DNA from: Spirochaetota bacterium
GTDB lineage: Bacteria; Spirochaetota; UBA4802; UB4802
Direction of reading: 5' to 3'
DNA length: 64,000 nucleotides
NCBI GenBank assembly: GCA_029907515.1
Contig: JARYLT010000003.1
Coordinates: forward strand, 3,448 to 67,447
Shown here piece after piece: positions 1 to 64,000 of the stretch. A program made the position numbers and the translations under genes. The notes below the pieces were generated by a model. It was not told the DNA's origin, ran no database searches, and saw only the letters and a list, made by a program, of their open reading frames with translations. Each line of letters starts with the position of its first letter. Position 1 is the first letter of the stretch.

Positions 1-94
1 ACATAAAAGGATAGATGGGTCTATTGCGATTTGTATATACCTGGAGCAAACCAATGACCGCAGAACGCTGCTGAAATTTTTTTTGTTTCATCAT
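1..94 (-). CDS. 5' end of an unidentified gene that continues beyond the window edge
   Basis: ATGATG at 89-94 on the minus strand opens a frame with no stop through position 1 (MMKQKKFQQRSAVIGLLQVY...). It lies 18 nt downstream of the trpD stop. No clear SD sequence. Confidence 0.25.
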   Translation of the reverse strand, partial: MMKQKKFQQRSAVIGLLQVYTNRNRPIYPFM

Positions 95-112
95 TGCAAG
101 TGAAAACATGGT

Positions 113-1117
113 TTAGCCTTCCTGAAGTTTGGTAAGTGTTTGTGCAACGCTACCGCTATGGATGACGTCAAGCGCTATCGTGTAATTATCTTCTATGGAT
201 GAATCGTCATCCAGTACAAAAAGTGCCAGTGCTGTATTCAGTGCTAAAAGTTTGCTAAGTGGGGTGAGTGTAGTATTGTTTATCGTTTCAATAAACAGTG
301 TTGCATTTTCCTGCGGTGATAAATCTTTAGGGATAGCATTGGCTTCATCGTTACTTAAAAATTTTTCTGGATTAATGGTGAATGTGCTGATCTTGTTATT
401 ACAAATTTCAACTACATGGGTTGGATGTAGTGGTGATACCTCATCCATGCCATTTGCAGAAGAATAAAGTATCAGGCGCTCATATCCTAAAGGCAATGCA
501 GCCTGTGCATAAACTTCTAAAAATGAAGGGTGAAAAACCCCAATCATCTGACGTTTTGGTTGTAATGGATTGGTAAGCGGCCCTAAATAATTGAATATGG
601 TGCGCACGCCCAATTGTTTGCGTACCGGTGCTGCATGTTTCATGGCAGGATGGTAATTGGGTGCAAACAAAAATATAAATTTATATTTGTTAAAATAGCG
701 CACTGCATCCTGCCCTGAAAGGTTTACCGGTATATTCAGGGCTTCATAAAAATCAGCCGAGCCGCTTTTGCTGGTAACCGAACGGTTGCCATGTTTTGCA
801 ATTGGGTAGCCCATGGCGTTAAGAATAATGGCAACAGCGCTTGATATATTGAATGAATGTGAGTGATCGCCACCGGTGCCGCAGGTGTCAAAGACGCTTT
901 CAGTGATGGGAAGGCTTACTGCAAATTTCCGCATTGATTTAATGGCACCGCTGATTTCCTCGGGTTTTTCCCTGCGTACTTTCATTGCAGCAAGCACTGC
1001 CGCTAGTTCAATCTGTGATATCCTGCCATCAAAGATGGAATCAAACAGATATTCGGATTGTTCCATGGATAATGTGTTGCCTTCAATTGTTTGCGTTATA
1101 AGCTGTTCTGTATTCAT
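113..1117 (-). CDS. trpD: anthranilate phosphoribosyltransferase
   Basis: 334-aa ORF with the DTCGTGGD phosphoribosyltransferase motif and overall TrpD-like sequence. It overlaps the trpG 3' end, consistent with an operon. Confidence 0.9.
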   Translation of the reverse strand: MNTEQLITQTIEGNTLSMEQSEYLFDSIFDGRISQIELAAVLAAMKVRREKPEEISGAIKSMRKFAVSLPITESVFDTCGTGGDHSHSFNISSAVAIILNAMGYPIAKHGNRSVTSKSGSADFYEALNIPVNLSGQDAVRYFNKYKFIFLFAPNYHPAMKHAAPVRKQLGVRTIFNYLGPLTNPLQPKRQMIGVFHPSFLEVYAQAALPLGYERLILYSSANGMDEVSPLHPTHVVEICNNKISTFTINPEKFLSNDEANAIPKDLSPQENATLFIETINNTTLTPLSKLLALNTALALFVLDDDSSIEDNYTIALDVIHSGSVAQTLTKLQEG

Positions 1118-1676
1118 AAGATCCTCCTGTAAAATTTTTTAAAATCTGTAATCCGTACTCTGATGCGTACGATTCGGGGTGAAACTGTACACCCCATATA
1201 AATTTTGTTTTATGTTTTAAAGCCATGATTTCGCCATCGCTTGAACGGGCTTCAATGCTAAGGCAGTTGGGGAAGTTAGTTTCACTTACCACCAGTGAAT
1301 GGTAACGGGCAGCGGTAAATTGTTGTGGAATGTTATGAAACAGTTTTCCGCCATAATGTTGAATTATATCAGTTTTACCGTGCATGATTTTTTTTGCATG
1401 AACTATTCTACCACCATATACATACCCAATTGCCTGCATGCCCAGGCACACACCCAGAATGGGTATATCATGAATGTTTTGAATGACGGTTACTGTAATG
1501 CCTGAATGCGCTGGGGATGAAGGGCCAGGTGATAAAATGATACCGGTGTAGTCGTGGAAATTAATTGACTCAAAATCCGCATTGTTGCGGTAAACATCCA
1601 CATCTTCTCCCAGTATGCGCATGTACTCAACCAGATTATAGGTAAATGAGTCATAGTTATCAATTATACAGAACAT
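1083..1676 (-). CDS. trpG: anthranilate synthase component II (glutamine amidotransferase)
   Basis: 197-aa class-I glutamine amidotransferase with the GVCLGMQ catalytic-Cys motif and HPES. Its start overlaps the trpE stop (TAATG). Confidence 0.85.
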   Translation of the reverse strand: MFCIIDNYDSFTYNLVEYMRILGEDVDVYRNNADFESINFHDYTGIILSPGPSSPAHSGITVTVIQNIHDIPILGVCLGMQAIGYVYGGRIVHAKKIMHGKTDIIQHYGGKLFHNIPQQFTAARYHSLVVSETNFPNCLSIEARSSDGEIMALKHKTKFIWGVQFHPESYASEYGLQILKNFTGGSYEYRTAYNANN

Positions 1677-3169
1677 TACACAATCTCCTTTACCATAGTT
1701 TTTGATTTTGCAAACGGCAGGCTTACCGAAAGCGCTTTAAGTTTATGTACTATTTCATTAAATTCATTCTCCGGAATACTATCGTACACAATGCCAGCAC
1801 CCGCCTGTAAAAATGACCCTTGAGGCGAAAAAACAGCTGTCCTGATGGTAATACAGGTATCCATGGTATTGTTAAATCCAATGTAGCCCACACACCCGGC
1901 GTAAATGCCACGGGGATGCGGTTCAAGCTGGTCAATAATTTCAATAGCGCGCACCTTGGGGGCTCCGGTTACTGTGCCAGCAGGAAAGGTATGGCGCAGT
2001 ACATCGCTTAAACTAATCCTGTCATTGAGTGTAGCAGTAACGTTTGAAACCAGGTGAATAACGTGCGAATAATCTTCCGGTTGCATAAACTGAGTTACCT
2101 GCACGCTTCCCGGCTTTGCAATGATACTTAAGTCATTGCGTGCTAAATCAACAAGCATCAGGTGTTCTGCGCGTTCTTTTTCATTGTTAAGCAAAATCTC
2201 TTTGTTTTTTTTATTCTGAGCCTTTGTTTTTCCCTGGGCGATAGTTCCTGCAATTGGCCTTAACGTTGCAATAGTGTCCTGTACTTTAACGTGAATCTCC
2301 GGCGAGCTTCCGGCAACAGTAAGATCGCCGTGTTTCATGTAAAACATGTATGGAGATGGGTTAACCTGCCTCAGTTTGAGATAAAAACGATATGGGTCAA
2401 CAGGTTCATTGATATATGCACGCATACTTAAAACAATCTGCAATGCCTCGCCATCTTCAATTAAGGCTTTTGCCTGTGCCACTGAATCCATGAATTCGTC
2501 GGGTGAACTGCTAAAATCAAGGTGTATTGATTCAGAGTATGCAGGCAGGTATGGCAGCGAAGTTGAGGATAGTGTATTGATAATGGTATCTTCATAGGTA
2601 TGAAGGCGTTGTATTGCCTGGTTATAGGCTGATTCAATGCTACCATCATGTGTATAGATACATGTAGCAATGTAGTATGTGTTGTATTTATTGTCATAGC
2701 AGATGAAGTCATCAATATGGTGCAGCACCATTAATGGATGCAGTGTATCCTGGTGTATGAATTGTCGCAAATGACCGGTGTAGTTAACCAGGTCATATGC
2801 AAAATAACCTGATAGGCCTCCGTTATATGAACCAAAGCGTTTAAAAGACGGTGAGCGATATTGAGCAATATATTTGTCAATATAATCAAATGGATCAGAA
2901 CAGGGGATTGTCGTAGTTTTGGAGCTATCACCTGTCATTATATACGGTGGGCTAAAGTAAAGCGTTTGTACCGGATTAAAACCCAGAAAAGAATATCTGC
3001 TTTGTTTTTTGTTTTGCCTGGCGCTTTCAAAAAATATACAATCGCCATTATTGATGAACGATTTCAGTAAAAGCAGTAAACCGGGATGAGAAATATTAAG
3101 CTGCTTATAGATAGGGATGCGATTATATGTGCTGCTTAAATGTTTGCATTGCTGTAATGTTGGATACAT
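1676..3169 (-). CDS. trpE: anthranilate synthase component I
   Basis: Chorismate-binding enzyme signature (GAPKVRAIEIIDQLE, GIYAGCVGY). Start is placed at the internal Met (MYPTLQQ), which has a GGAG SD 7 nt upstream. The longer ORF-track start would run through the two terminator hairpins. Confidence 0.9.
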   Translation of the reverse strand: MYPTLQQCKHLSSTYNRIPIYKQLNISHPGLLLLLKSFINNGDCIFFESARQNKKQSRYSFLGFNPVQTLYFSPPYIMTGDSSKTTTIPCSDPFDYIDKYIAQYRSPSFKRFGSYNGGLSGYFAYDLVNYTGHLRQFIHQDTLHPLMVLHHIDDFICYDNKYNTYYIATCIYTHDGSIESAYNQAIQRLHTYEDTIINTLSSTSLPYLPAYSESIHLDFSSSPDEFMDSVAQAKALIEDGEALQIVLSMRAYINEPVDPYRFYLKLRQVNPSPYMFYMKHGDLTVAGSSPEIHVKVQDTIATLRPIAGTIAQGKTKAQNKKNKEILLNNEKERAEHLMLVDLARNDLSIIAKPGSVQVTQFMQPEDYSHVIHLVSNVTATLNDRISLSDVLRHTFPAGTVTGAPKVRAIEIIDQLEPHPRGIYAGCVGYIGFNNTMDTCITIRTAVFSPQGSFLQAGAGIVYDSIPENEFNEIVHKLKALSVSLPFAKSKTMVKEIV

Positions 3170-3189
3170 TGTATTACTCCTTGCTGTAA

Positions 3190-3226
3190 AATAAAAAAGC
3201 CGTGGATTTGAACTAAACCCACGGCC
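3190..3226 (-). terminator. intrinsic terminator hairpin B, second of a tandem pair in the trp leader
   Basis: On the minus strand, GCCGTGG..CCACGGC forms a 7-8 bp stem followed by TTTTTTATTTT. It sits 15-20 nt upstream of the trpE SD. Confidence 0.5.
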
Positions 3227-3238
3227 TGATGCGTGTAC

Positions 3239-3275
3239 AAAAAAAGCCGTGGGTTTGATGTCCACCCACGGCTTT
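3239..3275 (-). terminator. attenuator terminator hairpin A of the trp leader
   Basis: On the minus strand, AGCCGTGGGT-GGACATCAA-ACCCACGGCT forms a 9-10 bp GC-rich stem followed by T7. Its left arm and loop contain GGTGGACATC, which is complementary to the end of the leader ORF. Confidence 0.6.
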
Positions 3276-3304
3276 GCCATTTTCATTTATACAATAATAG
3301 CCCT

Positions 3305-3376
3305 TCAGGTGGACATCATGTTTGTCCACCACCACCAGCTATTGTTAACTGCAAATGTTACCAGTGTTATCTTCAT
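3305..3376 (-). CDS. trpL: trp operon leader peptide with four consecutive Trp codons
   Basis: Minus strand reads ATG AAG ATA ACA CTG GTA ACA TTT GCA GTT AAC AAT AGC TGG TGG TGG TGG ACA AAC ATG ATG TCC ACC TGA, which is MKITLVTFAVNNSWWWWTNMMST. The Trp codons and the stop overlap the hairpin GGTGGACA/TGTCCACC. It is directly upstream of terminator A and trpE. Confidence 0.65.
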   Translation of the reverse strand: MKITLVTFAVNNSWWWWTNMMST

Positions 3377-3527
3377 TGCTGTGTTACGTTTAATGCCTTT
3401 AAAATTATATCGTTAAATGACATAAAAACTAGAAATAAAAAATGTCAACAATTTTTTATTTTTTAATATTTACATCATCTGTCTGATGTTTATCTATGCT
3501 CTGTTCCACAGGGCATGATTGCGAAAG

Positions 3528-3617
3528 TCAGGTACGAATACCAAGCTTTGGAAATACATAAATATTCAAAGCAAACCACAGTGCCATAAGGATCAAAAAC
3601 CATATTGCTTCTTTCAT
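3528..3617 (-). CDS. small hydrophobic peptide (29 aa), hypothetical
   Basis: MKEAIWFLILMALWFALNIYVFPKLGIRT, with a single predicted TM helix. Lies between the selenoprotein gene and the trp leader. Weak SD. Below the ORF-track size cutoff. Confidence 0.2.
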   Translation of the reverse strand: MKEAIWFLILMALWFALNIYVFPKLGIRT

Positions 3618-3635
3618 ACGTGTACCTTTTACATT

Positions 3636-3941
3636 TTATCCACAGGATGAACCTGTATCAACCATAAAACCAGCACCATACGGTGTGTCCACAAAATCTA
3701 TGGTAATGTTGGTTCCAGCATCCATAAACCTTGCAATATCGCTGTCATACATTACGGGGATTTCGTTTGCAATTACTACTGTATCTTTTGTGTTTTCTGA
3801 CTCATCCAGAGCCAGTCCCAGACGGGGGCCGCCTCATCCAATACCGGCAAAAACAAGTCTTAATCCAGGCTGCTTAAATTCAACATCTTTGGCAGCTTCA
3901 ATAATTTTTTGTTTAGCTGAATCTGTAATAGTTATGTTCAT
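3636..3941 (-). CDS. HesB/IscA-like iron-sulfur cluster insertion protein with an in-frame UGA at the conserved Cys position (candidate selenoprotein)
   Basis: Minus-strand translation is MNITITDSAKQKIIEAAKDVEFKQPGLRLVFAGIG-[TGA]-GGPRLGLALDESENTKDTVVIANEIPVMYDSDIARFMDAGTNITIDFVDTPYGAGFMVDTGSSCG. The TGA at 3834-3836 is in frame and aligns with the Cys of the A-type carrier G-C-x-G motif. The C-terminal SSCG is retained. It is absent from the ORF track because of the TGA. Confidence 0.6.
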
Positions 3942-4167
3942 AATAAAACCTTTACAAGAAATTTATATAATAATAAAATACTAACATTTTTGGGATTTTC
4001 AAGTATTTTTTTGTTTATATGGCACTAATTATTGCTTTTTTCCAATATTGTTGACAGGCAATCATGTATTTTGTATAGTTTGAATACGTGATGTAAAAGG
4101 TAAAGCATATATGTTAACAGTTGAAATAGAAGCCTTAAAGCCTGTTAACAGTAACTATCGCTCATAC

Positions 4168-6543
4168 TTAATACACTATATCCAACACTTCCTCAAAATA
4201 GCTTACAAAGCGCGCATCAATGCCTTTCTTGATATGTTCGGGTAATTCATCAAAATCTTTTTTATTCTCGGCAGGGTAAATGATGGTTTTAACCTTTGCT
4301 CGTTTAGCTGCAAGGGTCTTTTCTTTTACTCCTCCAATAGGAAGCACTCTTCCGGTAATGGTCAGCTCGCCGGTCATTGCCACACTTTTTTTAATGGGCT
4401 TATTTTTAGCAAGTGAGTACAGTGCCGTAGCCATAGTAATACCGGCTGAAGGACCATCCTTGGGGGTAGCGCCTGCTGGTACATGCAGGTGTATAAAATG
4501 ATTTTCAAAGAAATTGGGATCAATGCCAAACTGCTTAACTTTGGAGCGAATATATGAATAGGCAATTTCCGTTGATTCTTTCATAACATTGCCAAGCTGT
4601 CCTGTTTGTGTAAAACCCTTTGTTTTTGATGGTATTGCGGTTGCTTCAATATACAGCGTTGCACCACCCAGGCTTGTCCAGGCAAGCCCCATGACCACCC
4701 CCGGAATTGGCTTTTTATAAAGCGATTCATCGGTAAAACGGGGTTTGCCCAATAACTCTTCTAAATTTTGTGTTGTGACAGTAACTGTTGATGTTGTCCC
4801 TTCAATAATTTGTCGGGTGGCTTTTCGCATAATCTTTTTTATGTTATTTTCCAAACTTCGAACACCTGCTTCACGCGCATAGCCTTCTATAATATTTTTT
4901 AGAGCTGCTGTATCTATCTTAACCTCGTTTTTATGCAGCCCATGTTCTTTCATTTGCTTGGGGATTAGGTATCGCTTTGCTATCTCTAATTTTTCTTCCA
5001 GTATATAGCCGGACAGATGCATGATTTCCATACGGTCCATTAAAGGCAGGGGAATAGTGTCCAATTGATTGGCAGTTGCAATGAAAAGGATATTTGATAA
5101 ATCATAGCGTACATCTAAATAGTGATCAAGGAACTGTGAATTCTGTTCAGGATCAAGTACTTCCAGTAATGCTGATGCAGGATCGCCCTGAAAGCTTGCA
5201 CCTATCTTATCAATTTCATCAAGCATGATGACCGGATTTGATGTCTCTACCACCTTAAGACTCTGGATAATTTTCCCGGGCATTGCCCCAATGTATGTGC
5301 GACGGTGACCTTTGATTTCGGCTTCATCACGCATGCCACCAAGTGAAAAACGATAAAATTTTCGGTTCAATGCTGCAGCCACTGATTTGCCAATAGATGT
5401 TTTACCAACACCGGGAGGTCCAACAAAACAAATTATTGAACCGGTAATACTGCCCTTCTTTTTACCAGCGCTGATAAATTCTAAAATGCGGTCTTTTATA
5501 TCCTGTAGTCCATAGTGATCACGGTCCAGAATTTTTTTTGCTTTGTTAATATCGTAATTATCTTCTGAATAGATGCCCCATGGCAAGGATGTAAGCCAGT
5601 CTAAGTAATTGCGGCTTACTCCATATTCTGCTGAATGTGGCTCAAGAACTTTTAATTTTTCCAATTCTTCGTTAAAGCGCTTTAATGCCTCTTCGCTTAA
5701 TTTAAGTTTTTTTACACGTTCCTCAAACTTTTCAATTTCAGAAGTTTTTTCATCTTTTTCAAGTCCCAGCTCTTTTTTGATTTCCTTAAGCTGTTCCCGT
5801 AAAAAGAATTCCTTCTGGTTTTTGGCAATGCGTTCTTCTATTTGCTGTGAAATTTTTTTCTGTAGTTTTGATAATTCTAATTCTTTCTTTAAAAGCAGCA
5901 AAACCTTCTCAACACGTGCTTTAACATCAAATGTTTCAAGGATGTCCTGCACCTCTGCTGGTTCTGCTGAGGTAAGTGATGCAACAAAATCAGCTAATTT
6001 TCCTGGGTCTTCTAAACTAAAGCGGTTAAGGAAAAGTTTAAGCTCTTCTTGAAACAGGGAATTTGATTTAATTAATTCCTTAACGGAAGAAAGAATTGCT
6101 GCAGAATATGCTTTCATCTCATCGGTTGGTTCAAGCTCGGGTTCGTAATAGTGGTCCACTTTCCAGCGAATAATGGGTTGATCGGTTACTATCTGCTGTA
6201 AGGTGAAGCGCTTTAATGCATTCACCATTACCTGTATGGTGTTTTCATCAATAGGTGCTATCTTCAATACTTTAATGGTAACTCCCACCTTGTAAAGGTC
6301 ATCAGATGTAACCATGCCTTCACGCTGATTCTGGATTAACACTACACCGCCAATTTTGTGGTCCGATTCGGCAATGGCACGCGCAGTATTCAGCATAGTA
6401 TCACCGGTAAGAACCAGTGGTACCATCATGCCAGGGAATATCGGCCTGTGGGATATGGGTATAATGGGGATAATTTCGGGCAAAATTTCAGATGGCAGAA
6501 TCAGGTGTTTTGACTCAACAGCATGGCTTGAATCATCCGGCAT
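4168..6543 (-). CDS. lon: ATP-dependent Lon protease
   Basis: 791 aa with an N-terminal LON domain, AAA+ Walker A (GPPGVGKTS) and a C-terminal Ser protease domain (PKDGPSAG). AGAGGTGA SD. Confidence 0.95.
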   Translation of the reverse strand: MPDDSSHAVESKHLILPSEILPEIIPIIPISHRPIFPGMMVPLVLTGDTMLNTARAIAESDHKIGGVVLIQNQREGMVTSDDLYKVGVTIKVLKIAPIDENTIQVMVNALKRFTLQQIVTDQPIIRWKVDHYYEPELEPTDEMKAYSAAILSSVKELIKSNSLFQEELKLFLNRFSLEDPGKLADFVASLTSAEPAEVQDILETFDVKARVEKVLLLLKKELELSKLQKKISQQIEERIAKNQKEFFLREQLKEIKKELGLEKDEKTSEIEKFEERVKKLKLSEEALKRFNEELEKLKVLEPHSAEYGVSRNYLDWLTSLPWGIYSEDNYDINKAKKILDRDHYGLQDIKDRILEFISAGKKKGSITGSIICFVGPPGVGKTSIGKSVAAALNRKFYRFSLGGMRDEAEIKGHRRTYIGAMPGKIIQSLKVVETSNPVIMLDEIDKIGASFQGDPASALLEVLDPEQNSQFLDHYLDVRYDLSNILFIATANQLDTIPLPLMDRMEIMHLSGYILEEKLEIAKRYLIPKQMKEHGLHKNEVKIDTAALKNIIEGYAREAGVRSLENNIKKIMRKATRQIIEGTTSTVTVTTQNLEELLGKPRFTDESLYKKPIPGVVMGLAWTSLGGATLYIEATAIPSKTKGFTQTGQLGNVMKESTEIAYSYIRSKVKQFGIDPNFFENHFIHLHVPAGATPKDGPSAGITMATALYSLAKNKPIKKSVAMTGELTITGRVLPIGGVKEKTLAAKRAKVKTIIYPAENKKDFDELPEHIKKGIDARFVSYFEEVLDIVY

Positions 6544-6656
6544 AGGGTTTCACCTCTTGTGATCTGTTTTTTAGTTATAATGTAGCATTGCAGGTTTAAA
6601 AATCAAGATAATTTCTTTATAGCTGGTTCTCTTTGGAAGCAGGCAAACATACTGGG

Positions 6657-6678
6657 TTTTAGTCCCATAGGACTAAAA
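6657..6678. promoter_or_regulatory. perfect 9-bp inverted repeat TTTTAGTCC-CATA-GGACTAAAA in the lon/FecR divergent promoter region
   Basis: Seen directly in the sequence, about 115 bp upstream of the lon start. Candidate operator. It does not match the CIRCE consensus. Confidence 0.3.
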
Positions 6679-6783
6679 ATTTTGAAAAAAAGACTTTACA
6701 TATTAATTGAACAAAATAATATAACAAAAGCGAGAAGTACATTATATTATCATTAAAACTACATAGTTCCGTGGAGTTTAACA

Positions 6784-7776
6784 ATGAAGCTAAAACACTA
6801 CTCCATTCCTTTTTTAATAGCTTTTGTAGCATGCTGTATACATGCCTGTAAAGGGCAGCAGAAAACACTTTCTGGTGTTATAATTTTTGCACAAGGTGAT
6901 GTGACTATTATTCAGAATGATGTCAATAAACCAGCAGGTATAGGAACCAATGTTAATCCCAATGATATCATTGCAACCGGCAATCAATCTATTGCTGTTG
7001 TTCAGATAGCAGAAAGAGCAATTGCCCATATTGGCAGTAACAGTAGGGTTGTTGTACAATCGCTGCTTGATACATCAGTGACACTGTATCTTGAAAAAGG
7101 TGAGGTTATATCTAAAGTAGAGCGTCTTCAAAAAGGGCAGGAGTATTCAGTTAAAGCACGTTCTGTAGTTGCCAGTGTTCGCGGTACACAATTTTTGGTG
7201 AAAGCTGATGAAAAGATTGGCAAGGTAGCTGTTCATACGGGCAGTGTCAGTGTAAAGCCAGTTATAGAAGCTGAAGAGGTAGAAGTAGCAGAAATCAAGG
7301 AAACAATAGTGGAAGGGGGCAAGGAGGCGATAGTAACTGTTGAAGGAGAGAAAGCTGCTGAAGAGGTGCCGGTTGAAGTAAAGGAAATTTCTGTAAAAGA
7401 TAAAGTGAAAATAGAAACTGCTGCAAAAATAGAAGTTGTACCACAGGAAGTTTTAACAAAACCAGAATCGCTTGAAAAGGTTCAGGAAACCATAAAACAG
7501 AATGTGGAAAAAATAGAAAAGATTGAGACGTTAAGTGAAAGTGAAATTAAACAGCAGATAAAGAAAGAACGAATAGAACGCTTGATGCAGCAAAAAACGC
7601 GTACACTGGAAGAGATTAAAGAAGCATGTGAACGTATAGATGTTGTAAAACTGTATTCGGGCAAGACAATACAGGGAGCAATAATAGATAGATCTAATGA
7701 TTACAAGATATTAACTACAACAGGCGTTGTTGAGGTGCCAAAGAAAAGTGTGCGTTCAGTTAGTGTATTGCGGTAA
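6784..7776 (+). CDS. FecR-domain lipoprotein
   Basis: Signal peptide with cysteines (LIAFVACCIHAC), a FecR-like beta-rich N-terminal domain (GDVTII...VHTGSVSV) and a Glu/Lys-rich coiled middle region. GGAG SD. Confidence 0.7.
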   Translation: MKLKHYSIPFLIAFVACCIHACKGQQKTLSGVIIFAQGDVTIIQNDVNKPAGIGTNVNPNDIIATGNQSIAVVQIAERAIAHIGSNSRVVVQSLLDTSVTLYLEKGEVISKVERLQKGQEYSVKARSVVASVRGTQFLVKADEKIGKVAVHTGSVSVKPVIEAEEVEVAEIKETIVEGGKEAIVTVEGEKAAEEVPVEVKEISVKDKVKIETAAKIEVVPQEVLTKPESLEKVQETIKQNVEKIEKIETLSESEIKQQIKKERIERLMQQKTRTLEEIKEACERIDVVKLYSGKTIQGAIIDRSNDYKILTTTGVVEVPKKSVRSVSVLR

Positions 7777-7799
7777 TGTTTGGAAGTTTATTTAATTTC

Positions 7800-8190
7800 T
7801 CATTTTGACACTGTACATGTATCCGTTGCTATTTTGACGTCGAACATTAATGCTTTGTCATTTTGTTGATTAATAATTATACAATGTCATTTCGGCAACG
7901 AACATGTCTACTTTGTCATTTCGACGAACTCAGTGAGGAGAAATCTTAATACAAATTTATACACATGGAGGGTAGCAATAGTAATAACAGCACCGTAATA
8001 GCAATCCCCAGATGAGCGTGGCAATCACAATGTGTGGCTGCCATCCTGAGTGAAGTAAATCATCGTGGGGAGTTCCGATTTTATCGGGACACCAAAGGAT
8101 ATTGTCGTTAATGGCTTAAAAGATTCTTCGTCCCGACTTCATCGGGACTTAGAATGATGGTATCTTTACGTCATTGCAAGTTCTAAAGCA
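7800..8190. repeat. intergenic repeat block: about 5 degenerate tandem units (period ~29 bp) of TGTCATTTCGACGAAC, then GTGAGGAGAAATCT and short GC hairpins (CCGATTTTATCGG, GTCCCGACTTCATCGGGAC)
   Basis: Unit starts near 7801, 7830, 7857, 7886 and 7915. The terminal copy GTCATTTCGACGAACTCAGTGAGGAGAAATCT recurs in inverted orientation at 17161-17200. Non-coding. Confidence 0.6.
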
Positions 8191-8274
8191 GCGGGGCAAT
8201 CTCATTAATTAGTATAAATGTATTATATCAATTAGTCTTATGATGAAATACATTATATTTTATAGGAGGGTATT

Positions 8275-9378
8275 ATGAAAAATAAATGTAATATTAACTC
8301 CTTAGCGCAGTCAGTTATTGTATGTGTCATGCTTGGCATGGGGTTTATGTCAAATTCTGCTTTTGCAGAATCCGTATTTTTGAAGGATGGAAGTATCATT
8401 GAAGGTGATATAGTCAAGGAGACCGATAAAGCTACGACAGTAAAGACAAGGGAAGGGAAGACCGTAACGATACAGCGGAAGGATATTTTGAGGACGCTGG
8501 TAAATGAAAGCTATAAGACACGGATGTATATTATGAAAAGTAACAAGGAGGTATTAGGGGTATACATTGTAGAAGAGGATAATGAGAGCTATACGTACAG
8601 GACAGAGTTGCAATCAGCGGAGGAATATAAGATAAATAAGGACGATGTATTATTTGTTTCAAAGATACCGCCCAAGGATTTTATAGATGAGGAGGTACAG
8701 AAGAAAGCAGCGGAATTAGGGATAAAGAAGAAGTATACACGGGAAGAGAACCTGAAATGGCGCGCACCGTTTATACGGGTGGCGTATTCAAATTATGTGC
8801 AATATGATGATGAACTGGAATATTTATTTCCAGAACCAGCGCCAGCTTTACTATTAGATATTTTTTTCTGGCGTTTTAGAGATGAAAAGGGTAATGGATT
8901 TGATATAATGGGAAGGTTACGTAATCATGGAAGAAAGGCTGATTTGAATGGTGGTGATCCAAGAACTTCAAAATATTCACAATTATATAATATAACAATA
9001 TCACCTACACTTCCATATAGTACTGATTTCTTTTTGAATTCAATCTCAGGAGGGTTACGATATGCATATGGGTGGTATGTTGGATATGTAATGGTACAGC
9101 CGTATATATTTGCATTATATCAATATGGGATGATTAATTCAATGATTTCTTATAATGATGGTGTAAGTGATAAAACAAAAGATATAAATATGAACACACA
9201 TGGTTATCAGGCGGGAGCAGGTGTTGATGTAGGGCTTTTTTCCTACTTTGGAATATTTATTGAAGTAAGCTACGGGTATGCAAAAGCCAAATTCGCTAAT
9301 GGTGAAGCTTATAATTTTGATGGCATTTCAGTATATTATGGAGTAAGCTGGTGCACATCGTTTGGTTTGATTGAGTGA
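8275..9378 (+). CDS. secreted hypothetical protein, paralog A (possible outer-membrane beta-barrel C-terminus)
   Basis: GGAGGG SD. Signal peptide with cleavage at SAFA-ES. Residues from about 30 to 167 are identical to the downstream paralog. The C-terminal half is rich in Tyr/Gly/aromatic alternation and ends ...GVSWCTSFGLIE. Confidence 0.8.
   Translation: MKNKCNINSLAQSVIVCVMLGMGFMSNSAFAESVFLKDGSIIEGDIVKETDKATTVKTREGKTVTIQRKDILRTLVNESYKTRMYIMKSNKEVLGVYIVEEDNESYTYRTELQSAEEYKINKDDVLFVSKIPPKDFIDEEVQKKAAELGIKKKYTREENLKWRAPFIRVAYSNYVQYDDELEYLFPEPAPALLLDIFFWRFRDEKGNGFDIMGRLRNHGRKADLNGGDPRTSKYSQLYNITISPTLPYSTDFFLNSISGGLRYAYGWYVGYVMVQPYIFALYQYGMINSMISYNDGVSDKTKDINMNTHGYQAGAGVDVGLFSYFGIFIEVSYGYAKAKFANGEAYNFDGISVYYGVSWCTSFGLIE
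8362..8773 (+). repeat. 412-bp segment identical to 9631-10042 (shared 5' coding module of the tandem paralogs)
   Basis: Base-for-base identity on direct comparison of the two stretches, with sharp divergence on both flanks. Confidence 0.85.
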
Positions 9379-9543
9379 ATTTGATTTAATTACTAATGAT
9401 TTTGTTTTGTATCTCTTAATAATTTTATATAAAGAATGGTCAGTTAAAAACAGTGATATGCATGCAGGGTATATAAAATAACTAATGAATAATAATAGCC
9501 TGGGACATTGAAATAGGTAGATAATTTGTATAGGAGAGCTTTC

Positions 9544-10647
9544 ATGAAGAAGATAGCAAGAGACTTTTTTTTAGCACACATACTTATAGTTAGTTGTGTT
9601 ATTGTATGGTTTATGTTTTCAGGGAATGTATTTGCAGAATCCGTATTTTTGAAGGATGGAAGTATCATTGAAGGTGATATAGTCAAGGAGACCGATAAAG
9701 CTACGACAGTAAAGACAAGGGAAGGGAAGACCGTAACGATACAGCGGAAGGATATTTTGAGGACGCTGGTAAATGAAAGCTATAAGACACGGATGTATAT
9801 TATGAAAAGTAACAAGGAGGTATTAGGGGTATACATTGTAGAAGAGGATAATGAGAGCTATACGTACAGGACAGAGTTGCAATCAGCGGAGGAATATAAG
9901 ATAAATAAGGACGATGTATTATTTGTTTCAAAGATACCGCCCAAGGATTTTATAGATGAGGAGGTACAGAAGAAAGCAGCGGAATTAGGGATAAAGAAGA
10001 AGTATACACGGGAAGAGAACCTGAAATGGCGCGCACCGTTTATGCGCTTTGGGTATTCAAACTTTGGAGTTTATATAGATTCTGATATTAATGATGCATA
10101 TTCCGAGAGCCGTAACATTAATGCTTTCATTGATATATTCCCCTGGCGGTTTAGAAATGAAAGTGGGAATGGATTTGATGCCATGATAAGAGCACGTTTT
10201 GTAGGCAATTTTGATGAAATTAATCCCACTGATCCAAGAACACAAACATTTTTAAAATTATATCAAGTTACTATAGACGAAAGCTATGAATCCAAACTCA
10301 ACATTGGTCAGATTTGTGGTGGAGTCAGATATGCCTACAGCATGTATTATGGTGTTTTGATACAACCCTATGTGTATGGATTATTGCAATTGTTTGTATT
10401 TCATGATGAAATAAAAATTGAATCTCTTAATTCAAATGCTATTGATGAACAGGTGTCATCGTCAAAATTGGGATACCAGTTTGGTGCAGGAGTTGATTTT
10501 GGAATAACCTCATACGTTGGTTTGTTTATTGAAGGAATGTATAGCTACATTGGCGCAAAATTTAAAGATGGAAAGACAAGAAATGTTGATGGTTACTATA
10601 TTTACTATGGAGTAACCTGGCGTACATCGTATGGTTTGATTGAGTGA
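9544..10647 (+). CDS. secreted hypothetical protein, paralog B
   Basis: ATG at 9544 has a TAGGAGAG SD; the ORF-track TTG start at 9526 is less likely. Signal peptide cleaved at NVFA-ES. The next ~137 aa are identical to paralog A, and the C-terminal half is diverged (ends GVTWRTSYGLIE). Confidence 0.8.
   Translation: MKKIARDFFLAHILIVSCVIVWFMFSGNVFAESVFLKDGSIIEGDIVKETDKATTVKTREGKTVTIQRKDILRTLVNESYKTRMYIMKSNKEVLGVYIVEEDNESYTYRTELQSAEEYKINKDDVLFVSKIPPKDFIDEEVQKKAAELGIKKKYTREENLKWRAPFMRFGYSNFGVYIDSDINDAYSESRNINAFIDIFPWRFRNESGNGFDAMIRARFVGNFDEINPTDPRTQTFLKLYQVTIDESYESKLNIGQICGGVRYAYSMYYGVLIQPYVYGLLQLFVFHDEIKIESLNSNAIDEQVSSSKLGYQFGAGVDFGITSYVGLFIEGMYSYIGAKFKDGKTRNVDGYYIYYGVTWRTSYGLIE
9631..10042 (+). 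repeat. second copy of the identical 412-bp module
   Basis: Identical to 8362-8773. Confidence 0.85.
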
Positions 10648-10831
10648 TAGGGATATATATTTATGAAGAATTGGTACAGTTATGGTATTTAATATAAACT
10701 TCAATTCAACTTCGTATTATCCGAACTTTAATTAAATAATATCCTTGACAGAATTTTTAAATACATTTAAATTAAATAAACATATTATTGGTTTATATAA
10801 TTATTTATTATTGAAATTTAAAAATAAACGG

Positions 10832-11656
10832 ATGTGGATTGAGCGAGAAATATCAAAAACATTAAGAGCATTTGCCCAAAAAAGGCCGGCAATTTTAGTA
10901 ACTGGCTGCAGACAATCAGGAAAAACCAGCTTGCTTAAACATGAATATCCTGAATTGTCCTATGTAACACTTGATGTTCCGTTATATGCTGAGGAAGCTA
11001 ACATAGCAGGTGATGTTTTTTTTAAAAAGATTCAAAAAGCCTTTAATCATAGATGAAATTCAATATGCACCACAGTTATTGCGTCATATAAAAGTTGAAA
11101 TTGATATTAACAGAAAAAACAACGGACAATTTTTTATAACAGGATCACAAAAATTTACACTCATGGAAGGTGTTTCCGAAAGCCTGGCAGGACGAGTGGG
11201 CATTCTTACATTACATACGCTTTCACTTAAGGAAATTCAAACAAAATATTTTTTCTTGATACCGGGCTTTTGTTATATCTTCTAGGAATAAAATCAGAAA
11301 AAGAATTGCTGAATAGTCCTTTGTTGGGAAATATTTTTGAAAGGTTGTGTTTGGGGCAAATAATACGTTATTATACCAATCAGGGTATTAATCCCACTAT
11401 ATATTTTTTTCAAGATGCATATGGTCATGAAATTGATTTTGTTATTCCTTCAGGAGAAAAACTTACCCTTATTGAGTGTAAATGGTTATTCCCTTTAGAT
11501 AAACGAAAAGAAATTGTTTCTAAGATTAAACAGATCATTCCAAAGGAAAAAATAAAAAAAATTGTGATTGTGAGTTCACAAAATGAAGAAGCTGCATTAG
11601 AAGATAAGCTTTTCCTTTATGGGTGTCATGATCCTGATAGATTTTTACGTGATTGA
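10832..11656 (+). pseudogene. DUF4143-type AAA ATPase, disrupted by two frameshifts in T-homopolymers
   Basis: Three consecutive ORF fragments together read like one ATPase (Walker A GCRQSGKTS, then PLIIDEIQ, then LAGRVGIL...LDTGLL...). Reading frame is restored by T8 to T7 at 11016-11023 and T6 to T7 at 11249-11254. Confidence 0.6.
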
Positions 11657-11731
11657 TAAAAAACTAATTGCCAAAATAATTTCTCTATGCAAATATAAAC
11701 GTACAATGTGGATTCCATTAGCAGGTATGGC

Positions 11732-12151
11732 ATGTCTACCGTTGAGCTAAAAATTAAAGGATATCATTTGGACCTTTTTGGTCGTGTAAGCAATCAGCGT
11801 TTTCTGGACTTTTTGGAAGATGCACGCTGGAGCTATTTAGATACTATTGGCCTTAACTATGATGAATTTGCAAAACGTGGCGTATTCCTTGCAGTGGTTA
11901 ATATAAATGTTAATTTCCGTGCGCCTTCATTTCTGGGTGATGTGCTCGTCATTGAAACAATGGTAGATAGGATTGGCAACCGCAGTATAACAGTTAAGCA
12001 AAAGATGTACAATAAAAAAACCGAACAAATAATCCTGGATGCCGAAGTGGTATATGTCATAGTGGATCTGGCAACAGGTAAATCCATACCAATAGATAAT
12101 GAAATGCGGCAACTGTGGCTGGAGCTATCGAACAAAAAAAATACACATTAA
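11732..12151 (+). CDS. acyl-CoA thioesterase, hotdog fold (YbgC/4HBT family)
   Basis: About 140 aa with the typical YbgC-like N-terminus (ELKIKGYHLDLFGRVSNQRFLDFLEDARW). Start chosen at the second Met, which has an AGG upstream. Confidence 0.75.
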   Translation: MSTVELKIKGYHLDLFGRVSNQRFLDFLEDARWSYLDTIGLNYDEFAKRGVFLAVVNINVNFRAPSFLGDVLVIETMVDRIGNRSITVKQKMYNKKTEQIILDAEVVYVIVDLATGKSIPIDNEMRQLWLELSNKKNTH

Positions 12152-12229
12152 AAAATTTTGATTGCGATGCATACCACTTTACTGTATTATATTCCGCAAG
12201 GTTGAGTATCCATTATGGAAGAGGACATA

Positions 12230-12778
12230 ATGAGAAAATATATCCGTTATGATAAGCTTTCCGCAGAGATTAAAGATGCAATATACCAATATTGGGAAGC
12301 AGCAAAACAAAATAAACCTGATATTGCATTAGATGATGCTATGGAGGACTGGTTTTTGCATCAGTTTGATGCATTTATGATTGCCAAATATCACACTCAG
12401 GGCGATAACATGCGCAAGCATTTTCGCCTGGATGTTGAAATACCTATACGGGTGGTGGAGCTTCTCATTGAATCTTCAAAAGATGAAGCCGAAGCACTGG
12501 AACTAATAGGCACAATAGTGAATATCAGCAAGGGTGGGCTTTATTTTATATCGGACATTCCGCTTGAGCTTTCTTCAATCATTAGGGTGGTTATTGATTT
12601 CAGGGCGGTTGATAATGAGCTAACTGATATTGAGGCACTGGCAATGGTAGTGCGCCATGACAGGCGAGAAGATAATCGATACGGTATTGGCGTTATGTTC
12701 AGCAGTATTTATGATAACGGCAAGCGCAACCTCAATATATTTATTTTAAAAAATCTTTCGTATTATCTTTATTCCTGA
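12230..12778 (+). CDS. PilZ domain protein (putative c-di-GMP receptor)
   Basis: RxxxR (RKHFR) and N/DxSxGG (NISKGG) PilZ motifs. Start at ATG 12230 with a GGAAGAGGA SD; an alternative ATG lies at 12215. Confidence 0.7.
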   Translation: MRKYIRYDKLSAEIKDAIYQYWEAAKQNKPDIALDDAMEDWFLHQFDAFMIAKYHTQGDNMRKHFRLDVEIPIRVVELLIESSKDEAEALELIGTIVNISKGGLYFISDIPLELSSIIRVVIDFRAVDNELTDIEALAMVVRHDRREDNRYGIGVMFSSIYDNGKRNLNIFILKNLSYYLYS

Positions 12779-13219
12779 TTATTTCCCCAGTGTGTCAATC
12801 TCTGCTTTAAGCCCGCTTTTTGTAATATCATAGTAATAACAATACCGCGTAGTACATGTTGAATCCCTTTTTTTCAAAGTGCCATACCCCGTAATGGTTG
12901 TCATAAGGTAATTATGCATTTTTGAATCAAAAACATTATTTCGAGAAATAATATAATTTTTTAAAGAAACAAATGCACGTTCCTGGCCTTTTTGCTGTAT
13001 TGATAGCTCATCATAGTGCTCTTCAGCAGGAATTATTACGATAACCCTGAATGTGTTGTTGTCAATAAATCCTTCTTTTTCATACTCAAAAAGAAGAGCA
13101 TTGTTTTCTTGGGGTTGTATGTTGGTAACTGTTTTTTTGGAGGCACATGAAGATATATAACAAATCATGGGCAGATACAAAAGCAGACTATAAAAAATTA
13201 ATCGTATATAAGAAATCAT
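12779..13219 (-). CDS. hypothetical lipoprotein
   Basis: Signal peptide followed by a Cys (LPMICYISSCAS). Adjacent to and co-oriented with the next lipoprotein gene. Confidence 0.5.
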   Translation of the reverse strand: MISYIRLIFYSLLLYLPMICYISSCASKKTVTNIQPQENNALLFEYEKEGFIDNNTFRVIVIIPAEEHYDELSIQQKGQERAFVSLKNYIISRNNVFDSKMHNYLMTTITGYGTLKKRDSTCTTRYCYYYDITKSGLKAEIDTLGK

Positions 13220-13239
13220 ATTTACCCCAATTATCCTTG

Positions 13240-13728
13240 TTATTTGCACTGCATGGTTGCCAGTTTTTGCTGTAACCCCTTTTCGTATATCCGCACAACA
13301 GCAGTTTCACTGAAATCTTCATTATAATAGGTAACTACAATGACTTTATTATCAATACACTGTTTTAGTTGTTGTAGCAGGCATTGTTGGAAGCTATCGG
13401 TAACAGATATACCCTGTAATTGTGCGGTAACATTAATAAGGGTATCATAACATTGCTTTTCAAGTGATTGCATTAAATTAATATGTGCACTTTCTCTGGA
13501 TGCAACCAATCCTTCAATGCCAGGATCGGGTTTTGCGGTAATGATACACTGGTAACAGTTGTCGTTAAGAAAACCCTGGGTGGTAATATCATTACTTAAT
13601 GATTTAATGTATGATTGATTATGTGTGCATGATTGAAGGATTATCAAAAGCAAGAAAGCAATAATGGTAACAGTTTTAGGAACATTCATAAAAGGTGGTT
13701 GGACATTTGAAAATAAGCATTTAAGCAT
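13240..13728 (-). CDS. hypothetical lipoprotein
   Basis: Lipobox LLIILQSC after a hydrophobic h-region. Start uncertain (13728 or 13689). Confidence 0.5.
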   Translation of the reverse strand: MLKCLFSNVQPPFMNVPKTVTIIAFLLLIILQSCTHNQSYIKSLSNDITTQGFLNDNCYQCIITAKPDPGIEGLVASRESAHINLMQSLEKQCYDTLINVTAQLQGISVTDSFQQCLLQQLKQCIDNKVIVVTYYNEDFSETAVVRIYEKGLQQKLATMQCK

Positions 13729-13810
13729 TGGTTTACCATTAATATAGTATCATCAATATAATATACAAAAATATAACAAATCGTTATATGTCAAATAAAA
13801 AATGGTATTT

Positions 13811-16195
13811 TTACTGTTTCTTCAACATTGCAATAATATCGCGTATCTGGTCAGCTTTTGGGTGATTTGGCTTCATTGATAAAAGCTTTTCAAAATGATA
13901 GATAGCTTTTTCATTGTTTTTAAGCTTACGGTAATAGATCATGCCAAGCTCTTCATGTGCATCAGATAGTGAACTGTTTATCTGCAGTGAACGTTCAAAT
14001 TCTTTTACAGCCTGTTCAAAAACGCCCTTTTCCTTATAGGCAATACCTAAAAAGAAATGTGCCTGATCATTCATTGGTGAAAGATCAATAGCAGTTTTAT
14101 ATTCTTCAATAGCTTCATCATTCATGTTAGCAGATAAGTATGCATTTGCTAAGTTATAGTGAGCCTCAAAGGATTTGGGGTCATTAATAGTAGCCTGTTT
14201 GAATTGCTCTATGGCCTTGTCATGCAGTTTGTTCTTTTTATACAGGTTGCCTAAGTTGATGTAAGCTTTAGTATAGTTTGGGTTTTTAGTGATAGCTAAT
14301 GAATAATATTCAATTGCCTTATTATCATCACCAAGCCCCTCATATGCCTTACCTAATTCATACAGCGTTGGTGGATCATCATTCTTAATTGATAATGCTT
14401 TGGTGTAGAATGAAATAGCCTGTGCATAATTCTGCTTTGTGGCTGCAATAAGACCAAAGTTGAAAAGTGCCTGGAAGTATTCAGGGTCAGCTTCAAGTGT
14501 TTTGTTATAGAATGTTTCAGCGTTTGAATACGATTTCATTTCATGATAGGTTTCGGCTATCTTGAACAATGTGTCAGGATTATTGGGCCTTAATTCCCTG
14601 TCTTTGGTAAAATAATCAAGTGCCACCTTATAATTCTTCTGTTTAAGATAGATATCACCTAAATTAAAATATGCCCTATCTAAGTTTGGATCCTGTTCTA
14701 TAGATTGTTTTAAGTCTTTAATAGCTGCCTGCAGATTATTCATTTTATACTGTGCAAGGCCTCGTGCATAGTATGCCTTTGCAAATACGGGTTTTTCTTC
14801 TATGGCTTTTGTAAATTCATTAACTGCAGGGCTGTATTTACCTTCAGAATAATAGATAAGCCCTAAATGATAGTGGGAATCAGCATTTTTGGGGTTAGCA
14901 ATAATTGCATTCTGGAATGATTTTTTTGCTTCATCATCCATCTGGTTATGATAATAGATACGTCCCATCCAGTAATGCGAATGGTCGTCGGTTTTATCAA
15001 GCTGTGTTGCTTTGGCGTATGCCTTCAGCGCTTCATCGTATTTTTTTTCTGCACGATATTTATCGCCAAGTTCGCGCCATTTGAGTGCCGAATCATTGAC
15101 AGGATTTGCCGGTGTTGTTTGAGGTGTTGGTTCTGATAAATCTTTTGAATCTTTATCTCTGCTAATTACCTGTTGTGCTGAGGGTTCTGTTGTTTCTTTT
15201 GTTGCTACTGCAAGCTGTTGTGTATCAGACCCACCAATAATAGAAGGTTTTTGTAATTTTGAAAGGGCATGTGCATATTTGTTTTTTAGATTTTCGTCAT
15301 TACTGTTATAGCTTAAAGCCTGTTTGTAATAATCGGCTGCTTTAGCCCAGTTGCCCTGTGAAGCATAGATGTCGCCTAATCTCTCGGCAGATAATGCATC
15401 GCCAGGATCTTTTGACAGCGCTGTAGAATATGCACCAACAGCTTCAGGTATTTTATTCTGGGCAAGGTATGCATTGCCTAATGCACGGTAATATTTACCT
15501 GTGCCCGGTGAAAGAGTTATTGCTTTCTGGTATTGAGGGATAGCTTTAGCGTACTGCTTTTTATGCATATACAGATTGCCTAAGTTGTAGTATCCTTCGG
15601 GATCAGAAGGATTGGCTTTAATGCCTTTTTTCAGGATTTCTTCTGCACCTTTATAGTCACCTTTTTTCATTCGTTGTTGCGCTATGTTCCAGTAGCTTTC
15701 CTGATACTGGGGAGCAACGGCAATAGCGCTTTTATATTCTTTAAGGGCTTTGTCTAATTTTTCCTGTGTATCATATACATTTCCCAATTTATTATAGGCT
15801 TGGGGATATTTAGGGAAGTACTTTTTGGCAAGTTCCAGTGTTTTAATGGCATTTTCATAATCGCCTTTGAGGGCATAGGCATGTCCCAATTCGTTTAATG
15901 CATTGTAATTATCAGGTTGCAGTGCCAGTGCTTTTTTATAGTAGTCAATTGCTTTGTCCAGATTACCTGTTTCTTTATAAAGATTTCCTAATTTTATAAG
16001 GGTATCAACATCATTGGGATTTGTTTCCAGAATCTTTTCATATAATTCAATTTGCTTAAGCCGTATATCAACGATATCCTTTAGAGCATCCTTGGGTCGA
16101 GAAAGAAAATAATATCCGCCAAATAGCAGTAATAGTATTACTGCAACAACACCTGCAATTTTCAGATTGCGGTAACGGTCATAATAGTATGCCAT
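13811..16195 (-). CDS. tetratricopeptide-repeat protein with N-terminal membrane anchor
   Basis: 794 aa with an N-terminal TM (IAGVVAVILLLLFGGYYFL) and more than 15 TPR units (recurring AxxYxxLGxxY pattern). Confidence 0.85.
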   Translation of the reverse strand: MAYYYDRYRNLKIAGVVAVILLLLFGGYYFLSRPKDALKDIVDIRLKQIELYEKILETNPNDVDTLIKLGNLYKETGNLDKAIDYYKKALALQPDNYNALNELGHAYALKGDYENAIKTLELAKKYFPKYPQAYNKLGNVYDTQEKLDKALKEYKSAIAVAPQYQESYWNIAQQRMKKGDYKGAEEILKKGIKANPSDPEGYYNLGNLYMHKKQYAKAIPQYQKAITLSPGTGKYYRALGNAYLAQNKIPEAVGAYSTALSKDPGDALSAERLGDIYASQGNWAKAADYYKQALSYNSNDENLKNKYAHALSKLQKPSIIGGSDTQQLAVATKETTEPSAQQVISRDKDSKDLSEPTPQTTPANPVNDSALKWRELGDKYRAEKKYDEALKAYAKATQLDKTDDHSHYWMGRIYYHNQMDDEAKKSFQNAIIANPKNADSHYHLGLIYYSEGKYSPAVNEFTKAIEEKPVFAKAYYARGLAQYKMNNLQAAIKDLKQSIEQDPNLDRAYFNLGDIYLKQKNYKVALDYFTKDRELRPNNPDTLFKIAETYHEMKSYSNAETFYNKTLEADPEYFQALFNFGLIAATKQNYAQAISFYTKALSIKNDDPPTLYELGKAYEGLGDDNKAIEYYSLAITKNPNYTKAYINLGNLYKKNKLHDKAIEQFKQATINDPKSFEAHYNLANAYLSANMNDEAIEEYKTAIDLSPMNDQAHFFLGIAYKEKGVFEQAVKEFERSLQINSSLSDAHEELGMIYYRKLKNNEKAIYHFEKLLSMKPNHPKADQIRDIIAMLKKQ

Positions 16196-16223
16196 ATTGG
16201 TACCTCTGGTATGTTAAATTATC

Positions 16224-16937
16224 TTATAATTCATCGTCACGATAAATTTCTTCAAGCTTGTTCTTTGTCTTCTTTGTTTCGTGCCCGGCCTTTTTATCCT
16301 GTGCTTCACGCTGGACATCGTCAAGTATTATTCCACCTAAATGCAATGCTTCTTCAATGGATACATCGCTTCCTGGTGGTGGTAACACAAATTTTGGGTC
16401 TTTTAATAATTCAATAACCCTTTTTATTTTTTCATATTGAGGGTCTTCTGGAGCTATCGCCAAAAATTTTTCCCATGACTCAATGGTTCTTTCTTTATCT
16501 CTGAGCAGCATTAAATACGTCAGGCCAATATGGTAGTAAGCAAATTTAAGCTGTGGATTAAGGCTGAATGCTTTTTTAAAATATGCAAGTGCTTCTTCCG
16601 GCTGCTTTTTATAATAATATACCTGTCCTATTCTGAATGCATCTTCGGCGCTTTTTGGATTCAATTCCAGAGCTTTAATATACAGCTGCAATGCACCGTC
16701 ATAGCGTTTTTTATATAAAAAAATATCACCCAGGTATGAATACGCCATGGCATTTTCAGGATTGTTTTTCAACTCTTCCTGAAATAAGAGTTCGGCTATC
16801 TCAAATTTTTGCTGATAGAAATATTTAACACCCTTTTTAAAAGGGGTATCATCATCCTTTTTTGCAGCAAAGGATATGGTATATGCGATAGTTACTGATA
16901 AAAGGGTTATCAGACAAAATAAAACTATTTTCTTCAT
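16224..16937 (-). CDS. TPR-repeat protein with signal peptide
   Basis: Start at MKKIVLFCLITLLSV (GGAAA SD). Contains TPR units (AYSYLGDIFLYKK.., AYYHIGLTYL). The ORF-track extension to 17075 lies in the repeat/promoter region and is rejected. Confidence 0.7.
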   Translation of the reverse strand: MKKIVLFCLITLLSVTIAYTISFAAKKDDDTPFKKGVKYFYQQKFEIAELLFQEELKNNPENAMAYSYLGDIFLYKKRYDGALQLYIKALELNPKSAEDAFRIGQVYYYKKQPEEALAYFKKAFSLNPQLKFAYYHIGLTYLMLLRDKERTIESWEKFLAIAPEDPQYEKIKRVIELLKDPKFVLPPPGSDVSIEEALHLGGIILDDVQREAQDKKAGHETKKTKNKLEEIYRDDEL

Positions 16938-17120
16938 AGAAGTATTTCCAGTATTATTATCGGTTATATGACGATAACAGAATACATAAAAACAGTATAC
17001 GAACATCAGCATGTAAAAACTGTAACAAAAAAGAACAGCATCATTGTACAAAAAGCTACTATAAACCGTTTCCACTCAAAATTCATGTAGACCTCCATTG
17101 AAAATAATATTTATTCTCTA

Positions 17121-17290
17121 TGTCATTTCGAATCCCGATTTTATCGGGATGCTGTTGTAAAATAAGATTTCTCCTCACTGCGTTCGTCGAAATGACAGTA
17201 TGAAAACATTCGTCGAAATGACAGTATAAAAACATTCGTCAAAATGACAGTGTGAAAATGTTCGTCGAAATGACAACGTATAAAACATTA
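17121..17290. repeat. second locus of the same repeat family: hairpin ATCCCGATTTTATCGGGAT, then AGATTTCTCCTCACTGCGTTCGTCGAAATGAC, then 4 tandem ~27-bp units (CGTCGAAATGACAGTATAAAAACATT)
   Basis: Reverse complement of the motif at 7912-7952. Unit starts near 17176, 17201, 17228 and 17255. Confidence 0.6.
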
Positions 17291-17378
17291 ATAACCACAT
17301 TGTTTCCATGGGCAACTCTTTAAAAATAATGAATAAAATACACCCTGTCAAGCAACACAAAAATAAAAAAATATACTG

Positions 17379-17407
17379 TTGACATTTTAAAGATATTGTT
17401 CTACATT
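17379..17407 (+). promoter_or_regulatory. candidate sigma70-type promoter (TTGACA-17 nt-TACATT) for the DHH phosphoesterase gene
   Basis: Consensus -35 hexamer and a 4/6 match in the -10, about 27 nt upstream of ATG 17434. Confidence 0.3.
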
Positions 17408-17433
17408 TACTGCCAACGTAACTGGAAATTCCC

Positions 17434-18588
17434 ATGCCTAAAGAAGGATTTAAAACAGCAAAACAAAAAAATGACTGTATTGAAGCAATAATTCAGGAAT
17501 TGGTGAACCGCAATGGTTTTCTTATTGTAGGACATACTAATCCTGATGAAGATTGTGTTGCTTCTATGATAGCATTTTCCCTGCTTGCAAAGAAATTTGA
17601 TAAGCAGGTAAAAATTTTTTCGTCAAAAAAAATACAGGAAAACTTCAAGTACCTTGTTGATATTGCCATGTATAACCGCATAGACGTTGTCACAGCAATA
17701 CCCCGCTCATTTGCCGTTGACACAATTGTTATTTGTGATACTGCCAAACCTTCCATGATTGATGCCAACAGAACTATATTGCAGATGCTTAAAAAAAGCA
17801 CTATTAGAAAAATAGAAATAGACCATCATATTGGAGCCGATAGTGACTATGCTGGTGATCCTGGGTACAGGCTGGTAACCGAGGCATCAAGTGCAAGTGA
17901 GCTTGTTGGGCAGATTGCGCTGAAACTGAGGGCAAAGAAAGAAATCTTAAAAAAATATGTTATTCTGGATCCACTGTCCCGAAACCTGGTGCTTGCAATT
18001 TTAACAGGCATTATTGGTGATTCACAGATGGGACGTTATTTGAAATCATCACGAGAAAAGCGGATGTACAGGATATTCAGTACACTGTTTAATGATATAT
18101 TAAGTACATCCACAATAAAAGAATCAAATATCACCAATATGAATCAGATCTTTGAACAGTTGAAACAGGCATCTGAAAAAGAAAAACATTGTTTCCAGTT
18201 TATAAAGAAAAAAAGCAAGGTGTATAAATCAGTTGGATATGCAATGCTGACTGAAGATGACATGCGCTATCTCTATGAAAATTTTGATGATGATGATATT
18301 ATTTCAACTACACGAACGTTGGCTGACATGCTTGCTGAAGATTCCGGGAAGGTGGGGCTGGTATCATACTATGACATTCCTGAAAAATCAAATCTGGTGC
18401 AATTTCGTATGCGCCGCAGCCAGAATTATAAAAACTATGATTTACGTGAATTCCTTACTACAATGGGCATTGAAAACGGTGGAGGGCATGAAGGAGCAAT
18501 TGGCTTCAGGTTGCCAAAACATGCTGTGGATGATTATCCAAAATTTGTAACGTCATTGGTAAAAAAGATAAATGTCCTTTTGCCATGA
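17434..18588 (+). CDS. DHH/DHHA1 phosphoesterase (NrnA-like nanoRNase/pAp phosphatase)
   Basis: DHH motifs (GHTNPDEDCVAS, DHH at IDHHIGAD) and a DHHA1 GGGH motif (ENGGGHEGAIGF). Confidence 0.85.
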   Translation: MPKEGFKTAKQKNDCIEAIIQELVNRNGFLIVGHTNPDEDCVASMIAFSLLAKKFDKQVKIFSSKKIQENFKYLVDIAMYNRIDVVTAIPRSFAVDTIVICDTAKPSMIDANRTILQMLKKSTIRKIEIDHHIGADSDYAGDPGYRLVTEASSASELVGQIALKLRAKKEILKKYVILDPLSRNLVLAILTGIIGDSQMGRYLKSSREKRMYRIFSTLFNDILSTSTIKESNITNMNQIFEQLKQASEKEKHCFQFIKKKSKVYKSVGYAMLTEDDMRYLYENFDDDDIISTTRTLADMLAEDSGKVGLVSYYDIPEKSNLVQFRMRRSQNYKNYDLREFLTTMGIENGGGHEGAIGFRLPKHAVDDYPKFVTSLVKKINVLLP

Positions 18589-18721
18589 AGACAACAGGTT
18601 TACTTTGTGGGTTTCTAAATATTTTTCATTACGGAACAATACAGAATAAAGGTAAATTTCTATAGTTCATCGTGATTGATATGATTTTCCAGCCACATCA
18701 CATATTTTCCGGAGGAATAGT

Positions 18722-20566
18722 ATGAAAAGAATTCTTATGGTATCATGCTATATGATTTTATCAGTTTCAGTGGCAATGTTTTCATTGCAGTGTGCAGGTA
18801 AAGCAGTTAAACAGGCAGAGCCGGTAAGCACTGATGAGGTTCCACGTGACACTGCATTAAAAGAAGATGATAGTGATACAACATATTCAAAAGGGTTAAA
18901 GCTTGAAAAAGAAGAATCATTTGCAACAAAAGAATCAGCAAAAACAAAGGCGCTTGCACCAAAAAAAATGGATGGATCAAAAACAGCTTCAGGATTAAAA
19001 GCTGGTTTTGCTGACGATAATAAACAGTTCAATTATTTTGTAAATTTTATTAAGGATTACAAAGATAAAGTCCAGCATTACCCCATCAATATATCTGAAA
19101 GGATTATTTTCTACTGTAAAGATATAGCAGGCAAATCAATACCCAATGCTAAGGTTAATGTTTTTAGTGGTAAAAAACTTCTTGAAACAGGTAAAACGTA
19201 TGCTGATGGATCGTTCATGTTTTACCCTTCAGAATATGATGCTAAATATACTACCTACGTGCTTACATTTGAAGCGTTAAACACAAAGGCACAAATTACG
19301 GTAGACCGACAGGGGAAGCGTGAACATACGGTAACATTGAATACACAGCGACCACAATATAAAAATGTACCGCTTGATATACTCTTTGTGTTTGACACAA
19401 CAGGCAGTATGAATGAGGAAATTGCACGCCTCAAAAAAACAATTGAGATTATTAACCTTAATATTGCATCTTTAAGTACCAAGCCTGATGTTCGTTTTGG
19501 CATGGTGCTGTATAAGGATAAGGGTGATGAATATGTTACTAAAATTATTCCACTGACAGGTAACCTTGAAAAATTTCAAAAAGAACTTTCATTGGTCACT
19601 GCAGGAGGTGGTGGTGATGGCCCTGAGGATTTGCAATCAGCACTGGCGGATGCAGTTAAGAAAATACAATGGAATACCGGTGGCATTAGACTTGCGTTTA
19701 TTATAACTGATGCCGAAGCTCATTTAGATTATGGACAACAATATACCTATGTGGATGCAGCACATGATGCAAAAAAAGAAGCAATTAAATTTTATTCCCT
19801 GGGCACCGGCGGTCTGCCATTGATGGGTGAATTTATACTGCGGCAGATTTCCCAGTATACACAGGGCAGATACATATTTTTAACGTATGGTGAACGTGGT
19901 GAAAGCGAAGGCGGCAAAGAGGGCAGTGTGAGCCATCATACCGGAGCGAATTTCCAGACTGATAAATTAGAATCAATTATAATACGCTTTGCAAAGGAAG
20001 AATTAGCATATCTTACTGACCAGCCACTTGAAGAAGACGAAGCGTACTTTGATGCTAAAAAAGTAGAAGATGAAACAAATGAGCAAACCCTGCAAAAGCT
20101 TTTTGATATGGCGATAGCTCAATTAATTGACTATTCGGCAATAAATATACAGAAAGGCGAGCCAACTGCAGTATTGCCCATAAAATCAAGTGATGCTGCA
20201 CTATCAACAAATGCTGAATATTTTACTGAACAGCTTTCAATGGCACTGGGCAAAAACAAGGTATTTACGCAGGTGGAGCGTAAAAATATGCAGCAGATAT
20301 TACATGAAATAGGTCTTGGCCAGACCGGCATTGTGGATGAAGCCAGTGCTGCAAAAGCAGGGAAGATGTTAGGAGCAAAGATGTTGATTACCGGCACATT
20401 GTATCCAAAAAATGCAAATTATGAAATCTTCCTGAAACTTATCAGGGTTGAAAGTGCCGAAGTACTGTCAGCAACAAAAGCAATTGTTGATAAAAATCTT
20501 GGTGTTGCTGAAGGAGTAAAAAAGCCACAACCAAAACAGCCGGTGAAGAAGAAACAAGCAAAGTGA
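18722..20566 (+). CDS. von Willebrand factor A domain lipoprotein with C-terminal CsgG/LpoB-like domain
   Basis: GGAGG SD. Lipobox (MFSLQCAG). vWA MIDAS motif (DILFVFDTTGSM...ITDAEAH). C-terminal stretch (QQILHEIGLGQTGIVDEASAAKAGKMLGAKMLITGTLY...FLKLIRVESAEVL) resembles the CsgG/LpoB periplasmic fold. Confidence 0.8.
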   Translation: MKRILMVSCYMILSVSVAMFSLQCAGKAVKQAEPVSTDEVPRDTALKEDDSDTTYSKGLKLEKEESFATKESAKTKALAPKKMDGSKTASGLKAGFADDNKQFNYFVNFIKDYKDKVQHYPINISERIIFYCKDIAGKSIPNAKVNVFSGKKLLETGKTYADGSFMFYPSEYDAKYTTYVLTFEALNTKAQITVDRQGKREHTVTLNTQRPQYKNVPLDILFVFDTTGSMNEEIARLKKTIEIINLNIASLSTKPDVRFGMVLYKDKGDEYVTKIIPLTGNLEKFQKELSLVTAGGGGDGPEDLQSALADAVKKIQWNTGGIRLAFIITDAEAHLDYGQQYTYVDAAHDAKKEAIKFYSLGTGGLPLMGEFILRQISQYTQGRYIFLTYGERGESEGGKEGSVSHHTGANFQTDKLESIIIRFAKEELAYLTDQPLEEDEAYFDAKKVEDETNEQTLQKLFDMAIAQLIDYSAINIQKGEPTAVLPIKSSDAALSTNAEYFTEQLSMALGKNKVFTQVERKNMQQILHEIGLGQTGIVDEASAAKAGKMLGAKMLITGTLYPKNANYEIFLKLIRVESAEVLSATKAIVDKNLGVAEGVKKPQPKQPVKKKQAK

Positions 20567-20769
20567 GGTGATTATATAAGTACCTTACAGTGATTTTTTA
20601 TTGATGCGTTATTAGTACGTTCGTACAGTGATTGAACATACAAATGGATGAAAATAAATTTTGTATGCCATTACAATTGAATTATTAAAAAGCAGTGGCA
20701 ACGAAGTATGCCCATAGTTATATCGTTGTGCAATAATGGGAAAGTGGATTTATTTTCGGAGGTTTGTAG

Positions 20770-21570
20770 ATGAAAAGATATAGTTTCTTTTTACATGTAA
20801 TACTCATTTTTATAATAACAGGTACCATCCATGCTGCAGTCCAGAACAGGACGTACGAATTCAAAGATTGTATAAGCTGGAATTTCCAGGATAAACCCAC
20901 ACCGCAAACGTACTGGACACCGTATTTGCCAATGCCAACCCAGCAAATTTTCAGGATGAAAATGGGTTTCAGGTTTTCCACAGGAACTATCGCCATAAAA
21001 AATGGTGTTAAGGTAAACTTTAGCTGGGATGATAGTGAAGCAGTTGCATTTAAGACATTAAAGCTAAAAATTAAACCTTCCCTTAATAATGAAAACTATA
21101 ATGTGTTTGAAAGCTCTTTTGGATTGTACCTTCCCAATACCATTGAGGTAGGGTTTGTTAGCATAAGTGGAGTTCCTGATATCTTGCCGTGGTTTGAATT
21201 GCCGTATGATTTTTGGGACATTGTTTCGTATATTCCAAAGGTTGGTGGTTATATTGCCAGTGCACAGGACCAGATTGGTGTAAATATGAGCTCAAAAAGT
21301 AAATTGCCACTGGGAGGTGCAGCTGAATATCACGATACAAGAGACCTTATCAGCTTAAGTTTGGCAGATTTTTTAACAGATACCAAAAAAGATCAGCTTG
21401 TGTCAAAAATATATAATAAAATACCTGCCAGTTCCAGGACAACTCTTATAACTGCTATTAAGGCTGCAAAAAAAACTCAACGATGCAGGAGCAGAACAAT
21501 TTGCAAAAAAATTGATTGGCGATGGCTTAGAAAAATTGGGCAATATGGCCTCTGTGACAGTGAAAGGTGA
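20770..21570 (+). CDS. N-terminal fragment (signal peptide plus first domain) of a large secreted repeat protein; the frame is lost at the A8 tract
   Basis: Signal peptide LHVILIFIITGTIHA. Natural-looking sequence runs up to ...LITAIKAAKK at 21467. After the A8 run (21468-21475) this frame reads QRCRSRTICKKIDWRWLRK, which is implausible, while the +1 frame continues LNDAGAEQFAKKLIGDG.... Confidence 0.5.
   Translation: MKRYSFFLHVILIFIITGTIHAAVQNRTYEFKDCISWNFQDKPTPQTYWTPYLPMPTQQIFRMKMGFRFSTGTIAIKNGVKVNFSWDDSEAVAFKTLKLKIKPSLNNENYNVFESSFGLYLPNTIEVGFVSISGVPDILPWFELPYDFWDIVSYIPKVGGYIASAQDQIGVNMSSKSKLPLGGAAEYHDTRDLISLSLADFLTDTKKDQLVSKIYNKIPASSRTTLITAIKAAKKTQRCRSRTICKKIDWRWLRKIGQYGLCDSER
21468..21475 (+). 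other. A8 homopolymer at the frame junction of the split large-protein gene
   Basis: A9 would fuse the two frames as ...AIKAAKKKLNDAGAEQF.... Candidate slipped-strand phase-variation tract or homopolymer sequencing error. Confidence 0.5.
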
Positions 21571-24500
21571 TCCCAGCTATAAAATTAAGGGGCATTCAAT
21601 GGTTGTTTTGGTAAGGTACTGGATACCTGGCAAGATGAGCGGAACCTATCCCATTACATTCACCAGACCTGATGAAGAGTTTACATTAAATATCAAGCTT
21701 CCTCCATTTATTCAGGATGGTGAGGCATTGCATATGACCGTTGATAGTATTACGTATAATTTTACTCTTGAGCAAAATCTTAAGTTTAAATTAGCGTTTG
21801 GCACTATCCCGCTTGTTCCTTCACCTGAATGTGATGTGGTTGATTCTCATAAGGTGGTAACGTATGCACAGGTGAACAAACAATTGGGTACCAGTGATTG
21901 TCTGTTACAAATACCTGTTGCAAAAAGTACTGAAAAGATACTTGATTACAAGGTAAAGGCAGGTGTTTCTTCAGCTACCGTGTGGTGGGCATCACCAAAT
22001 GTACTGCTTAAAGGAACCGTAAAAGTATATAACAATAATCAATTAATTGCACAAAAGACAGAACCATCATTTACAACGTCGCATCAGATACCGTTTACAG
22101 GGCTTACCGGGAATACAAAATACAGATTTGTTATGACCAGCATTGATAGCCAGGGAAATATTACGCCCGAGATGGTTGCTGAAGCAACGACATTAAAGGA
22201 AGCCAGGCATAGTTTTGAAAACATTACAAAACTCACCTATAATTGGGGTACATTCACGCTCACTCCTCCTGTTGTAACTACCGATACTACCTCGGCTACA
22301 TTAACCTGGTCAACTAATGTTCCTGCCAGTACTGAAGTGTTTTTGGGTTTATCATCTGATTTTGCATATAACTATGTAAATAATGTAAAAAAGGGAGTTC
22401 GTAATCCTGATGGTAGCTATTCAAATATCACAATTGCCAAAGGCTATATTGATTCTACAGATAAATCGGTTAGCAGAGTTTTTGAAACAAATCATTCCAT
22501 TACACTAACAGAGTTAGAACCAGGAACAACATACTATTATAGGGCAACGTCATACTTGTACTATAATGAAAATAATAAACAAATAATATCAAGCGATACT
22601 GCAGGTTCTTTTCTCGGTTCGTTACAGTATGTGGGAACATTTACTACAAAACAGGCTCCCCTTTTACATATACGGTGTGTTAAAGCAGCCAATAACCAGT
22701 CAGCTAAAAATGTTCCCGTGTTAATTGGGAAACAGGGTGAGGCAGGGCAGGTCTATTATACTGATAGCAATGGGTATATTCCACAGATTGTGGCGGAACG
22801 TGGGAAGGTATATACAATTGCAGTAAAGGATAATCCATATTATAAAGATAATTCAACAACATTTTCGGTTACTGCTGATCAGAGTGGTTTACTACCTTTA
22901 CTAACATTAGGATTGCAGTATAAAACTACTCCTGGGGGATATGTGTACGATAGTCGCGGGAATCCTGTAGCAGGTGCAACAATAACTGCAGCAAAAGGTA
23001 CACAAACAAAAACGGCAACAACTGATGCTACTGGATTTTTTACATTTGATGGTGATTGGCTTGGACAGGGAAGCTATACGCTTACGGTGCAGAAAGACGG
23101 ATATAAAACAGGGACGTTGCAAGCAGTGGTTGATGCTGGTGGTATCTTTACTGCAAAACCTGCAGCATTAAAATCAACTTCAATTGTCTTTAATATCACA
23201 GCTAGAAGCTATAATAATCAACCATTGAAAAATGCTTCTGTTAAAATTAAAGAAGGTAATATAACAAAATATACAGGTCAAACGAATGCATCAGGTAATG
23301 CCACTGCAGTGCTTGGCGGATACACTGATACAAATGCTCATGCCTTCACAATTGAGGTTATCCCAGCAGATAAAAATTCCCATTTAAATCCACTCTATTT
23401 GCCATCGGTTATAACCATGACATCCTTTGCAGATGATGTAAATACATTACGTGTGGTATGCCAGGCAAATACAAATCCACCTGTTGTAAGCAATGCTCAG
23501 GTTATGCGAGTGATAAATTCACTTGAAGTATATTGTGAATTTGATATAGTAGGTACACAGTATTACATTAAACATACTAAACCTGATGGGACTTCAACAA
23601 CAACACCTTTTGCAACTGCTTTGCTTAACAGTAATAATAAACCACATGCCAGGAAAACGTTTGATATGACAGGACAGGCATATGGTGTGCATACATTTAC
23701 CATTTATGCCAAGGATATGTACAATACAACGACGTATGAAGTCTATACTCTTCAAAAAGACTGGCAAAAATTAAATATTGCCAGTGGTCCAGTTATCTGG
23801 CCAAAGGTTGAACCAGGAATAGGATTTATAACCATATCGTGGCCGGCGTGGTATAAAGAAGCAGAATTTGGCAAATATGTTATACAGATGGAAAAGCCAG
23901 TAAAGACCATTGAGGTTACTGAGTATACTACCACAAGCTACAAATTAACTGGATTAACTCCTGGCGATACGTATAGCGGAACATTTAAGGTGTATGATAA
24001 AGCTGGAAATATAATTTACAGCATGCAAAATCCATCTCGATTTTTTGGACACGTGGGTTCAATTGCTCCAACAATTAGCAATGTATCAATTACTCCAAAT
24101 CCTGCTGGAACAAATCAGGAGATACGGTTCCTGGCAACAGTAAGTGATCCTGATACTAATCTAACTCATGTTAATTTAGTGTTACAGGAGTATGTAGAAA
24201 CTACTGATTCAAAAGGCAATCTCATCACAAAGATGGGAAAAACCACTACCTTAATAGATACCGATGTGTACAATACTAAGACGTACCAGGTGAGTCATAG
24301 GTTTATTTGCAGTGAACCTGGTAAACATAAACTTATATTGAAAGCTAATGGAGCATCTCCTAATGAATTTACTCAGGCAGAATATAGTGTTATTGTACAG
24401 CAAGGGCTTGATCCATCAACGCCAAAGATTTCAATTGAAGGACCAAATGCCTCGTTAAAACAGATACTTACTGATGGCTATCTGTTAAAGATTAATATAG

Positions 24501-24778
24501 TATCAGTTGATGCTGAATCAGAAAATATTAAGGCTGTTATAGATTGGGGTGATGGCACCGTTAAAAGCGAGATGATTGAACGAGAAAGTTTAAGTGTTTC
24601 AACCACTGGCAAAGAAGGTCATCCTGATTTCCGCAGGATATTATCAGGCTCAGTATCTACTAAATACTATTATCAAAAACCAGGTGTATATATAATAACT
24701 GGGTATATTCAATCAGAGTTACAAGGCAAAAAGCTACAATCACAACCTGTACGATTAGAAATAAGAGTAACCGAATAA
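21512..24778 (+). CDS. large secreted protein with Ig/FN3-like and carboxypeptidase-regulatory-like beta-sandwich repeats (C-terminal ~1100 aa of the split gene)
   Basis: 1088 aa, Thr/Ser/Asn-rich, with several ~90-aa beta-sandwich repeats (e.g. GATITAAKGTQTKTATTDATGFFTF...YTLTVQKDGYKTG). The open frame extends upstream to 21452, directly after the A8 tract. Confidence 0.75.
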   Translation: MIGDGLEKLGNMASVTVKGDPSYKIKGHSMVVLVRYWIPGKMSGTYPITFTRPDEEFTLNIKLPPFIQDGEALHMTVDSITYNFTLEQNLKFKLAFGTIPLVPSPECDVVDSHKVVTYAQVNKQLGTSDCLLQIPVAKSTEKILDYKVKAGVSSATVWWASPNVLLKGTVKVYNNNQLIAQKTEPSFTTSHQIPFTGLTGNTKYRFVMTSIDSQGNITPEMVAEATTLKEARHSFENITKLTYNWGTFTLTPPVVTTDTTSATLTWSTNVPASTEVFLGLSSDFAYNYVNNVKKGVRNPDGSYSNITIAKGYIDSTDKSVSRVFETNHSITLTELEPGTTYYYRATSYLYYNENNKQIISSDTAGSFLGSLQYVGTFTTKQAPLLHIRCVKAANNQSAKNVPVLIGKQGEAGQVYYTDSNGYIPQIVAERGKVYTIAVKDNPYYKDNSTTFSVTADQSGLLPLLTLGLQYKTTPGGYVYDSRGNPVAGATITAAKGTQTKTATTDATGFFTFDGDWLGQGSYTLTVQKDGYKTGTLQAVVDAGGIFTAKPAALKSTSIVFNITARSYNNQPLKNASVKIKEGNITKYTGQTNASGNATAVLGGYTDTNAHAFTIEVIPADKNSHLNPLYLPSVITMTSFADDVNTLRVVCQANTNPPVVSNAQVMRVINSLEVYCEFDIVGTQYYIKHTKPDGTSTTTPFATALLNSNNKPHARKTFDMTGQAYGVHTFTIYAKDMYNTTTYEVYTLQKDWQKLNIASGPVIWPKVEPGIGFITISWPAWYKEAEFGKYVIQMEKPVKTIEVTEYTTTSYKLTGLTPGDTYSGTFKVYDKAGNIIYSMQNPSRFFGHVGSIAPTISNVSITPNPAGTNQEIRFLATVSDPDTNLTHVNLVLQEYVETTDSKGNLITKMGKTTTLIDTDVYNTKTYQVSHRFICSEPGKHKLILKANGASPNEFTQAEYSVIVQQGLDPSTPKISIEGPNASLKQILTDGYLLKINIVSVDAESENIKAVIDWGDGTVKSEMIERESLSVSTTGKEGHPDFRRILSGSVSTKYYYQKPGVYIITGYIQSELQGKKLQSQPVRLEIRVTE

Positions 24779-24804
24779 TAAGTTGTATAAAAATACCGTA
24801 TTAA

Positions 24805-24838
24805 GCCCATCTCATACAACAAGAGGTGGGCTTTTAAT
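24805..24838 (+). terminator. intrinsic terminator after the large secreted protein gene
   Basis: GCCCATCTC-atacaacaa-GAGGTGGGC forms a 9-bp stem with one G-U pair, followed by TTTTAATTTT. Confidence 0.6.
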
Positions 24839-24950
24839 TTTATGTAAATAACCTCCATGAAGGAATAGCCCACATTGAAGGATGAGAAAGCTGGTATAAA
24901 CGTTCACCACGGTAGATGATGAGGCCACCAGGGAATTTTTTATTTTCTCC

Positions 24951-24989
24951 TTGACAGTAGTACTACATATCCGTATAGTTATTTTTATG
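24951..24989 (+). promoter_or_regulatory. dinB promoter TTGACA-17 nt-TATAGT ending 7 nt before the ATG (apparently leaderless); the spacer contains the palindrome GTAGTACTAC
   Basis: -35 at 24951-24956, -10 at 24974-24979, ATG at 24987. No SD is possible. The perfect 10-bp palindrome at 24957-24966 is a candidate SOS-type operator. Confidence 0.45.
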
Positions 24990-26165
24990 AAAGATCGAAT
25001 AATTCTTCATGTGGACATGGATGCCTTCTTTACTTCGGTTGAGCAGGTGGATAATCCTTCGTTAAAGGGGAAGCCTGTTGTGGTTGGAGCTGATCCTAAA
25101 GGTGGAAGGGGCCGCGGTGTAGTTTCGGCTGCAAGCTATGAGGCACGTAGGTTCGGCATTCATTCAGGAATGCCTATTTCACAGGCGTATAAACTATGCC
25201 CAGGGGCGGTCTTTTTGCCCCCACGGTTTGACCGATACGTTGAACTATCGCACATAATTATGAAAATTTTTGAGCGCTATTCCCCCTGTATTGAACAGAT
25301 AAGCATTGACGAAGCATTTTTAGATTGTACAGGGACACTGAAACTGTTTGGGAATGTGGAAAACATTGCACGTAATATTAAAACTGATGTTTTTACACAA
25401 ACAGGGCTTACCTGCAGCATTGGGATTGCGTCAAATAAGTTGGTTGCCAAGATTGCGTCAGATTTGCAAAAGCCTGATGGGCTCACAATATGTCCCTGTG
25501 GAATGGAAAAAGATTTTCTGGCACCACTGAGCATTGCAAAATTATATGGTGTTGGCATAAAAACACAGAAATATTTAGAGTCATTAGGATACAACACCAT
25601 TGGGGATATTCAGCGTGTTGATGAAAACTTTTTGCAAAGCCTGCTTGGGAAATGGGGTATAGTGTTACATCAGTTTGCACTGGGTATTGATAGTCGTCCT
25701 GTTGAGCCATACTCTCAGGCAAAGTCAGTGAGTGAAGAAACAACCTTTGATGTTGATACTGATGATGAAGATAGTATTATTTTTACACTGGTTGAACTGT
25801 GTGATCGTGTTATACGAAGGGTCAGAGCCGCTGAATTTTCTTTTAAGACAGTGACGTTAAAAATACGATTGGAAGGTTTTGAAACATATACACGCAGTAA
25901 AACACTACAGCAACATGCCCGTGATATGGCAACACTGCAAAAGGAAATTATGCGGTTATACATTTCATTTGGTCGAGGGAAAAGGAAAGTGCGGCTTTTA
26001 GGGGTTAAGGTTTCAAATTTGCTGTGTAATGCTGATGTGCAGATGAACCTTTTTGAAAACCAACAAAAGGTTGAAAAAATTGAGGAAGTTATTGATAGTA
26101 TTCATAATAAGGGACTTAATGTGTTACGAGCTTCGGTGATAAAACCGCCAAAAAAGAAGGGATAG
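24987..26165 (+). CDS. dinB: DNA polymerase IV (Y-family translesion polymerase)
   Basis: ILHVDMDAFFTSVE, SIDEAFLD and the overall DinB-like sequence. Start at ATG 24987; the ORF-track TTG at 24951 is the -35 hexamer. Confidence 0.9.
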   Translation: MKDRIILHVDMDAFFTSVEQVDNPSLKGKPVVVGADPKGGRGRGVVSAASYEARRFGIHSGMPISQAYKLCPGAVFLPPRFDRYVELSHIIMKIFERYSPCIEQISIDEAFLDCTGTLKLFGNVENIARNIKTDVFTQTGLTCSIGIASNKLVAKIASDLQKPDGLTICPCGMEKDFLAPLSIAKLYGVGIKTQKYLESLGYNTIGDIQRVDENFLQSLLGKWGIVLHQFALGIDSRPVEPYSQAKSVSEETTFDVDTDDEDSIIFTLVELCDRVIRRVRAAEFSFKTVTLKIRLEGFETYTRSKTLQQHARDMATLQKEIMRLYISFGRGKRKVRLLGVKVSNLLCNADVQMNLFENQQKVEKIEEVIDSIHNKGLNVLRASVIKPPKKKG

Positions 26166-26168
26166 AGT

Positions 26169-26393
26169 ATGCCAAAGCTTTTACGTGATTTTGTCAACAG
26201 TATGATTGAAGAGTGGGGTGAGGATAATCCATTTTATGGATTGAAGAATAACGGACAGCTTGTGGAACAATGGACAAACCTGGATGGGTTGGAGATATTC
26301 TATAGTTATGTGCGCAATAGCAAATGGGTTACCGTGACGGTGTTACCTACTGAAACAGGCATACATCCTGTAAGCAATAGTGTTTATAAATGA
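26169..26393 (+). CDS. hypothetical small protein, translationally coupled to dinB
   Basis: 74-aa ORF starting 4 nt after the dinB stop. The same frame stays open after its TGA for another 62 codons (see findings). Confidence 0.4.
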   Translation: MPKLLRDFVNSMIEEWGEDNPFYGLKNNGQLVEQWTNLDGLEIFYSYVRNSKWVTVTVLPTETGIHPVSNSVYK

Positions 26394-26589
26394 AAAGGAT
26401 ATATAAATGAATACATTGCTGAAACTGCTGTGTGGTGGGCATTTGAACTGCTGACTGAAATGGAAGCAAAAAAATTCATGATTCAACATAAACCTGAGGT
26501 AAAGTTTACTTTTATACGGTTGGGACATCCCTATGAATTGGTTGTAAAATTTGACGGTTATTATTGGGTTGTTGAAGATTGATACAATT

Positions 26590-27174
26590 CTATGATTCTT
26601 TTCTATATCGTGCTGCACGTGAAAGTGTGGGAAGAAATATTGGAGCACTTAAAAGAAAAAACAGAAATTCAAAGATTACATTACTTTTATGTGCAGGTTT
26701 GCCTTTTAAACGGCTGAGAAATGCATCAAAGGTGTTGCCGCTGAGATTACCAAAATAAATTAACCGGATAGCTATGATAATATGCCTGGCTGTTTTTTTG
26801 CCATAGTATTCGTAAAAATTTTTAGTCAATAATTCATCGGGGTTGCTATTGGTTTCAGCAAAGTGCTGTGCATACAGCAGCGCGAGTGTTTCATAATCAT
26901 CCGGTTGTGCAGAAAATTGCAGTGCAAGGAGAGAAATAATCTCTTCTTTTGATAATCCTGTTTGTAGAGCCTTTTTTGCATGAAACCATGCACAGTAAGG
27001 GCAGCTGTTTACTGCTGTCACAACCAGCATGATCTTTTCAATAAATGACCTGGTAATGTTACTATCTATCAGTAATCCAATGATTGAAGGAATATGGAAT
27101 ATAAGATATGCACTATCTTTACAAAGCAGTGAACAATTATAGATTCGTCTATCAAAGTTATGTTTCATTGTCAA
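26590..27174 (-). CDS. carboxymuconolactone decarboxylase family (AhpD-like) protein
   Basis: AhpD-core motif VNSCPYCAWFH. Exact start uncertain. Confidence 0.7.
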   Translation of the reverse strand: MTMKHNFDRRIYNCSLLCKDSAYLIFHIPSIIGLLIDSNITRSFIEKIMLVVTAVNSCPYCAWFHAKKALQTGLSKEEIISLLALQFSAQPDDYETLALLYAQHFAETNSNPDELLTKNFYEYYGKKTARHIIIAIRLIYFGNLSGNTFDAFLSRLKGKPAHKSNVIFEFLFFLLSAPIFLPTLSRAARYRKES

Positions 27175-27312
27175 ATGTCATTAAAGAAGAATGATGCTGT
27201 AAATGTAGCACATATAGACAGACAAAAAATTTATTTTAAAAACGATTTATTATCAAGCCAAAATTTATTAAAAAAATAGTAGAATGGGGGGCTAAGCCCC
27301 CCATTCTGATTA

Positions 27313-28734
27313 TTATACGGGAATCTGTTTGTTAGTTCGTGTCCATATCTTCATCTTTTCTGCCTGTTTTACCAGGTCATCCTGAAATTTTGGATGTGCT
27401 ATGCTTATAAGCTTTTCGGCACGCATCCAGGTTGGGCAGGCAATAAGTTTAACGGCACCAAATTCAGTCACAATGTAGTCAACCATCTGGCGGGGGATAG
27501 TAACTGTTGAAGCAAGTGGAAGCTGAGGGACTATTCGTGACTGAAGCTCACCTTTGGAATCAGTGTATGTTGATGACAGACATATAAAGCTTTTGCCGCG
27601 ATTTGACCACTGCGAACCAAGGACAAAATCCCACATGCCACCGTTACCACTAACCTGTCCTGAACCAAGGCTTTCAGCATTTACCTGTGAAAACAGGTCA
27701 ACCTGTATTGCATTGCATATACTTACCATGTCATCATTCTGGGCTATGATGCGCGGGTCATTGGTATAATCAACAGGATACGAAGCCAATGCCTGATTGT
27801 TGTGCATAAAATCGTACATGCGCTGTGATCCTATTGCAAATGTATATACACATTTGAATTTATCGATGTTTTTCTTAGCACCATTCATTCGCCCTGATTC
27901 AATCATGTCAACGTAGGCATCAACAAACATCTCTGTGTGGCCACCTAAATTCTTTAAATCAGACTGAGCAATGAGTTTTCCTACCATATTGGGCATACCG
28001 CCAATGCCTAACTGTATGCAACATCCATCATAGAGAAATTTCAATACATGTTCTGCTATTTTTTTATCGGTTTCGGTTGGTGGGACATCGGGTGCTGCAA
28101 AAAGCATCTGGTTTTCAGGAGCTTCTACAATGAAATCAACACGAGAGATGTGAATTGCTTCTTCTGATCCACCTAAACAGCGTGGCATATTTTTATTCAC
28201 TTCAACAAGCACATAATCAGCGCCATCAACTTTTGCCGACGTTTCGGAATTCTGTGGTCCTATATTAAAAAATCCCTGATCATCCATTGGGCCAACCTGC
28301 AGCATGGCAATCCATTTTACATGTTTACTCTTTTCAGGACGGTTGTAGTAGAACGAACGATATCCTGGATCAATGTTTTCATGCGGATCCTGATTTAATA
28401 GATAGCGATAATAGAATGGTGCCCTGTGGTACAGTATTGGGCAATAATAAGCAGCTTCAACCTGTGTGTGAAGCAGACGAGTTAGTTTGCTCCATTGCCA
28501 GTCAATATACGTAAAACTTTCCGGGTGTTTGATGACCTCTGGAACTGGAGGCAATGTAACTGCAGTATAGATTAATACATCCTTTAATTCCGGGGCTCTA
28601 CGTGCCAGTGCCTGATCAAGAACAACAGGTTTGCCATTGAAAAAACCATAATCAACAACATCACCACATTCAACAACTTTGACTGCATCATCGGGTGTTG
28701 TTAATTTAGCTTTGTATTCATTCCAGTAATTCAT
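27313..28734 (-). CDS. acetyl-CoA hydrolase/transferase family protein (4-hydroxybutyrate/succinyl-CoA:acetate CoA-transferase-like)
   Basis: Start at MNYWNEYKAKL with a GGAGG SD. Family-typical motifs (GGxxD-like GIGGMPN). The 61-aa N-terminal extension in the ORF track lies in 85% AT intergenic DNA and is rejected. Confidence 0.85.
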   Translation of the reverse strand: MNYWNEYKAKLTTPDDAVKVVECGDVVDYGFFNGKPVVLDQALARRAPELKDVLIYTAVTLPPVPEVIKHPESFTYIDWQWSKLTRLLHTQVEAAYYCPILYHRAPFYYRYLLNQDPHENIDPGYRSFYYNRPEKSKHVKWIAMLQVGPMDDQGFFNIGPQNSETSAKVDGADYVLVEVNKNMPRCLGGSEEAIHISRVDFIVEAPENQMLFAAPDVPPTETDKKIAEHVLKFLYDGCCIQLGIGGMPNMVGKLIAQSDLKNLGGHTEMFVDAYVDMIESGRMNGAKKNIDKFKCVYTFAIGSQRMYDFMHNNQALASYPVDYTNDPRIIAQNDDMVSICNAIQVDLFSQVNAESLGSGQVSGNGGMWDFVLGSQWSNRGKSFICLSSTYTDSKGELQSRIVPQLPLASTVTIPRQMVDYIVTEFGAVKLIACPTWMRAEKLISIAHPKFQDDLVKQAEKMKIWTRTNKQIPV

Positions 28735-29134
28735 AAGTTTCCTCCATGATAGAAAAATAATCTCATTAAAAATATTATAATAATACAATCTTATAATGTC
28801 AATAAAAATATTTATTATAATTAATATTTTTTTTAGATAGTTAATAATATATATACATATTATAAATAATGTAATATCAGAACAAAATAATGAGAGGTAT
28901 TGAGTGGTGAAGTTCAATATTTATACTATATGATAGGGGTAATTTATAACTTTACTTTCTTATTTATATATATTACATGATTTATGTGTTGTTATTCATT
29001 TACTGATTACGTTACCATTTATATAAGCATAAAGAGTTGTTATTATGTATAGAAGCGTTGTAATCATTGAGAACATTGTAGAAATGGCATTGAAGTGATA
29101 CAATGATTAACTATTGTTTTCAGAGGAGGTGGCC

Positions 29135-32100
29135 ATGACGCCTACAATACAAAAAGGCTTTATAGCTGTTATGATTGTTCTGGTGATTTGTTTTGGTATA
29201 ACAACAGCATATGTTTTAAATACCAATGAGATTAAGCTTACCATAGATTACGATAACAACACGCCATATACCGAACTATCATTGCAATTTTCCAGAGATA
29301 TATTTATAGTTTCAGATATTGATGCAATGAAAAATGATATAGCTCAAAAGCTCACTGTATCATTTAATCCTGAGCTTGAATATATATTAAAACCTTTGGA
29401 TTCACGTAATTGCATTCTTGAAATATATAATCCCAAACCAGCACATGAATACCAGTTTACCATTATTGTAAAAAATATTGATACCAATGGGTTATATGTA
29501 ACAGCAAATAATAAAGAAATTGAGTTAGGGAAAACCTACTTTTTCAGAACTCCAGTGCTGCGGGTTTATCATTGTTCCAAAGAAAGCAAAATGATAAACA
29601 GCCCAATTGTGCTGCAATTTAATTTCCCTGTTTCACTCAATGTTCTCAAGCAAAAAATGTCAATACGACCGGATGTTCAGTATACACTGGAATACGATAG
29701 TAATGATACCAGCCATAGAACAGTAATAGTGAAGCCCATCAATGAAAAGAAAGCACAAAAATATTCATTGACCATTGATAAAACCATGGTGCCAGCCAGT
29801 GGTGTCATTGGTATGGATACTTCCTATACATTTACCTATACAACCTATTTCCCGTTTGAGCTAACCGATATACAATCATCATACAGTCGTTACTATGATG
29901 ATTCATCATATTATCCTGATTATCCTGTTGAATTTACTTTCAACAATGAAATTGCTCTTCCTCAGGGGAAAAGTGTTAGCGAATTTGTAACTGTGACACC
30001 TGATCCAGGTGGTTTGCAGGTGAATATGTATGGTAACACAATTGCGGTGAGTGGAAATTTTACTGGCAAAAAAACATACACAGTTACTATCGCACAAACA
30101 TTACAGGATATCTATGGACAAACATTACAGGAACCTGTTGAAACGGAAATTGAATTTGAGCATGCATTTTCATATTTTTCATGTCCAACAGGATATATGC
30201 TGCTGGAGAACTATCTTGAGAAGATTATTCCTTTACGCATGGTCAATGTTTCATCATTTGAATGCAGGTATCTATCGCTTGTAAATGAAAACGATATTAA
30301 AGCGTACTTTGAAAGCCCAAAAGAATATTTCAATAAACATGCAAAAACAAAAACGTATACACTAAACTGGACATGGGATGTGTATAAAACTGTTAAGTTT
30401 GATTATTCAAAACTGCATCAGGGAGATAATGGGATTTTTGTTTATGAGCTAAAGCCAGTTATGGAACATCCGTATGAAAATAATCATGATGTCTTTCGTG
30501 GTATGATGCAACTTTCAGATATTGGTGTGACCGTAAAAAAAACAAAAAATGATATATTAGTACATGTCAGAGATTTATTGAACAACAAGGCATTAGCCGG
30601 TGCGTCATTATTCTGTACAGGGGCGGAAGTGTCGCTGGGACAAACAGATGCTAAAGGTGTTTTGATTGTTAAAAATAATGGATGTTCGCTGTTTACGATA
30701 AAACATGGCAAAAGCATTTTTTATTACTCAATGCAGCGCGATAATGGCTATAGCGATGAAGATGAACGTGCCAAAATTAATCTTCCAGAAAAATATTATG
30801 GCAGTGATTATTACATACTAAAGCCTCAGGTGCATCTTTTTACCGACAGATATTTATACAGGCCAGGTGAAATAGTTCATATCAAAGGAATACTCAGGTA
30901 CAGGAATAATGATCAGTGGAGTATTAAACCACCGCTGTCAGTAATAAAAAATGTTATGCTCACCGTCATTAATTCGCGTGATGAGGAGATTGCTTCTTCT
31001 GCCAGGTCAGTGTCAGCAACCGGTGGCATTGAGTGGGATATAGCACTTAAAGAAGACTATCCTACCGGGTACTATCGCATAACTGTTAGTTCCAGTAATA
31101 AAGATTATGATCTTTATCAAAGTATTGATTTCCAGGTTGAGGAGTTTAAACCGGCAAAAGCTGAAATGAAAATTATTCCATCAAAGCTTACGTTTTTGTG
31201 GGGGGAAATTCTTTCGGTTGACCTGTTTGGATGGTATTTATTTGGTGCCCCGGTAAATAACGATGTGGAATATACGGTTACATTGCAGCCGGTAACCTAT
31301 CGCAGTAGCGTATTTGCTGATTATTCATTTTCAACACAGCTTAATTATTATGATGAATATGATGAGTATAGTCCACCATCAACGGTTGTTGCCAGTGGCA
31401 AAGCAAAAGTAAATGAAAAAGGCATTGCAAAGGTGCATGTTCCGCTTAAAGCTATTGCCAATGTGCCCAATGCAGAAATATTGATTACTGGACGGACGTA
31501 TCTTTCAGATGATTCGCCAGTATTTGGTGCAAAGAGTGGACTTACGGTGGCAGAACCAGTTCATGTTGGCATAAAGGTTCCGCGCTACTTTAATTATACA
31601 AAAGAGCCTGTTACCATACAGCTTGTTGCCTGCAACAATGATGATACTGTTGTTGAAGGTACTCCAATAAAATTAGTTATAAAAAAGCATGAATGGAAAT
31701 CATTTCAGATAGCGGGAGTAAATGGAAGATTGCAATGGGAATACAAAAAAATAGAAACCGAAGTCAATGTACAGAATCATACTATTGGGAAAAAAGATGT
31801 AATAGCAACCATTAATGATCCCGGGTACTATACAGCAGAAGCATATGACAGCCAGGGAAAAAGAAAATATGCAGTGTGTGATTTTTACGTTCTGGGCAAA
31901 GGCGAAGCAGGGTGGCGTGTGAACGATGATGAAACTGTTGATGTTGAAACTGATAAAAAAAGCTACAATGTTGGTGAAACAGCAATGCTTCTGGTTAAGA
32001 ATCCTTTTACCAAAGCTCAGGCATTTGTTAGTATTGAAAGAGAAAAATTTTATGATTACTTTGAAGTGCCTGCAACATCAAGTGTTGTTATGATTCCGGT

Positions 32101-34696
32101 CAAAATAACACAAGAGCATATTCCAAATATTTATGTAAGTGTTATGCTGTATTCTGGAAGAACAGGGTTTAATGCCTTGAAAGATGGGGAGGATAGAGCA
32201 AAACCACGCTGTCTAATTGGATACGTCAATATTAAAGTTACACCAAAAGAAAAGAAATTATCTGTTCAGGTTAAACCAGATAAAAAGCAATATGAGCCGG
32301 GTGGCTATACAACGGTGGAATTGCTGGTAAAAGATTATAAAGGACAACCGGTGGATGGAGAGGCAACAATATCTATTGCTGATAGAGGTGTATTAAATCT
32401 TGTCAATTATACATTACCTGATCCCTATGAATACTTTTATGCCCCGCGACAACTTGCGATTACTACATTTGATGTACATCAGATTATTCTTGGGCAGCGG
32501 TACCTTAAAGAAAAGGGCGAACTGGTAGGTGGTGATGGTGGCATTGCTTCAATGGGTATGATTGTCCCGCGGGCTGATATACGGTTCAGTGCATATTATA
32601 AGGCAACAGTTGTGGTAAAACAGGGAAAAGCAAAGGTGCAATGTAAGCTGCCTGATAACCTCACCAGCTTCAAATCGATGGTTGTTGTTCACACAGAAGA
32701 TTCAAAATTTGGATATGGTGAAGCAACCTTTGAGGTTAAAAAACCTTTAATGCTATTGCCAACCTTCCCGCGCTTTGTTCGTGTTGGTGATACGTTTAAT
32801 GCTGGTGCTCTTGTTTTCAATTATACTGGCAAAAAGGAAAACGTTACACTAGGCCTGGAATTGAAAAATGGCTTGAAGCTTAAAGATGGTTCCACGGTTG
32901 CTGTAAAAGAGCTTATTCTTAACAATGGGCAATCTCAGGAAGTAACCTTCCCGGTTACAGTAACTGGACAGGCAGGTATGGCAGGTTTTACGGTCAAAGC
33001 ACAGGCAGGAACCTATACAGATGGCATTACAGATACCATACCTATCAAAGCTCCTAATATATTTGAAACAGTGGCACAGTATGGAAGGATTACAACTCCA
33101 CAGGCCAGAGAAGTACAGGAGATAACCATAACCAGAAATATTATACCTGAAGTCTCCTCGATTAATATTTTTACTTCTCCATCGGCATTTGTGGATCTTA
33201 AAGGTTGCCTTGATTATTTAGTTGACTATCCCTATGGATGTTTTGAACAAAAGGCTTCTAAAATTTTACCACTCATTTTAGGTGAGGAAATCATTGTTCA
33301 AAAAGGGCTTTTAAAAACAAAGTCAAAAAATGATCTCAGAAAAGTAGTTACTGATGTTTTGAAAGAATTTCCTGCTTACTACAAAAATGGAGGATTTGCA
33401 TACTGGAAAGATGGTTCGCTTCCCAGTAGCTATCTCACAGTATATGCTGCATTTATTATGACCATGGCCAAAAAAAGAGGCTATGATGTTGATAATGCTG
33501 TCTATAATGATACCATTAAGGTGATAAAACAGTTTATAAAAAAAGGTAACATATTTAGCCATGAGGGAAGGAACTCATCCTGGTATACCTATACTACACT
33601 TGCTTTTGCTCATTATGTTGCAGCATTACAAGGCTTTATCAGTGAAAATGAATTAAAGCTTGTATACAGTACAATAACCAAAAAATATGATGATTGCATT
33701 GCCGCATATGCTTATCTACTGAAAGCCCTTGCATTATATCCTGATTCAACATTAAAGAAAACACTGGTAAAAGAAATTGCTGAAAAATTCTTTTCCCGCA
33801 TGCGGACTGAGTCGGGATATGTGTATTTTACTGATACATCGCAATGGGGATATTTTTATTATGATACGGTCCTGTCAACTGCTCTCATTTTACAGGCTCT
33901 ACTGGAAGCCAGTATCCCCTTTAATAATGATTACAAGGTTGTGCAGTATTTGCTGAAACAGCGCAAAGGGTATGCATGGCTCAATACCCATCAGAATGCA
34001 GTAGTATGGTGGGCTCTCAATAGCTATCTTGTACGCTATGAAAAAGATAAACCTGATTATTCACTTCAGGTGCTTGTTGATACAAAGGAATTGCTGAATG
34101 CAATTGTTAATTACAGCAATGTGCATTTTGCAAAACAATATATCGTGACATCAGAAGATATTGGTGTAAAAAAAATAAGTTTTATCAAAAACGGACAGGG
34201 TACCTGTTACTTTACCATGCAATACAGATATATTCCTGTATACGAAGCAATGACGTCAAAAAATATGGGGTTTGATGTAAGCAAACTATTTAAAGATGTA
34301 AAAACAAAGGAAACTGTCAAAACATTCAAGAAAGGCTCAGAGTATATTGTTGAAATAACGGTATATACTCCTAAGGATCGTGGGATTACTGTGCTTGAAG
34401 ACCAGTTGCCGTCAGGATTTGAACCTGTCAATGTTACATTTGCTACTGAAGAAAAGGTGGCAGTAGACAAAAAGAGTGATTACACAAACTGGGGTACGTT
34501 CAATCACTATGAGCAGTACAGTGACAGGATTATCTATTATGCTGATTTTATACAGCATGGAACACATAAAGTTATATTCAAGGTGAGAGCAACAAACTCT
34601 GGCACATTCAAACTCCCTGCCTGTAAGGTTGAAGAGATGTACAACCCTGAAGTGTTTGGTATCCTGTACTTCAGCAATACTGTTACTGTAGAGTAG
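29135..34696 (+). CDS. alpha-2-macroglobulin family protein (bacterial A2M with candidate thioester)
   Basis: About 1850 aa with an N-terminal TM anchor, MG-domain repeats and YGCFEQ at the thioester (CxEQ) position. Directly followed by pbpC (the conserved A2M-PBP1C pair). GGAGG SD before ATG 29135. Confidence 0.9.
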   Translation: MTPTIQKGFIAVMIVLVICFGITTAYVLNTNEIKLTIDYDNNTPYTELSLQFSRDIFIVSDIDAMKNDIAQKLTVSFNPELEYILKPLDSRNCILEIYNPKPAHEYQFTIIVKNIDTNGLYVTANNKEIELGKTYFFRTPVLRVYHCSKESKMINSPIVLQFNFPVSLNVLKQKMSIRPDVQYTLEYDSNDTSHRTVIVKPINEKKAQKYSLTIDKTMVPASGVIGMDTSYTFTYTTYFPFELTDIQSSYSRYYDDSSYYPDYPVEFTFNNEIALPQGKSVSEFVTVTPDPGGLQVNMYGNTIAVSGNFTGKKTYTVTIAQTLQDIYGQTLQEPVETEIEFEHAFSYFSCPTGYMLLENYLEKIIPLRMVNVSSFECRYLSLVNENDIKAYFESPKEYFNKHAKTKTYTLNWTWDVYKTVKFDYSKLHQGDNGIFVYELKPVMEHPYENNHDVFRGMMQLSDIGVTVKKTKNDILVHVRDLLNNKALAGASLFCTGAEVSLGQTDAKGVLIVKNNGCSLFTIKHGKSIFYYSMQRDNGYSDEDERAKINLPEKYYGSDYYILKPQVHLFTDRYLYRPGEIVHIKGILRYRNNDQWSIKPPLSVIKNVMLTVINSRDEEIASSARSVSATGGIEWDIALKEDYPTGYYRITVSSSNKDYDLYQSIDFQVEEFKPAKAEMKIIPSKLTFLWGEILSVDLFGWYLFGAPVNNDVEYTVTLQPVTYRSSVFADYSFSTQLNYYDEYDEYSPPSTVVASGKAKVNEKGIAKVHVPLKAIANVPNAEILITGRTYLSDDSPVFGAKSGLTVAEPVHVGIKVPRYFNYTKEPVTIQLVACNNDDTVVEGTPIKLVIKKHEWKSFQIAGVNGRLQWEYKKIETEVNVQNHTIGKKDVIATINDPGYYTAEAYDSQGKRKYAVCDFYVLGKGEAGWRVNDDETVDVETDKKSYNVGETAMLLVKNPFTKAQAFVSIEREKFYDYFEVPATSSVVMIPVKITQEHIPNIYVSVMLYSGRTGFNALKDGEDRAKPRCLIGYVNIKVTPKEKKLSVQVKPDKKQYEPGGYTTVELLVKDYKGQPVDGEATISIADRGVLNLVNYTLPDPYEYFYAPRQLAITTFDVHQIILGQRYLKEKGELVGGDGGIASMGMIVPRADIRFSAYYKATVVVKQGKAKVQCKLPDNLTSFKSMVVVHTEDSKFGYGEATFEVKKPLMLLPTFPRFVRVGDTFNAGALVFNYTGKKENVTLGLELKNGLKLKDGSTVAVKELILNNGQSQEVTFPVTVTGQAGMAGFTVKAQAGTYTDGITDTIPIKAPNIFETVAQYGRITTPQAREVQEITITRNIIPEVSSINIFTSPSAFVDLKGCLDYLVDYPYGCFEQKASKILPLILGEEIIVQKGLLKTKSKNDLRKVVTDVLKEFPAYYKNGGFAYWKDGSLPSSYLTVYAAFIMTMAKKRGYDVDNAVYNDTIKVIKQFIKKGNIFSHEGRNSSWYTYTTLAFAHYVAALQGFISENELKLVYSTITKKYDDCIAAYAYLLKALALYPDSTLKKTLVKEIAEKFFSRMRTESGYVYFTDTSQWGYFYYDTVLSTALILQALLEASIPFNNDYKVVQYLLKQRKGYAWLNTHQNAVVWWALNSYLVRYEKDKPDYSLQVLVDTKELLNAIVNYSNVHFAKQYIVTSEDIGVKKISFIKNGQGTCYFTMQYRYIPVYEAMTSKNMGFDVSKLFKDVKTKETVKTFKKGSEYIVEITVYTPKDRGITVLEDQLPSGFEPVNVTFATEEKVAVDKKSDYTNWGTFNHYEQYSDRIIYYADFIQHGTHKVIFKVRATNSGTFKLPACKVEEMYNPEVFGILYFSNTVTVE

Positions 34697-34698
34697 CT

Positions 34699-36978
34699 AT
34701 GAAGCGCTATAATTGGAAACATATTGACTGTACCAGCGCCAACGTTTTAAAAGCAAGTCTGGTTGTTTTTGTAGTGGCGATAGTTACCTATATAATATTT
34801 CCATACAAGGATGGATACCTTACCGCAAACAATAAATCTCCGATTACTATTTACGATAGACATGGCCTGGTTTTGATGGAAATTACTGATGGGAAGAAAG
34901 GACTATCTCAGTCTGTTAAAATACAGGAGGTCCCATCTGAATTTATAGATCTGCTGTTATTTTCTGAAGACAGAAATTTTTATGATCATTGGGGTATATC
35001 TTTAAAAGGGATTGCACGGGCGCTGTATCAAAATCTACAGGTTATGCACATAGTATCTGGTGGGTCAACCATTACCCAGCAGCTTGTTAAATCAAAAAAA
35101 GAGATTGTGCGCAACACTGCAGTAAGCAAGTTGGCAGAAATTATTGAAGCTATACGGTTAGAATGCCATTTTAGTAAGAAAGAAATATTACAGACATATA
35201 TTAATGAAGTTTACATGGGAAATAACATATATGGTTTTGAAAAAGCTGCACAGGTTTATTTTGACAAGCATTTATACCAGTGCGACCTTTTAGAACAGGC
35301 ATTTTTAATTTCTCTGGTTAAAGCTCCAGAATGGTATAATCCATATAAAAACCCTGAGACAATTGTCAAACGGGCACGAATGCTACTTGATAAAGCATCA
35401 CGCAATGTTATTAAACTTACTCCCCTACAGCAGGAAGCTTACAGGAATAAAAAGATTTACTTGCAGTATGATGAAAACACTATATGTGCACCTCTTTTCT
35501 GTTTATATGCATTATCAAAGGCTCGGGAATTATTCCCTGGTAAAGATATTACAAAAATATATACAACACTGGATGCAGCGCTATATAAAGACTTACTGGC
35601 TGTGGTACGCAACTCATTGAGCACATTGAAAGATAAAAATGCACTCCATGCTGCAATCGTCATGATTGACAATAAAACCATGGAAATCATGGCCATGATT
35701 GGCAGTGTGGATTTCTTTGATTATGGAAAGGGTCAGGTTGATGCAACACTGGTTAAAAAACAGGTGGCTTCAACCATGAAGCCATTTGCTTATGCATTGG
35801 CGCTGGATAAAGGGATATTCCATACATCAAGCATCTTGCCTGATGTATATACACAGTTTTATTCAAAGGTTGGTAATTATATCCCAAAAAATTTTAGCCA
35901 GAGTTATCATGGTCCAATTCGATTGGCTAAAGCTTTAGGATGTTCGTATAATATACCAGCAGTATATGTAATAAATACTGTAGGGATGGTACCTTTTTAT
36001 AATTTTATTCGTTCAATAGGTTTTGATTCAATTAACCGATCACCATCATTTTATGGTTTGGGGATAGTTTTAGGTAATGCTGAAGTTACATTGTTAGAAC
36101 TGGCAAATGCCTATACAATATTCCCACGAGAAGGTATATTTGAACATGCCAATTGTATACGTAAAATTGTTGACAGAGGAGGGAAAGAGTATGTGGTAAC
36201 ATCTGATAAAGGAATCAGAGTGTTACAACCATCAACATGTTACCTTATCAATCATATACTTTCAGAATATAAATACAAGGTTGAAGCGTTTGGATTGCAT
36301 TCAGCAATTCATTTTCCCTTTCCTTTTGCAGCAAAAACAGGTACATCAAAGGATTTTAAAGACAATTTTGTAGCTGGGTATAATAAAAACATCACCTGTG
36401 CTGTATGGGTTGGTAATTTGTATAATGAAACGCTGGATAATTTGCCTGCTGTATCTGGTGCTGGTATTGTACTAAAAAATATCCTTCTTCATTTGTGGAA
36501 TAGTGGCTTCCCCTTTGCAAAATTTACATTTCCCACAAAAGAAGTTCATGAAGTCAGGATATGTATGCTTTCGGGGTTGCCGGCAACCCCTTTTTGCCCT
36601 CAAACAGAATATGAGTTATATGCACATGCTGTACCCAAAGGTGTATGTACATGGCATTCCAGCGGTAAAACAACAGTCCCGGCAGAATATGTTCGGTGGG
36701 CTGCAGAAAAACATTATAGTGTTTTAAAAGATTCTGCTGTAAGGATTATTTTTCCAAAAAATGGGGCAACGTTCAAAATTGACAAAACTGTGCGAAAATC
36801 CCTGCAGGCAATCCCATTACAGGCGGCAGGTACTAAAAAAGAAATACAGTGGTTTGTTGATGGTCATTTTATTGGTAAGGGTAATGAAATAGTATGGCAG
36901 TTACAACAGGGAAATCATAGAATATGTGCCAGATCAGATAAAGTTGCAGAGTATGTTAATATAGTAGTATTAGAATAA
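34699..36978 (+). CDS. pbpC: penicillin-binding protein 1C (transglycosylase/transpeptidase)
   Basis: N-terminal TM, GT51 motifs (EDRNFYDHWGIS, GGSTITQQL), transpeptidase motifs SxxK (ASTMKPF) and KTGT (AAKTGTS). Confidence 0.9.
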   Translation: MKRYNWKHIDCTSANVLKASLVVFVVAIVTYIIFPYKDGYLTANNKSPITIYDRHGLVLMEITDGKKGLSQSVKIQEVPSEFIDLLLFSEDRNFYDHWGISLKGIARALYQNLQVMHIVSGGSTITQQLVKSKKEIVRNTAVSKLAEIIEAIRLECHFSKKEILQTYINEVYMGNNIYGFEKAAQVYFDKHLYQCDLLEQAFLISLVKAPEWYNPYKNPETIVKRARMLLDKASRNVIKLTPLQQEAYRNKKIYLQYDENTICAPLFCLYALSKARELFPGKDITKIYTTLDAALYKDLLAVVRNSLSTLKDKNALHAAIVMIDNKTMEIMAMIGSVDFFDYGKGQVDATLVKKQVASTMKPFAYALALDKGIFHTSSILPDVYTQFYSKVGNYIPKNFSQSYHGPIRLAKALGCSYNIPAVYVINTVGMVPFYNFIRSIGFDSINRSPSFYGLGIVLGNAEVTLLELANAYTIFPREGIFEHANCIRKIVDRGGKEYVVTSDKGIRVLQPSTCYLINHILSEYKYKVEAFGLHSAIHFPFPFAAKTGTSKDFKDNFVAGYNKNITCAVWVGNLYNETLDNLPAVSGAGIVLKNILLHLWNSGFPFAKFTFPTKEVHEVRICMLSGLPATPFCPQTEYELYAHAVPKGVCTWHSSGKTTVPAEYVRWAAEKHYSVLKDSAVRIIFPKNGATFKIDKTVRKSLQAIPLQAAGTKKEIQWFVDGHFIGKGNEIVWQLQQGNHRICARSDKVAEYVNIVVLE

Positions 36979-37059
36979 AAAAATTATAAAATTAATTGTC
37001 ATTATTCAAATTGTCTACTATGGTGTAAAAAAAATTTAAAAACATAATGGAGTGATACT

Positions 37060-39153
37060 ATGATGCACAAGTTGTTTTATCCTGATTCAGTTGCTATTGT
37101 TGGATTATCTTCACGACAAAACAATATACCACGTCTTACACTTGAAAATATGCTGCGCTGGGGATATCGGGGACGCATTTTTGGCGTAAATCCAAAGAGT
37201 GAAGATGAACAGGTAGATGGCATACGTATGTATAAATCTATAGAAGCGTTGCCAGAAGTTCCCGATTTAGTTTATGCACTGGTACCGGCAAAGTTTGTTC
37301 CTGGAATTGTTGAAGAATGCGGTCAAAAGGGGGTTAAATGGATGGCAATCCCCAGCGGTGGTTTTTCGGAATACAGTGAAGAAGGGAAAAAATTAGCTCT
37401 CCAAACTGTTGCTACAGCAAAGAAATACGGCATACATTTTGTTGGGCCTAATGGATTAACAGTAGCCAATGTAGAAAATGGTTTGTGCTTGCCATTTGTT
37501 CCTTTACTTCGCCCTGAGTTTGGTGGAATGTCAATAATTTCGCAAAGTGGTGGTGTTGCCATCATGATGTGGAATATTATTATGGATGAAAATATTGGTA
37601 TAGCAAAGTTTGCAAGTATTGGTAACAAGCTAGATTTAGATGAGGTTGATTTTTTAGAATATTTAGGCAATGACCCTGCAACGTCAATTATCTGTATGTA
37701 TTTAGAAAGTGTGCCACGGGGAGCTGACTTAATAAAAGTTGCTGAAAAGATCAATAAACCTATTGTTGTATATAAATCCAATACCACACAGGCAGGGAAA
37801 AAGGCTGCCATGAGTCATACGGCTGCCATGAGCAATGATGAAGAAATACTCAATGCAGCATTTGAAAAGGCTGGAATTATCCGAATATACAATTATCATG
37901 ACTTCTTTGCTGTAGCAAAAGCATTCAAACTTCCACCTATGCGAGGCAAGCGCATAATGGTCATGAGTCCTGCCGGCGGTTTTGCTGTTATGACTGCCGA
38001 CCTGTGTGAACAGGCAGGTTTTGAATTTGCAGATCCTGGTGAAGAATTTTATCAAAGCCTTCAAAAATTTTCAAATGCAGGTGTAATCCACTTTTCAAAT
38101 CCACTGGATTTAGGTGACATCTATGATCCGGCATTTACTGCCCATGTTGTGTATTCAGTAATGCACAATCAAAATGTGGATGGCGCGGTGTATGTAAGCC
38201 AGCGTCCACAGATGCCTGATAGAGAAAGTGTTTTTTCACGAATGTTTTTAGCTGACCTTTCAAAGGAAACCTGGGGTGCCATTGTATCATCAGCTAAACC
38301 TCTGGGTATTTGTTTACTTGGTTTATCTCGCGTGATGGCACAGATAAAGCGTACAGTAAATTTCCCTATATTTAATTCGCCTGAAGAAATGGTGCGCGCA
38401 CTTGCATATCAGATGAAATTTTATACGCGACAACTCAACCAAAAGCAGGATGAATCATGCACTGTGTCGTTTGACGGTGCAATGCAGTGGATTAAACGCA
38501 ATACCGGTGAAATTGGTGAAGATGCAATGGAACTGCTTACAACAATTGATGTACCGGTACCGCCAGCTGGTATTGCCACAACGGAAAAAGAAGCAGTGGC
38601 GATAGCAACTCGTATTGGCTATCCGGTGGTATGTAAACTTGTATCAAAAGAGATATTGCACAAATCGGATGTTGGCGGTGTGATTGTTAATGTAACCAGT
38701 GATGATGCGGTGAAGCAGGCTTTTGCAACGATTCATGCAAATGTACTATCACACAAACCTGACGCAACAATTGAAGGAGTACGGATTTCAAAAATGGCTG
38801 CAAATGGTGTAGATATGTTTGTTGGCAGTAAATATGATGATTCGTTTGGCCAGGTGATACTGTATGGCTTTGGCGGAATCTATGTTGAAGTATTTAAGGA
38901 TGTTGCCTGCTCGTTGTGTCCAGCACCAAAAGATGAAATAAAGGAAAAGATTTCAAAGCTTAAATCGTATGCATTATTAAAAGGTGCTCGTGGCCAGGAA
39001 CCAAAGGACATTGATGCGTATGTGGATATAATCTGGAAACTTTCACATCTTCTGGCAAGGGCGCCACAAATAAAAGAAATGGACTTAAATCCAGTACGTG
39101 TATTTGATAATGGCTGTCAGGTGCTTGATATCAGGATAAAGATTGTGCAATAA
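37060..39153 (+). CDS. acetyl-CoA synthetase (ADP-forming), fused alpha/beta (CoA-binding plus ATP-grasp)
   Basis: N-terminal CoA-binding domain (SVAIVGLSSR..., FVGPNG) and C-terminal ATP-grasp ACD signature. Confidence 0.85.
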   Translation: MMHKLFYPDSVAIVGLSSRQNNIPRLTLENMLRWGYRGRIFGVNPKSEDEQVDGIRMYKSIEALPEVPDLVYALVPAKFVPGIVEECGQKGVKWMAIPSGGFSEYSEEGKKLALQTVATAKKYGIHFVGPNGLTVANVENGLCLPFVPLLRPEFGGMSIISQSGGVAIMMWNIIMDENIGIAKFASIGNKLDLDEVDFLEYLGNDPATSIICMYLESVPRGADLIKVAEKINKPIVVYKSNTTQAGKKAAMSHTAAMSNDEEILNAAFEKAGIIRIYNYHDFFAVAKAFKLPPMRGKRIMVMSPAGGFAVMTADLCEQAGFEFADPGEEFYQSLQKFSNAGVIHFSNPLDLGDIYDPAFTAHVVYSVMHNQNVDGAVYVSQRPQMPDRESVFSRMFLADLSKETWGAIVSSAKPLGICLLGLSRVMAQIKRTVNFPIFNSPEEMVRALAYQMKFYTRQLNQKQDESCTVSFDGAMQWIKRNTGEIGEDAMELLTTIDVPVPPAGIATTEKEAVAIATRIGYPVVCKLVSKEILHKSDVGGVIVNVTSDDAVKQAFATIHANVLSHKPDATIEGVRISKMAANGVDMFVGSKYDDSFGQVILYGFGGIYVEVFKDVACSLCPAPKDEIKEKISKLKSYALLKGARGQEPKDIDAYVDIIWKLSHLLARAPQIKEMDLNPVRVFDNGCQVLDIRIKIVQ

Positions 39154-39188
39154 TTGAAATAACCATTGTTTGGTGCTACGCTTTACGT

Positions 39189-40331
39189 ATGATTTATTTA
39201 GATAATGCTGCTACCAGTTACCCTAAACCTCAGTCTGTAATAAAAGCTGTAGCTGACTGTTTGCAGGATTATTGTGCAAATCCCGGGCGTTCAGGGCACA
39301 AACTTGCAATAGAGGCTGCACGAAAGGTGTTTGAAGCGCGGGAGACAGTTGCGCAGTTTTTTAATGTTACAGATTCCCGTAACGTTATTTTCACTTCAAA
39401 TGCAACCATGGCCATAAATTGTGCGTGTGCTGCAATTCTGGAAGATAGTGACCATGTAGTAGTTTCATCTATGGAACATAATGCGGTGATGCGACCATTG
39501 CGGTATCTGGAAAAAGAAGGAAAAATATCATTATCTTTTATTGAATCTGGTAGCAATGGAAAAATTACAGGTGATGTTACACAATTATTACAACCCAACA
39601 CCAGGCTTGTAGTCATAAATCATGCATCCAATGTCAATGGAGTAGTACAGGATATTGCTTCCATCACAGCAAAAATTAAAGCATATAATCATTCTATTAC
39701 GGTGCTTATTGATGCATCGCAGAGTGCCGGAGTACTGCCAATTGATATACAGAAGATTGGATGTGATTTTTTAGCGTTCACGGGGCACAAAGCTTTGTAT
39801 GGGCCACAGGGCATTGGCGGCTTAATTATTAATACAGATAGGCCATTAAAACCTTTTATTATGGGAGGCACAGGAAGCAAATCCGAAAGCCAGTATCAGC
39901 CTGAATTTTTGCCTGATAAATATGAAAGTGGTACAGTAAACCTTCCCGGTATTGTGGGATTGAAGGCAGGAATAGAATATGTTTGGCCACAAATGGAAAA
40001 GATACGTACTGAAGAAATGAAACATATCAAAAGAGTAATAGAGTGTTTGTCTGGAATTAAAGGTATAACTGTATATTGGAGTAATTCTTTTGAACATCAA
40101 ATTGGCGTTGTATCTTTTTCCCATGAATCAATTTCGTGCAGTGAAATAGGCCAGCGTCTTAATGATGAATATTCCATTTGTGTTCGTATTGGATTGCACT
40201 GTGCACCTCTTGCGCATGAAACTATAGGCAGTTATCCAGATGGCACCGTAAGGTTATCTGTTGGTGCATTTACAGAGGATAGCGATATCGATACATTTTG
40301 CAGGGCTATCGAACAAATAACAAAGGTATAA
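39189..40331 (+). CDS. cysteine desulfurase (class V aminotransferase; NifS/CsdA-like, possible selenocysteine lyase)
   Basis: PLP-lysine motif FTGHKALYGPQG and active-site Cys loop GLHCAP. Confidence 0.85.
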   Translation: MIYLDNAATSYPKPQSVIKAVADCLQDYCANPGRSGHKLAIEAARKVFEARETVAQFFNVTDSRNVIFTSNATMAINCACAAILEDSDHVVVSSMEHNAVMRPLRYLEKEGKISLSFIESGSNGKITGDVTQLLQPNTRLVVINHASNVNGVVQDIASITAKIKAYNHSITVLIDASQSAGVLPIDIQKIGCDFLAFTGHKALYGPQGIGGLIINTDRPLKPFIMGGTGSKSESQYQPEFLPDKYESGTVNLPGIVGLKAGIEYVWPQMEKIRTEEMKHIKRVIECLSGIKGITVYWSNSFEHQIGVVSFSHESISCSEIGQRLNDEYSICVRIGLHCAPLAHETIGSYPDGTVRLSVGAFTEDSDIDTFCRAIEQITKV

Positions 40332-40334
40332 AAA

Positions 40335-40586
40335 ATGAACTATTACCTGTTATTATTACCATCTGTACATGATGTGATGAAAGCTGAAAAGATTTTACTT
40401 AATGCAGGTGTTAATTTGAATGTAATAGCCACCCCACGAGAAATATCGCATAACTGTGGGGTGGTAATACGCTTTGAATCCAGTAATTTACATAAGCTGT
40501 TAGCCCTTCTTGAGGAACTACCTGTGGAAAAAAAGGTATTTAAAAAAGTTGATGATAATGTGTACGTTGAAGTTATTCAAGAGTAG
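40335..40586 (+). CDS. possible DUF3343 (putative Se/S carrier protein-like) small protein
   Basis: 83 aa. I tentatively match it to the DUF3343 pattern (small helical protein with conserved TPREIS..CG motif: ATPREISHNCG). Immediately downstream of the cysteine desulfurase. Confidence 0.55.
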   Translation: MNYYLLLLPSVHDVMKAEKILLNAGVNLNVIATPREISHNCGVVIRFESSNLHKLLALLEELPVEKKVFKKVDDNVYVEVIQE

Positions 40587-40719
40587 ATTCTAACTTTTTG
40601 ATGCTCTCATCAAGTATTTTGTATTCCTTGGAATTTTTTGGAAATGTACTCTGGTACTTTTTAAAGTACTTTATCTGTTCCAATTTCCAGCGCTTCATGT
40701 CAAAATTATTCTGGATCAT
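40573..40719 (-). CDS. hypothetical small basic protein (48 aa)
   Basis: GGAGGA SD 6 nt upstream of ATG 40719. MIQNNFDMKRWKLEQIKYFKKYQSTFPKNSKEYKILDESIKKLESTLE. Overlaps the DUF3343 3' end convergently by 14 nt. Below the ORF-track cutoff. Confidence 0.3.
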   Translation of the reverse strand: MIQNNFDMKRWKLEQIKYFKKYQSTFPKNSKEYKILDESIKKLESTLE

Positions 40720-41168
40720 ATTAATTCCTCCGTTTAATAAACTGTCGTACTATAATTTTCGTAAAAAATGTAAAATAATTTCATTATTTTATTGTTTGAA
40801 CTATTGTTATTTGCAAATTTAATGATCATTTAATATGTAACAATATATTAGAATATAATACATGTTATCGCCGGTAAGTTAGTATATATTACAATCAAGG
40901 AATTTGTTAGGTGAAGTAAATTTTTATGGAAGGTGCAGTTAGTCAATAGTATCTGCATTAGCTTGTAGATAGAAAGAGGTAAGAAAAAAAGTATGATATT
41001 TTATGTTCTCTTAAGATAACGGGTGATGGTAAGGTAATTGTAAAAAAGACGTGATGGAATGATAAATAAAAATTTGTTGATAATGGTTATATGTAATGAC
41101 GATAGTATAATGATAAGCTATAATAAAATTATTTAAGATTATTTTAAATTGGTACTTAGCAGGAAGCT

Positions 41169-42056
41169 ATGGTTAACAGAGATAGTATTGATATAAAAGA
41201 TTTACCAGTTTTTCCCCAGGTTGCAATTAAGATTTTACAGATACAGGAAGATAATATTGACATCAGCTTCAAGGAACTGGAAAGCATCATTTTACTTGAT
41301 CCAGCATTAACGGCCAAAATACTGAAAGTGGCCAATTCAGCACTCTATGCGCGTCAGCGAGAGATCACCAATTTGCAGCAGGCCTTGACGTTACTTGGTT
41401 TCAAAATGGTAAAAAGCCTTGTGTTACTGGTTTCAGCTTCAAATGTTTACAGTAAAAACGTAAAATCGCAGCAACAGACAACCGCTGCAACTGTTACCAA
41501 AACATCAACAGCAATGATCTGGCGGCATTCGGTTGTTACCGCATTCATTTCAAAATATGTGGCTACCCGCATTAAAAATGATGAAAAAAAAGAGGATGTA
41601 TTTGTTGCTGGCCTTCTTCATGATATTGGCAGGCTTATCATGATGATACACTTCAGGGATAAATATGAGCAATACATTGCATATCTTAATCAGATGCAGT
41701 ATAAGGATATACGCGAAGTAGAAGAAAAAATTTTCGAAATAAACCACCAGGATGTAGGGAAGATAGTTCTGGAGAAATGGAATTTCCCCAATGAACTGAT
41801 TGATGCTGTGGCACAGCATCATGTAATACAGGTTGACTCAAAATATAAGACCACTGTCCAGATAGTAGGGCTGGCAAATCTGTTTGCAAAAATTATTGAA
41901 AATGAAAATCTTTCAGAAAATGACAGGGAATTGCTTACTGCCTTCAGCAAGGCATTAGGTATCACCCAGGAAGATTATAACTATCTCACAGAAGAGATTG
42001 TCAATACACTGAAAAATGATGAATTATATAAAATGAGCACTTCACTGATTGGATAA
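41169..42056 (+). CDS. HDOD domain signal-transduction protein
   Basis: HDOD signature (LLHDIGRLIMM, N-terminal ...LDPALTAKILKVANSALY). AGGAAG SD. Confidence 0.8.
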   Translation: MVNRDSIDIKDLPVFPQVAIKILQIQEDNIDISFKELESIILLDPALTAKILKVANSALYARQREITNLQQALTLLGFKMVKSLVLLVSASNVYSKNVKSQQQTTAATVTKTSTAMIWRHSVVTAFISKYVATRIKNDEKKEDVFVAGLLHDIGRLIMMIHFRDKYEQYIAYLNQMQYKDIREVEEKIFEINHQDVGKIVLEKWNFPNELIDAVAQHHVIQVDSKYKTTVQIVGLANLFAKIIENENLSENDRELLTAFSKALGITQEDYNYLTEEIVNTLKNDELYKMSTSLIG

Positions 42057-42063
42057 ACATTTT

Positions 42064-43440
42064 TTATATCCTGCTAAAAATAATAAAATCAATTATAGGT
42101 GCTTTTTTATACAGATGATAGCCACAGTACAGTGTTGTTGCTACAGATGCCAGCATGTAGCTGGTGCCTGGAAGTAACGGGAAGTATAGTATTGAAAATA
42201 ACGTAGCTGCAATATTTAAAATAAGATACAGACATGCAGCCATTGCAGCTTCAAATTGCAATTCCATATACAAAAGATAAATCATAAGATTAAGCGTCAA
42301 CATATGAAAGAATACAGCTATAAGTAAAATTCTCATGATATGAATATTAATTGTATGTGAATACCCCAAAAAATCCAGTATCTCGGGTAGCTTGATTAAA
42401 ATACCAACAGTCCATATCGACTGGAAAAATATAATACCCTTAATGCCATTTTTGAGTGATAGTAGCATCTTTTGTTTTTTTAGCTGTATATAGCGGAATG
42501 GGTCTTCCAGTATTTGTGATATAAATTCAAAGAATTTTTTATGAAAATCTGTTTCAGCAATAATTAAAAAATACACCAGTCCGGGTATCATAGTCAGGTA
42601 TGCCAAAAACACCGGTATATCATAAGTGATGTAATAGTAATACAGTGTACCGGGAATATGCTGGCCCTTCAAAAACCAGTAAAGCATTTTATCCGACCAT
42701 ATGGCCATATTAAAGAAGCATCCCATTAAAAAAATCCGTTTATGTTCTTTAAAAGAAGCAATAAATTCTTTATTTACTACAAATTTCTTAAGGGGATATG
42801 CAAATTGGGAGATAGTTATTAAAAGCAGGACTATGACAGCCTGCCCAATTGTGTAACCACACAATGCACCTGCAACACCATACAATTTTCCTAAATAAAG
42901 CACTCCATAAATACTGGCGATAGTTCCTGCTAAATAGCTGAAGAAAATTTTGTAATATGCTTTGAGCAGGGCAATATATACCAGCATGATCCACAGGATG
43001 TTAATAACAACAAAAAGTGAAACTAACGATAGTATATAAAGAGTTTGAAATTGAATGAATGAGAAATCATTAAAACACACAAATGCAAGAGCAGGCAGTA
43101 TTGACAGTATGGTTATAATAATTATTGCGGTTAACAGGGCTGTGGGAATGGTTTCATAATTTTCAATATACAGTTGATCAGCAATATAGCGTGAGAATAC
43201 ATAATGAAAACCACCTGATAAAAATAGTGAAAAAGCATACACATACACTATCGAAACAGTAAATAGTGAAGGATTGTCAGCAATTGCCCCAAATGTATAT
43301 GTTTGAATAATATATATAGTAAGTACTGATAATATCCATGGTCCTGCAACAATGATCATGCCCAGAAAGAAAGCCTGTACAATTGATGACAACGTTCCTT
43401 TGTGTAAAATTTTATATAATTCAAATCCTATCCCGGCCAT
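42064..43440 (-). CDS. pelG: Pel exopolysaccharide export protein PelG (MATE-like, 12 TM)
   Basis: Starts MAGIGFEL as PelG homologs do. About 12 predicted TM helices. Last gene of a pelD-F-G-ordered cluster. Confidence 0.8.
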   Translation of the reverse strand: MAGIGFELYKILHKGTLSSIVQAFFLGMIIVAGPWILSVLTIYIIQTYTFGAIADNPSLFTVSIVYVYAFSLFLSGGFHYVFSRYIADQLYIENYETIPTALLTAIIIITILSILPALAFVCFNDFSFIQFQTLYILSLVSLFVVINILWIMLVYIALLKAYYKIFFSYLAGTIASIYGVLYLGKLYGVAGALCGYTIGQAVIVLLLITISQFAYPLKKFVVNKEFIASFKEHKRIFLMGCFFNMAIWSDKMLYWFLKGQHIPGTLYYYYITYDIPVFLAYLTMIPGLVYFLIIAETDFHKKFFEFISQILEDPFRYIQLKKQKMLLSLKNGIKGIIFFQSIWTVGILIKLPEILDFLGYSHTINIHIMRILLIAVFFHMLTLNLMIYLLYMELQFEAAMAACLYLILNIAATLFSILYFPLLPGTSYMLASVATTLYCGYHLYKKAPIIDFIIFSRI

Positions 43441-43446
43441 ACATCC

Positions 43447-44874
43447 TCATTGTGTATACATGCCAATATATTTTGCATAAAGATTGTCATATGTTGCAAT
43501 AAGGTCTTTTTTATTATAAAACTGTATAACCTTATTCCTGTTTGCAGCTATCAGTTTATTACGGTAATCAGGATTATTGTATAGATAAATAACACCCTGG
43601 GCTAATTTTTCTGAATCTTTGGGGTCGGCTAAAAGAATATCATTGTAATCAAGCATTTCAGGAACATTGCCCACGCGGGTTGAGACCACAGGTATTCCTG
43701 CTGCATAAGCTTCTAAGATAACCAGTGGTTGCGCTTCCCGGATACTGGAAAGTACCACCACATCTAAAAATTTGTAATACTGGCGCACATCAGCTTTACC
43801 GGTGAATACTACTTTATCCTGAATCTGGAAGTTTTCAACAAGCTTAACGCAATCTTCATAATAACTTTCGTCTTCATCAGTTGGGCCAATAATGTAAAAT
43901 TTAACATTAGGGATTGATTCTGCAACAATCTTTGCCATGATGATAAAATTTTTAACATCTTTTATGGGAACAACCCGTGCTATAATCCCAATACTGAATT
44001 CCTTGCAGGTTTCTGTTTTTAAATCTAAATATCGATCTATTTCAATGCCATTGGGTATAACAAGTGTTTTTTCCCGCTTTGCCCCCTGAGCAATCTGAAT
44101 ATTGCGATTAACCTCAAAAAGAGATATAACACAATCAGAGTATTCATACGTAATAGCGCTTAAATCATTAAAGATGTTAATCCACATATCTCGCTGGTAG
44201 CCTTTAACCCACGTTGCGCGTTTTATGTCTATCTCACGTTCTTTGTTGTATAAACCATGCTCAGTCAGGATTACAGGTTTATTGTATTTAATCTTTGCAC
44301 TGGCAGCACATAGTCCTGCATATCCTGTTGATATGGTATGGTACAGGTCAGCCGGTGGCAGGTCCCAGGTCATAATCTTCATCATGTATTCATGTGATGA
44401 TCGCCATGCCCAGTAATAGTCAGAAAAGGGATATAAGGGATTTCGTATTGCATTATACTGAGTTACAATGTTAAAACTTGTAATATGTCGCTGCAGAGAA
44501 GATGGATCGTATCGGTGCTTATTAATAAGCTTAAAAATTTCACTGAATCGAGAAAAATCTTTTTTTTGCATCATATCATTGTGAAAGGATTCAATATTGC
44601 TGAAAAACGATGACTGTATTGACTTTTTGGGTTTTTCAACTGGGGCTGTCAGTAGCCTGTTAACAAGTCCAATCACGTTGGGTGGAAATAAATATTTTGG
44701 TTCGTCCTCTTCTGCTGATATTGCAAATATGATAAAGTTATAGTTGGTAAGCCCTGTAATTATATCCTGTATCCAGGCTGATACCCCTCCTGTTATGTAT
44801 GGATATGACCCTTCTGCGATAATACATATTGTTTTTTTTGATGGATCAGGTTTATTGATTGCTACAAAATCCAT
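43447..44874 (-). CDS. pelF: GT4-family glycosyltransferase PelF
   Basis: GT4 EX7E-type motif region (EHGLYNKEREIDIK), of PelF size (475 aa), located between the pelE-position gene and pelG. Confidence 0.75.
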   Translation of the reverse strand: MDFVAINKPDPSKKTICIIAEGSYPYITGGVSAWIQDIITGLTNYNFIIFAISAEEDEPKYLFPPNVIGLVNRLLTAPVEKPKKSIQSSFFSNIESFHNDMMQKKDFSRFSEIFKLINKHRYDPSSLQRHITSFNIVTQYNAIRNPLYPFSDYYWAWRSSHEYMMKIMTWDLPPADLYHTISTGYAGLCAASAKIKYNKPVILTEHGLYNKEREIDIKRATWVKGYQRDMWINIFNDLSAITYEYSDCVISLFEVNRNIQIAQGAKREKTLVIPNGIEIDRYLDLKTETCKEFSIGIIARVVPIKDVKNFIIMAKIVAESIPNVKFYIIGPTDEDESYYEDCVKLVENFQIQDKVVFTGKADVRQYYKFLDVVVLSSIREAQPLVILEAYAAGIPVVSTRVGNVPEMLDYNDILLADPKDSEKLAQGVIYLYNNPDYRNKLIAANRNKVIQFYNKKDLIATYDNLYAKYIGMYTQ

Positions 44875-45701
44875 TGATAGATTAACACCTCGGCATATTC
44901 TATATCGCTTACATCGTACTGAGAAATAATCGAAGCAATTGTTTTAATCCTGTCATAATGTTTTAAATTATAATGGCATTGAACCATTTTGAGCAGGCAA
45001 TATACAGGTTTGTATTGTATAGAATAACAATAAGCATAGAGCGATAGTGCATATTCATAATTCTCATCCAGTAAATAACTTTCAGCCAGAGCTATTTTTA
45101 TCCTTTTGTTTTTTGGTCGTAATGTATACGCTTTTACAAGATTTTCAATTGCCTGCTTGATATAAAACTTCTGAATTAGCTTCTGGCTTTCTAAAAGTGT
45201 AGCAAATTGTGTATAAAGACAACCAAGAAGATAATGGTAAATAAAGATATTATGGGTAGCTTTTTCCAGCTTTTTCTTTATTTTCTCAATTTTTGTTAAA
45301 AATGAATTTTCAATTGTGTTTAATCCTTCAGCAGCATACAGGGCTATTTCTGGATTGGGATCTTTAATCATGGTTCGTAATATTTTTACTGAGTGAGAGT
45401 TAGGGCGCATGGCTAATTTCTGTTGCGAAAATAACCGTGTAATTTCGTCCAGGTCCTGGGCTTCATCAATTAATGGTCGTAATGAAGTGGCTGCCATAAG
45501 GTAATGTTCTATACCCAGTAAGCCTTCAGAAAAAGCCTTACGCAATTTATGCTGAGTTTTAACAATATAAGGATTTTCAACAACATCATGCCTGAAAAAA
45601 TCAAAAGGGTTTTCAAATGAAAATAGTTTAATACTATCTTGATCATCTTTAGATGGAGTATAGTCAAAAATAAAATCTTCTTGAGGAAGAATGGTGCTCA
45701 T
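44862..45701 (-). CDS. helical repeat protein at the pelE position (atypical, no N-terminal TM helices)
   Basis: 279 aa, all-alpha, TPR-like C-terminal half. Call is positional only. Confidence 0.4.
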   Translation of the reverse strand: MSTILPQEDFIFDYTPSKDDQDSIKLFSFENPFDFFRHDVVENPYIVKTQHKLRKAFSEGLLGIEHYLMAATSLRPLIDEAQDLDEITRLFSQQKLAMRPNSHSVKILRTMIKDPNPEIALYAAEGLNTIENSFLTKIEKIKKKLEKATHNIFIYHYLLGCLYTQFATLLESQKLIQKFYIKQAIENLVKAYTLRPKNKRIKIALAESYLLDENYEYALSLYAYCYSIQYKPVYCLLKMVQCHYNLKHYDRIKTIASIISQYDVSDIEYAEVLIYQWIL

Positions 45702-45709
45702 GCTCTCAC

Positions 45710-47152
45710 CTATATTTTCTGCATTAACAGTAGATTTTCGGCCAGTAGTATAAGGTCTTCTTCAGATTGATGGTTGGATCGCAACGTACTGTATCCAATA
45801 ACTATTTCAGGATTAACTATCTGGCCTTTTACATAATATGTTTTTTTGCTGTTTTGTTCAATTAGCGATAAACTGAACATTGCTGCACCATCAAAATCCA
45901 TGTTGGGTAAAATGGCTGCAAACTGGAATGTTTCCTTATATTGAAATAATAATACTTTTCCCTTTGCCAGTTGTTGAACTAACTGAGCTATCTCTTTTAA
46001 TACAAGGAGTGCATCCTTCATTGAAAACTTTTCAACTATTTCAGCGCTATTAGTACATTCAACTATCAGTAATGACAAATTCAATTTATTATGCTGAGCG
46101 TTAGCAAATTCTTCCTTTAATACCTCATAAAATTCACTGATTGAATTAAAACCGGTTACGGGGTCAACCTCTTTATGTACCAGTGAGCTATACCTGATAG
46201 CATTACGGATAATTGGAGCTGCCAGGTCAGCAATCATGAGCAGTAACTGTTCAGTATAGAGATTATATTTTATAAAAGGTATTTTTTCAATATTGAGCGC
46301 CCCCCATACCTGGTTATCAATAGTAATGGGAACAGTAATAATGGAATTGCCATTATCAAGTGCCTTCAAGTTTTGATATTTCTGGAGCATTTTAATGGAA
46401 AACATGGTATTGTTTCGTACCGACCAGCCAATAAGGTTTTCCGTATCAAGGTTTGAAGGGGTACTATCAATGATGTCCTGTGTCCACCCATTATGTGCAA
46501 GCAGATGAATAGAGTTATTATCACGGTCATATTGCCATAATGAGCATTGCTGAGAACCGGTAAATTGAACAACGGCATTCAAGATATTAGGGTAAATATT
46601 TTCTAAATGTAATGTATTTAAGGCTATGATGGTTGAATACAATGAGATAAGTGAATTCTGCTGGCCTAAAATACGGTCCTGATATTCCTGATTAACCATT
46701 GAAACGGCTTCAAGTTCTCTTTTAAGCTTGGCAGCCTGCTCATCAAGTTCTTTGATGATATTTTTCTGGTTTTGAATAATGCGGCCTAAATTGTCACGTA
46801 TTTCGCCAAGAATAATAATAGCAATAAGCGATAGAAATAATAATGACGATAGATGCTGGTAACTAACCGGTGTGGTGATAGTTGTATACAGTATGTCTGT
46901 TGAATAATACAGATCACTGATTATAATATATGATGCTATGATTATCGTTACTGTAAGGAATGTAATAAGACCTGATTTTTTGCCATAAAACGAAGTAAAG
47001 AAGATTATAATAAATAGATATGGATTGTAGTGTATAGAAAGAAAACCAATATCGTCAGGATATTTGAGAATATTGATGATGAATACTGCTGTTACAAGAA
47101 CAATGATTTCAAGTGGAAATATTTTTTTAAATATTTTTACTATGATATCCAT
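45710..47152 (-). CDS. pelD: PelD-like c-di-GMP receptor (4 TM, coiled coil, GAF, degenerate GGDEF)
   Basis: N-terminal ~110 aa with 4 TM helices, a coiled coil (KELDEQAAKLKRELEAV) and a GAF-like middle domain. Architecture and size as PelD. Confidence 0.6.
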   Translation of the reverse strand: MDIIVKIFKKIFPLEIIVLVTAVFIINILKYPDDIGFLSIHYNPYLFIIIFFTSFYGKKSGLITFLTVTIIIASYIIISDLYYSTDILYTTITTPVSYQHLSSLLFLSLIAIIILGEIRDNLGRIIQNQKNIIKELDEQAAKLKRELEAVSMVNQEYQDRILGQQNSLISLYSTIIALNTLHLENIYPNILNAVVQFTGSQQCSLWQYDRDNNSIHLLAHNGWTQDIIDSTPSNLDTENLIGWSVRNNTMFSIKMLQKYQNLKALDNGNSIITVPITIDNQVWGALNIEKIPFIKYNLYTEQLLLMIADLAAPIIRNAIRYSSLVHKEVDPVTGFNSISEFYEVLKEEFANAQHNKLNLSLLIVECTNSAEIVEKFSMKDALLVLKEIAQLVQQLAKGKVLLFQYKETFQFAAILPNMDFDGAAMFSLSLIEQNSKKTYYVKGQIVNPEIVIGYSTLRSNHQSEEDLILLAENLLLMQKI

Positions 47153-47261
47153 AAGAAACAGTATATTTGTGTTAAGTTATAATAAAGTGTATTGTTCAAT
47201 ACTAATAACAAAATTTAGTAAATGTCAAGGAAATTAGAAAGTATAAATTTTGTAAAGTAAT

Positions 47262-47296
47262 AAAAAAGGCCGTTCGTAACGAACAGCCTTTTTTAT
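47262..47296 (-). terminator. intrinsic terminator after the beta-oxidation operon (A-run/T-run flanked, potentially bidirectional)
   Basis: AAAAAAGGCCGTTCGTAACGAACAGCCTTTTTTATT forms a 10-bp interrupted stem with a tri-loop, with runs of A and T on the two sides. Confidence 0.6.
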
Positions 47297-47313
47297 TTAC
47301 ATGGTATTATATG

Positions 47314-48525
47314 TTACCACTTTTCAACTAATTCAAACAGTGCAGCAGCGCCCATACCGCCACCAATACACATTGACTCAACACCATATTTCACGCCTTT
47401 CTTAACCATCATGTTAACAAGCTGTGCAGCCAGTTTTGCGCCGGTGCATCCAAGTGGGTGTCCTAATGCAATTGCGCCACCGTTAACGTTGATGCGGCGA
47501 GTTTTGCTGTCAACCGTCCATTCTTTGGGATCAGCAATGCCTAACTGCTGTGCACAGTAAATTGCCTGTGAAGCAAAAGCTTCGTTGATCTCAAACAGGC
47601 CAATATCTTTCATATCTTTGCCTGTCATTTTTAGAAGTTTTGGAATTGCATAAGCAGGTCCAACACCCATTTCATCAGGTTCAACACCAGCAACTGTGTA
47701 AGCAACTATTTTTACCAGTGGTTTAACGCCGTATTTTCTGCAAGCTTCTTCGCTCATAATAAGAGCAGCAGCAGCACCATCAGTTGTCTGTGATGAGTTA
47801 CCAGCAGTAACTGAACCAAATGCTGCAAATGCTGGTTTTAGCTTTGCAAGTCCTTCTAAGGTTGTATCAGGTCTTACTCCGTCATCAAAGTCCTGGATAA
47901 ATTCTTCTTTTTTGAGTGTTCCATCTGGCTGTGGTACATACTTCACTGCCTTTGTTGGAACTATCTCATCAAACATCTTGTTTTTCTGTGCTTCAGCAGC
48001 TTTCATCTGTGAATGATAGCCAAACTCATCCTGCTGCTGACGGGTAATTTTATACCGGTTTGCTACATTCTCAGCAGTAATCCCCATTGAGATATATACA
48101 TCAGGTTTCTGCTTTGCCCAGTATGGGTGTGGACGTGGCATGTTCCCGCCCATTGGAACTATTGACATGGATTCCAATCCGCCTCCGATTGCAACATCTG
48201 CCCATCCAGCCTGAATTCGCATTGCCTGAATAGCTATTGCTTCCAATCCTGAAGAACAGAATCTATTAACTGTAGCACCACAGGTATCTATTGGGAATCC
48301 TGCCATCAATGCAGCAATTCGACCAACGTTTAAACCCTGCTCAGCTTCCGGGAATGCACAACCTACCATAACGTCTTCTACTACCTTCTTGTCAACTTTT
48401 GCTCTTTCCATTAAGCCCTGAAGAGCGGTTACTAGCAGGTCTTCAGGTCGGGTCTGAGCAAAAGCACCTTTGCCTCTACGGCACCCAGGTGTTCTGACAG
48501 CCTGTACAATATATGCATCTCTCAT
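47314..48525 (-). CDS. fadA: acetyl-CoA C-acyltransferase (3-ketoacyl-CoA thiolase)
   Basis: Thiolase active-site motifs (NRFCSSGLEA, GHPLGCTGA, CIGGGMG). Confidence 0.9.
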   Translation of the reverse strand: MRDAYIVQAVRTPGCRRGKGAFAQTRPEDLLVTALQGLMERAKVDKKVVEDVMVGCAFPEAEQGLNVGRIAALMAGFPIDTCGATVNRFCSSGLEAIAIQAMRIQAGWADVAIGGGLESMSIVPMGGNMPRPHPYWAKQKPDVYISMGITAENVANRYKITRQQQDEFGYHSQMKAAEAQKNKMFDEIVPTKAVKYVPQPDGTLKKEEFIQDFDDGVRPDTTLEGLAKLKPAFAAFGSVTAGNSSQTTDGAAAALIMSEEACRKYGVKPLVKIVAYTVAGVEPDEMGVGPAYAIPKLLKMTGKDMKDIGLFEINEAFASQAIYCAQQLGIADPKEWTVDSKTRRINVNGGAIALGHPLGCTGAKLAAQLVNMMVKKGVKYGVESMCIGGGMGAAALFELVEKW

Positions 48526-48560
48526 AATAATTTTCCTCCTGTTTGCGAAAGATTATATGA

Positions 48561-50966
48561 CTAAATAAATAATGGTTTACCAGTTTGTAAGATATGCGCT
48601 GCCATCTTCTGGGTATTTTCAGTCTGCCACAGTTCAACAAAGGCTTCACGCTCCTGTTTCATCCACTGTTCTTCGGTAATTTCAGTACCGCTTGGAACAT
48701 CGCCACCTGACATGACAAACGCAATCTTCTTGGCAATGAATTCCATATGAGGTGTAATGTACATACCTATCCTCATGTTGAGCATTTCAGCTTCTACCAT
48801 ACCCATAGCTTCACGGCCAATTACTACAAACTTTTCTTTTTTAGGTGGAGCATATCCTTCATCTATCATTCTGAGCACTTCTTTTTTAGCTTCACCAATC
48901 AACAGGTCTCTATTGAATACTACGCGATCTTTTGCAGTCAGGAAGCCTTTTTTCTGGGCTTCAAAAGCTGACATGGTTACCTGAGCCTGTGCAACTGCCA
49001 TGAAGCATGGCAGGAACAATCCTGCAAGGTCAGTTATCTTAGCAGCTTTTGGTACTGACTTGATATATTTCTTCCACAGGTTGAGCATACCTAAACCGCC
49101 AGGAAGTAATCCAGCACCTATTTCAACAAGACCCATGTACAGTTCAGAATGTGCTACAATACGGTCTGCATTCAAACATACTTCGCAACCACCACCCAAT
49201 GTCATGCCATAAGGAGCTGCAACAACAGGTATTGGAGCATATTTTGCTTTCATCAACCCGGCATGTACATTAGCAATAAACTTGTCAATTTCAGACCATT
49301 TCTTTTCTTTTGCAAGGCTACCCATATATGCTAAGTCGCCACCAGCTGAAAATGCACCTGGCATGCCACCAGCCTGGTTGCCTATAACAATACCGGCACC
49401 ATTTTTCAATACGAAGTCGGTAGCGTCGGCTATAAAGTCAACTATCTGCCCATTGATTGCGTTCATCTTGGTGTGGAATTCAATGCAGAATACATCATCA
49501 CCCAGGTCAATAAGTGATACTGATTCGTTCTTCTTGATTTCTTTTCCAGCACCTTTGAGGTTGAACAGAGAAATAGCTGCAGCGCTCTTCTTGATTTCTT
49601 TGTAGCCGCCATTTACCAAGTCATAGTAGAATTCTTTGCCATTTTCAACTTTGTAGAATGAAGTTGCGCCTGATGCCAGCATCTTCTTAACGTTTTCAGG
49701 AACCTTCATTCCTTCTTTTTCCATTCTTTCAACAGACTCTTTCACGCCAATAGCGTCCCATGCCTGGAATGGACCTAATTCTAAGTTGTAACCCCATGTC
49801 ATTGCATTGTCGATTTCAACTATTGAATCTGCTATTTCAGGAATGCGGTTGGCTGCATAGATTGCTCCTAATGCAGAAAGCTTCCATGCAAATTTTGCTG
49901 CTTTGTCATTGCCCCATACTATAGCTTTAATCTTCTCTGCGGCTGTTGGAAGCTTCTTTGCAGCTGATACAGATTCAAACTCTGGTTTTGCAGCTTCGCG
50001 ATATTCTAATTTAGCAGGGTCAAGTACTAATGAAAGTTTCTTGCCATCAGCAGTTTTTTCCTTCTTGTAAAAACCCTGTTTGGTCTTGTCGCCAAGCCAT
50101 TTGTTTTCAATCATCTTGTTGAACCATGCAGGAACCTTGTAAACATCACGGCGCTCGTCATTTTTGAGCAGTTCATAAGAGTTTTCTGCAAGGTGATGAA
50201 TTGTGTCAAGACCAACCATATCAGACAGTTTAAATACAGCAGTTTTTGGACGGCCCATTGCCGGTCCCATAATAGCATCAACTTCGTCAATGGTGATGCC
50301 TTCAGATTCTAACAGCTGCATAACTGTCATGATTTCGTGTACACCTATACGGTTACCAATAAAGTTTGGAGTATCCTTTGCCCAAACAATACCTTTACCT
50401 AATCGTTTTTCACCAAATTCTGCAATAAAATCAAGAACTTCCTTCTTGGTCTTTTCGCCAGGGATGAGCTCTAAAAGATGCATGTAGCGAACAGGGTTAA
50501 AGAAGTGAGTACCCATGAAATGTTCTTTGAATGCATCGCTGCAATTCTTTGACATTTCTTTTAAGGGTAATCCTGAAGTGTTTGATGTTACAACAGCGGT
50601 TGGTTTGCGAATCTTGTCAATCTTCTGGAATAATTCCTGTTTGATCTTAAGATTTTCAACAACAACTTCCACGATTAAATCACAGTCTTTTAACTTGTCA
50701 AAATCATCTTCAAGATTACAGAGACTGATTCGCGATGCATTGCTCTTATCCATAATAAGAGCTGGTTTAGCTTTCATCATGTTGTCAAAACCAGCCTGAA
50801 CAATGCGGTACCGTGCTTTGGGATCCTTCTTCTCTTCATCTGTTAAATTGAATGGAACGATGTCGAAGAGGAGAGTTTCCACACCTGCGTCAGCCAATAG
50901 AGCCGCGATACCACCACCCATGATACCGGAGCCTATGACGGCTGCCTTTTCGATTCTTCTAACCAT
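48561..50966 (-). CDS. fatty-acid oxidation complex alpha subunit: 3-hydroxyacyl-CoA dehydrogenase (N-terminal) fused to enoyl-CoA hydratase (C-terminal)
   Basis: Rossmann motif AVIGSGIMGGGIAALLADAG at the N-terminus and a crotonase fold at the C-terminus. 801 aa. Confidence 0.9.
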   Translation of the reverse strand: MVRRIEKAAVIGSGIMGGGIAALLADAGVETLLFDIVPFNLTDEEKKDPKARYRIVQAGFDNMMKAKPALIMDKSNASRISLCNLEDDFDKLKDCDLIVEVVVENLKIKQELFQKIDKIRKPTAVVTSNTSGLPLKEMSKNCSDAFKEHFMGTHFFNPVRYMHLLELIPGEKTKKEVLDFIAEFGEKRLGKGIVWAKDTPNFIGNRIGVHEIMTVMQLLESEGITIDEVDAIMGPAMGRPKTAVFKLSDMVGLDTIHHLAENSYELLKNDERRDVYKVPAWFNKMIENKWLGDKTKQGFYKKEKTADGKKLSLVLDPAKLEYREAAKPEFESVSAAKKLPTAAEKIKAIVWGNDKAAKFAWKLSALGAIYAANRIPEIADSIVEIDNAMTWGYNLELGPFQAWDAIGVKESVERMEKEGMKVPENVKKMLASGATSFYKVENGKEFYYDLVNGGYKEIKKSAAAISLFNLKGAGKEIKKNESVSLIDLGDDVFCIEFHTKMNAINGQIVDFIADATDFVLKNGAGIVIGNQAGGMPGAFSAGGDLAYMGSLAKEKKWSEIDKFIANVHAGLMKAKYAPIPVVAAPYGMTLGGGCEVCLNADRIVAHSELYMGLVEIGAGLLPGGLGMLNLWKKYIKSVPKAAKITDLAGLFLPCFMAVAQAQVTMSAFEAQKKGFLTAKDRVVFNRDLLIGEAKKEVLRMIDEGYAPPKKEKFVVIGREAMGMVEAEMLNMRIGMYITPHMEFIAKKIAFVMSGGDVPSGTEITEEQWMKQEREAFVELWQTENTQKMAAHILQTGKPLFI

Positions 50967-51360
50967 AAGAACCTCCTACTGAGATGTAATAATTAAATAA
51001 AAATTTGCATACTCCTGCATAAATACACAACTTAATACAATGATGAAATATCAGATTAAATTGTCAATATTTATTATTAAAAATCAGGGATTAATTTAAT
51101 ATTTTCAGTATATAAAATTTAATTTATTTTTATTAAAATGAACATAAATTGTAATATGTTAATACTGCATTTACCACCAGTTGTTCAGGTTATCTTGTTT
51201 TAATATTTTTATATAACGATAGCTTATGTTTTTTAAATGTTTTTTATTGCCATTTTAATGGTTATTTGAAAATCTTATTATTAGTGATGGACTAATTGAG
51301 AATACGATAGTTATTCTATTATGCATTTTGATGTAAAAATCTATATGAAAGGGGGGATAC

Positions 51361-52173
51361 ATGTCTGAGGCACATATCACACTTGAATTTAAGGATAAAA
51401 TTGCGATAGTTACCCTCAATCGGCCCGCGCGTTTGAATGCTTTTAATGATGAGATGTTCGACAAACTGGAACGTATTACTGCAGAATTGCTTAATGCATT
51501 GCCCCGTTCAGTCATTATCACTGGAAGCGGCGAGCGCTCTTTCAGTGCTGGCTTTGATGTGCAGCCCGACAACCCCATGGTGAAACGCATAGTTGATGCA
51601 GTCAGCACAAAGGATAAATCGCCTGCCAAGCAGGCGATTGCGCACATACGGCGCGTGGTTGACGCGTTTGTATCTATGCCAGTTCCCATAATCGCGGCGA
51701 TAAATGGCGATGCTTATGGAGGGGGTGCGGAGCTTGCAGTTCGCTGCGATCTCCGTGTAATGTCACGAGATGCAGTGTTCTGTTTTTCGGAAGCGAAACT
51801 AGGCCTCATGACCGACTGGGGAGGTGGGGCGACGCTTGTGCAATTGGTGGGAGCATCAAAAGCGGCTGATTTGCTCCTCACCGCGCGGAAAGTTTTCGCC
51901 GATGAAGCGCTTGGAATCGGCCTTGTAAATCGGGTGGTCGATAAAGATGCCGTAATGCCTGAAGCGATTGCCATTGCCGGACAGATTGCGGAAAACGGAC
52001 CGAACGCTGTGCGCCACATGCTTGCGCTGGTGAGAAACAGCAGAAACATTTCCCTGGATGCCTCGCTCCAGGAGGAAGCGGAGCGCGCGGTTTCGCTTAT
52101 TGTGTCAGGGGAGTGCTTTCACGGCGTTTCTGCATTTCTGGAAAGAAGAAAACCTGAGTTTCCCGATGTGTGA
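51361..52173 (+). CDS. enoyl-CoA hydratase/isomerase (crotonase) family protein
   Basis: Crotonase signature (AAINGDAYGGGAELAVRCDLRV). Confidence 0.85.
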   Translation: MSEAHITLEFKDKIAIVTLNRPARLNAFNDEMFDKLERITAELLNALPRSVIITGSGERSFSAGFDVQPDNPMVKRIVDAVSTKDKSPAKQAIAHIRRVVDAFVSMPVPIIAAINGDAYGGGAELAVRCDLRVMSRDAVFCFSEAKLGLMTDWGGGATLVQLVGASKAADLLLTARKVFADEALGIGLVNRVVDKDAVMPEAIAIAGQIAENGPNAVRHMLALVRNSRNISLDASLQEEAERAVSLIVSGECFHGVSAFLERRKPEFPDV

Positions 52174-52294
52174 TGTGGTGTGGGTGAACACGAAGAAAAA
52201 GTCAAACTCTTTAGAGGCAAAAAACAAAAATTTTCTGTTGACAATAAAAATGTGAATTTGTAGAGGTGAATGTGTATATTATGATACTATACAC

Positions 52295-52367
52295 GGCGCC
52301 GTACCCAAGTGGCTAAGGGAGAGGTCTGCAAAACCTTTATGCAGCGGTTCGAATCCGCTCGGCGCCT
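52295..52367 (+). tRNA. tRNA-Cys (GCA)
   Basis: Cloverleaf read by hand: acceptor GGCGCCG/CGGCGCC, anticodon loop CUGCAAA, T-arm AGCGG-TTCGAAT-CCGCT. Confidence 0.85.
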
Positions 52368-52371
52368 ATAT

Positions 52372-52457
52372 GCCCAAGTGGTGGAACAGGTAGACACAAG
52401 GGACTTAAAATCCCTTGGACTTTCAAGTCCGTGCCGGTTCAAGTCCGGCCTTGGGCA
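52372..52457 (+). tRNA. tRNA-Leu (TAA), type II with long variable arm
   Basis: Acceptor GCCCAAG/CTTGGGC, anticodon loop CUUAAAA, variable arm GGACTTTCAAGTCC, T-arm GCCGG-TTCAAGT-CCGGC. Confidence 0.85.
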
Positions 52458-52477
52458 CATTGTTTATCTTACAGTAA

Positions 52478-52819
52478 CTATCGCCCCATATCTTTTTTCC
52501 GTACCAGCACATATAAACAAAAAGGTACAATTACCATATCAAGTAGTACATGAAAAAAACTGAAAGGGTTTGTGTGCATATATATAAATCGTATTACACC
52601 CAGTATGCCTCCAATGAGTGGCAGTAATGTTGCAATCCATAAAACCCATTGTTTTTCAATGACAAGCAGTATGCCTATGACTAAATACGCCAGACCAAAT
52701 AATGAAGCAGCAATAACATGCCCATGATGCTGGTAAACCACCAGCTGGGTTAGATGTGTACATCCTGAAAGTATTAATAGTATTCCTGCAGTAAGGGTAA
52801 TTCGCTGATACAGTATCAT
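52478..52819 (-). CDS. small integral membrane protein (3-4 TM), hypothetical
   Basis: Hydrophobic 113 aa. Start at ATG 52819 with a GTGAGGT SD. Confidence 0.5.
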   Translation of the reverse strand: MILYQRITLTAGILLILSGCTHLTQLVVYQHHGHVIAASLFGLAYLVIGILLVIEKQWVLWIATLLPLIGGILGVIRFIYMHTNPFSFFHVLLDMVIVPFCLYVLVRKKDMGR

Positions 52820-53076
52820 GGTAAACCTCACTTATTGTATGAGATTATCTTTTTATAAATTGTATTTGCACAGTGATGAATTTTCAATCATTATTGTAAA
52901 ATTATTCAATCAATGGTATTATACCCTGCAGTATATTTTTTAAGGATTTTTCAGGAAATGATACTATGCAAAGATGTAATTGTATGTATGAATAATGAAA
53001 TAAAATGGAACGTTATGGTATTGTGTAGGGTCTAAAAATAAATATAAATATTTTTATATAACAATCAGAGGCCAGG

Positions 53077-53838
53077 ATGAATAAACGCAGGTATGTAGTG
53101 ATTAGTATAGTGGCACTTCTTGTTGTGATAAGTGGCGGTGTTATTTGCTCTCGTAATGAAAAAACCCTGAAGCCAAAAATTGGGCCAGTTGTAGAGGCTG
53201 TGTATGCATTGGGGATTGTAACACCGTATAAGGAGTTCAGCCTGCGTGTGGGGATGAGCACAAAAATTGAACGCCTCTTTGTATGGGAGGGTGATGCGGT
53301 AAGTGCAGGCAGCCCGCTGGTTCAGCTTGATGGCGGTATTATACTGCGGTCACCTTTTTCAGGAACTATCGCCAAATTAAACCGTAAAGAAAATGAGATA
53401 GTTACCGCACAGGAATCCATTATGACTATCGTTGACCCCAAAAAGATGTATGTTCGTCTTTCGCTTGATCAGGAATCCATCATCAATGTCAGGAAGAAAC
53501 AAAAAGCTCAGGTGAGTTTTGAAAATTTGCGTGGTACGATAATGACCGGTTATGTAAGCCGTATTTACCCTTCGGATGGCGAATTTGTAGTAACTGTTGA
53601 TGTGGATAGTTTCCCTGAAGGAGTGCTTCCCTATATGACCTGCGATGTGGCAATAGTAGTGAGGGAAAAGGACAGGGCGCTCTTTATACCTCAGAATGCA
53701 GTAATTAATAATATGGTTTATGTGATTAGAAACAGGAAAAAACTTATGGTAAAAGTAACGACGCGGAATTTTAAAGATGGCTGGCTTGAGGTGCTTGAAG
53801 GTGATGTAAAACCTGAAGACAGCATTGTTGTACGGTAA
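53077..53838 (+). CDS. efflux transporter periplasmic adaptor subunit (HlyD/MacA family)
   Basis: N-terminal TM, barrel-sandwich/lipoyl-like segments, first gene of an efflux operon. Confidence 0.85.
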   Translation: MNKRRYVVISIVALLVVISGGVICSRNEKTLKPKIGPVVEAVYALGIVTPYKEFSLRVGMSTKIERLFVWEGDAVSAGSPLVQLDGGIILRSPFSGTIAKLNRKENEIVTAQESIMTIVDPKKMYVRLSLDQESIINVRKKQKAQVSFENLRGTIMTGYVSRIYPSDGEFVVTVDVDSFPEGVLPYMTCDVAIVVREKDRALFIPQNAVINNMVYVIRNRKKLMVKVTTRNFKDGWLEVLEGDVKPEDSIVVR

Positions 53839-53846
53839 ATAATACC

Positions 53847-55073
53847 ATGTTTGAATTAGCCATTAAATATATTTTTTCCAGAAAGCTGCAATCATTACTC
53901 ATGCTTATTGGTGTGGCGTTTGGGTGTGGCGGGTATATTGTATTTACATCAATACAGACTGGCTTTCAGAATTTTTTGAAAGAGCGACTTATAGAAAATA
54001 ACGGGCACATAACAATAAGAAGCAGAGAGGATTACATAACAACCGATTCGCTTGCTGGTGTTTTTTTTCAAGGCAAGAACATTTACTGGATTACTGAACC
54101 TTCGGGAAAGCGTTCACATGATTATCTGCAGAGCGCATGGTACTGGCAAAAGCGCCTGGAAAAGCTACCCTACGTTGTGGCAAACACACGTCGAATAGAA
54201 GCAACAACAACCTGTAGCCGCGGATCGTTTTCTCGTTCAATTGCTTTACGGGGGATTGATCCTGTTAATGAACCAAAAGTAACAAATATTGCGGAGGATA
54301 TAATAGAAGGGAAATTGCAGATGCTTTCCAGTGGCAACAACATGGTCATTGTGGGAGTGGAATTGCTGAAGTTTTTAGGTGCAAAAGTTAATGATACTAT
54401 CAATATTATTAATCCTGATGGGCATGTGTATCCTGTAAAAATAGTTGGCATTTATTCTTCAGGTGACAGGCGAAATGATGAGTCGCTGGTGTTGGGTTCC
54501 ATTACCACGGTACAGAATATTTTAGAAAGCCCTGGTAAAATCACAAAGATAGTGGTTAAAACTGTAGACGCAAACAAAGCAGCATTATTTGCTCAGGAAC
54601 TATCACACTACAGTTATGACAGGGTTGAAAGCTGGGATCAGGTCAATGTCAATTTTTTAAGTATGACAAAGCAACAATCGTTAATACGGCAGATAACCAT
54701 GTTTACCTTCATACTTGTAGTGTCATTTGGCATATACAATGTCCTCAACATGATGGTTCACCAGAAGCAGCGTGAGATAGCAATACTGAGGTCTATTGGT
54801 TATACCAGTGCCGATACGGTGATTTTATTTTTATTGCAGGGAGCTTTAATAAGTATCGCGGGTGGTATTATTGGGCTTGTGATTGGGTATGTAGCGTGCA
54901 GTTACATTGAAACAATTAAGCTTCCTGGAAGGCCGATGATGGTTGTCTGGGATATAGCAATATACATGTGGGGTTTTATGCTGGTGGTAACTTCTGCGCT
55001 GCTTGCAAGCTTTTTACCGGCAAAGAATGCTGGCAAACTATCGCCTATTGAAATTATCAGGAGAACGGAATAA
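53847..55073 (+). CDS. ABC transporter permease (FtsX/MacB/LolC family)
   Basis: N-terminal TM, large periplasmic domain, then 3 C-terminal TM (FtsX fold). Confidence 0.85.
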   Translation: MFELAIKYIFSRKLQSLLMLIGVAFGCGGYIVFTSIQTGFQNFLKERLIENNGHITIRSREDYITTDSLAGVFFQGKNIYWITEPSGKRSHDYLQSAWYWQKRLEKLPYVVANTRRIEATTTCSRGSFSRSIALRGIDPVNEPKVTNIAEDIIEGKLQMLSSGNNMVIVGVELLKFLGAKVNDTINIINPDGHVYPVKIVGIYSSGDRRNDESLVLGSITTVQNILESPGKITKIVVKTVDANKAALFAQELSHYSYDRVESWDQVNVNFLSMTKQQSLIRQITMFTFILVVSFGIYNVLNMMVHQKQREIAILRSIGYTSADTVILFLLQGALISIAGGIIGLVIGYVACSYIETIKLPGRPMMVVWDIAIYMWGFMLVVTSALLASFLPAKNAGKLSPIEIIRRTE

Positions 55074-55747
55074 TGCTGGCAATAGAAGCTTCCAATGTGG
55101 TGAAGTCTTTTGGCGATTTTACTGCATTAAAGTCAATTAGCCTGAATATACGTAAAGGTGAATTTGTAGCCATAACGGGAAAATCAGGCTCAGGCAAATC
55201 TACGTTGTTTTATTCGCTCAGTGGCCTTGATGTCATTGACAGCGGGCATGTGCTGGTTCTTGGAAATAATATTCACAACCTGCCCCAGGAGGACCTTCAT
55301 GATTTCAGAAACACAAAAATGGGTTTTGTGTTTCAGTTTCATTATTTAGTCTCAGAGCTGACAGGGCTTGAAAATATCCTTTTGCCTGCTAAAAAGAAAA
55401 ACCTCCATAAAGAAAAACGTGAGTATGCTCTGTATCTATTAGATTATTTTGCGATAGCTCATTGTAAGGATAAATTGCCGTCACAGATGTCAGGTGGCGA
55501 GCGCCAGCGTGTTGCTGTTGCCCGATCACTTATCATGAACCCTGAAATAATCTTTGCTGATGAACCTACCGGTAATTTAGATTCCATCAACAGTGAAATA
55601 GTAATGAATATTTTCCGTGAGATAAATTTGAAGAATAAAACCACGGTGATTCTGATTACCCATGATGATGAGTATGCACATTTAGCCGACAAGGAAATTC
55701 GTTTAAAGGATGGAGAAATTGAATCAGACATATCTCATAAAAAGTAG
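55073..55747 (+). CDS. ABC transporter ATP-binding protein (MacB/LolD-like)
   Basis: Walker A GKSGSGKST, signature LSGGERQR, Walker B IIFADEPT. Confidence 0.9.
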   Translation: MLAIEASNVVKSFGDFTALKSISLNIRKGEFVAITGKSGSGKSTLFYSLSGLDVIDSGHVLVLGNNIHNLPQEDLHDFRNTKMGFVFQFHYLVSELTGLENILLPAKKKNLHKEKREYALYLLDYFAIAHCKDKLPSQMSGGERQRVAVARSLIMNPEIIFADEPTGNLDSINSEIVMNIFREINLKNKTTVILITHDDEYAHLADKEIRLKDGEIESDISHKK

Positions 55748-55813
55748 GCAGGAATAGCAATGAGCCCTCTATCGCAGAGTGATGTGTTTGATACTATTTG
55801 CAGGAGGTAATCT

Positions 55814-56305
55814 ATGCCAGACATATATTACGATCACGGGAAGATTCTGGGTAAGGATGTCTATCGCATAAGGCTAATACCATATTTTCTTATTACCATT
55901 AGTCTTATTTCATGTAATGCTGAAAAGGAATATAGCTATTATCTTGTAGTTGATTCCTATTATGCCAATTTTTACGGATACTACTATATTAATGGAAAAT
56001 ATGAAGATTCTTTTGATGGCAGGGAAGATTATACGGATGAATATGGAAATGCTCATTATTACTATGAGGAAGGACTTGATGTTGAAGGTGATGCAATTAC
56101 TTCAATTAAAGTGTATGCATATAAAGAAAATGAAATGGCTTCGGTTACGATATCACTATGGAAAGATAGCGTTGAACTAACTTCAGAAACAAGTGGTTCA
56201 TACGACGGATATAATGAGGATACTGGGAAATATTCCTTAACAGTTGGACCACTGTATTATGAATTTACTGAGGACGAGGATGAAGATGATGAAGAAAGTG
56301 AATAA
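55814..56305 (+). CDS. hypothetical lipoprotein with acidic C-terminus
   Basis: AGGAGG SD. Lipobox (TISLISCN). Tyr-rich with a DEDEDDEESE tail. Sits inside the efflux operon. Confidence 0.6.
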   Translation: MPDIYYDHGKILGKDVYRIRLIPYFLITISLISCNAEKEYSYYLVVDSYYANFYGYYYINGKYEDSFDGREDYTDEYGNAHYYYEEGLDVEGDAITSIKVYAYKENEMASVTISLWKDSVELTSETSGSYDGYNEDTGKYSLTVGPLYYEFTEDEDEDDEESE

Positions 56306-57776
56306 TGTTTTCAGGATAAACAAAATTGCTCTACAGAGGATGATTAGCGTTTTGTATAGCATTCTTGCCATACTATATTGTATTCCTTTATTGCCATATC
56401 CTATCATTGCACAGGAGAATGCTACTATCATTTCATACGAGCAATATATATCAGTAATTACTCAAAAGTTGCCACAGATTAAAAATAACGTTCTTCAGGT
56501 GGAAAAAGCCTACAATCAGGTGGAGAAAGCTAAAAGTGTGGATGACACAAACCTGATTGCAAAGGGGCAGTATGCACGGCAGAAGATGTACACAACTGGT
56601 AAAAGCCTTTATGAACCTGATTACAAACAATCGTATTACGGATATACGGGCATTGAGCAAACATTAGCTTCAACCGGAACACGTGTGTCCTTGGGACTTG
56701 AGTATAATGCTTCATCTATCACAGGTAATCTGACAATTCCTCCACAGGCTTATTCCGTTGATGAATACAGACCTTCTATAACGGCAACTATCACACAACC
56801 TCTTTTAAAAAATGCTTTTGGTATAATTGACCGGTATGTGAAAAATAGTGCAGCAATGAAATTAGAAATACAGAAACTTCAACAGTTACAGGATGATCAA
56901 TCGGTATTGAATTACTATAAAAAGCTTTATTTCAACTGGGTTTTGTATAGACAGGCGCTTGATATATGGCAGGAAAGTATTACAAATGCAAGGTCACTGG
57001 TGGATTCAGTACAGCGCAAAGCCAGGGCCGGGCTTGCTGAAAATGATGATGTTCAGCGAGCGGTATCATCACTTTTGAACTACGAGGCACAGTATAAACA
57101 ATATGAAATTGCCTATAAATCTCTTTGTGATGAATTATCGCTTTACTTTGATACGTCTATTACCCCGCACATTAATGATATGAATAGTATGTTTGATAAT
57201 GTAGTTTCAGCAGAATATACCGAGGTGCCGTTTGAAAAAACGCGTTCATGGCTTATTGTAAAAAAGAACATGGATGTTATGCAGTATACAATAAACGTTG
57301 CTGATAACAGCACTCTTCCGCAAATGAACCTTATTTTATCGGCATCTCGAAAAAATTATAGTGACCAGCAGAGAGAAGCTTTAAGCAAATTACCCGATAC
57401 AGACTATTCGGTTGGGGTTGAATTTAGTTATCCATTGGGTAACCATGATGCAGATGCGCAGCTTAAAGATTATGAGTTATCACTGAAAGAATTGGAACAT
57501 AATCTTTTAATAACACAGAATAGTTATTATAAGTCTTTACGGACAATTATGCAATATTTGAACGGCTATAAAGAGCTTATTGCAACACATAATAAAAATT
57601 TACAGGCTCTGATTTCACAACGACAGACAGAACGAAAGAAGTATGAACAGGCACGGCTTGATCTACAGTATTTGATTAATACTGAAAACAGCATTGCAAT
57701 GGAAAAGCTTACACTACTGCAACTGAAGGTAGGTTTGCTTGGTTATTATATTGACTATAAAGATTTAACTGAATAA
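56280..57776 (+). CDS. TolC-family outer-membrane efflux protein
   Basis: Signal peptide, two-repeat coiled-coil/beta architecture of the OEP family. Start at ATG 56280 overlaps the preceding gene. Confidence 0.8.
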   Translation: MKMMKKVNNVFRINKIALQRMISVLYSILAILYCIPLLPYPIIAQENATIISYEQYISVITQKLPQIKNNVLQVEKAYNQVEKAKSVDDTNLIAKGQYARQKMYTTGKSLYEPDYKQSYYGYTGIEQTLASTGTRVSLGLEYNASSITGNLTIPPQAYSVDEYRPSITATITQPLLKNAFGIIDRYVKNSAAMKLEIQKLQQLQDDQSVLNYYKKLYFNWVLYRQALDIWQESITNARSLVDSVQRKARAGLAENDDVQRAVSSLLNYEAQYKQYEIAYKSLCDELSLYFDTSITPHINDMNSMFDNVVSAEYTEVPFEKTRSWLIVKKNMDVMQYTINVADNSTLPQMNLILSASRKNYSDQQREALSKLPDTDYSVGVEFSYPLGNHDADAQLKDYELSLKELEHNLLITQNSYYKSLRTIMQYLNGYKELIATHNKNLQALISQRQTERKKYEQARLDLQYLINTENSIAMEKLTLLQLKVGLLGYYIDYKDLTE

Positions 57777-57849
57777 AATAAGTAAAAAGGATTTCCCTTG
57801 CATTCTGTAATTAAAACTCTTTTAATTTAATTTTTATAGGAGTTCACAT

Positions 57850-58731
57850 ATGTATACAATAACACCCACGTATTTTTACAGCAACAATTATAAATTAGAT
57901 GCAAGACTGTATCTTCCCGATACCGGTAAAAAAACTCCCGTTATCGTTATGGCACATGGCTTTGGTGCCCGTATGGATTGGGGTTTGCATCCATTTGCTG
58001 ATATCTTTGCACAGATGGGATGTGCCGTGTTGATGTTTGATTATCGTGGTTTTGGCAACAGTGAAGGCAATATTCGCCGACTGGTATATCATGTTCATCA
58101 TATTGAAGATTATCATATGGCTATTCAATATGCCAGGACAATTCCTGATATTGACAGCTCTAAAGTATTATTGTGGGGCACATCATTCAGCGGAGGGCAT
58201 GTATTGACTGTAGCATCACAGGATAGCTCTATAGCAGGGGTTATAGCTCAGGTGCCCTTTGTTGATGGTATTGCCACGGCTTTTCATTTACCTGTTAAAA
58301 ATATATTAAGCGGCCTGTGGTATGGCAGTCTGGATGTAGTGATGTCTTTAATAACGTCAAAACCAGTTACAATACCACTGGTATCCACCCCTGACACATT
58401 TGCTGCTATGAATACACCGGAATGTTATGATGGCTATATGAAACTGGTACCACCTGAAGCACGTGAGGAAAATTGGTGCCCTGCAAGAATCTGCTTAACA
58501 CTTCCATTATATAGGCCACTATCTTTGGTGGATAAAATATCATGCCCGGTATGTATTATTGGGGCGCAGTATGATTCGCTCATTCCAATCAAGGCAGTAG
58601 AAAAAACAGCAAAACGAATTAAGCATGTAGAATTTCACACATTACCCTGTGGCCACTTTGATCCGTATGAAGGGGAAATGTTTGATAACAACATACAGAT
58701 TCAGAAGCAATTTTTACAAAAAGTATTGTAA
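57850..58731 (+). CDS. alpha/beta-fold hydrolase
   Basis: Nucleophile elbow GTSFSGG, oxyanion HGFG. AGGAGT SD. Confidence 0.8.
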   Translation: MYTITPTYFYSNNYKLDARLYLPDTGKKTPVIVMAHGFGARMDWGLHPFADIFAQMGCAVLMFDYRGFGNSEGNIRRLVYHVHHIEDYHMAIQYARTIPDIDSSKVLLWGTSFSGGHVLTVASQDSSIAGVIAQVPFVDGIATAFHLPVKNILSGLWYGSLDVVMSLITSKPVTIPLVSTPDTFAAMNTPECYDGYMKLVPPEAREENWCPARICLTLPLYRPLSLVDKISCPVCIIGAQYDSLIPIKAVEKTAKRIKHVEFHTLPCGHFDPYEGEMFDNNIQIQKQFLQKVL

Positions 58732-59027
58732 CAGTATCAATACCTGCATTATGGATACGATTAAAAACACTAAACTGAGTAAAATACAGCAATAAAGTTT
58801 ATATTTCATCCAGATTGCAGTAACTTCTTTAAACCAAATGACATTGTTGATATTTCCATGAATAATAATTATTGTGATTATAATTTACAGAATATATGTT
58901 AATTAGAATATTCTAAATAAAATTAAAAATTTGATAACATAGTAGCAATAAACACTTGACAATATATGTTGTTATACTATAACTATCTCCACTTTTTTTC
59001 ATGATTTCATGTAATGTATACAATTAT

Positions 59028-59062
59028 ATATCATCTCGTTGCCTGAGGCGTTGAGATGATAT
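59028..59062. promoter_or_regulatory. perfect 10-bp inverted repeat ATATCATCTC-N15-GAGATGATAT upstream of the symporter operon
   Basis: Seen in the sequence, about 75 nt upstream of ATG 59136. No T-run, so it is not a terminator. Confidence 0.3.
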
Positions 59063-59135
59063 ACGTCGTTAATTATAACATTATTCTAAAGAATAATTAG
59101 TGAACTATTTTAGATAATTATTTAAGGAGGTTTGC

Positions 59136-59306
59136 ATGTTGGGATTAGGTGATGTATGGGTATTTATGGCTTACCTGTTGTGTATTGCAAGTGCAATTCT
59201 TTGTGCAGTATATGGGTTTGTAAAATGGAATGATGATGAAGAACCGTATACTGATGAGGCTAAACGCTGGGTACAGGAAGAAGCCGAAATAGAAAAAACA
59301 CTTTAA
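59136..59306 (+). CDS. small single-TM protein, putative accessory subunit of the downstream sodium:solute symporter
   Basis: AAGGAGG SD. 56 aa (MLGLGDVWVFMAYLLCIASAILCAVYGFVKWNDDEEPYTDEAKRWVQEEAEIEKTL). 16 nt upstream of the SSS transporter gene. Confidence 0.55.
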   Translation: MLGLGDVWVFMAYLLCIASAILCAVYGFVKWNDDEEPYTDEAKRWVQEEAEIEKTL

Positions 59307-59322
59307 ACTAACGAGGTGCGTC

Positions 59323-61092
59323 ATGACTATATTCTGGGTATTTGTATATCTTGTTATTGTTGCATTTTTAGGGTATTTGGGATACCGCCATACAAAAGGT
59401 GCTTCAGACTATCTTGTTGCAGGGCGCAAGGTACATCCTTTCATCATGGCACTATCGTACGGTGCTACATTTATCAGTACATCAGCAATCGTTGGATTTG
59501 GAGGTGCTGCTGGTGTTTTTGGTATGGGGTTACTGTACCTGACTTTCCTGAATATTTTTGTAGGGATATTTATTGCATTTATATTTTTTGGCAAACGAAC
59601 CCGCCGAATGGGATATCATTTAGATGCGCACACATTCCCTGAACTGTTAGGTAGACGATTCCAGTCACCGTTTGTTCAGAAATTTGCGGGGATTATAATA
59701 TTTTTATTTATGCCTCTGTATGCAGCTGTAGTTCTCATTGGTGCGGCAAAATACATTGAACAGCAGTTTGCAATAGATTATGCCACAGCGCTTCTGTTTT
59801 TTACATTAATTGTAGCAGTATATGTTATTATGGGTGGCCTGAAAGGAGTAATGTATACCGATGCCTTCCAGGGATCCATAATGGCTATTGGTATGTTAAC
59901 CCTTATTATCTTTACATACTACGATTTAGGTGGCATTATCAAATCACATGCTGATTTAACTGCCCTTACACCTCCGCCACCACTGGCTGCAAAAGGACAT
60001 ATGGGATGGACATCCATGCCAGCGTTAGGCTCTGATTTCTGGTGGACGCTGGTTTCAACTATCATAATGGGTGTAGGTATTGGAGTGCTTGCGCAGCCAC
60101 AGCTTGTTGTACGCTTTATGACAGTAAAGAGTAACCGTGAGCTGAACAGAGCGGTAGCAATAGGTGGAATCTTTATACTCCTTATGACGGGCGTTGCATT
60201 TACTTCTGGTGCACTTTCCAACGTATGGTTTACAAAGAATGAAAAAGGCGTCAAATACTGTGAAATCAGTGGGGCAATTTTAGAAGTTTGCCCGGGCAAG
60301 AAGGTTGTAAAAATTGATGAAAAGAATATTGAAAAGTTTAAAGCTCAATTCAAGGACATAAAACCAGGTGATGAGATTGACCTCCATAAAGGTATTCCTC
60401 ATAAAGAAACCACTAAGGGCTCGTTGGCAATAGTAGCTGCGGGTGGTGTGGTTGAAAACATTATTCCACAATTTGTGAAACACGCAATGCCACACTGGTT
60501 TTCCATTTTATTTATGTTAACTTTACTTGCAGCTGCAATGTCAACGCTGAGTTCACAGTTCCATGCAATGGGTACTGCAATAGGGCGGGACTTCTACATG
60601 CAGATATTGAAAGATAAAAAAGCTGCAGAAGAACGAAGTGTGTTTATCAACAAGATGGGTATTGGTGTCACTATTCTTGTTAGCTTAACGTTAGCTTATT
60701 TTCTGCCGGTAATATATTCTAAAGGGGAAGCCATTATAGCACGAGGTACTTCTATTTTCTTTGGGCTGTGTGCAGGGACATTCTTGCCGGCATATATAAG
60801 TGCTCTGTATTTAAAACGAATTACTAAAGCTGGTGTGGTTGCCGGGATGCTGTCAGGATTTACTGTTGCATTTTTCTGGCTGGTGTTTGTGCTTGAAAAA
60901 GAAGCTATAGCAATAGGCCTATGCCAGGCATTGTTTGGGAAACCCACACTGCTTTCGTCACCATGGACAATGGTTGATCCAATGTTTATTTCTTTCCCAA
61001 CGTCACTGGTTGTAACACTTGTTGTTTCATTGTTTACAAAGAAACTTTCTGAAGAACATGTTGCACATTGTTTTCAGGGCTTAGAAAAATAA
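59323..61092 (+). CDS. sodium:solute symporter (SSS) family transporter
   Basis: 589 aa with about 13-14 TM helices and SSS family sequence features. GAGGTG SD. Confidence 0.9.
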   Translation: MTIFWVFVYLVIVAFLGYLGYRHTKGASDYLVAGRKVHPFIMALSYGATFISTSAIVGFGGAAGVFGMGLLYLTFLNIFVGIFIAFIFFGKRTRRMGYHLDAHTFPELLGRRFQSPFVQKFAGIIIFLFMPLYAAVVLIGAAKYIEQQFAIDYATALLFFTLIVAVYVIMGGLKGVMYTDAFQGSIMAIGMLTLIIFTYYDLGGIIKSHADLTALTPPPPLAAKGHMGWTSMPALGSDFWWTLVSTIIMGVGIGVLAQPQLVVRFMTVKSNRELNRAVAIGGIFILLMTGVAFTSGALSNVWFTKNEKGVKYCEISGAILEVCPGKKVVKIDEKNIEKFKAQFKDIKPGDEIDLHKGIPHKETTKGSLAIVAAGGVVENIIPQFVKHAMPHWFSILFMLTLLAAAMSTLSSQFHAMGTAIGRDFYMQILKDKKAAEERSVFINKMGIGVTILVSLTLAYFLPVIYSKGEAIIARGTSIFFGLCAGTFLPAYISALYLKRITKAGVVAGMLSGFTVAFFWLVFVLEKEAIAIGLCQALFGKPTLLSSPWTMVDPMFISFPTSLVVTLVVSLFTKKLSEEHVAHCFQGLEK

Positions 61093-61207
61093 CTGTACCA
61101 CATAAGGATTTCATTATCATTGTTTTATTGTACAGGCGCTCATGAATGTGAGCGCCTGTGTATGTTATGGGTATTGCTATGCTAAGTGCTATTCAAAATA
61201 ATTCATA

Positions 61208-62284
61208 TTATGATTCTGGTAGCACGTCTATGTGCTTGCCGGTAAAACTTGCAATTTTGTCATTTATTTTTTCTACCTGCCTCTGGCTTCTTTCGTAGCT
61301 TGTCAGTGCATTACGAAGATGTTTCCCTGTTATACTGTATTCATCTTCAAAGTTTTTTAGTTGGTTTTGAACCGTTGCCAAGCCATTCAATATGTCTTTA
61401 GCTTTCTGTTCAATTTGGAGTCCTTTTAAACCATAGGCTATAGCCATTAAATATGCATAAAAACTATTAGGCGATACAGGTATAACTTTGCTTGCAAGGG
61501 CATAGTTGAAAATTTCATAGGCTTTATCGCTTACCGTATCATTGACAATTATTTCATAAAATACGTTTTCTGCAGGTATGTACATGAGTGCAAAATCATA
61601 CGTTCCTTCATCAGGGTTTATATATTTTTGACTGATTTCGTCAATACGCTGTTTTACCGCTCTTATAAACTCTTTTTTATACTGGTTTTTTTCATTATCT
61701 GATGTTGCTTTGATAATTCTCTGAAAACTTTCAAGAGGAAATTTGGAATCAACGGGAATAAGTTGACCACCAAGCTGAATAATTGCATCAACTTTAGTGC
61801 CATTTTTAAATGTATATTGCATATGGTAATTTTTTGCAGGCAAAAATTGCTTTAATAGTTCTTCAAGCAAGTACTCACCCAGGTTGCCGCGTAACTTTGG
61901 TGCAGCAAGTATATCCTGCAGTGAGGCAATATCATTGCCTATTTCCCGTATCTGGTGTGCTGTTTGTTCAAGGGAACCTAATTTGGTGTGTATATCGCTC
62001 ACAACTTTGTCGGTGTTGCTAAGTTGTTGGGTAATGTTTTTTTGTGTCGATGTAAGAATTTCGTTCACTGTAGAAATAAGCTGTGATAAGTTTCTTTGTT
62101 GATTTTCCAGTGCTGTATTGTACGCTTCAAGCTGTTTGGTTTTCAATTCAACAATCTGATTTTTTAAATCAATTAATTGAACGGCTAATTCACTGGAAGT
62201 ATCGCCTTTTGCAAAGAATAGTTTGAATGCAATTAACACAAGAAGTATTACTATAAACACCAGTGCAATGGTAGTGTATTCCAT
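61208..62284 (-). CDS. rmuC: DNA recombination protein RmuC
   Basis: N-terminal TM, long coiled coil and a C-terminal RmuC nuclease-like domain. Start at MEYTTIAL. Confidence 0.8.
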   Translation of the reverse strand: MEYTTIALVFIVILLVLIAFKLFFAKGDTSSELAVQLIDLKNQIVELKTKQLEAYNTALENQQRNLSQLISTVNEILTSTQKNITQQLSNTDKVVSDIHTKLGSLEQTAHQIREIGNDIASLQDILAAPKLRGNLGEYLLEELLKQFLPAKNYHMQYTFKNGTKVDAIIQLGGQLIPVDSKFPLESFQRIIKATSDNEKNQYKKEFIRAVKQRIDEISQKYINPDEGTYDFALMYIPAENVFYEIIVNDTVSDKAYEIFNYALASKVIPVSPNSFYAYLMAIAYGLKGLQIEQKAKDILNGLATVQNQLKNFEDEYSITGKHLRNALTSYERSQRQVEKINDKIASFTGKHIDVLPES

Positions 62285-62307
62285 AGTCAATCCCCAAAAA
62301 TTGATTT

Positions 62308-63894
62308 TCAATAATTACTATCGCCAGGCACTATACAATGACGCACCACACGCCATATATGGTAACCCAGCCTATCAATAAATCGTATTGCTTCAATAAA
62401 ATCCAGTGCGGTATGGGAATCAAGTTGACCTGTTGCAGTTTTTTTAAGAACTTCCACGCGCTCCAGTTTGCGAGAATTTGCCAGGTATTGCGATAGTTCC
62501 TGAATCTTTTCAACACTATCTATTGAACTTTCTGCCTTTAATGCTTTTTCAGATTCCACTAACTCAGTATTAAAATTCCATTTCATATCGGAAAAGTTTG
62601 TGCTGTTTTTTAAAAGAGAAACAATGTGTGCTTCCTGGCAGGCTTCAATAATGCTGTTTAAGTGATCAATGGCATGAAGTACTGAGATATGTTCATCATA
62701 AAGCTGTTTTTGCTGTGGTGGGGTTTTTACCTTGCTCATAAAATGTTTTGTTTCTTCAAGAGCTATTTGTGCTGTTTTAAGCCGGTGAGCTATATCGGTG
62801 CCGTTTTTCTGCAGCATGTCTTTGAGTATTTGAATAATATACAGCGCTATGTCCACCACCGTGCGTCGTGCTGTTTCAACCGCAATGGCTGGTGTTGTGG
62901 CTATGGCATCGTCTAAATGCTGTGTAAGATAAAACCTGGTATCGGCAAATAATGTTTTTAAAAAGCGCACAAACGGGGTAATGAATGGAAAAAACAGCAA
63001 CACGCCAATGACGTTAAAGAGTGTATGGAACACTGAAAGCTCTATTTCAGGAACTATCGCACCAAAAGCATTACATAAAGAAGAAAGTAGCGGCGATAGT
63101 TGTGGTAATAACACAAACAATACAAGTGCAGTCACTGTGTTAAAAAGAACATCAGCTACAATAATACGCCTGGTATCGGGAGTTGCTCCGATGGCGGCAA
63201 AAAGTATTGGTATAGACTTCCCTGCGTTCATGCCAATAACAAGAACCTGCCCCTGAAAAAGGCTGATAGTCCCGCTGCTCAATGCCACCAGTGCCAGCAC
63301 TACTGCAGCGCTTGATGATTGCATCAGGATTGTAAGTATGAAACCTATTGAAAATAGAAGCAGCCTGTCAGTAATTACATGTCCTGAGATGGCAGTAAAA
63401 TTAAATGACTGCGGCAACTGTGCCAGCCCCTGACGCATAATGGTAATACCAAAGAAAAGAAGGCCAAACCCGGCCAGCAATGAACCAATGTCAGATCGAT
63501 GGTCAGTATACAATATTTTTAATATGACACCGCAGGCAACAAAAAGAAGCGAAAATTGCCCAATGCTGTATTGAATGCCAAACATTGTTACAAGCCATGC
63601 TGTGGCAGTAGTGCCTACATTTGCCCCAAAGATGACTGCCAGTGCCTGTGGTATGGTGATGAGCCCTGCGCTTACAAATCCTATTGTTGCAATGGCTGTT
63701 GCACTGGATGCCTGGATGATCGTGGTTACCAGCATGCCGGTTAACAGTGCCTTAAACTTTCCACCAGTGAGGTTTGCAAGAATTTTTCTGAAACGAGGAC
63801 CTGCTAATTTCTGTATTGCTTCGGACATCAGGACAATGCCCAGAAGGAGTATCCCTATACCGCCAATTGCTGTAATTATATCTGAAATATTCAT
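62308..63894 (-). CDS. Na/Pi cotransporter family protein with C-terminal PhoU-like domain
   Basis: Two Na/Pi-cotransporter repeats (e.g. GANVGTTATAWLV and GMNAGKSI) plus a helical C-terminal domain. Confidence 0.85.
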   Translation of the reverse strand: MNISDIITAIGGIGILLLGIVLMSEAIQKLAGPRFRKILANLTGGKFKALLTGMLVTTIIQASSATAIATIGFVSAGLITIPQALAVIFGANVGTTATAWLVTMFGIQYSIGQFSLLFVACGVILKILYTDHRSDIGSLLAGFGLLFFGITIMRQGLAQLPQSFNFTAISGHVITDRLLLFSIGFILTILMQSSSAAVVLALVALSSGTISLFQGQVLVIGMNAGKSIPILFAAIGATPDTRRIIVADVLFNTVTALVLFVLLPQLSPLLSSLCNAFGAIVPEIELSVFHTLFNVIGVLLFFPFITPFVRFLKTLFADTRFYLTQHLDDAIATTPAIAVETARRTVVDIALYIIQILKDMLQKNGTDIAHRLKTAQIALEETKHFMSKVKTPPQQKQLYDEHISVLHAIDHLNSIIEACQEAHIVSLLKNSTNFSDMKWNFNTELVESEKALKAESSIDSVEKIQELSQYLANSRKLERVEVLKKTATGQLDSHTALDFIEAIRFIDRLGYHIWRVVRHCIVPGDSNY

Positions 63895-64000
63895 ACTGGT
63901 TTATCGTTATGATAATTATCGGCATTATGGTATGTAATCTTCCCGTACGGGGGAAAATACTTCAATTGCTATTGAGTCTTCCAGTACTTCTGCTCCGTGT

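Follow-up and report, generated by a model that had tools for sequence, protein, structure and literature searches.

A lineage-specific frameshift at an A8 tract in the gene of a predicted surface repeat protein from an uncultured Spirochaetota species

Organization of the interrupted gene and its neighbourhood

The window, i.e. the whole 64,000-nt stretch of DNA analysed, harbours a large gene that is split into two reading frames and preceded by a partner gene encoding a vWA protein. The features of this region are the following, all of them on the forward strand:

18722-20566, forward: upstream partner gene, whose product of 614 aa has a vWA domain and, at its C terminus, a CsgG/LpoB-like domain
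20758-20762, forward: GGAGG ribosome-binding site read from the sequence, 7 nt 5′ of the ATG of the large gene
20770-20835, forward: signal-peptide-like N terminus MKRYSFFLHVILIFIITGTIHA, recognized by eye without a predictor and conserved in the orthologue alignment
20770-21570, forward: 5′ fragment of the large gene (ORF1), annotated separately by NCBI as MDH7552200.1
20836-21934, forward: N-terminal domain, conserved and uncharacterised, covering aa 23-388 once the frame is repaired
21468-21475, forward: A8 tract, longer by one inserted nucleotide than that of the intact A7 allele (GCA AAA AAA CTC = A K K L)
21476-24778, forward: 3′ part of the gene, read in the +1 frame, with 1100 codons and a stop codon (NCBI: 1059 aa, MDH7552201.1)
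21505-21511, forward: second A-run, A7 (GCA AAA AAA TTG), 30 nt 3′ of the first, in frame and identical across alleles
22274-22549, forward: FN3-like domain, matched by Pfam Pur_ac_phosph_N
22937-23143, forward: CarboxypepD_reg domain, an Ig-like beta-sandwich
23828-24010, forward: FN3 domain

The partner gene is intact in the window lineage, a counterpoint to reading its neighbour as a pseudogene, and its synteny with the large gene was kept in every lineage examined; its product is a putative lipoprotein, judging from a Cys-containing N-terminal signal read by eye. ORF1 (266 aa) is composed of 235 genuine codons, which read naturally to ...LITAIKAAKK, and of an out-of-frame tail of 31 codons (TQRCRSRTICKK...) followed by a stop. 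The +1 frame opens at 21452, immediately after the TAA at 21449-21451 and shortly before the tract, crosses the junction as KKLNDAGAEQFAKKLIGDGLEKLGN and remains open to the stop at 24776-24778. The initial annotation had described this arrangement as a single gene broken precisely where the A8 tract lies, and this was borne out, since intact orthologues of 1335-1337 aa, 58-63% identical and covering 100% of the repaired protein, show the same stretch, IKAAKK[LV]NDAGAE, across the junction, with invariant positions on either side of it. Both ORFs are thus halves of a single 1335-codon gene, slightly shorter than the about 1350 aa estimated at first, which meet at a tract flanked by C at either end, the frame being shifted at codon 236. 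The in silico adjustment of the tract length revealed that A7 yields a single ORF of 1335 aa and A10 one of 1336 aa, whereas A9, the repair originally proposed, produces KKNSTMQEQNNLQKN followed by a stop and many others; A7 is the state found in intact relatives, and the frame-restored product reads ...KAAKKLNDAGAEQF... across the junction.

By its architecture, the gene product is a predicted secreted or surface protein, with a novel N-terminal domain of ~390 aa followed by FN3/Ig-like repeats. The Ig/FN3-like repeats claimed earlier were recovered as FN3, Pur_ac_phosph_N and CarboxypepD_reg domains, and the claimed signal peptide corresponds to a signal-peptide-like sequence visible by eye only. 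The frameshift falls inside the N-terminal domain, between the predicted helices 220-234 and 238-258, and the AF2 model also placed the junction within a single domain. The 1100-codon 3′ part is devoid of a signal peptide of its own, and inspection by eye revealed no Shine-Dalgarno motif ahead of either the TTG at 21512 or the ATG at 21545, both in frame. Moreover, Rfam and tRNA scans revealed no other elements in the interval, and promoter- and terminator-like sites were not more frequent there than in shuffled sequence.

Distribution of the A8 allele and other losses of the gene

The tract lengths compared here were taken from assembled consensus sequences, where minority lengths within populations stay invisible. 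Besides the window, 12 further contigs carried the A8 tract; they derive from at least six projects and were obtained with several short-read assemblers or pipelines (at least three): contigs from Logan (SRR12489244/46/48 and SRR25909819/20/23, with one contig common to 7 samples), from ENA (ERZ27257445, megahit; ERZ772709, SPAdes) and from JGI (3300009658, 3300009711, 3300010338). The frameshift at 21468-21475 is therefore real, and a sequencing error at this position was refuted at the consensus level, the same A8 being reproduced in independent data sets. At that level, all 13 sequences of the window haplotype, from about 18 samples, carried A8, in perfect linkage with the window-type SNPs at 21351-21559, among them 21444 T and 21512 T, and A7 was observed only together with the alternative SNPs, in a sister allele (contigs L010, L011 and L014) that is intact and encodes 1336 aa. 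The intact allele is represented, for instance, in DRR438499. A7 and A8 are both present in one species-level population, and A8 represents, in these consensus sequences, one event with no visible switching.

Three distinct ORF1 protein variants were recovered, all of them with the same frameshifted tail, and no secondary lesions were detected in the downstream 1100 codons of any A8 contig. The dN/dS was 0.27-0.31 between the A8 allele and intact alleles and 0.28 between two intact ones, a comparison that has no power as the A8 contigs are identical over 21351-23330. Either the A8 allele arose very recently or it is still subject to some constraint.

Across the five orthologue lineages, the tract site was GCA AAA AAA (A7) in three and GCA AAA AAG (AAAAAG) in two, and these orthologues (L015-L019), together with the sister allele, were all in frame through it. 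The ancestral intact frame is demonstrable from the orthologues, and the A8 lesion is confined to one lineage. A pattern scan of JGI metagenome contigs, allowing tract lengths from 5 to 12, returned one already-known contig and no new tract states, and neither the pattern scan nor a protein-based scan with N-terminal alignment produced any match in the GTDB species representatives.

The same gene was lost by other routes. Within the same species, a 5′-deletion allele was found on 23 contigs, with flanks 98.2-98.4% identical; it lacks the segments corresponding to window positions 20555-20709 and ~20742-23414 (2.7 kb, promoter-proximal), so that the ribosome-binding site, the start codon and 882 codons are gone, and ~20710-20741 is the sole surviving piece of the 5′ region of the gene. 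The remaining part is:

23415-24778, forward: last 453 codons, the only part of the gene left in the 5′-deletion allele

The deletion junction was common to all nine loci reaching it, and this allele occurred together with the A8 allele in three samples. In a sister species (L020/L021), the gene is in frame through the A-tract site and carries a different frameshift further upstream, the loss of one nucleotide from the Trp50 codon (TGG to TG) outside any homopolymer tract, and the vWA partner gene carries a nonsense codon. The gene and its vWA partner were repeatedly and independently lost in this clade; therefore, the protein would be dispensable, or its loss favoured, in the sampled habitats.

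Origin of the A8 tract

The initial annotation had also raised the possibility of systematic homopolymer errors, that is, of a true A7 over-called in the window assembly, on the grounds that another broken gene of the window, taken as the only other one, was likewise interrupted at homopolymers. Two gene remnants are in fact found besides the A8 gene:

10832-11656: AAA_14/DUF4143 pseudogene, with a T7-to-T8-type frameshift at 11016-11023
24840-24938, reverse strand: third gene remnant of the window

It is true that the frameshifts at 21468 and 11016 are both 7-to-8 over-length runs, and that the first fragment of the AAA_14/DUF4143 pseudogene (74 aa, 10832-11053), looked up as an exact match, had no record, i.e. 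the T8 lesion was not found in another assembly. However, only the T8 lesion of that gene lies at a homopolymer: its second lesion is not a T6 indel, as previously read, but an internal deletion of ~430 bp, with homologue residues ~138-280 absent and the DUF4143 match beginning at profile position 77, and because of this deletion the gene is regarded as truly decayed. Moreover, of the 69 long homopolymers of the window, 45 are contained in intact frames of 250 aa or more. The window contains 20 A/T runs of 8 nt, the longest A/T length observed in it, and 13 of them besides the A8 tract fall in such intact ORFs; A8 runs in intact genes occur, for example, at 18961, 30535, 34168 and 41584. The assembly is not riddled with homopolymer errors and, given the identical A8 in the 12 other contigs and the shared tail of the three protein variants, the chance that the tract is an artefact is next to nil.

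A second possibility raised at the outset is that of a reversible contingency locus, in which slipped-strand mispairing would toggle a surface adhesin or antigen between A7 (ON) and A8 (OFF), the sampled populations being mostly OFF. The break coincides exactly with a homopolymer, within the first third of the coding sequence of a secreted or surface protein, both lengths coexist in one species-level population, the downstream frame is free of secondary lesions with a dN/dS of about 0.3, 8 nt is the longest A/T run that the genome tolerates in the window, and the recurrent inactivation of the gene hints that its expression is selected against, a setting where switches evolve. Nevertheless, the repeat expected at the frame junction is present only as a short tract, and ON and OFF lengths were not observed in the same background at the consensus level, A7 being restricted to the other local haplotype. 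The repeat is neither maintained among orthologues nor longer than the genomic background, as the 13 other 8-nt runs in intact genes attest, and nothing points to selection for mutability, because the ON tract is only 7 nt long and is broken by AAG in two of the five lineages. In addition, the silencing seen in sister lineages is irreversible, caused by a deletion, a frameshift outside repeats and a nonsense mutation, and this would be unexpected for an evolved reversible switch. Phase variation is thus unlikely, and it is improbable that A7/A8 constitutes a working switch of a rare surface-protein type, with a novel N-terminal domain and a vWA-lipoprotein partner, in this uncultured lineage; were it so, three different null alleles coexisting within samples would point to strong, fluctuating selection against displaying the protein, for instance as a phage receptor. 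It might also be supposed that the A8 allele still yields full-length protein, either by RNA polymerase slippage generating A7 or A10 mRNAs or by a ribosomal +1 shift on AAA-AAA-A, the split being tolerated or setting a low expression. Eight A's form a moderately slippery template. RNA polymerase is known to slip on runs of 8 or 9 A's, and 8 A's seem to be put to productive use by certain IS elements (Baranov et al. 2005, PMC1088944); the sequence further indicates that tRNA-Lys, once moved by +1 on AAA AAA A, would again pair perfectly, and the downstream frame is intact in every A8 contig. Against this stands the absence of the frameshift from the orthologues and the sister allele, all of them in frame, and therefore programmed recoding fails in its defining trait, a conserved two-frame arrangement with a slippery site. 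A stimulatory context is also lacking, since the A site would hold ACT, the next 0-frame codon, which is neither a slow nor a stop codon, and the 100 nt downstream of the tract have no unusual structure (MFE -19.9 kcal/mol, z = 0.21 versus shuffles). Furthermore, the transcript would have to lose 1 nt or gain 2 nt to come back into frame, and at 8 nt such RNAs are expected to be minority products, as inferred from PMC1088944. Recoding of this kind is consequently quite improbable, even though a small amount of full-length protein may arise from the slippery A8 template. A classical -1 frameshift on A_AAA_AAC was rejected, as the -1 frame hits a stop after 15 codons.

The preferred explanation, held with a probability of about three in four, is a recent, lineage-specific loss-of-function frameshift from A7 to A8 in a dispensable or counter-selected surface protein. 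One A would have been added, most likely by replication slippage, to an ordinary Lys-Lys A7 run (GCA AAA AAA) in one strain lineage of this uncultured Spirochaetota species. The truncated product would keep the signal peptide and ~60% of the N-terminal domain, followed by 31 nonsense residues, and the downstream 1100 codons would be left with neither a start signal nor an export signal of their own, so that most likely neither half is functional. Reversion of the A8 allele, or transcriptional slippage at a low level, may still occur. The A8 allele would be one of several independent routes by which the gene and its vWA-lipoprotein partner have been lost in the clade. The initial annotation had stated that a uniform A8 would indicate a fixed pseudogene, and this is the outcome favoured by the consensus-level data. 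For databases, MDH7552200.1 and MDH7552201.1 represent the two pieces of a single frameshifted gene whose lesion is biological, mainly a result for annotation and quality control. Moreover, intact, frameshift and 5′-deletion alleles of one surface-protein gene are found in a single species-level population, and the sister species has lost both this gene and its vWA partner. This pattern marks the protein as dispensable or counter-selected, and read-level work on the strain dynamics of these communities, and on phages or predation as a possible pressure, could build on it.

Comparison with known systems

The gene resembles the large bacterial FN3/Ig-repeat proteins usually named 'carboxypeptidase regulatory-like domain-containing protein', with which it shares the signal peptide (here recognized by eye) and the tandem FN3 and CarboxypepD_reg beta-sandwiches. 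The genes fused by transcriptional slippage, such as Thermus dnaX (A9), Shigella mxiE and IS elements with A8/A9 (PMC1088944), also have a run of 8 A's at an ORF junction that a single-nucleotide change in the transcript would bridge, whereas the two-ORF arrangement seen here is not conserved among homologues and its fusion needs -1 or +2 nt.

The likeness to contingency loci lies in the homopolymer in the 5′ part of a secreted or surface repeat-protein gene and in the coexistence of in-frame and out-of-frame lengths in the species. Simple-sequence contingency loci with poly-A, -G or -C tracts are found in Neisseria, Haemophilus, Campylobacter and Helicobacter; in contrast, the present tract is short, in frame at 7 nt and out of frame at 8 nt, does not vary in length within the haplotype, is not conserved as a repeat in orthologues and is no longer than many housekeeping-gene tracts of the window.

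Replication-slippage indels at short homopolymers are ordinary events, catalogued in the comparative genomics of many bacteria. The A8 gene shares with such lineage-specific frameshift pseudogenes the single-base insertion in a 7-nt run on one haplotype, the intact orthologues and sister allele, and the loss of other alleles by deletion, nonsense and non-repeat frameshift. It does not differ from them in any essential respect; the allele is probably young, free of secondary lesions so far, and assembled from many metagenome samples.

Reading frames and architecture of the interrupted gene

The gene coding for the large secreted repeat protein, its upstream neighbour and the interrupting tract are placed as follows:

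18722-20566, plus strand: vWA gene, coding for a vWA and CsgG/LpoB-like lipoprotein (lipoprotein call made by eye)
20770-24778: repeat-protein gene, 1335 codons when repaired
21468-21475: run of eight As (A8), with C at either side

The split described at A8 by the initial annotation matched the sequence. ORF1 (20770 to 21570, 266 aa) reads ...TLITAIKAAKK followed by 31 Arg/Cys-rich codons up to the stop, and the +1 frame, preceded by a TAA at 21449-21451, is open from 21452 and ends at 24778, reading KKLNDAGAEQFAKKLIGDGLEKLGN... The repair by A9 proposed there was mistaken, since this length leads into the -1 frame, which reads KKNSTMQEQNNLQKN* and then meets numerous stops; the lengths restoring the frame are A7 (1335 aa) and A10 (1336 aa).

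Searches with the repaired protein revealed full-length orthologues of 1335-1337 aa (58-63% identity, 100% query cover), and remoter relatives (30-38% identity, 1000-1800 aa) presented the same N-terminal region at their start. Orthologue residues run over the junction (IKAAKK[LV]NDAGAE, IKMAKKVNDAGAE and IKAAKKLDDAGAQ), with invariant residues on either side, e.g. D189 and G266-D267-P268. Pfam matches were found in the part 3' of the break (the FN3-like Pur_ac_phosph_N, CarboxypepD_reg and fn3), and none on ORF1. AlphaFold modelled the repaired N terminus (two models, pLDDT 78.8 and 81.3) as a single beta-rich domain of ~aa 23-388 carrying a three-helix insert; the frameshift, at codon 236, fell between helices 220-234 and 238-258. 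Since the break lies inside one modelled domain, ORF1 is a truncated domain rather than a separate protein. At the first in-frame downstream starts (TTG 21512 and ATG 21545), no preceding Shine-Dalgarno motif was seen by eye and, as read from the sequence, a signal peptide is lacking.

Origin of the A8 allele

The alternative that A8 was a sequencing or assembly error is hardly credible, being refuted by recurrence of the tract in 12 contigs beyond the window, whose DNA was fetched and compared, and of the frameshifted tail in variant genes. The exact ORF1 protein, including this tail, was recorded in NCBI (MDH7552200.1, from a Spirochaetota MAG), JGI, ENA and Logan, and the same tail was present in two more ORF1 variants with other substitutions. 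Moreover, 45 of the 69 long homopolymers in the window, including 13 further 8-nt runs, fell within stop-free frames of 250 aa or longer, and for this reason there is no systematic homopolymer problem in the window.

Contigs carrying A8, by source
Logan: SRR12489244/46/48, SRR25909819/20/23 (one contig common to 7 samples)
ENA: ERZ27257445 (megahit), ERZ772709 (SPAdes)
JGI: 3300009658, 3300009711, 3300010338

The initial annotation had also proposed a phase-variation switch as one reading of the tract, and A7 with an unbroken gene was indeed found in three contigs (L010 and L011, from DRR438499 and DRR438503, 1336 aa; and L014, from GCA_012798545.1, partial). In the variable-site table, A8 was perfectly linked to the window-type SNP alleles upstream (21351-21444) and downstream (21512-21559), and A7 to the alternative alleles at the same sites; no haplotype occurred in both tract states among the compared contigs, which are assembled consensus sequences in which minority lengths are invisible. 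The gene is mosaic, with contigs L012, L013 and L001/L002 changing haplotype elsewhere in it, either by recombination or by chimeric assembly; despite this mosaicism, the tract state always went with its immediate flanks, as a single mutational event would predict. Orthologues carried GCA AAA AAA at the tract in three lineages and GCA AAA AAG in two. The tract is simply a string of Ala-Lys-Lys codons, as found in a genome rich in A and T (37.5% G+C), and is no maintained repeat. True phase variation thus found no support at the consensus level, where it could be tested, and is unlikely.

A/T runs of 6, 7 and 8 nt numbered 132, 44 and 20 in the window, and runs of at least 9 nt numbered 0 vs ~2 expected under an independent-sites (base-composition) model; A8 is therefore at the length ceiling of the window, yet far from unique. 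Baranov et al. 2005 (PMC1088944) reported selection against runs of 9 or more, in accord with such a ceiling. Low-level transcriptional slippage on eight As is possible (cf. PMC1088944), and a meaningful rescue by it is very improbable. Sequence features gave no support for programmed recoding: the tract is followed by ACT as the next 0-frame codon, folding of the 100 nt downstream was no stronger than that of shuffled sequences (z = 0.21), the -1 frame closes after 15 codons and the two-frame arrangement is not conserved.

The dN/dS of the A8 allele against intact alleles was 0.27-0.31, and 0.28 between intact alleles; the A8 contigs were identical over 21351-23330, and the allele would therefore be young. 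A recent, fixed loss-of-function frameshift thus has a probability of about 0.75, and the favoured reading is that of an ordinary frameshift pseudogene of recent origin in a locus undergoing repeated loss.

Contig ends were also observed close to the tract: L014 starts just 24 nt upstream of it, and two independent A8 contigs (L005 and L007) both stop 242 nt downstream. This hints that assemblies tend to break near a strain-variable stretch, with mixed haplotypes in those samples. Contigs such as L003 matched the window across the repeat-protein gene with 1 mismatch in 4384 nt and showed 9 differences over 851 positions towards the 3' end of the vWA gene (window 19700-20550). Together with the mosaics, the latter divergence points to frequent recombination among coexisting strains, or to chimeric metagenome contigs.

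Recurrent loss and neighbouring genes

In a sister species (L020/L021, ~84-85% nucleotide identity), loss of 1 nt from the Trp50 codon (TGG to TG; L020:7834-8001), where no homopolymer tract is present, splits the orthologue, and the vWA/CsgG-LpoB-like lipoprotein gene had a premature stop (L020:4390-4888). The order DHH phosphoesterase, vWA lipoprotein, repeat protein and dinB (pol IV) was otherwise kept across species (window 17434-26165; L016, L017, L020), and the two middle proteins may work together.

A further allele codes for P0020, a 453-aa protein of the same cluster. The 23 contigs that carry it, several NCBI MAGs among them, were 98.2-98.4% identical to the window in their flanking genes and therefore belong to the same species. 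These contigs lack window 20555-20709 and ~20742-23414; the 5' 2.7 kb of the gene is lost with its RBS, start codon, signal peptide and first 882 codons, and the remaining last 453 codons begin 36 nt past the vWA gene (e.g. L023:5955-6000). The junction was the same in 9/9 loci reaching it (L023-L031), and this allele occurred with A8 in the same samples (JGI 3300010338, JGI 3300009711 and ERZ772709). The gene has thus been inactivated on at least three independent occasions, two of them through lesions that are irreversible or lie outside repeats. This speaks for a dispensable gene or for selection favouring its loss, the A8 insertion being a further null allele.

Two AAA_14/DUF4143 relics were also found:

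10832-11656: AAA_14/DUF4143 ATPase pseudogene
24840-24938, minus strand: remnant, last 32 codons (FPGGLIIYRGERLYQLSHPSMWAIPSWRLFT*), overlooked by the initial annotation

The pseudogene had been described as broken at homopolymers, which held for the T8 frameshift (11016-11023), where cutting to T7 gave a complete AAA_14 match. The second lesion is instead an internal deletion of ~430 bp: the DUF4143 match begins at profile position 77, immediately after AAA_14, and ~143 homologue residues are absent, which is real decay rather than two homopolymer miscalls. Both frameshifts in the window (21468 and 11016) are 7-to-8 expansions. At the position of the remnant, the gene is intact (419 aa) in deletion-allele contigs L023-L032, where the ~1.16 kb missing from the window is bounded by a ~9-nt repeat, AAGAAnTTTTT. 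The ORF-finder dinB start, TTG 24951, adjoins the 3' side of this stub, and the true start is probably the ATG ~36 nt beyond (MKDRIILHVDMDAFF). Relatives at three different positions around the repeat-protein gene (L017, L020 and L023) suggest that AAA_14/DUF4143 genes move or turn over fast.

Elsewhere, positions 29114-36978 of the window code for a bacterial alpha-2-macroglobulin of 1860 aa and, directly after it, a PBP1C-type transglycosylase/transpeptidase of 759 aa; we take these to be the known A2M-PbpC gene pair.
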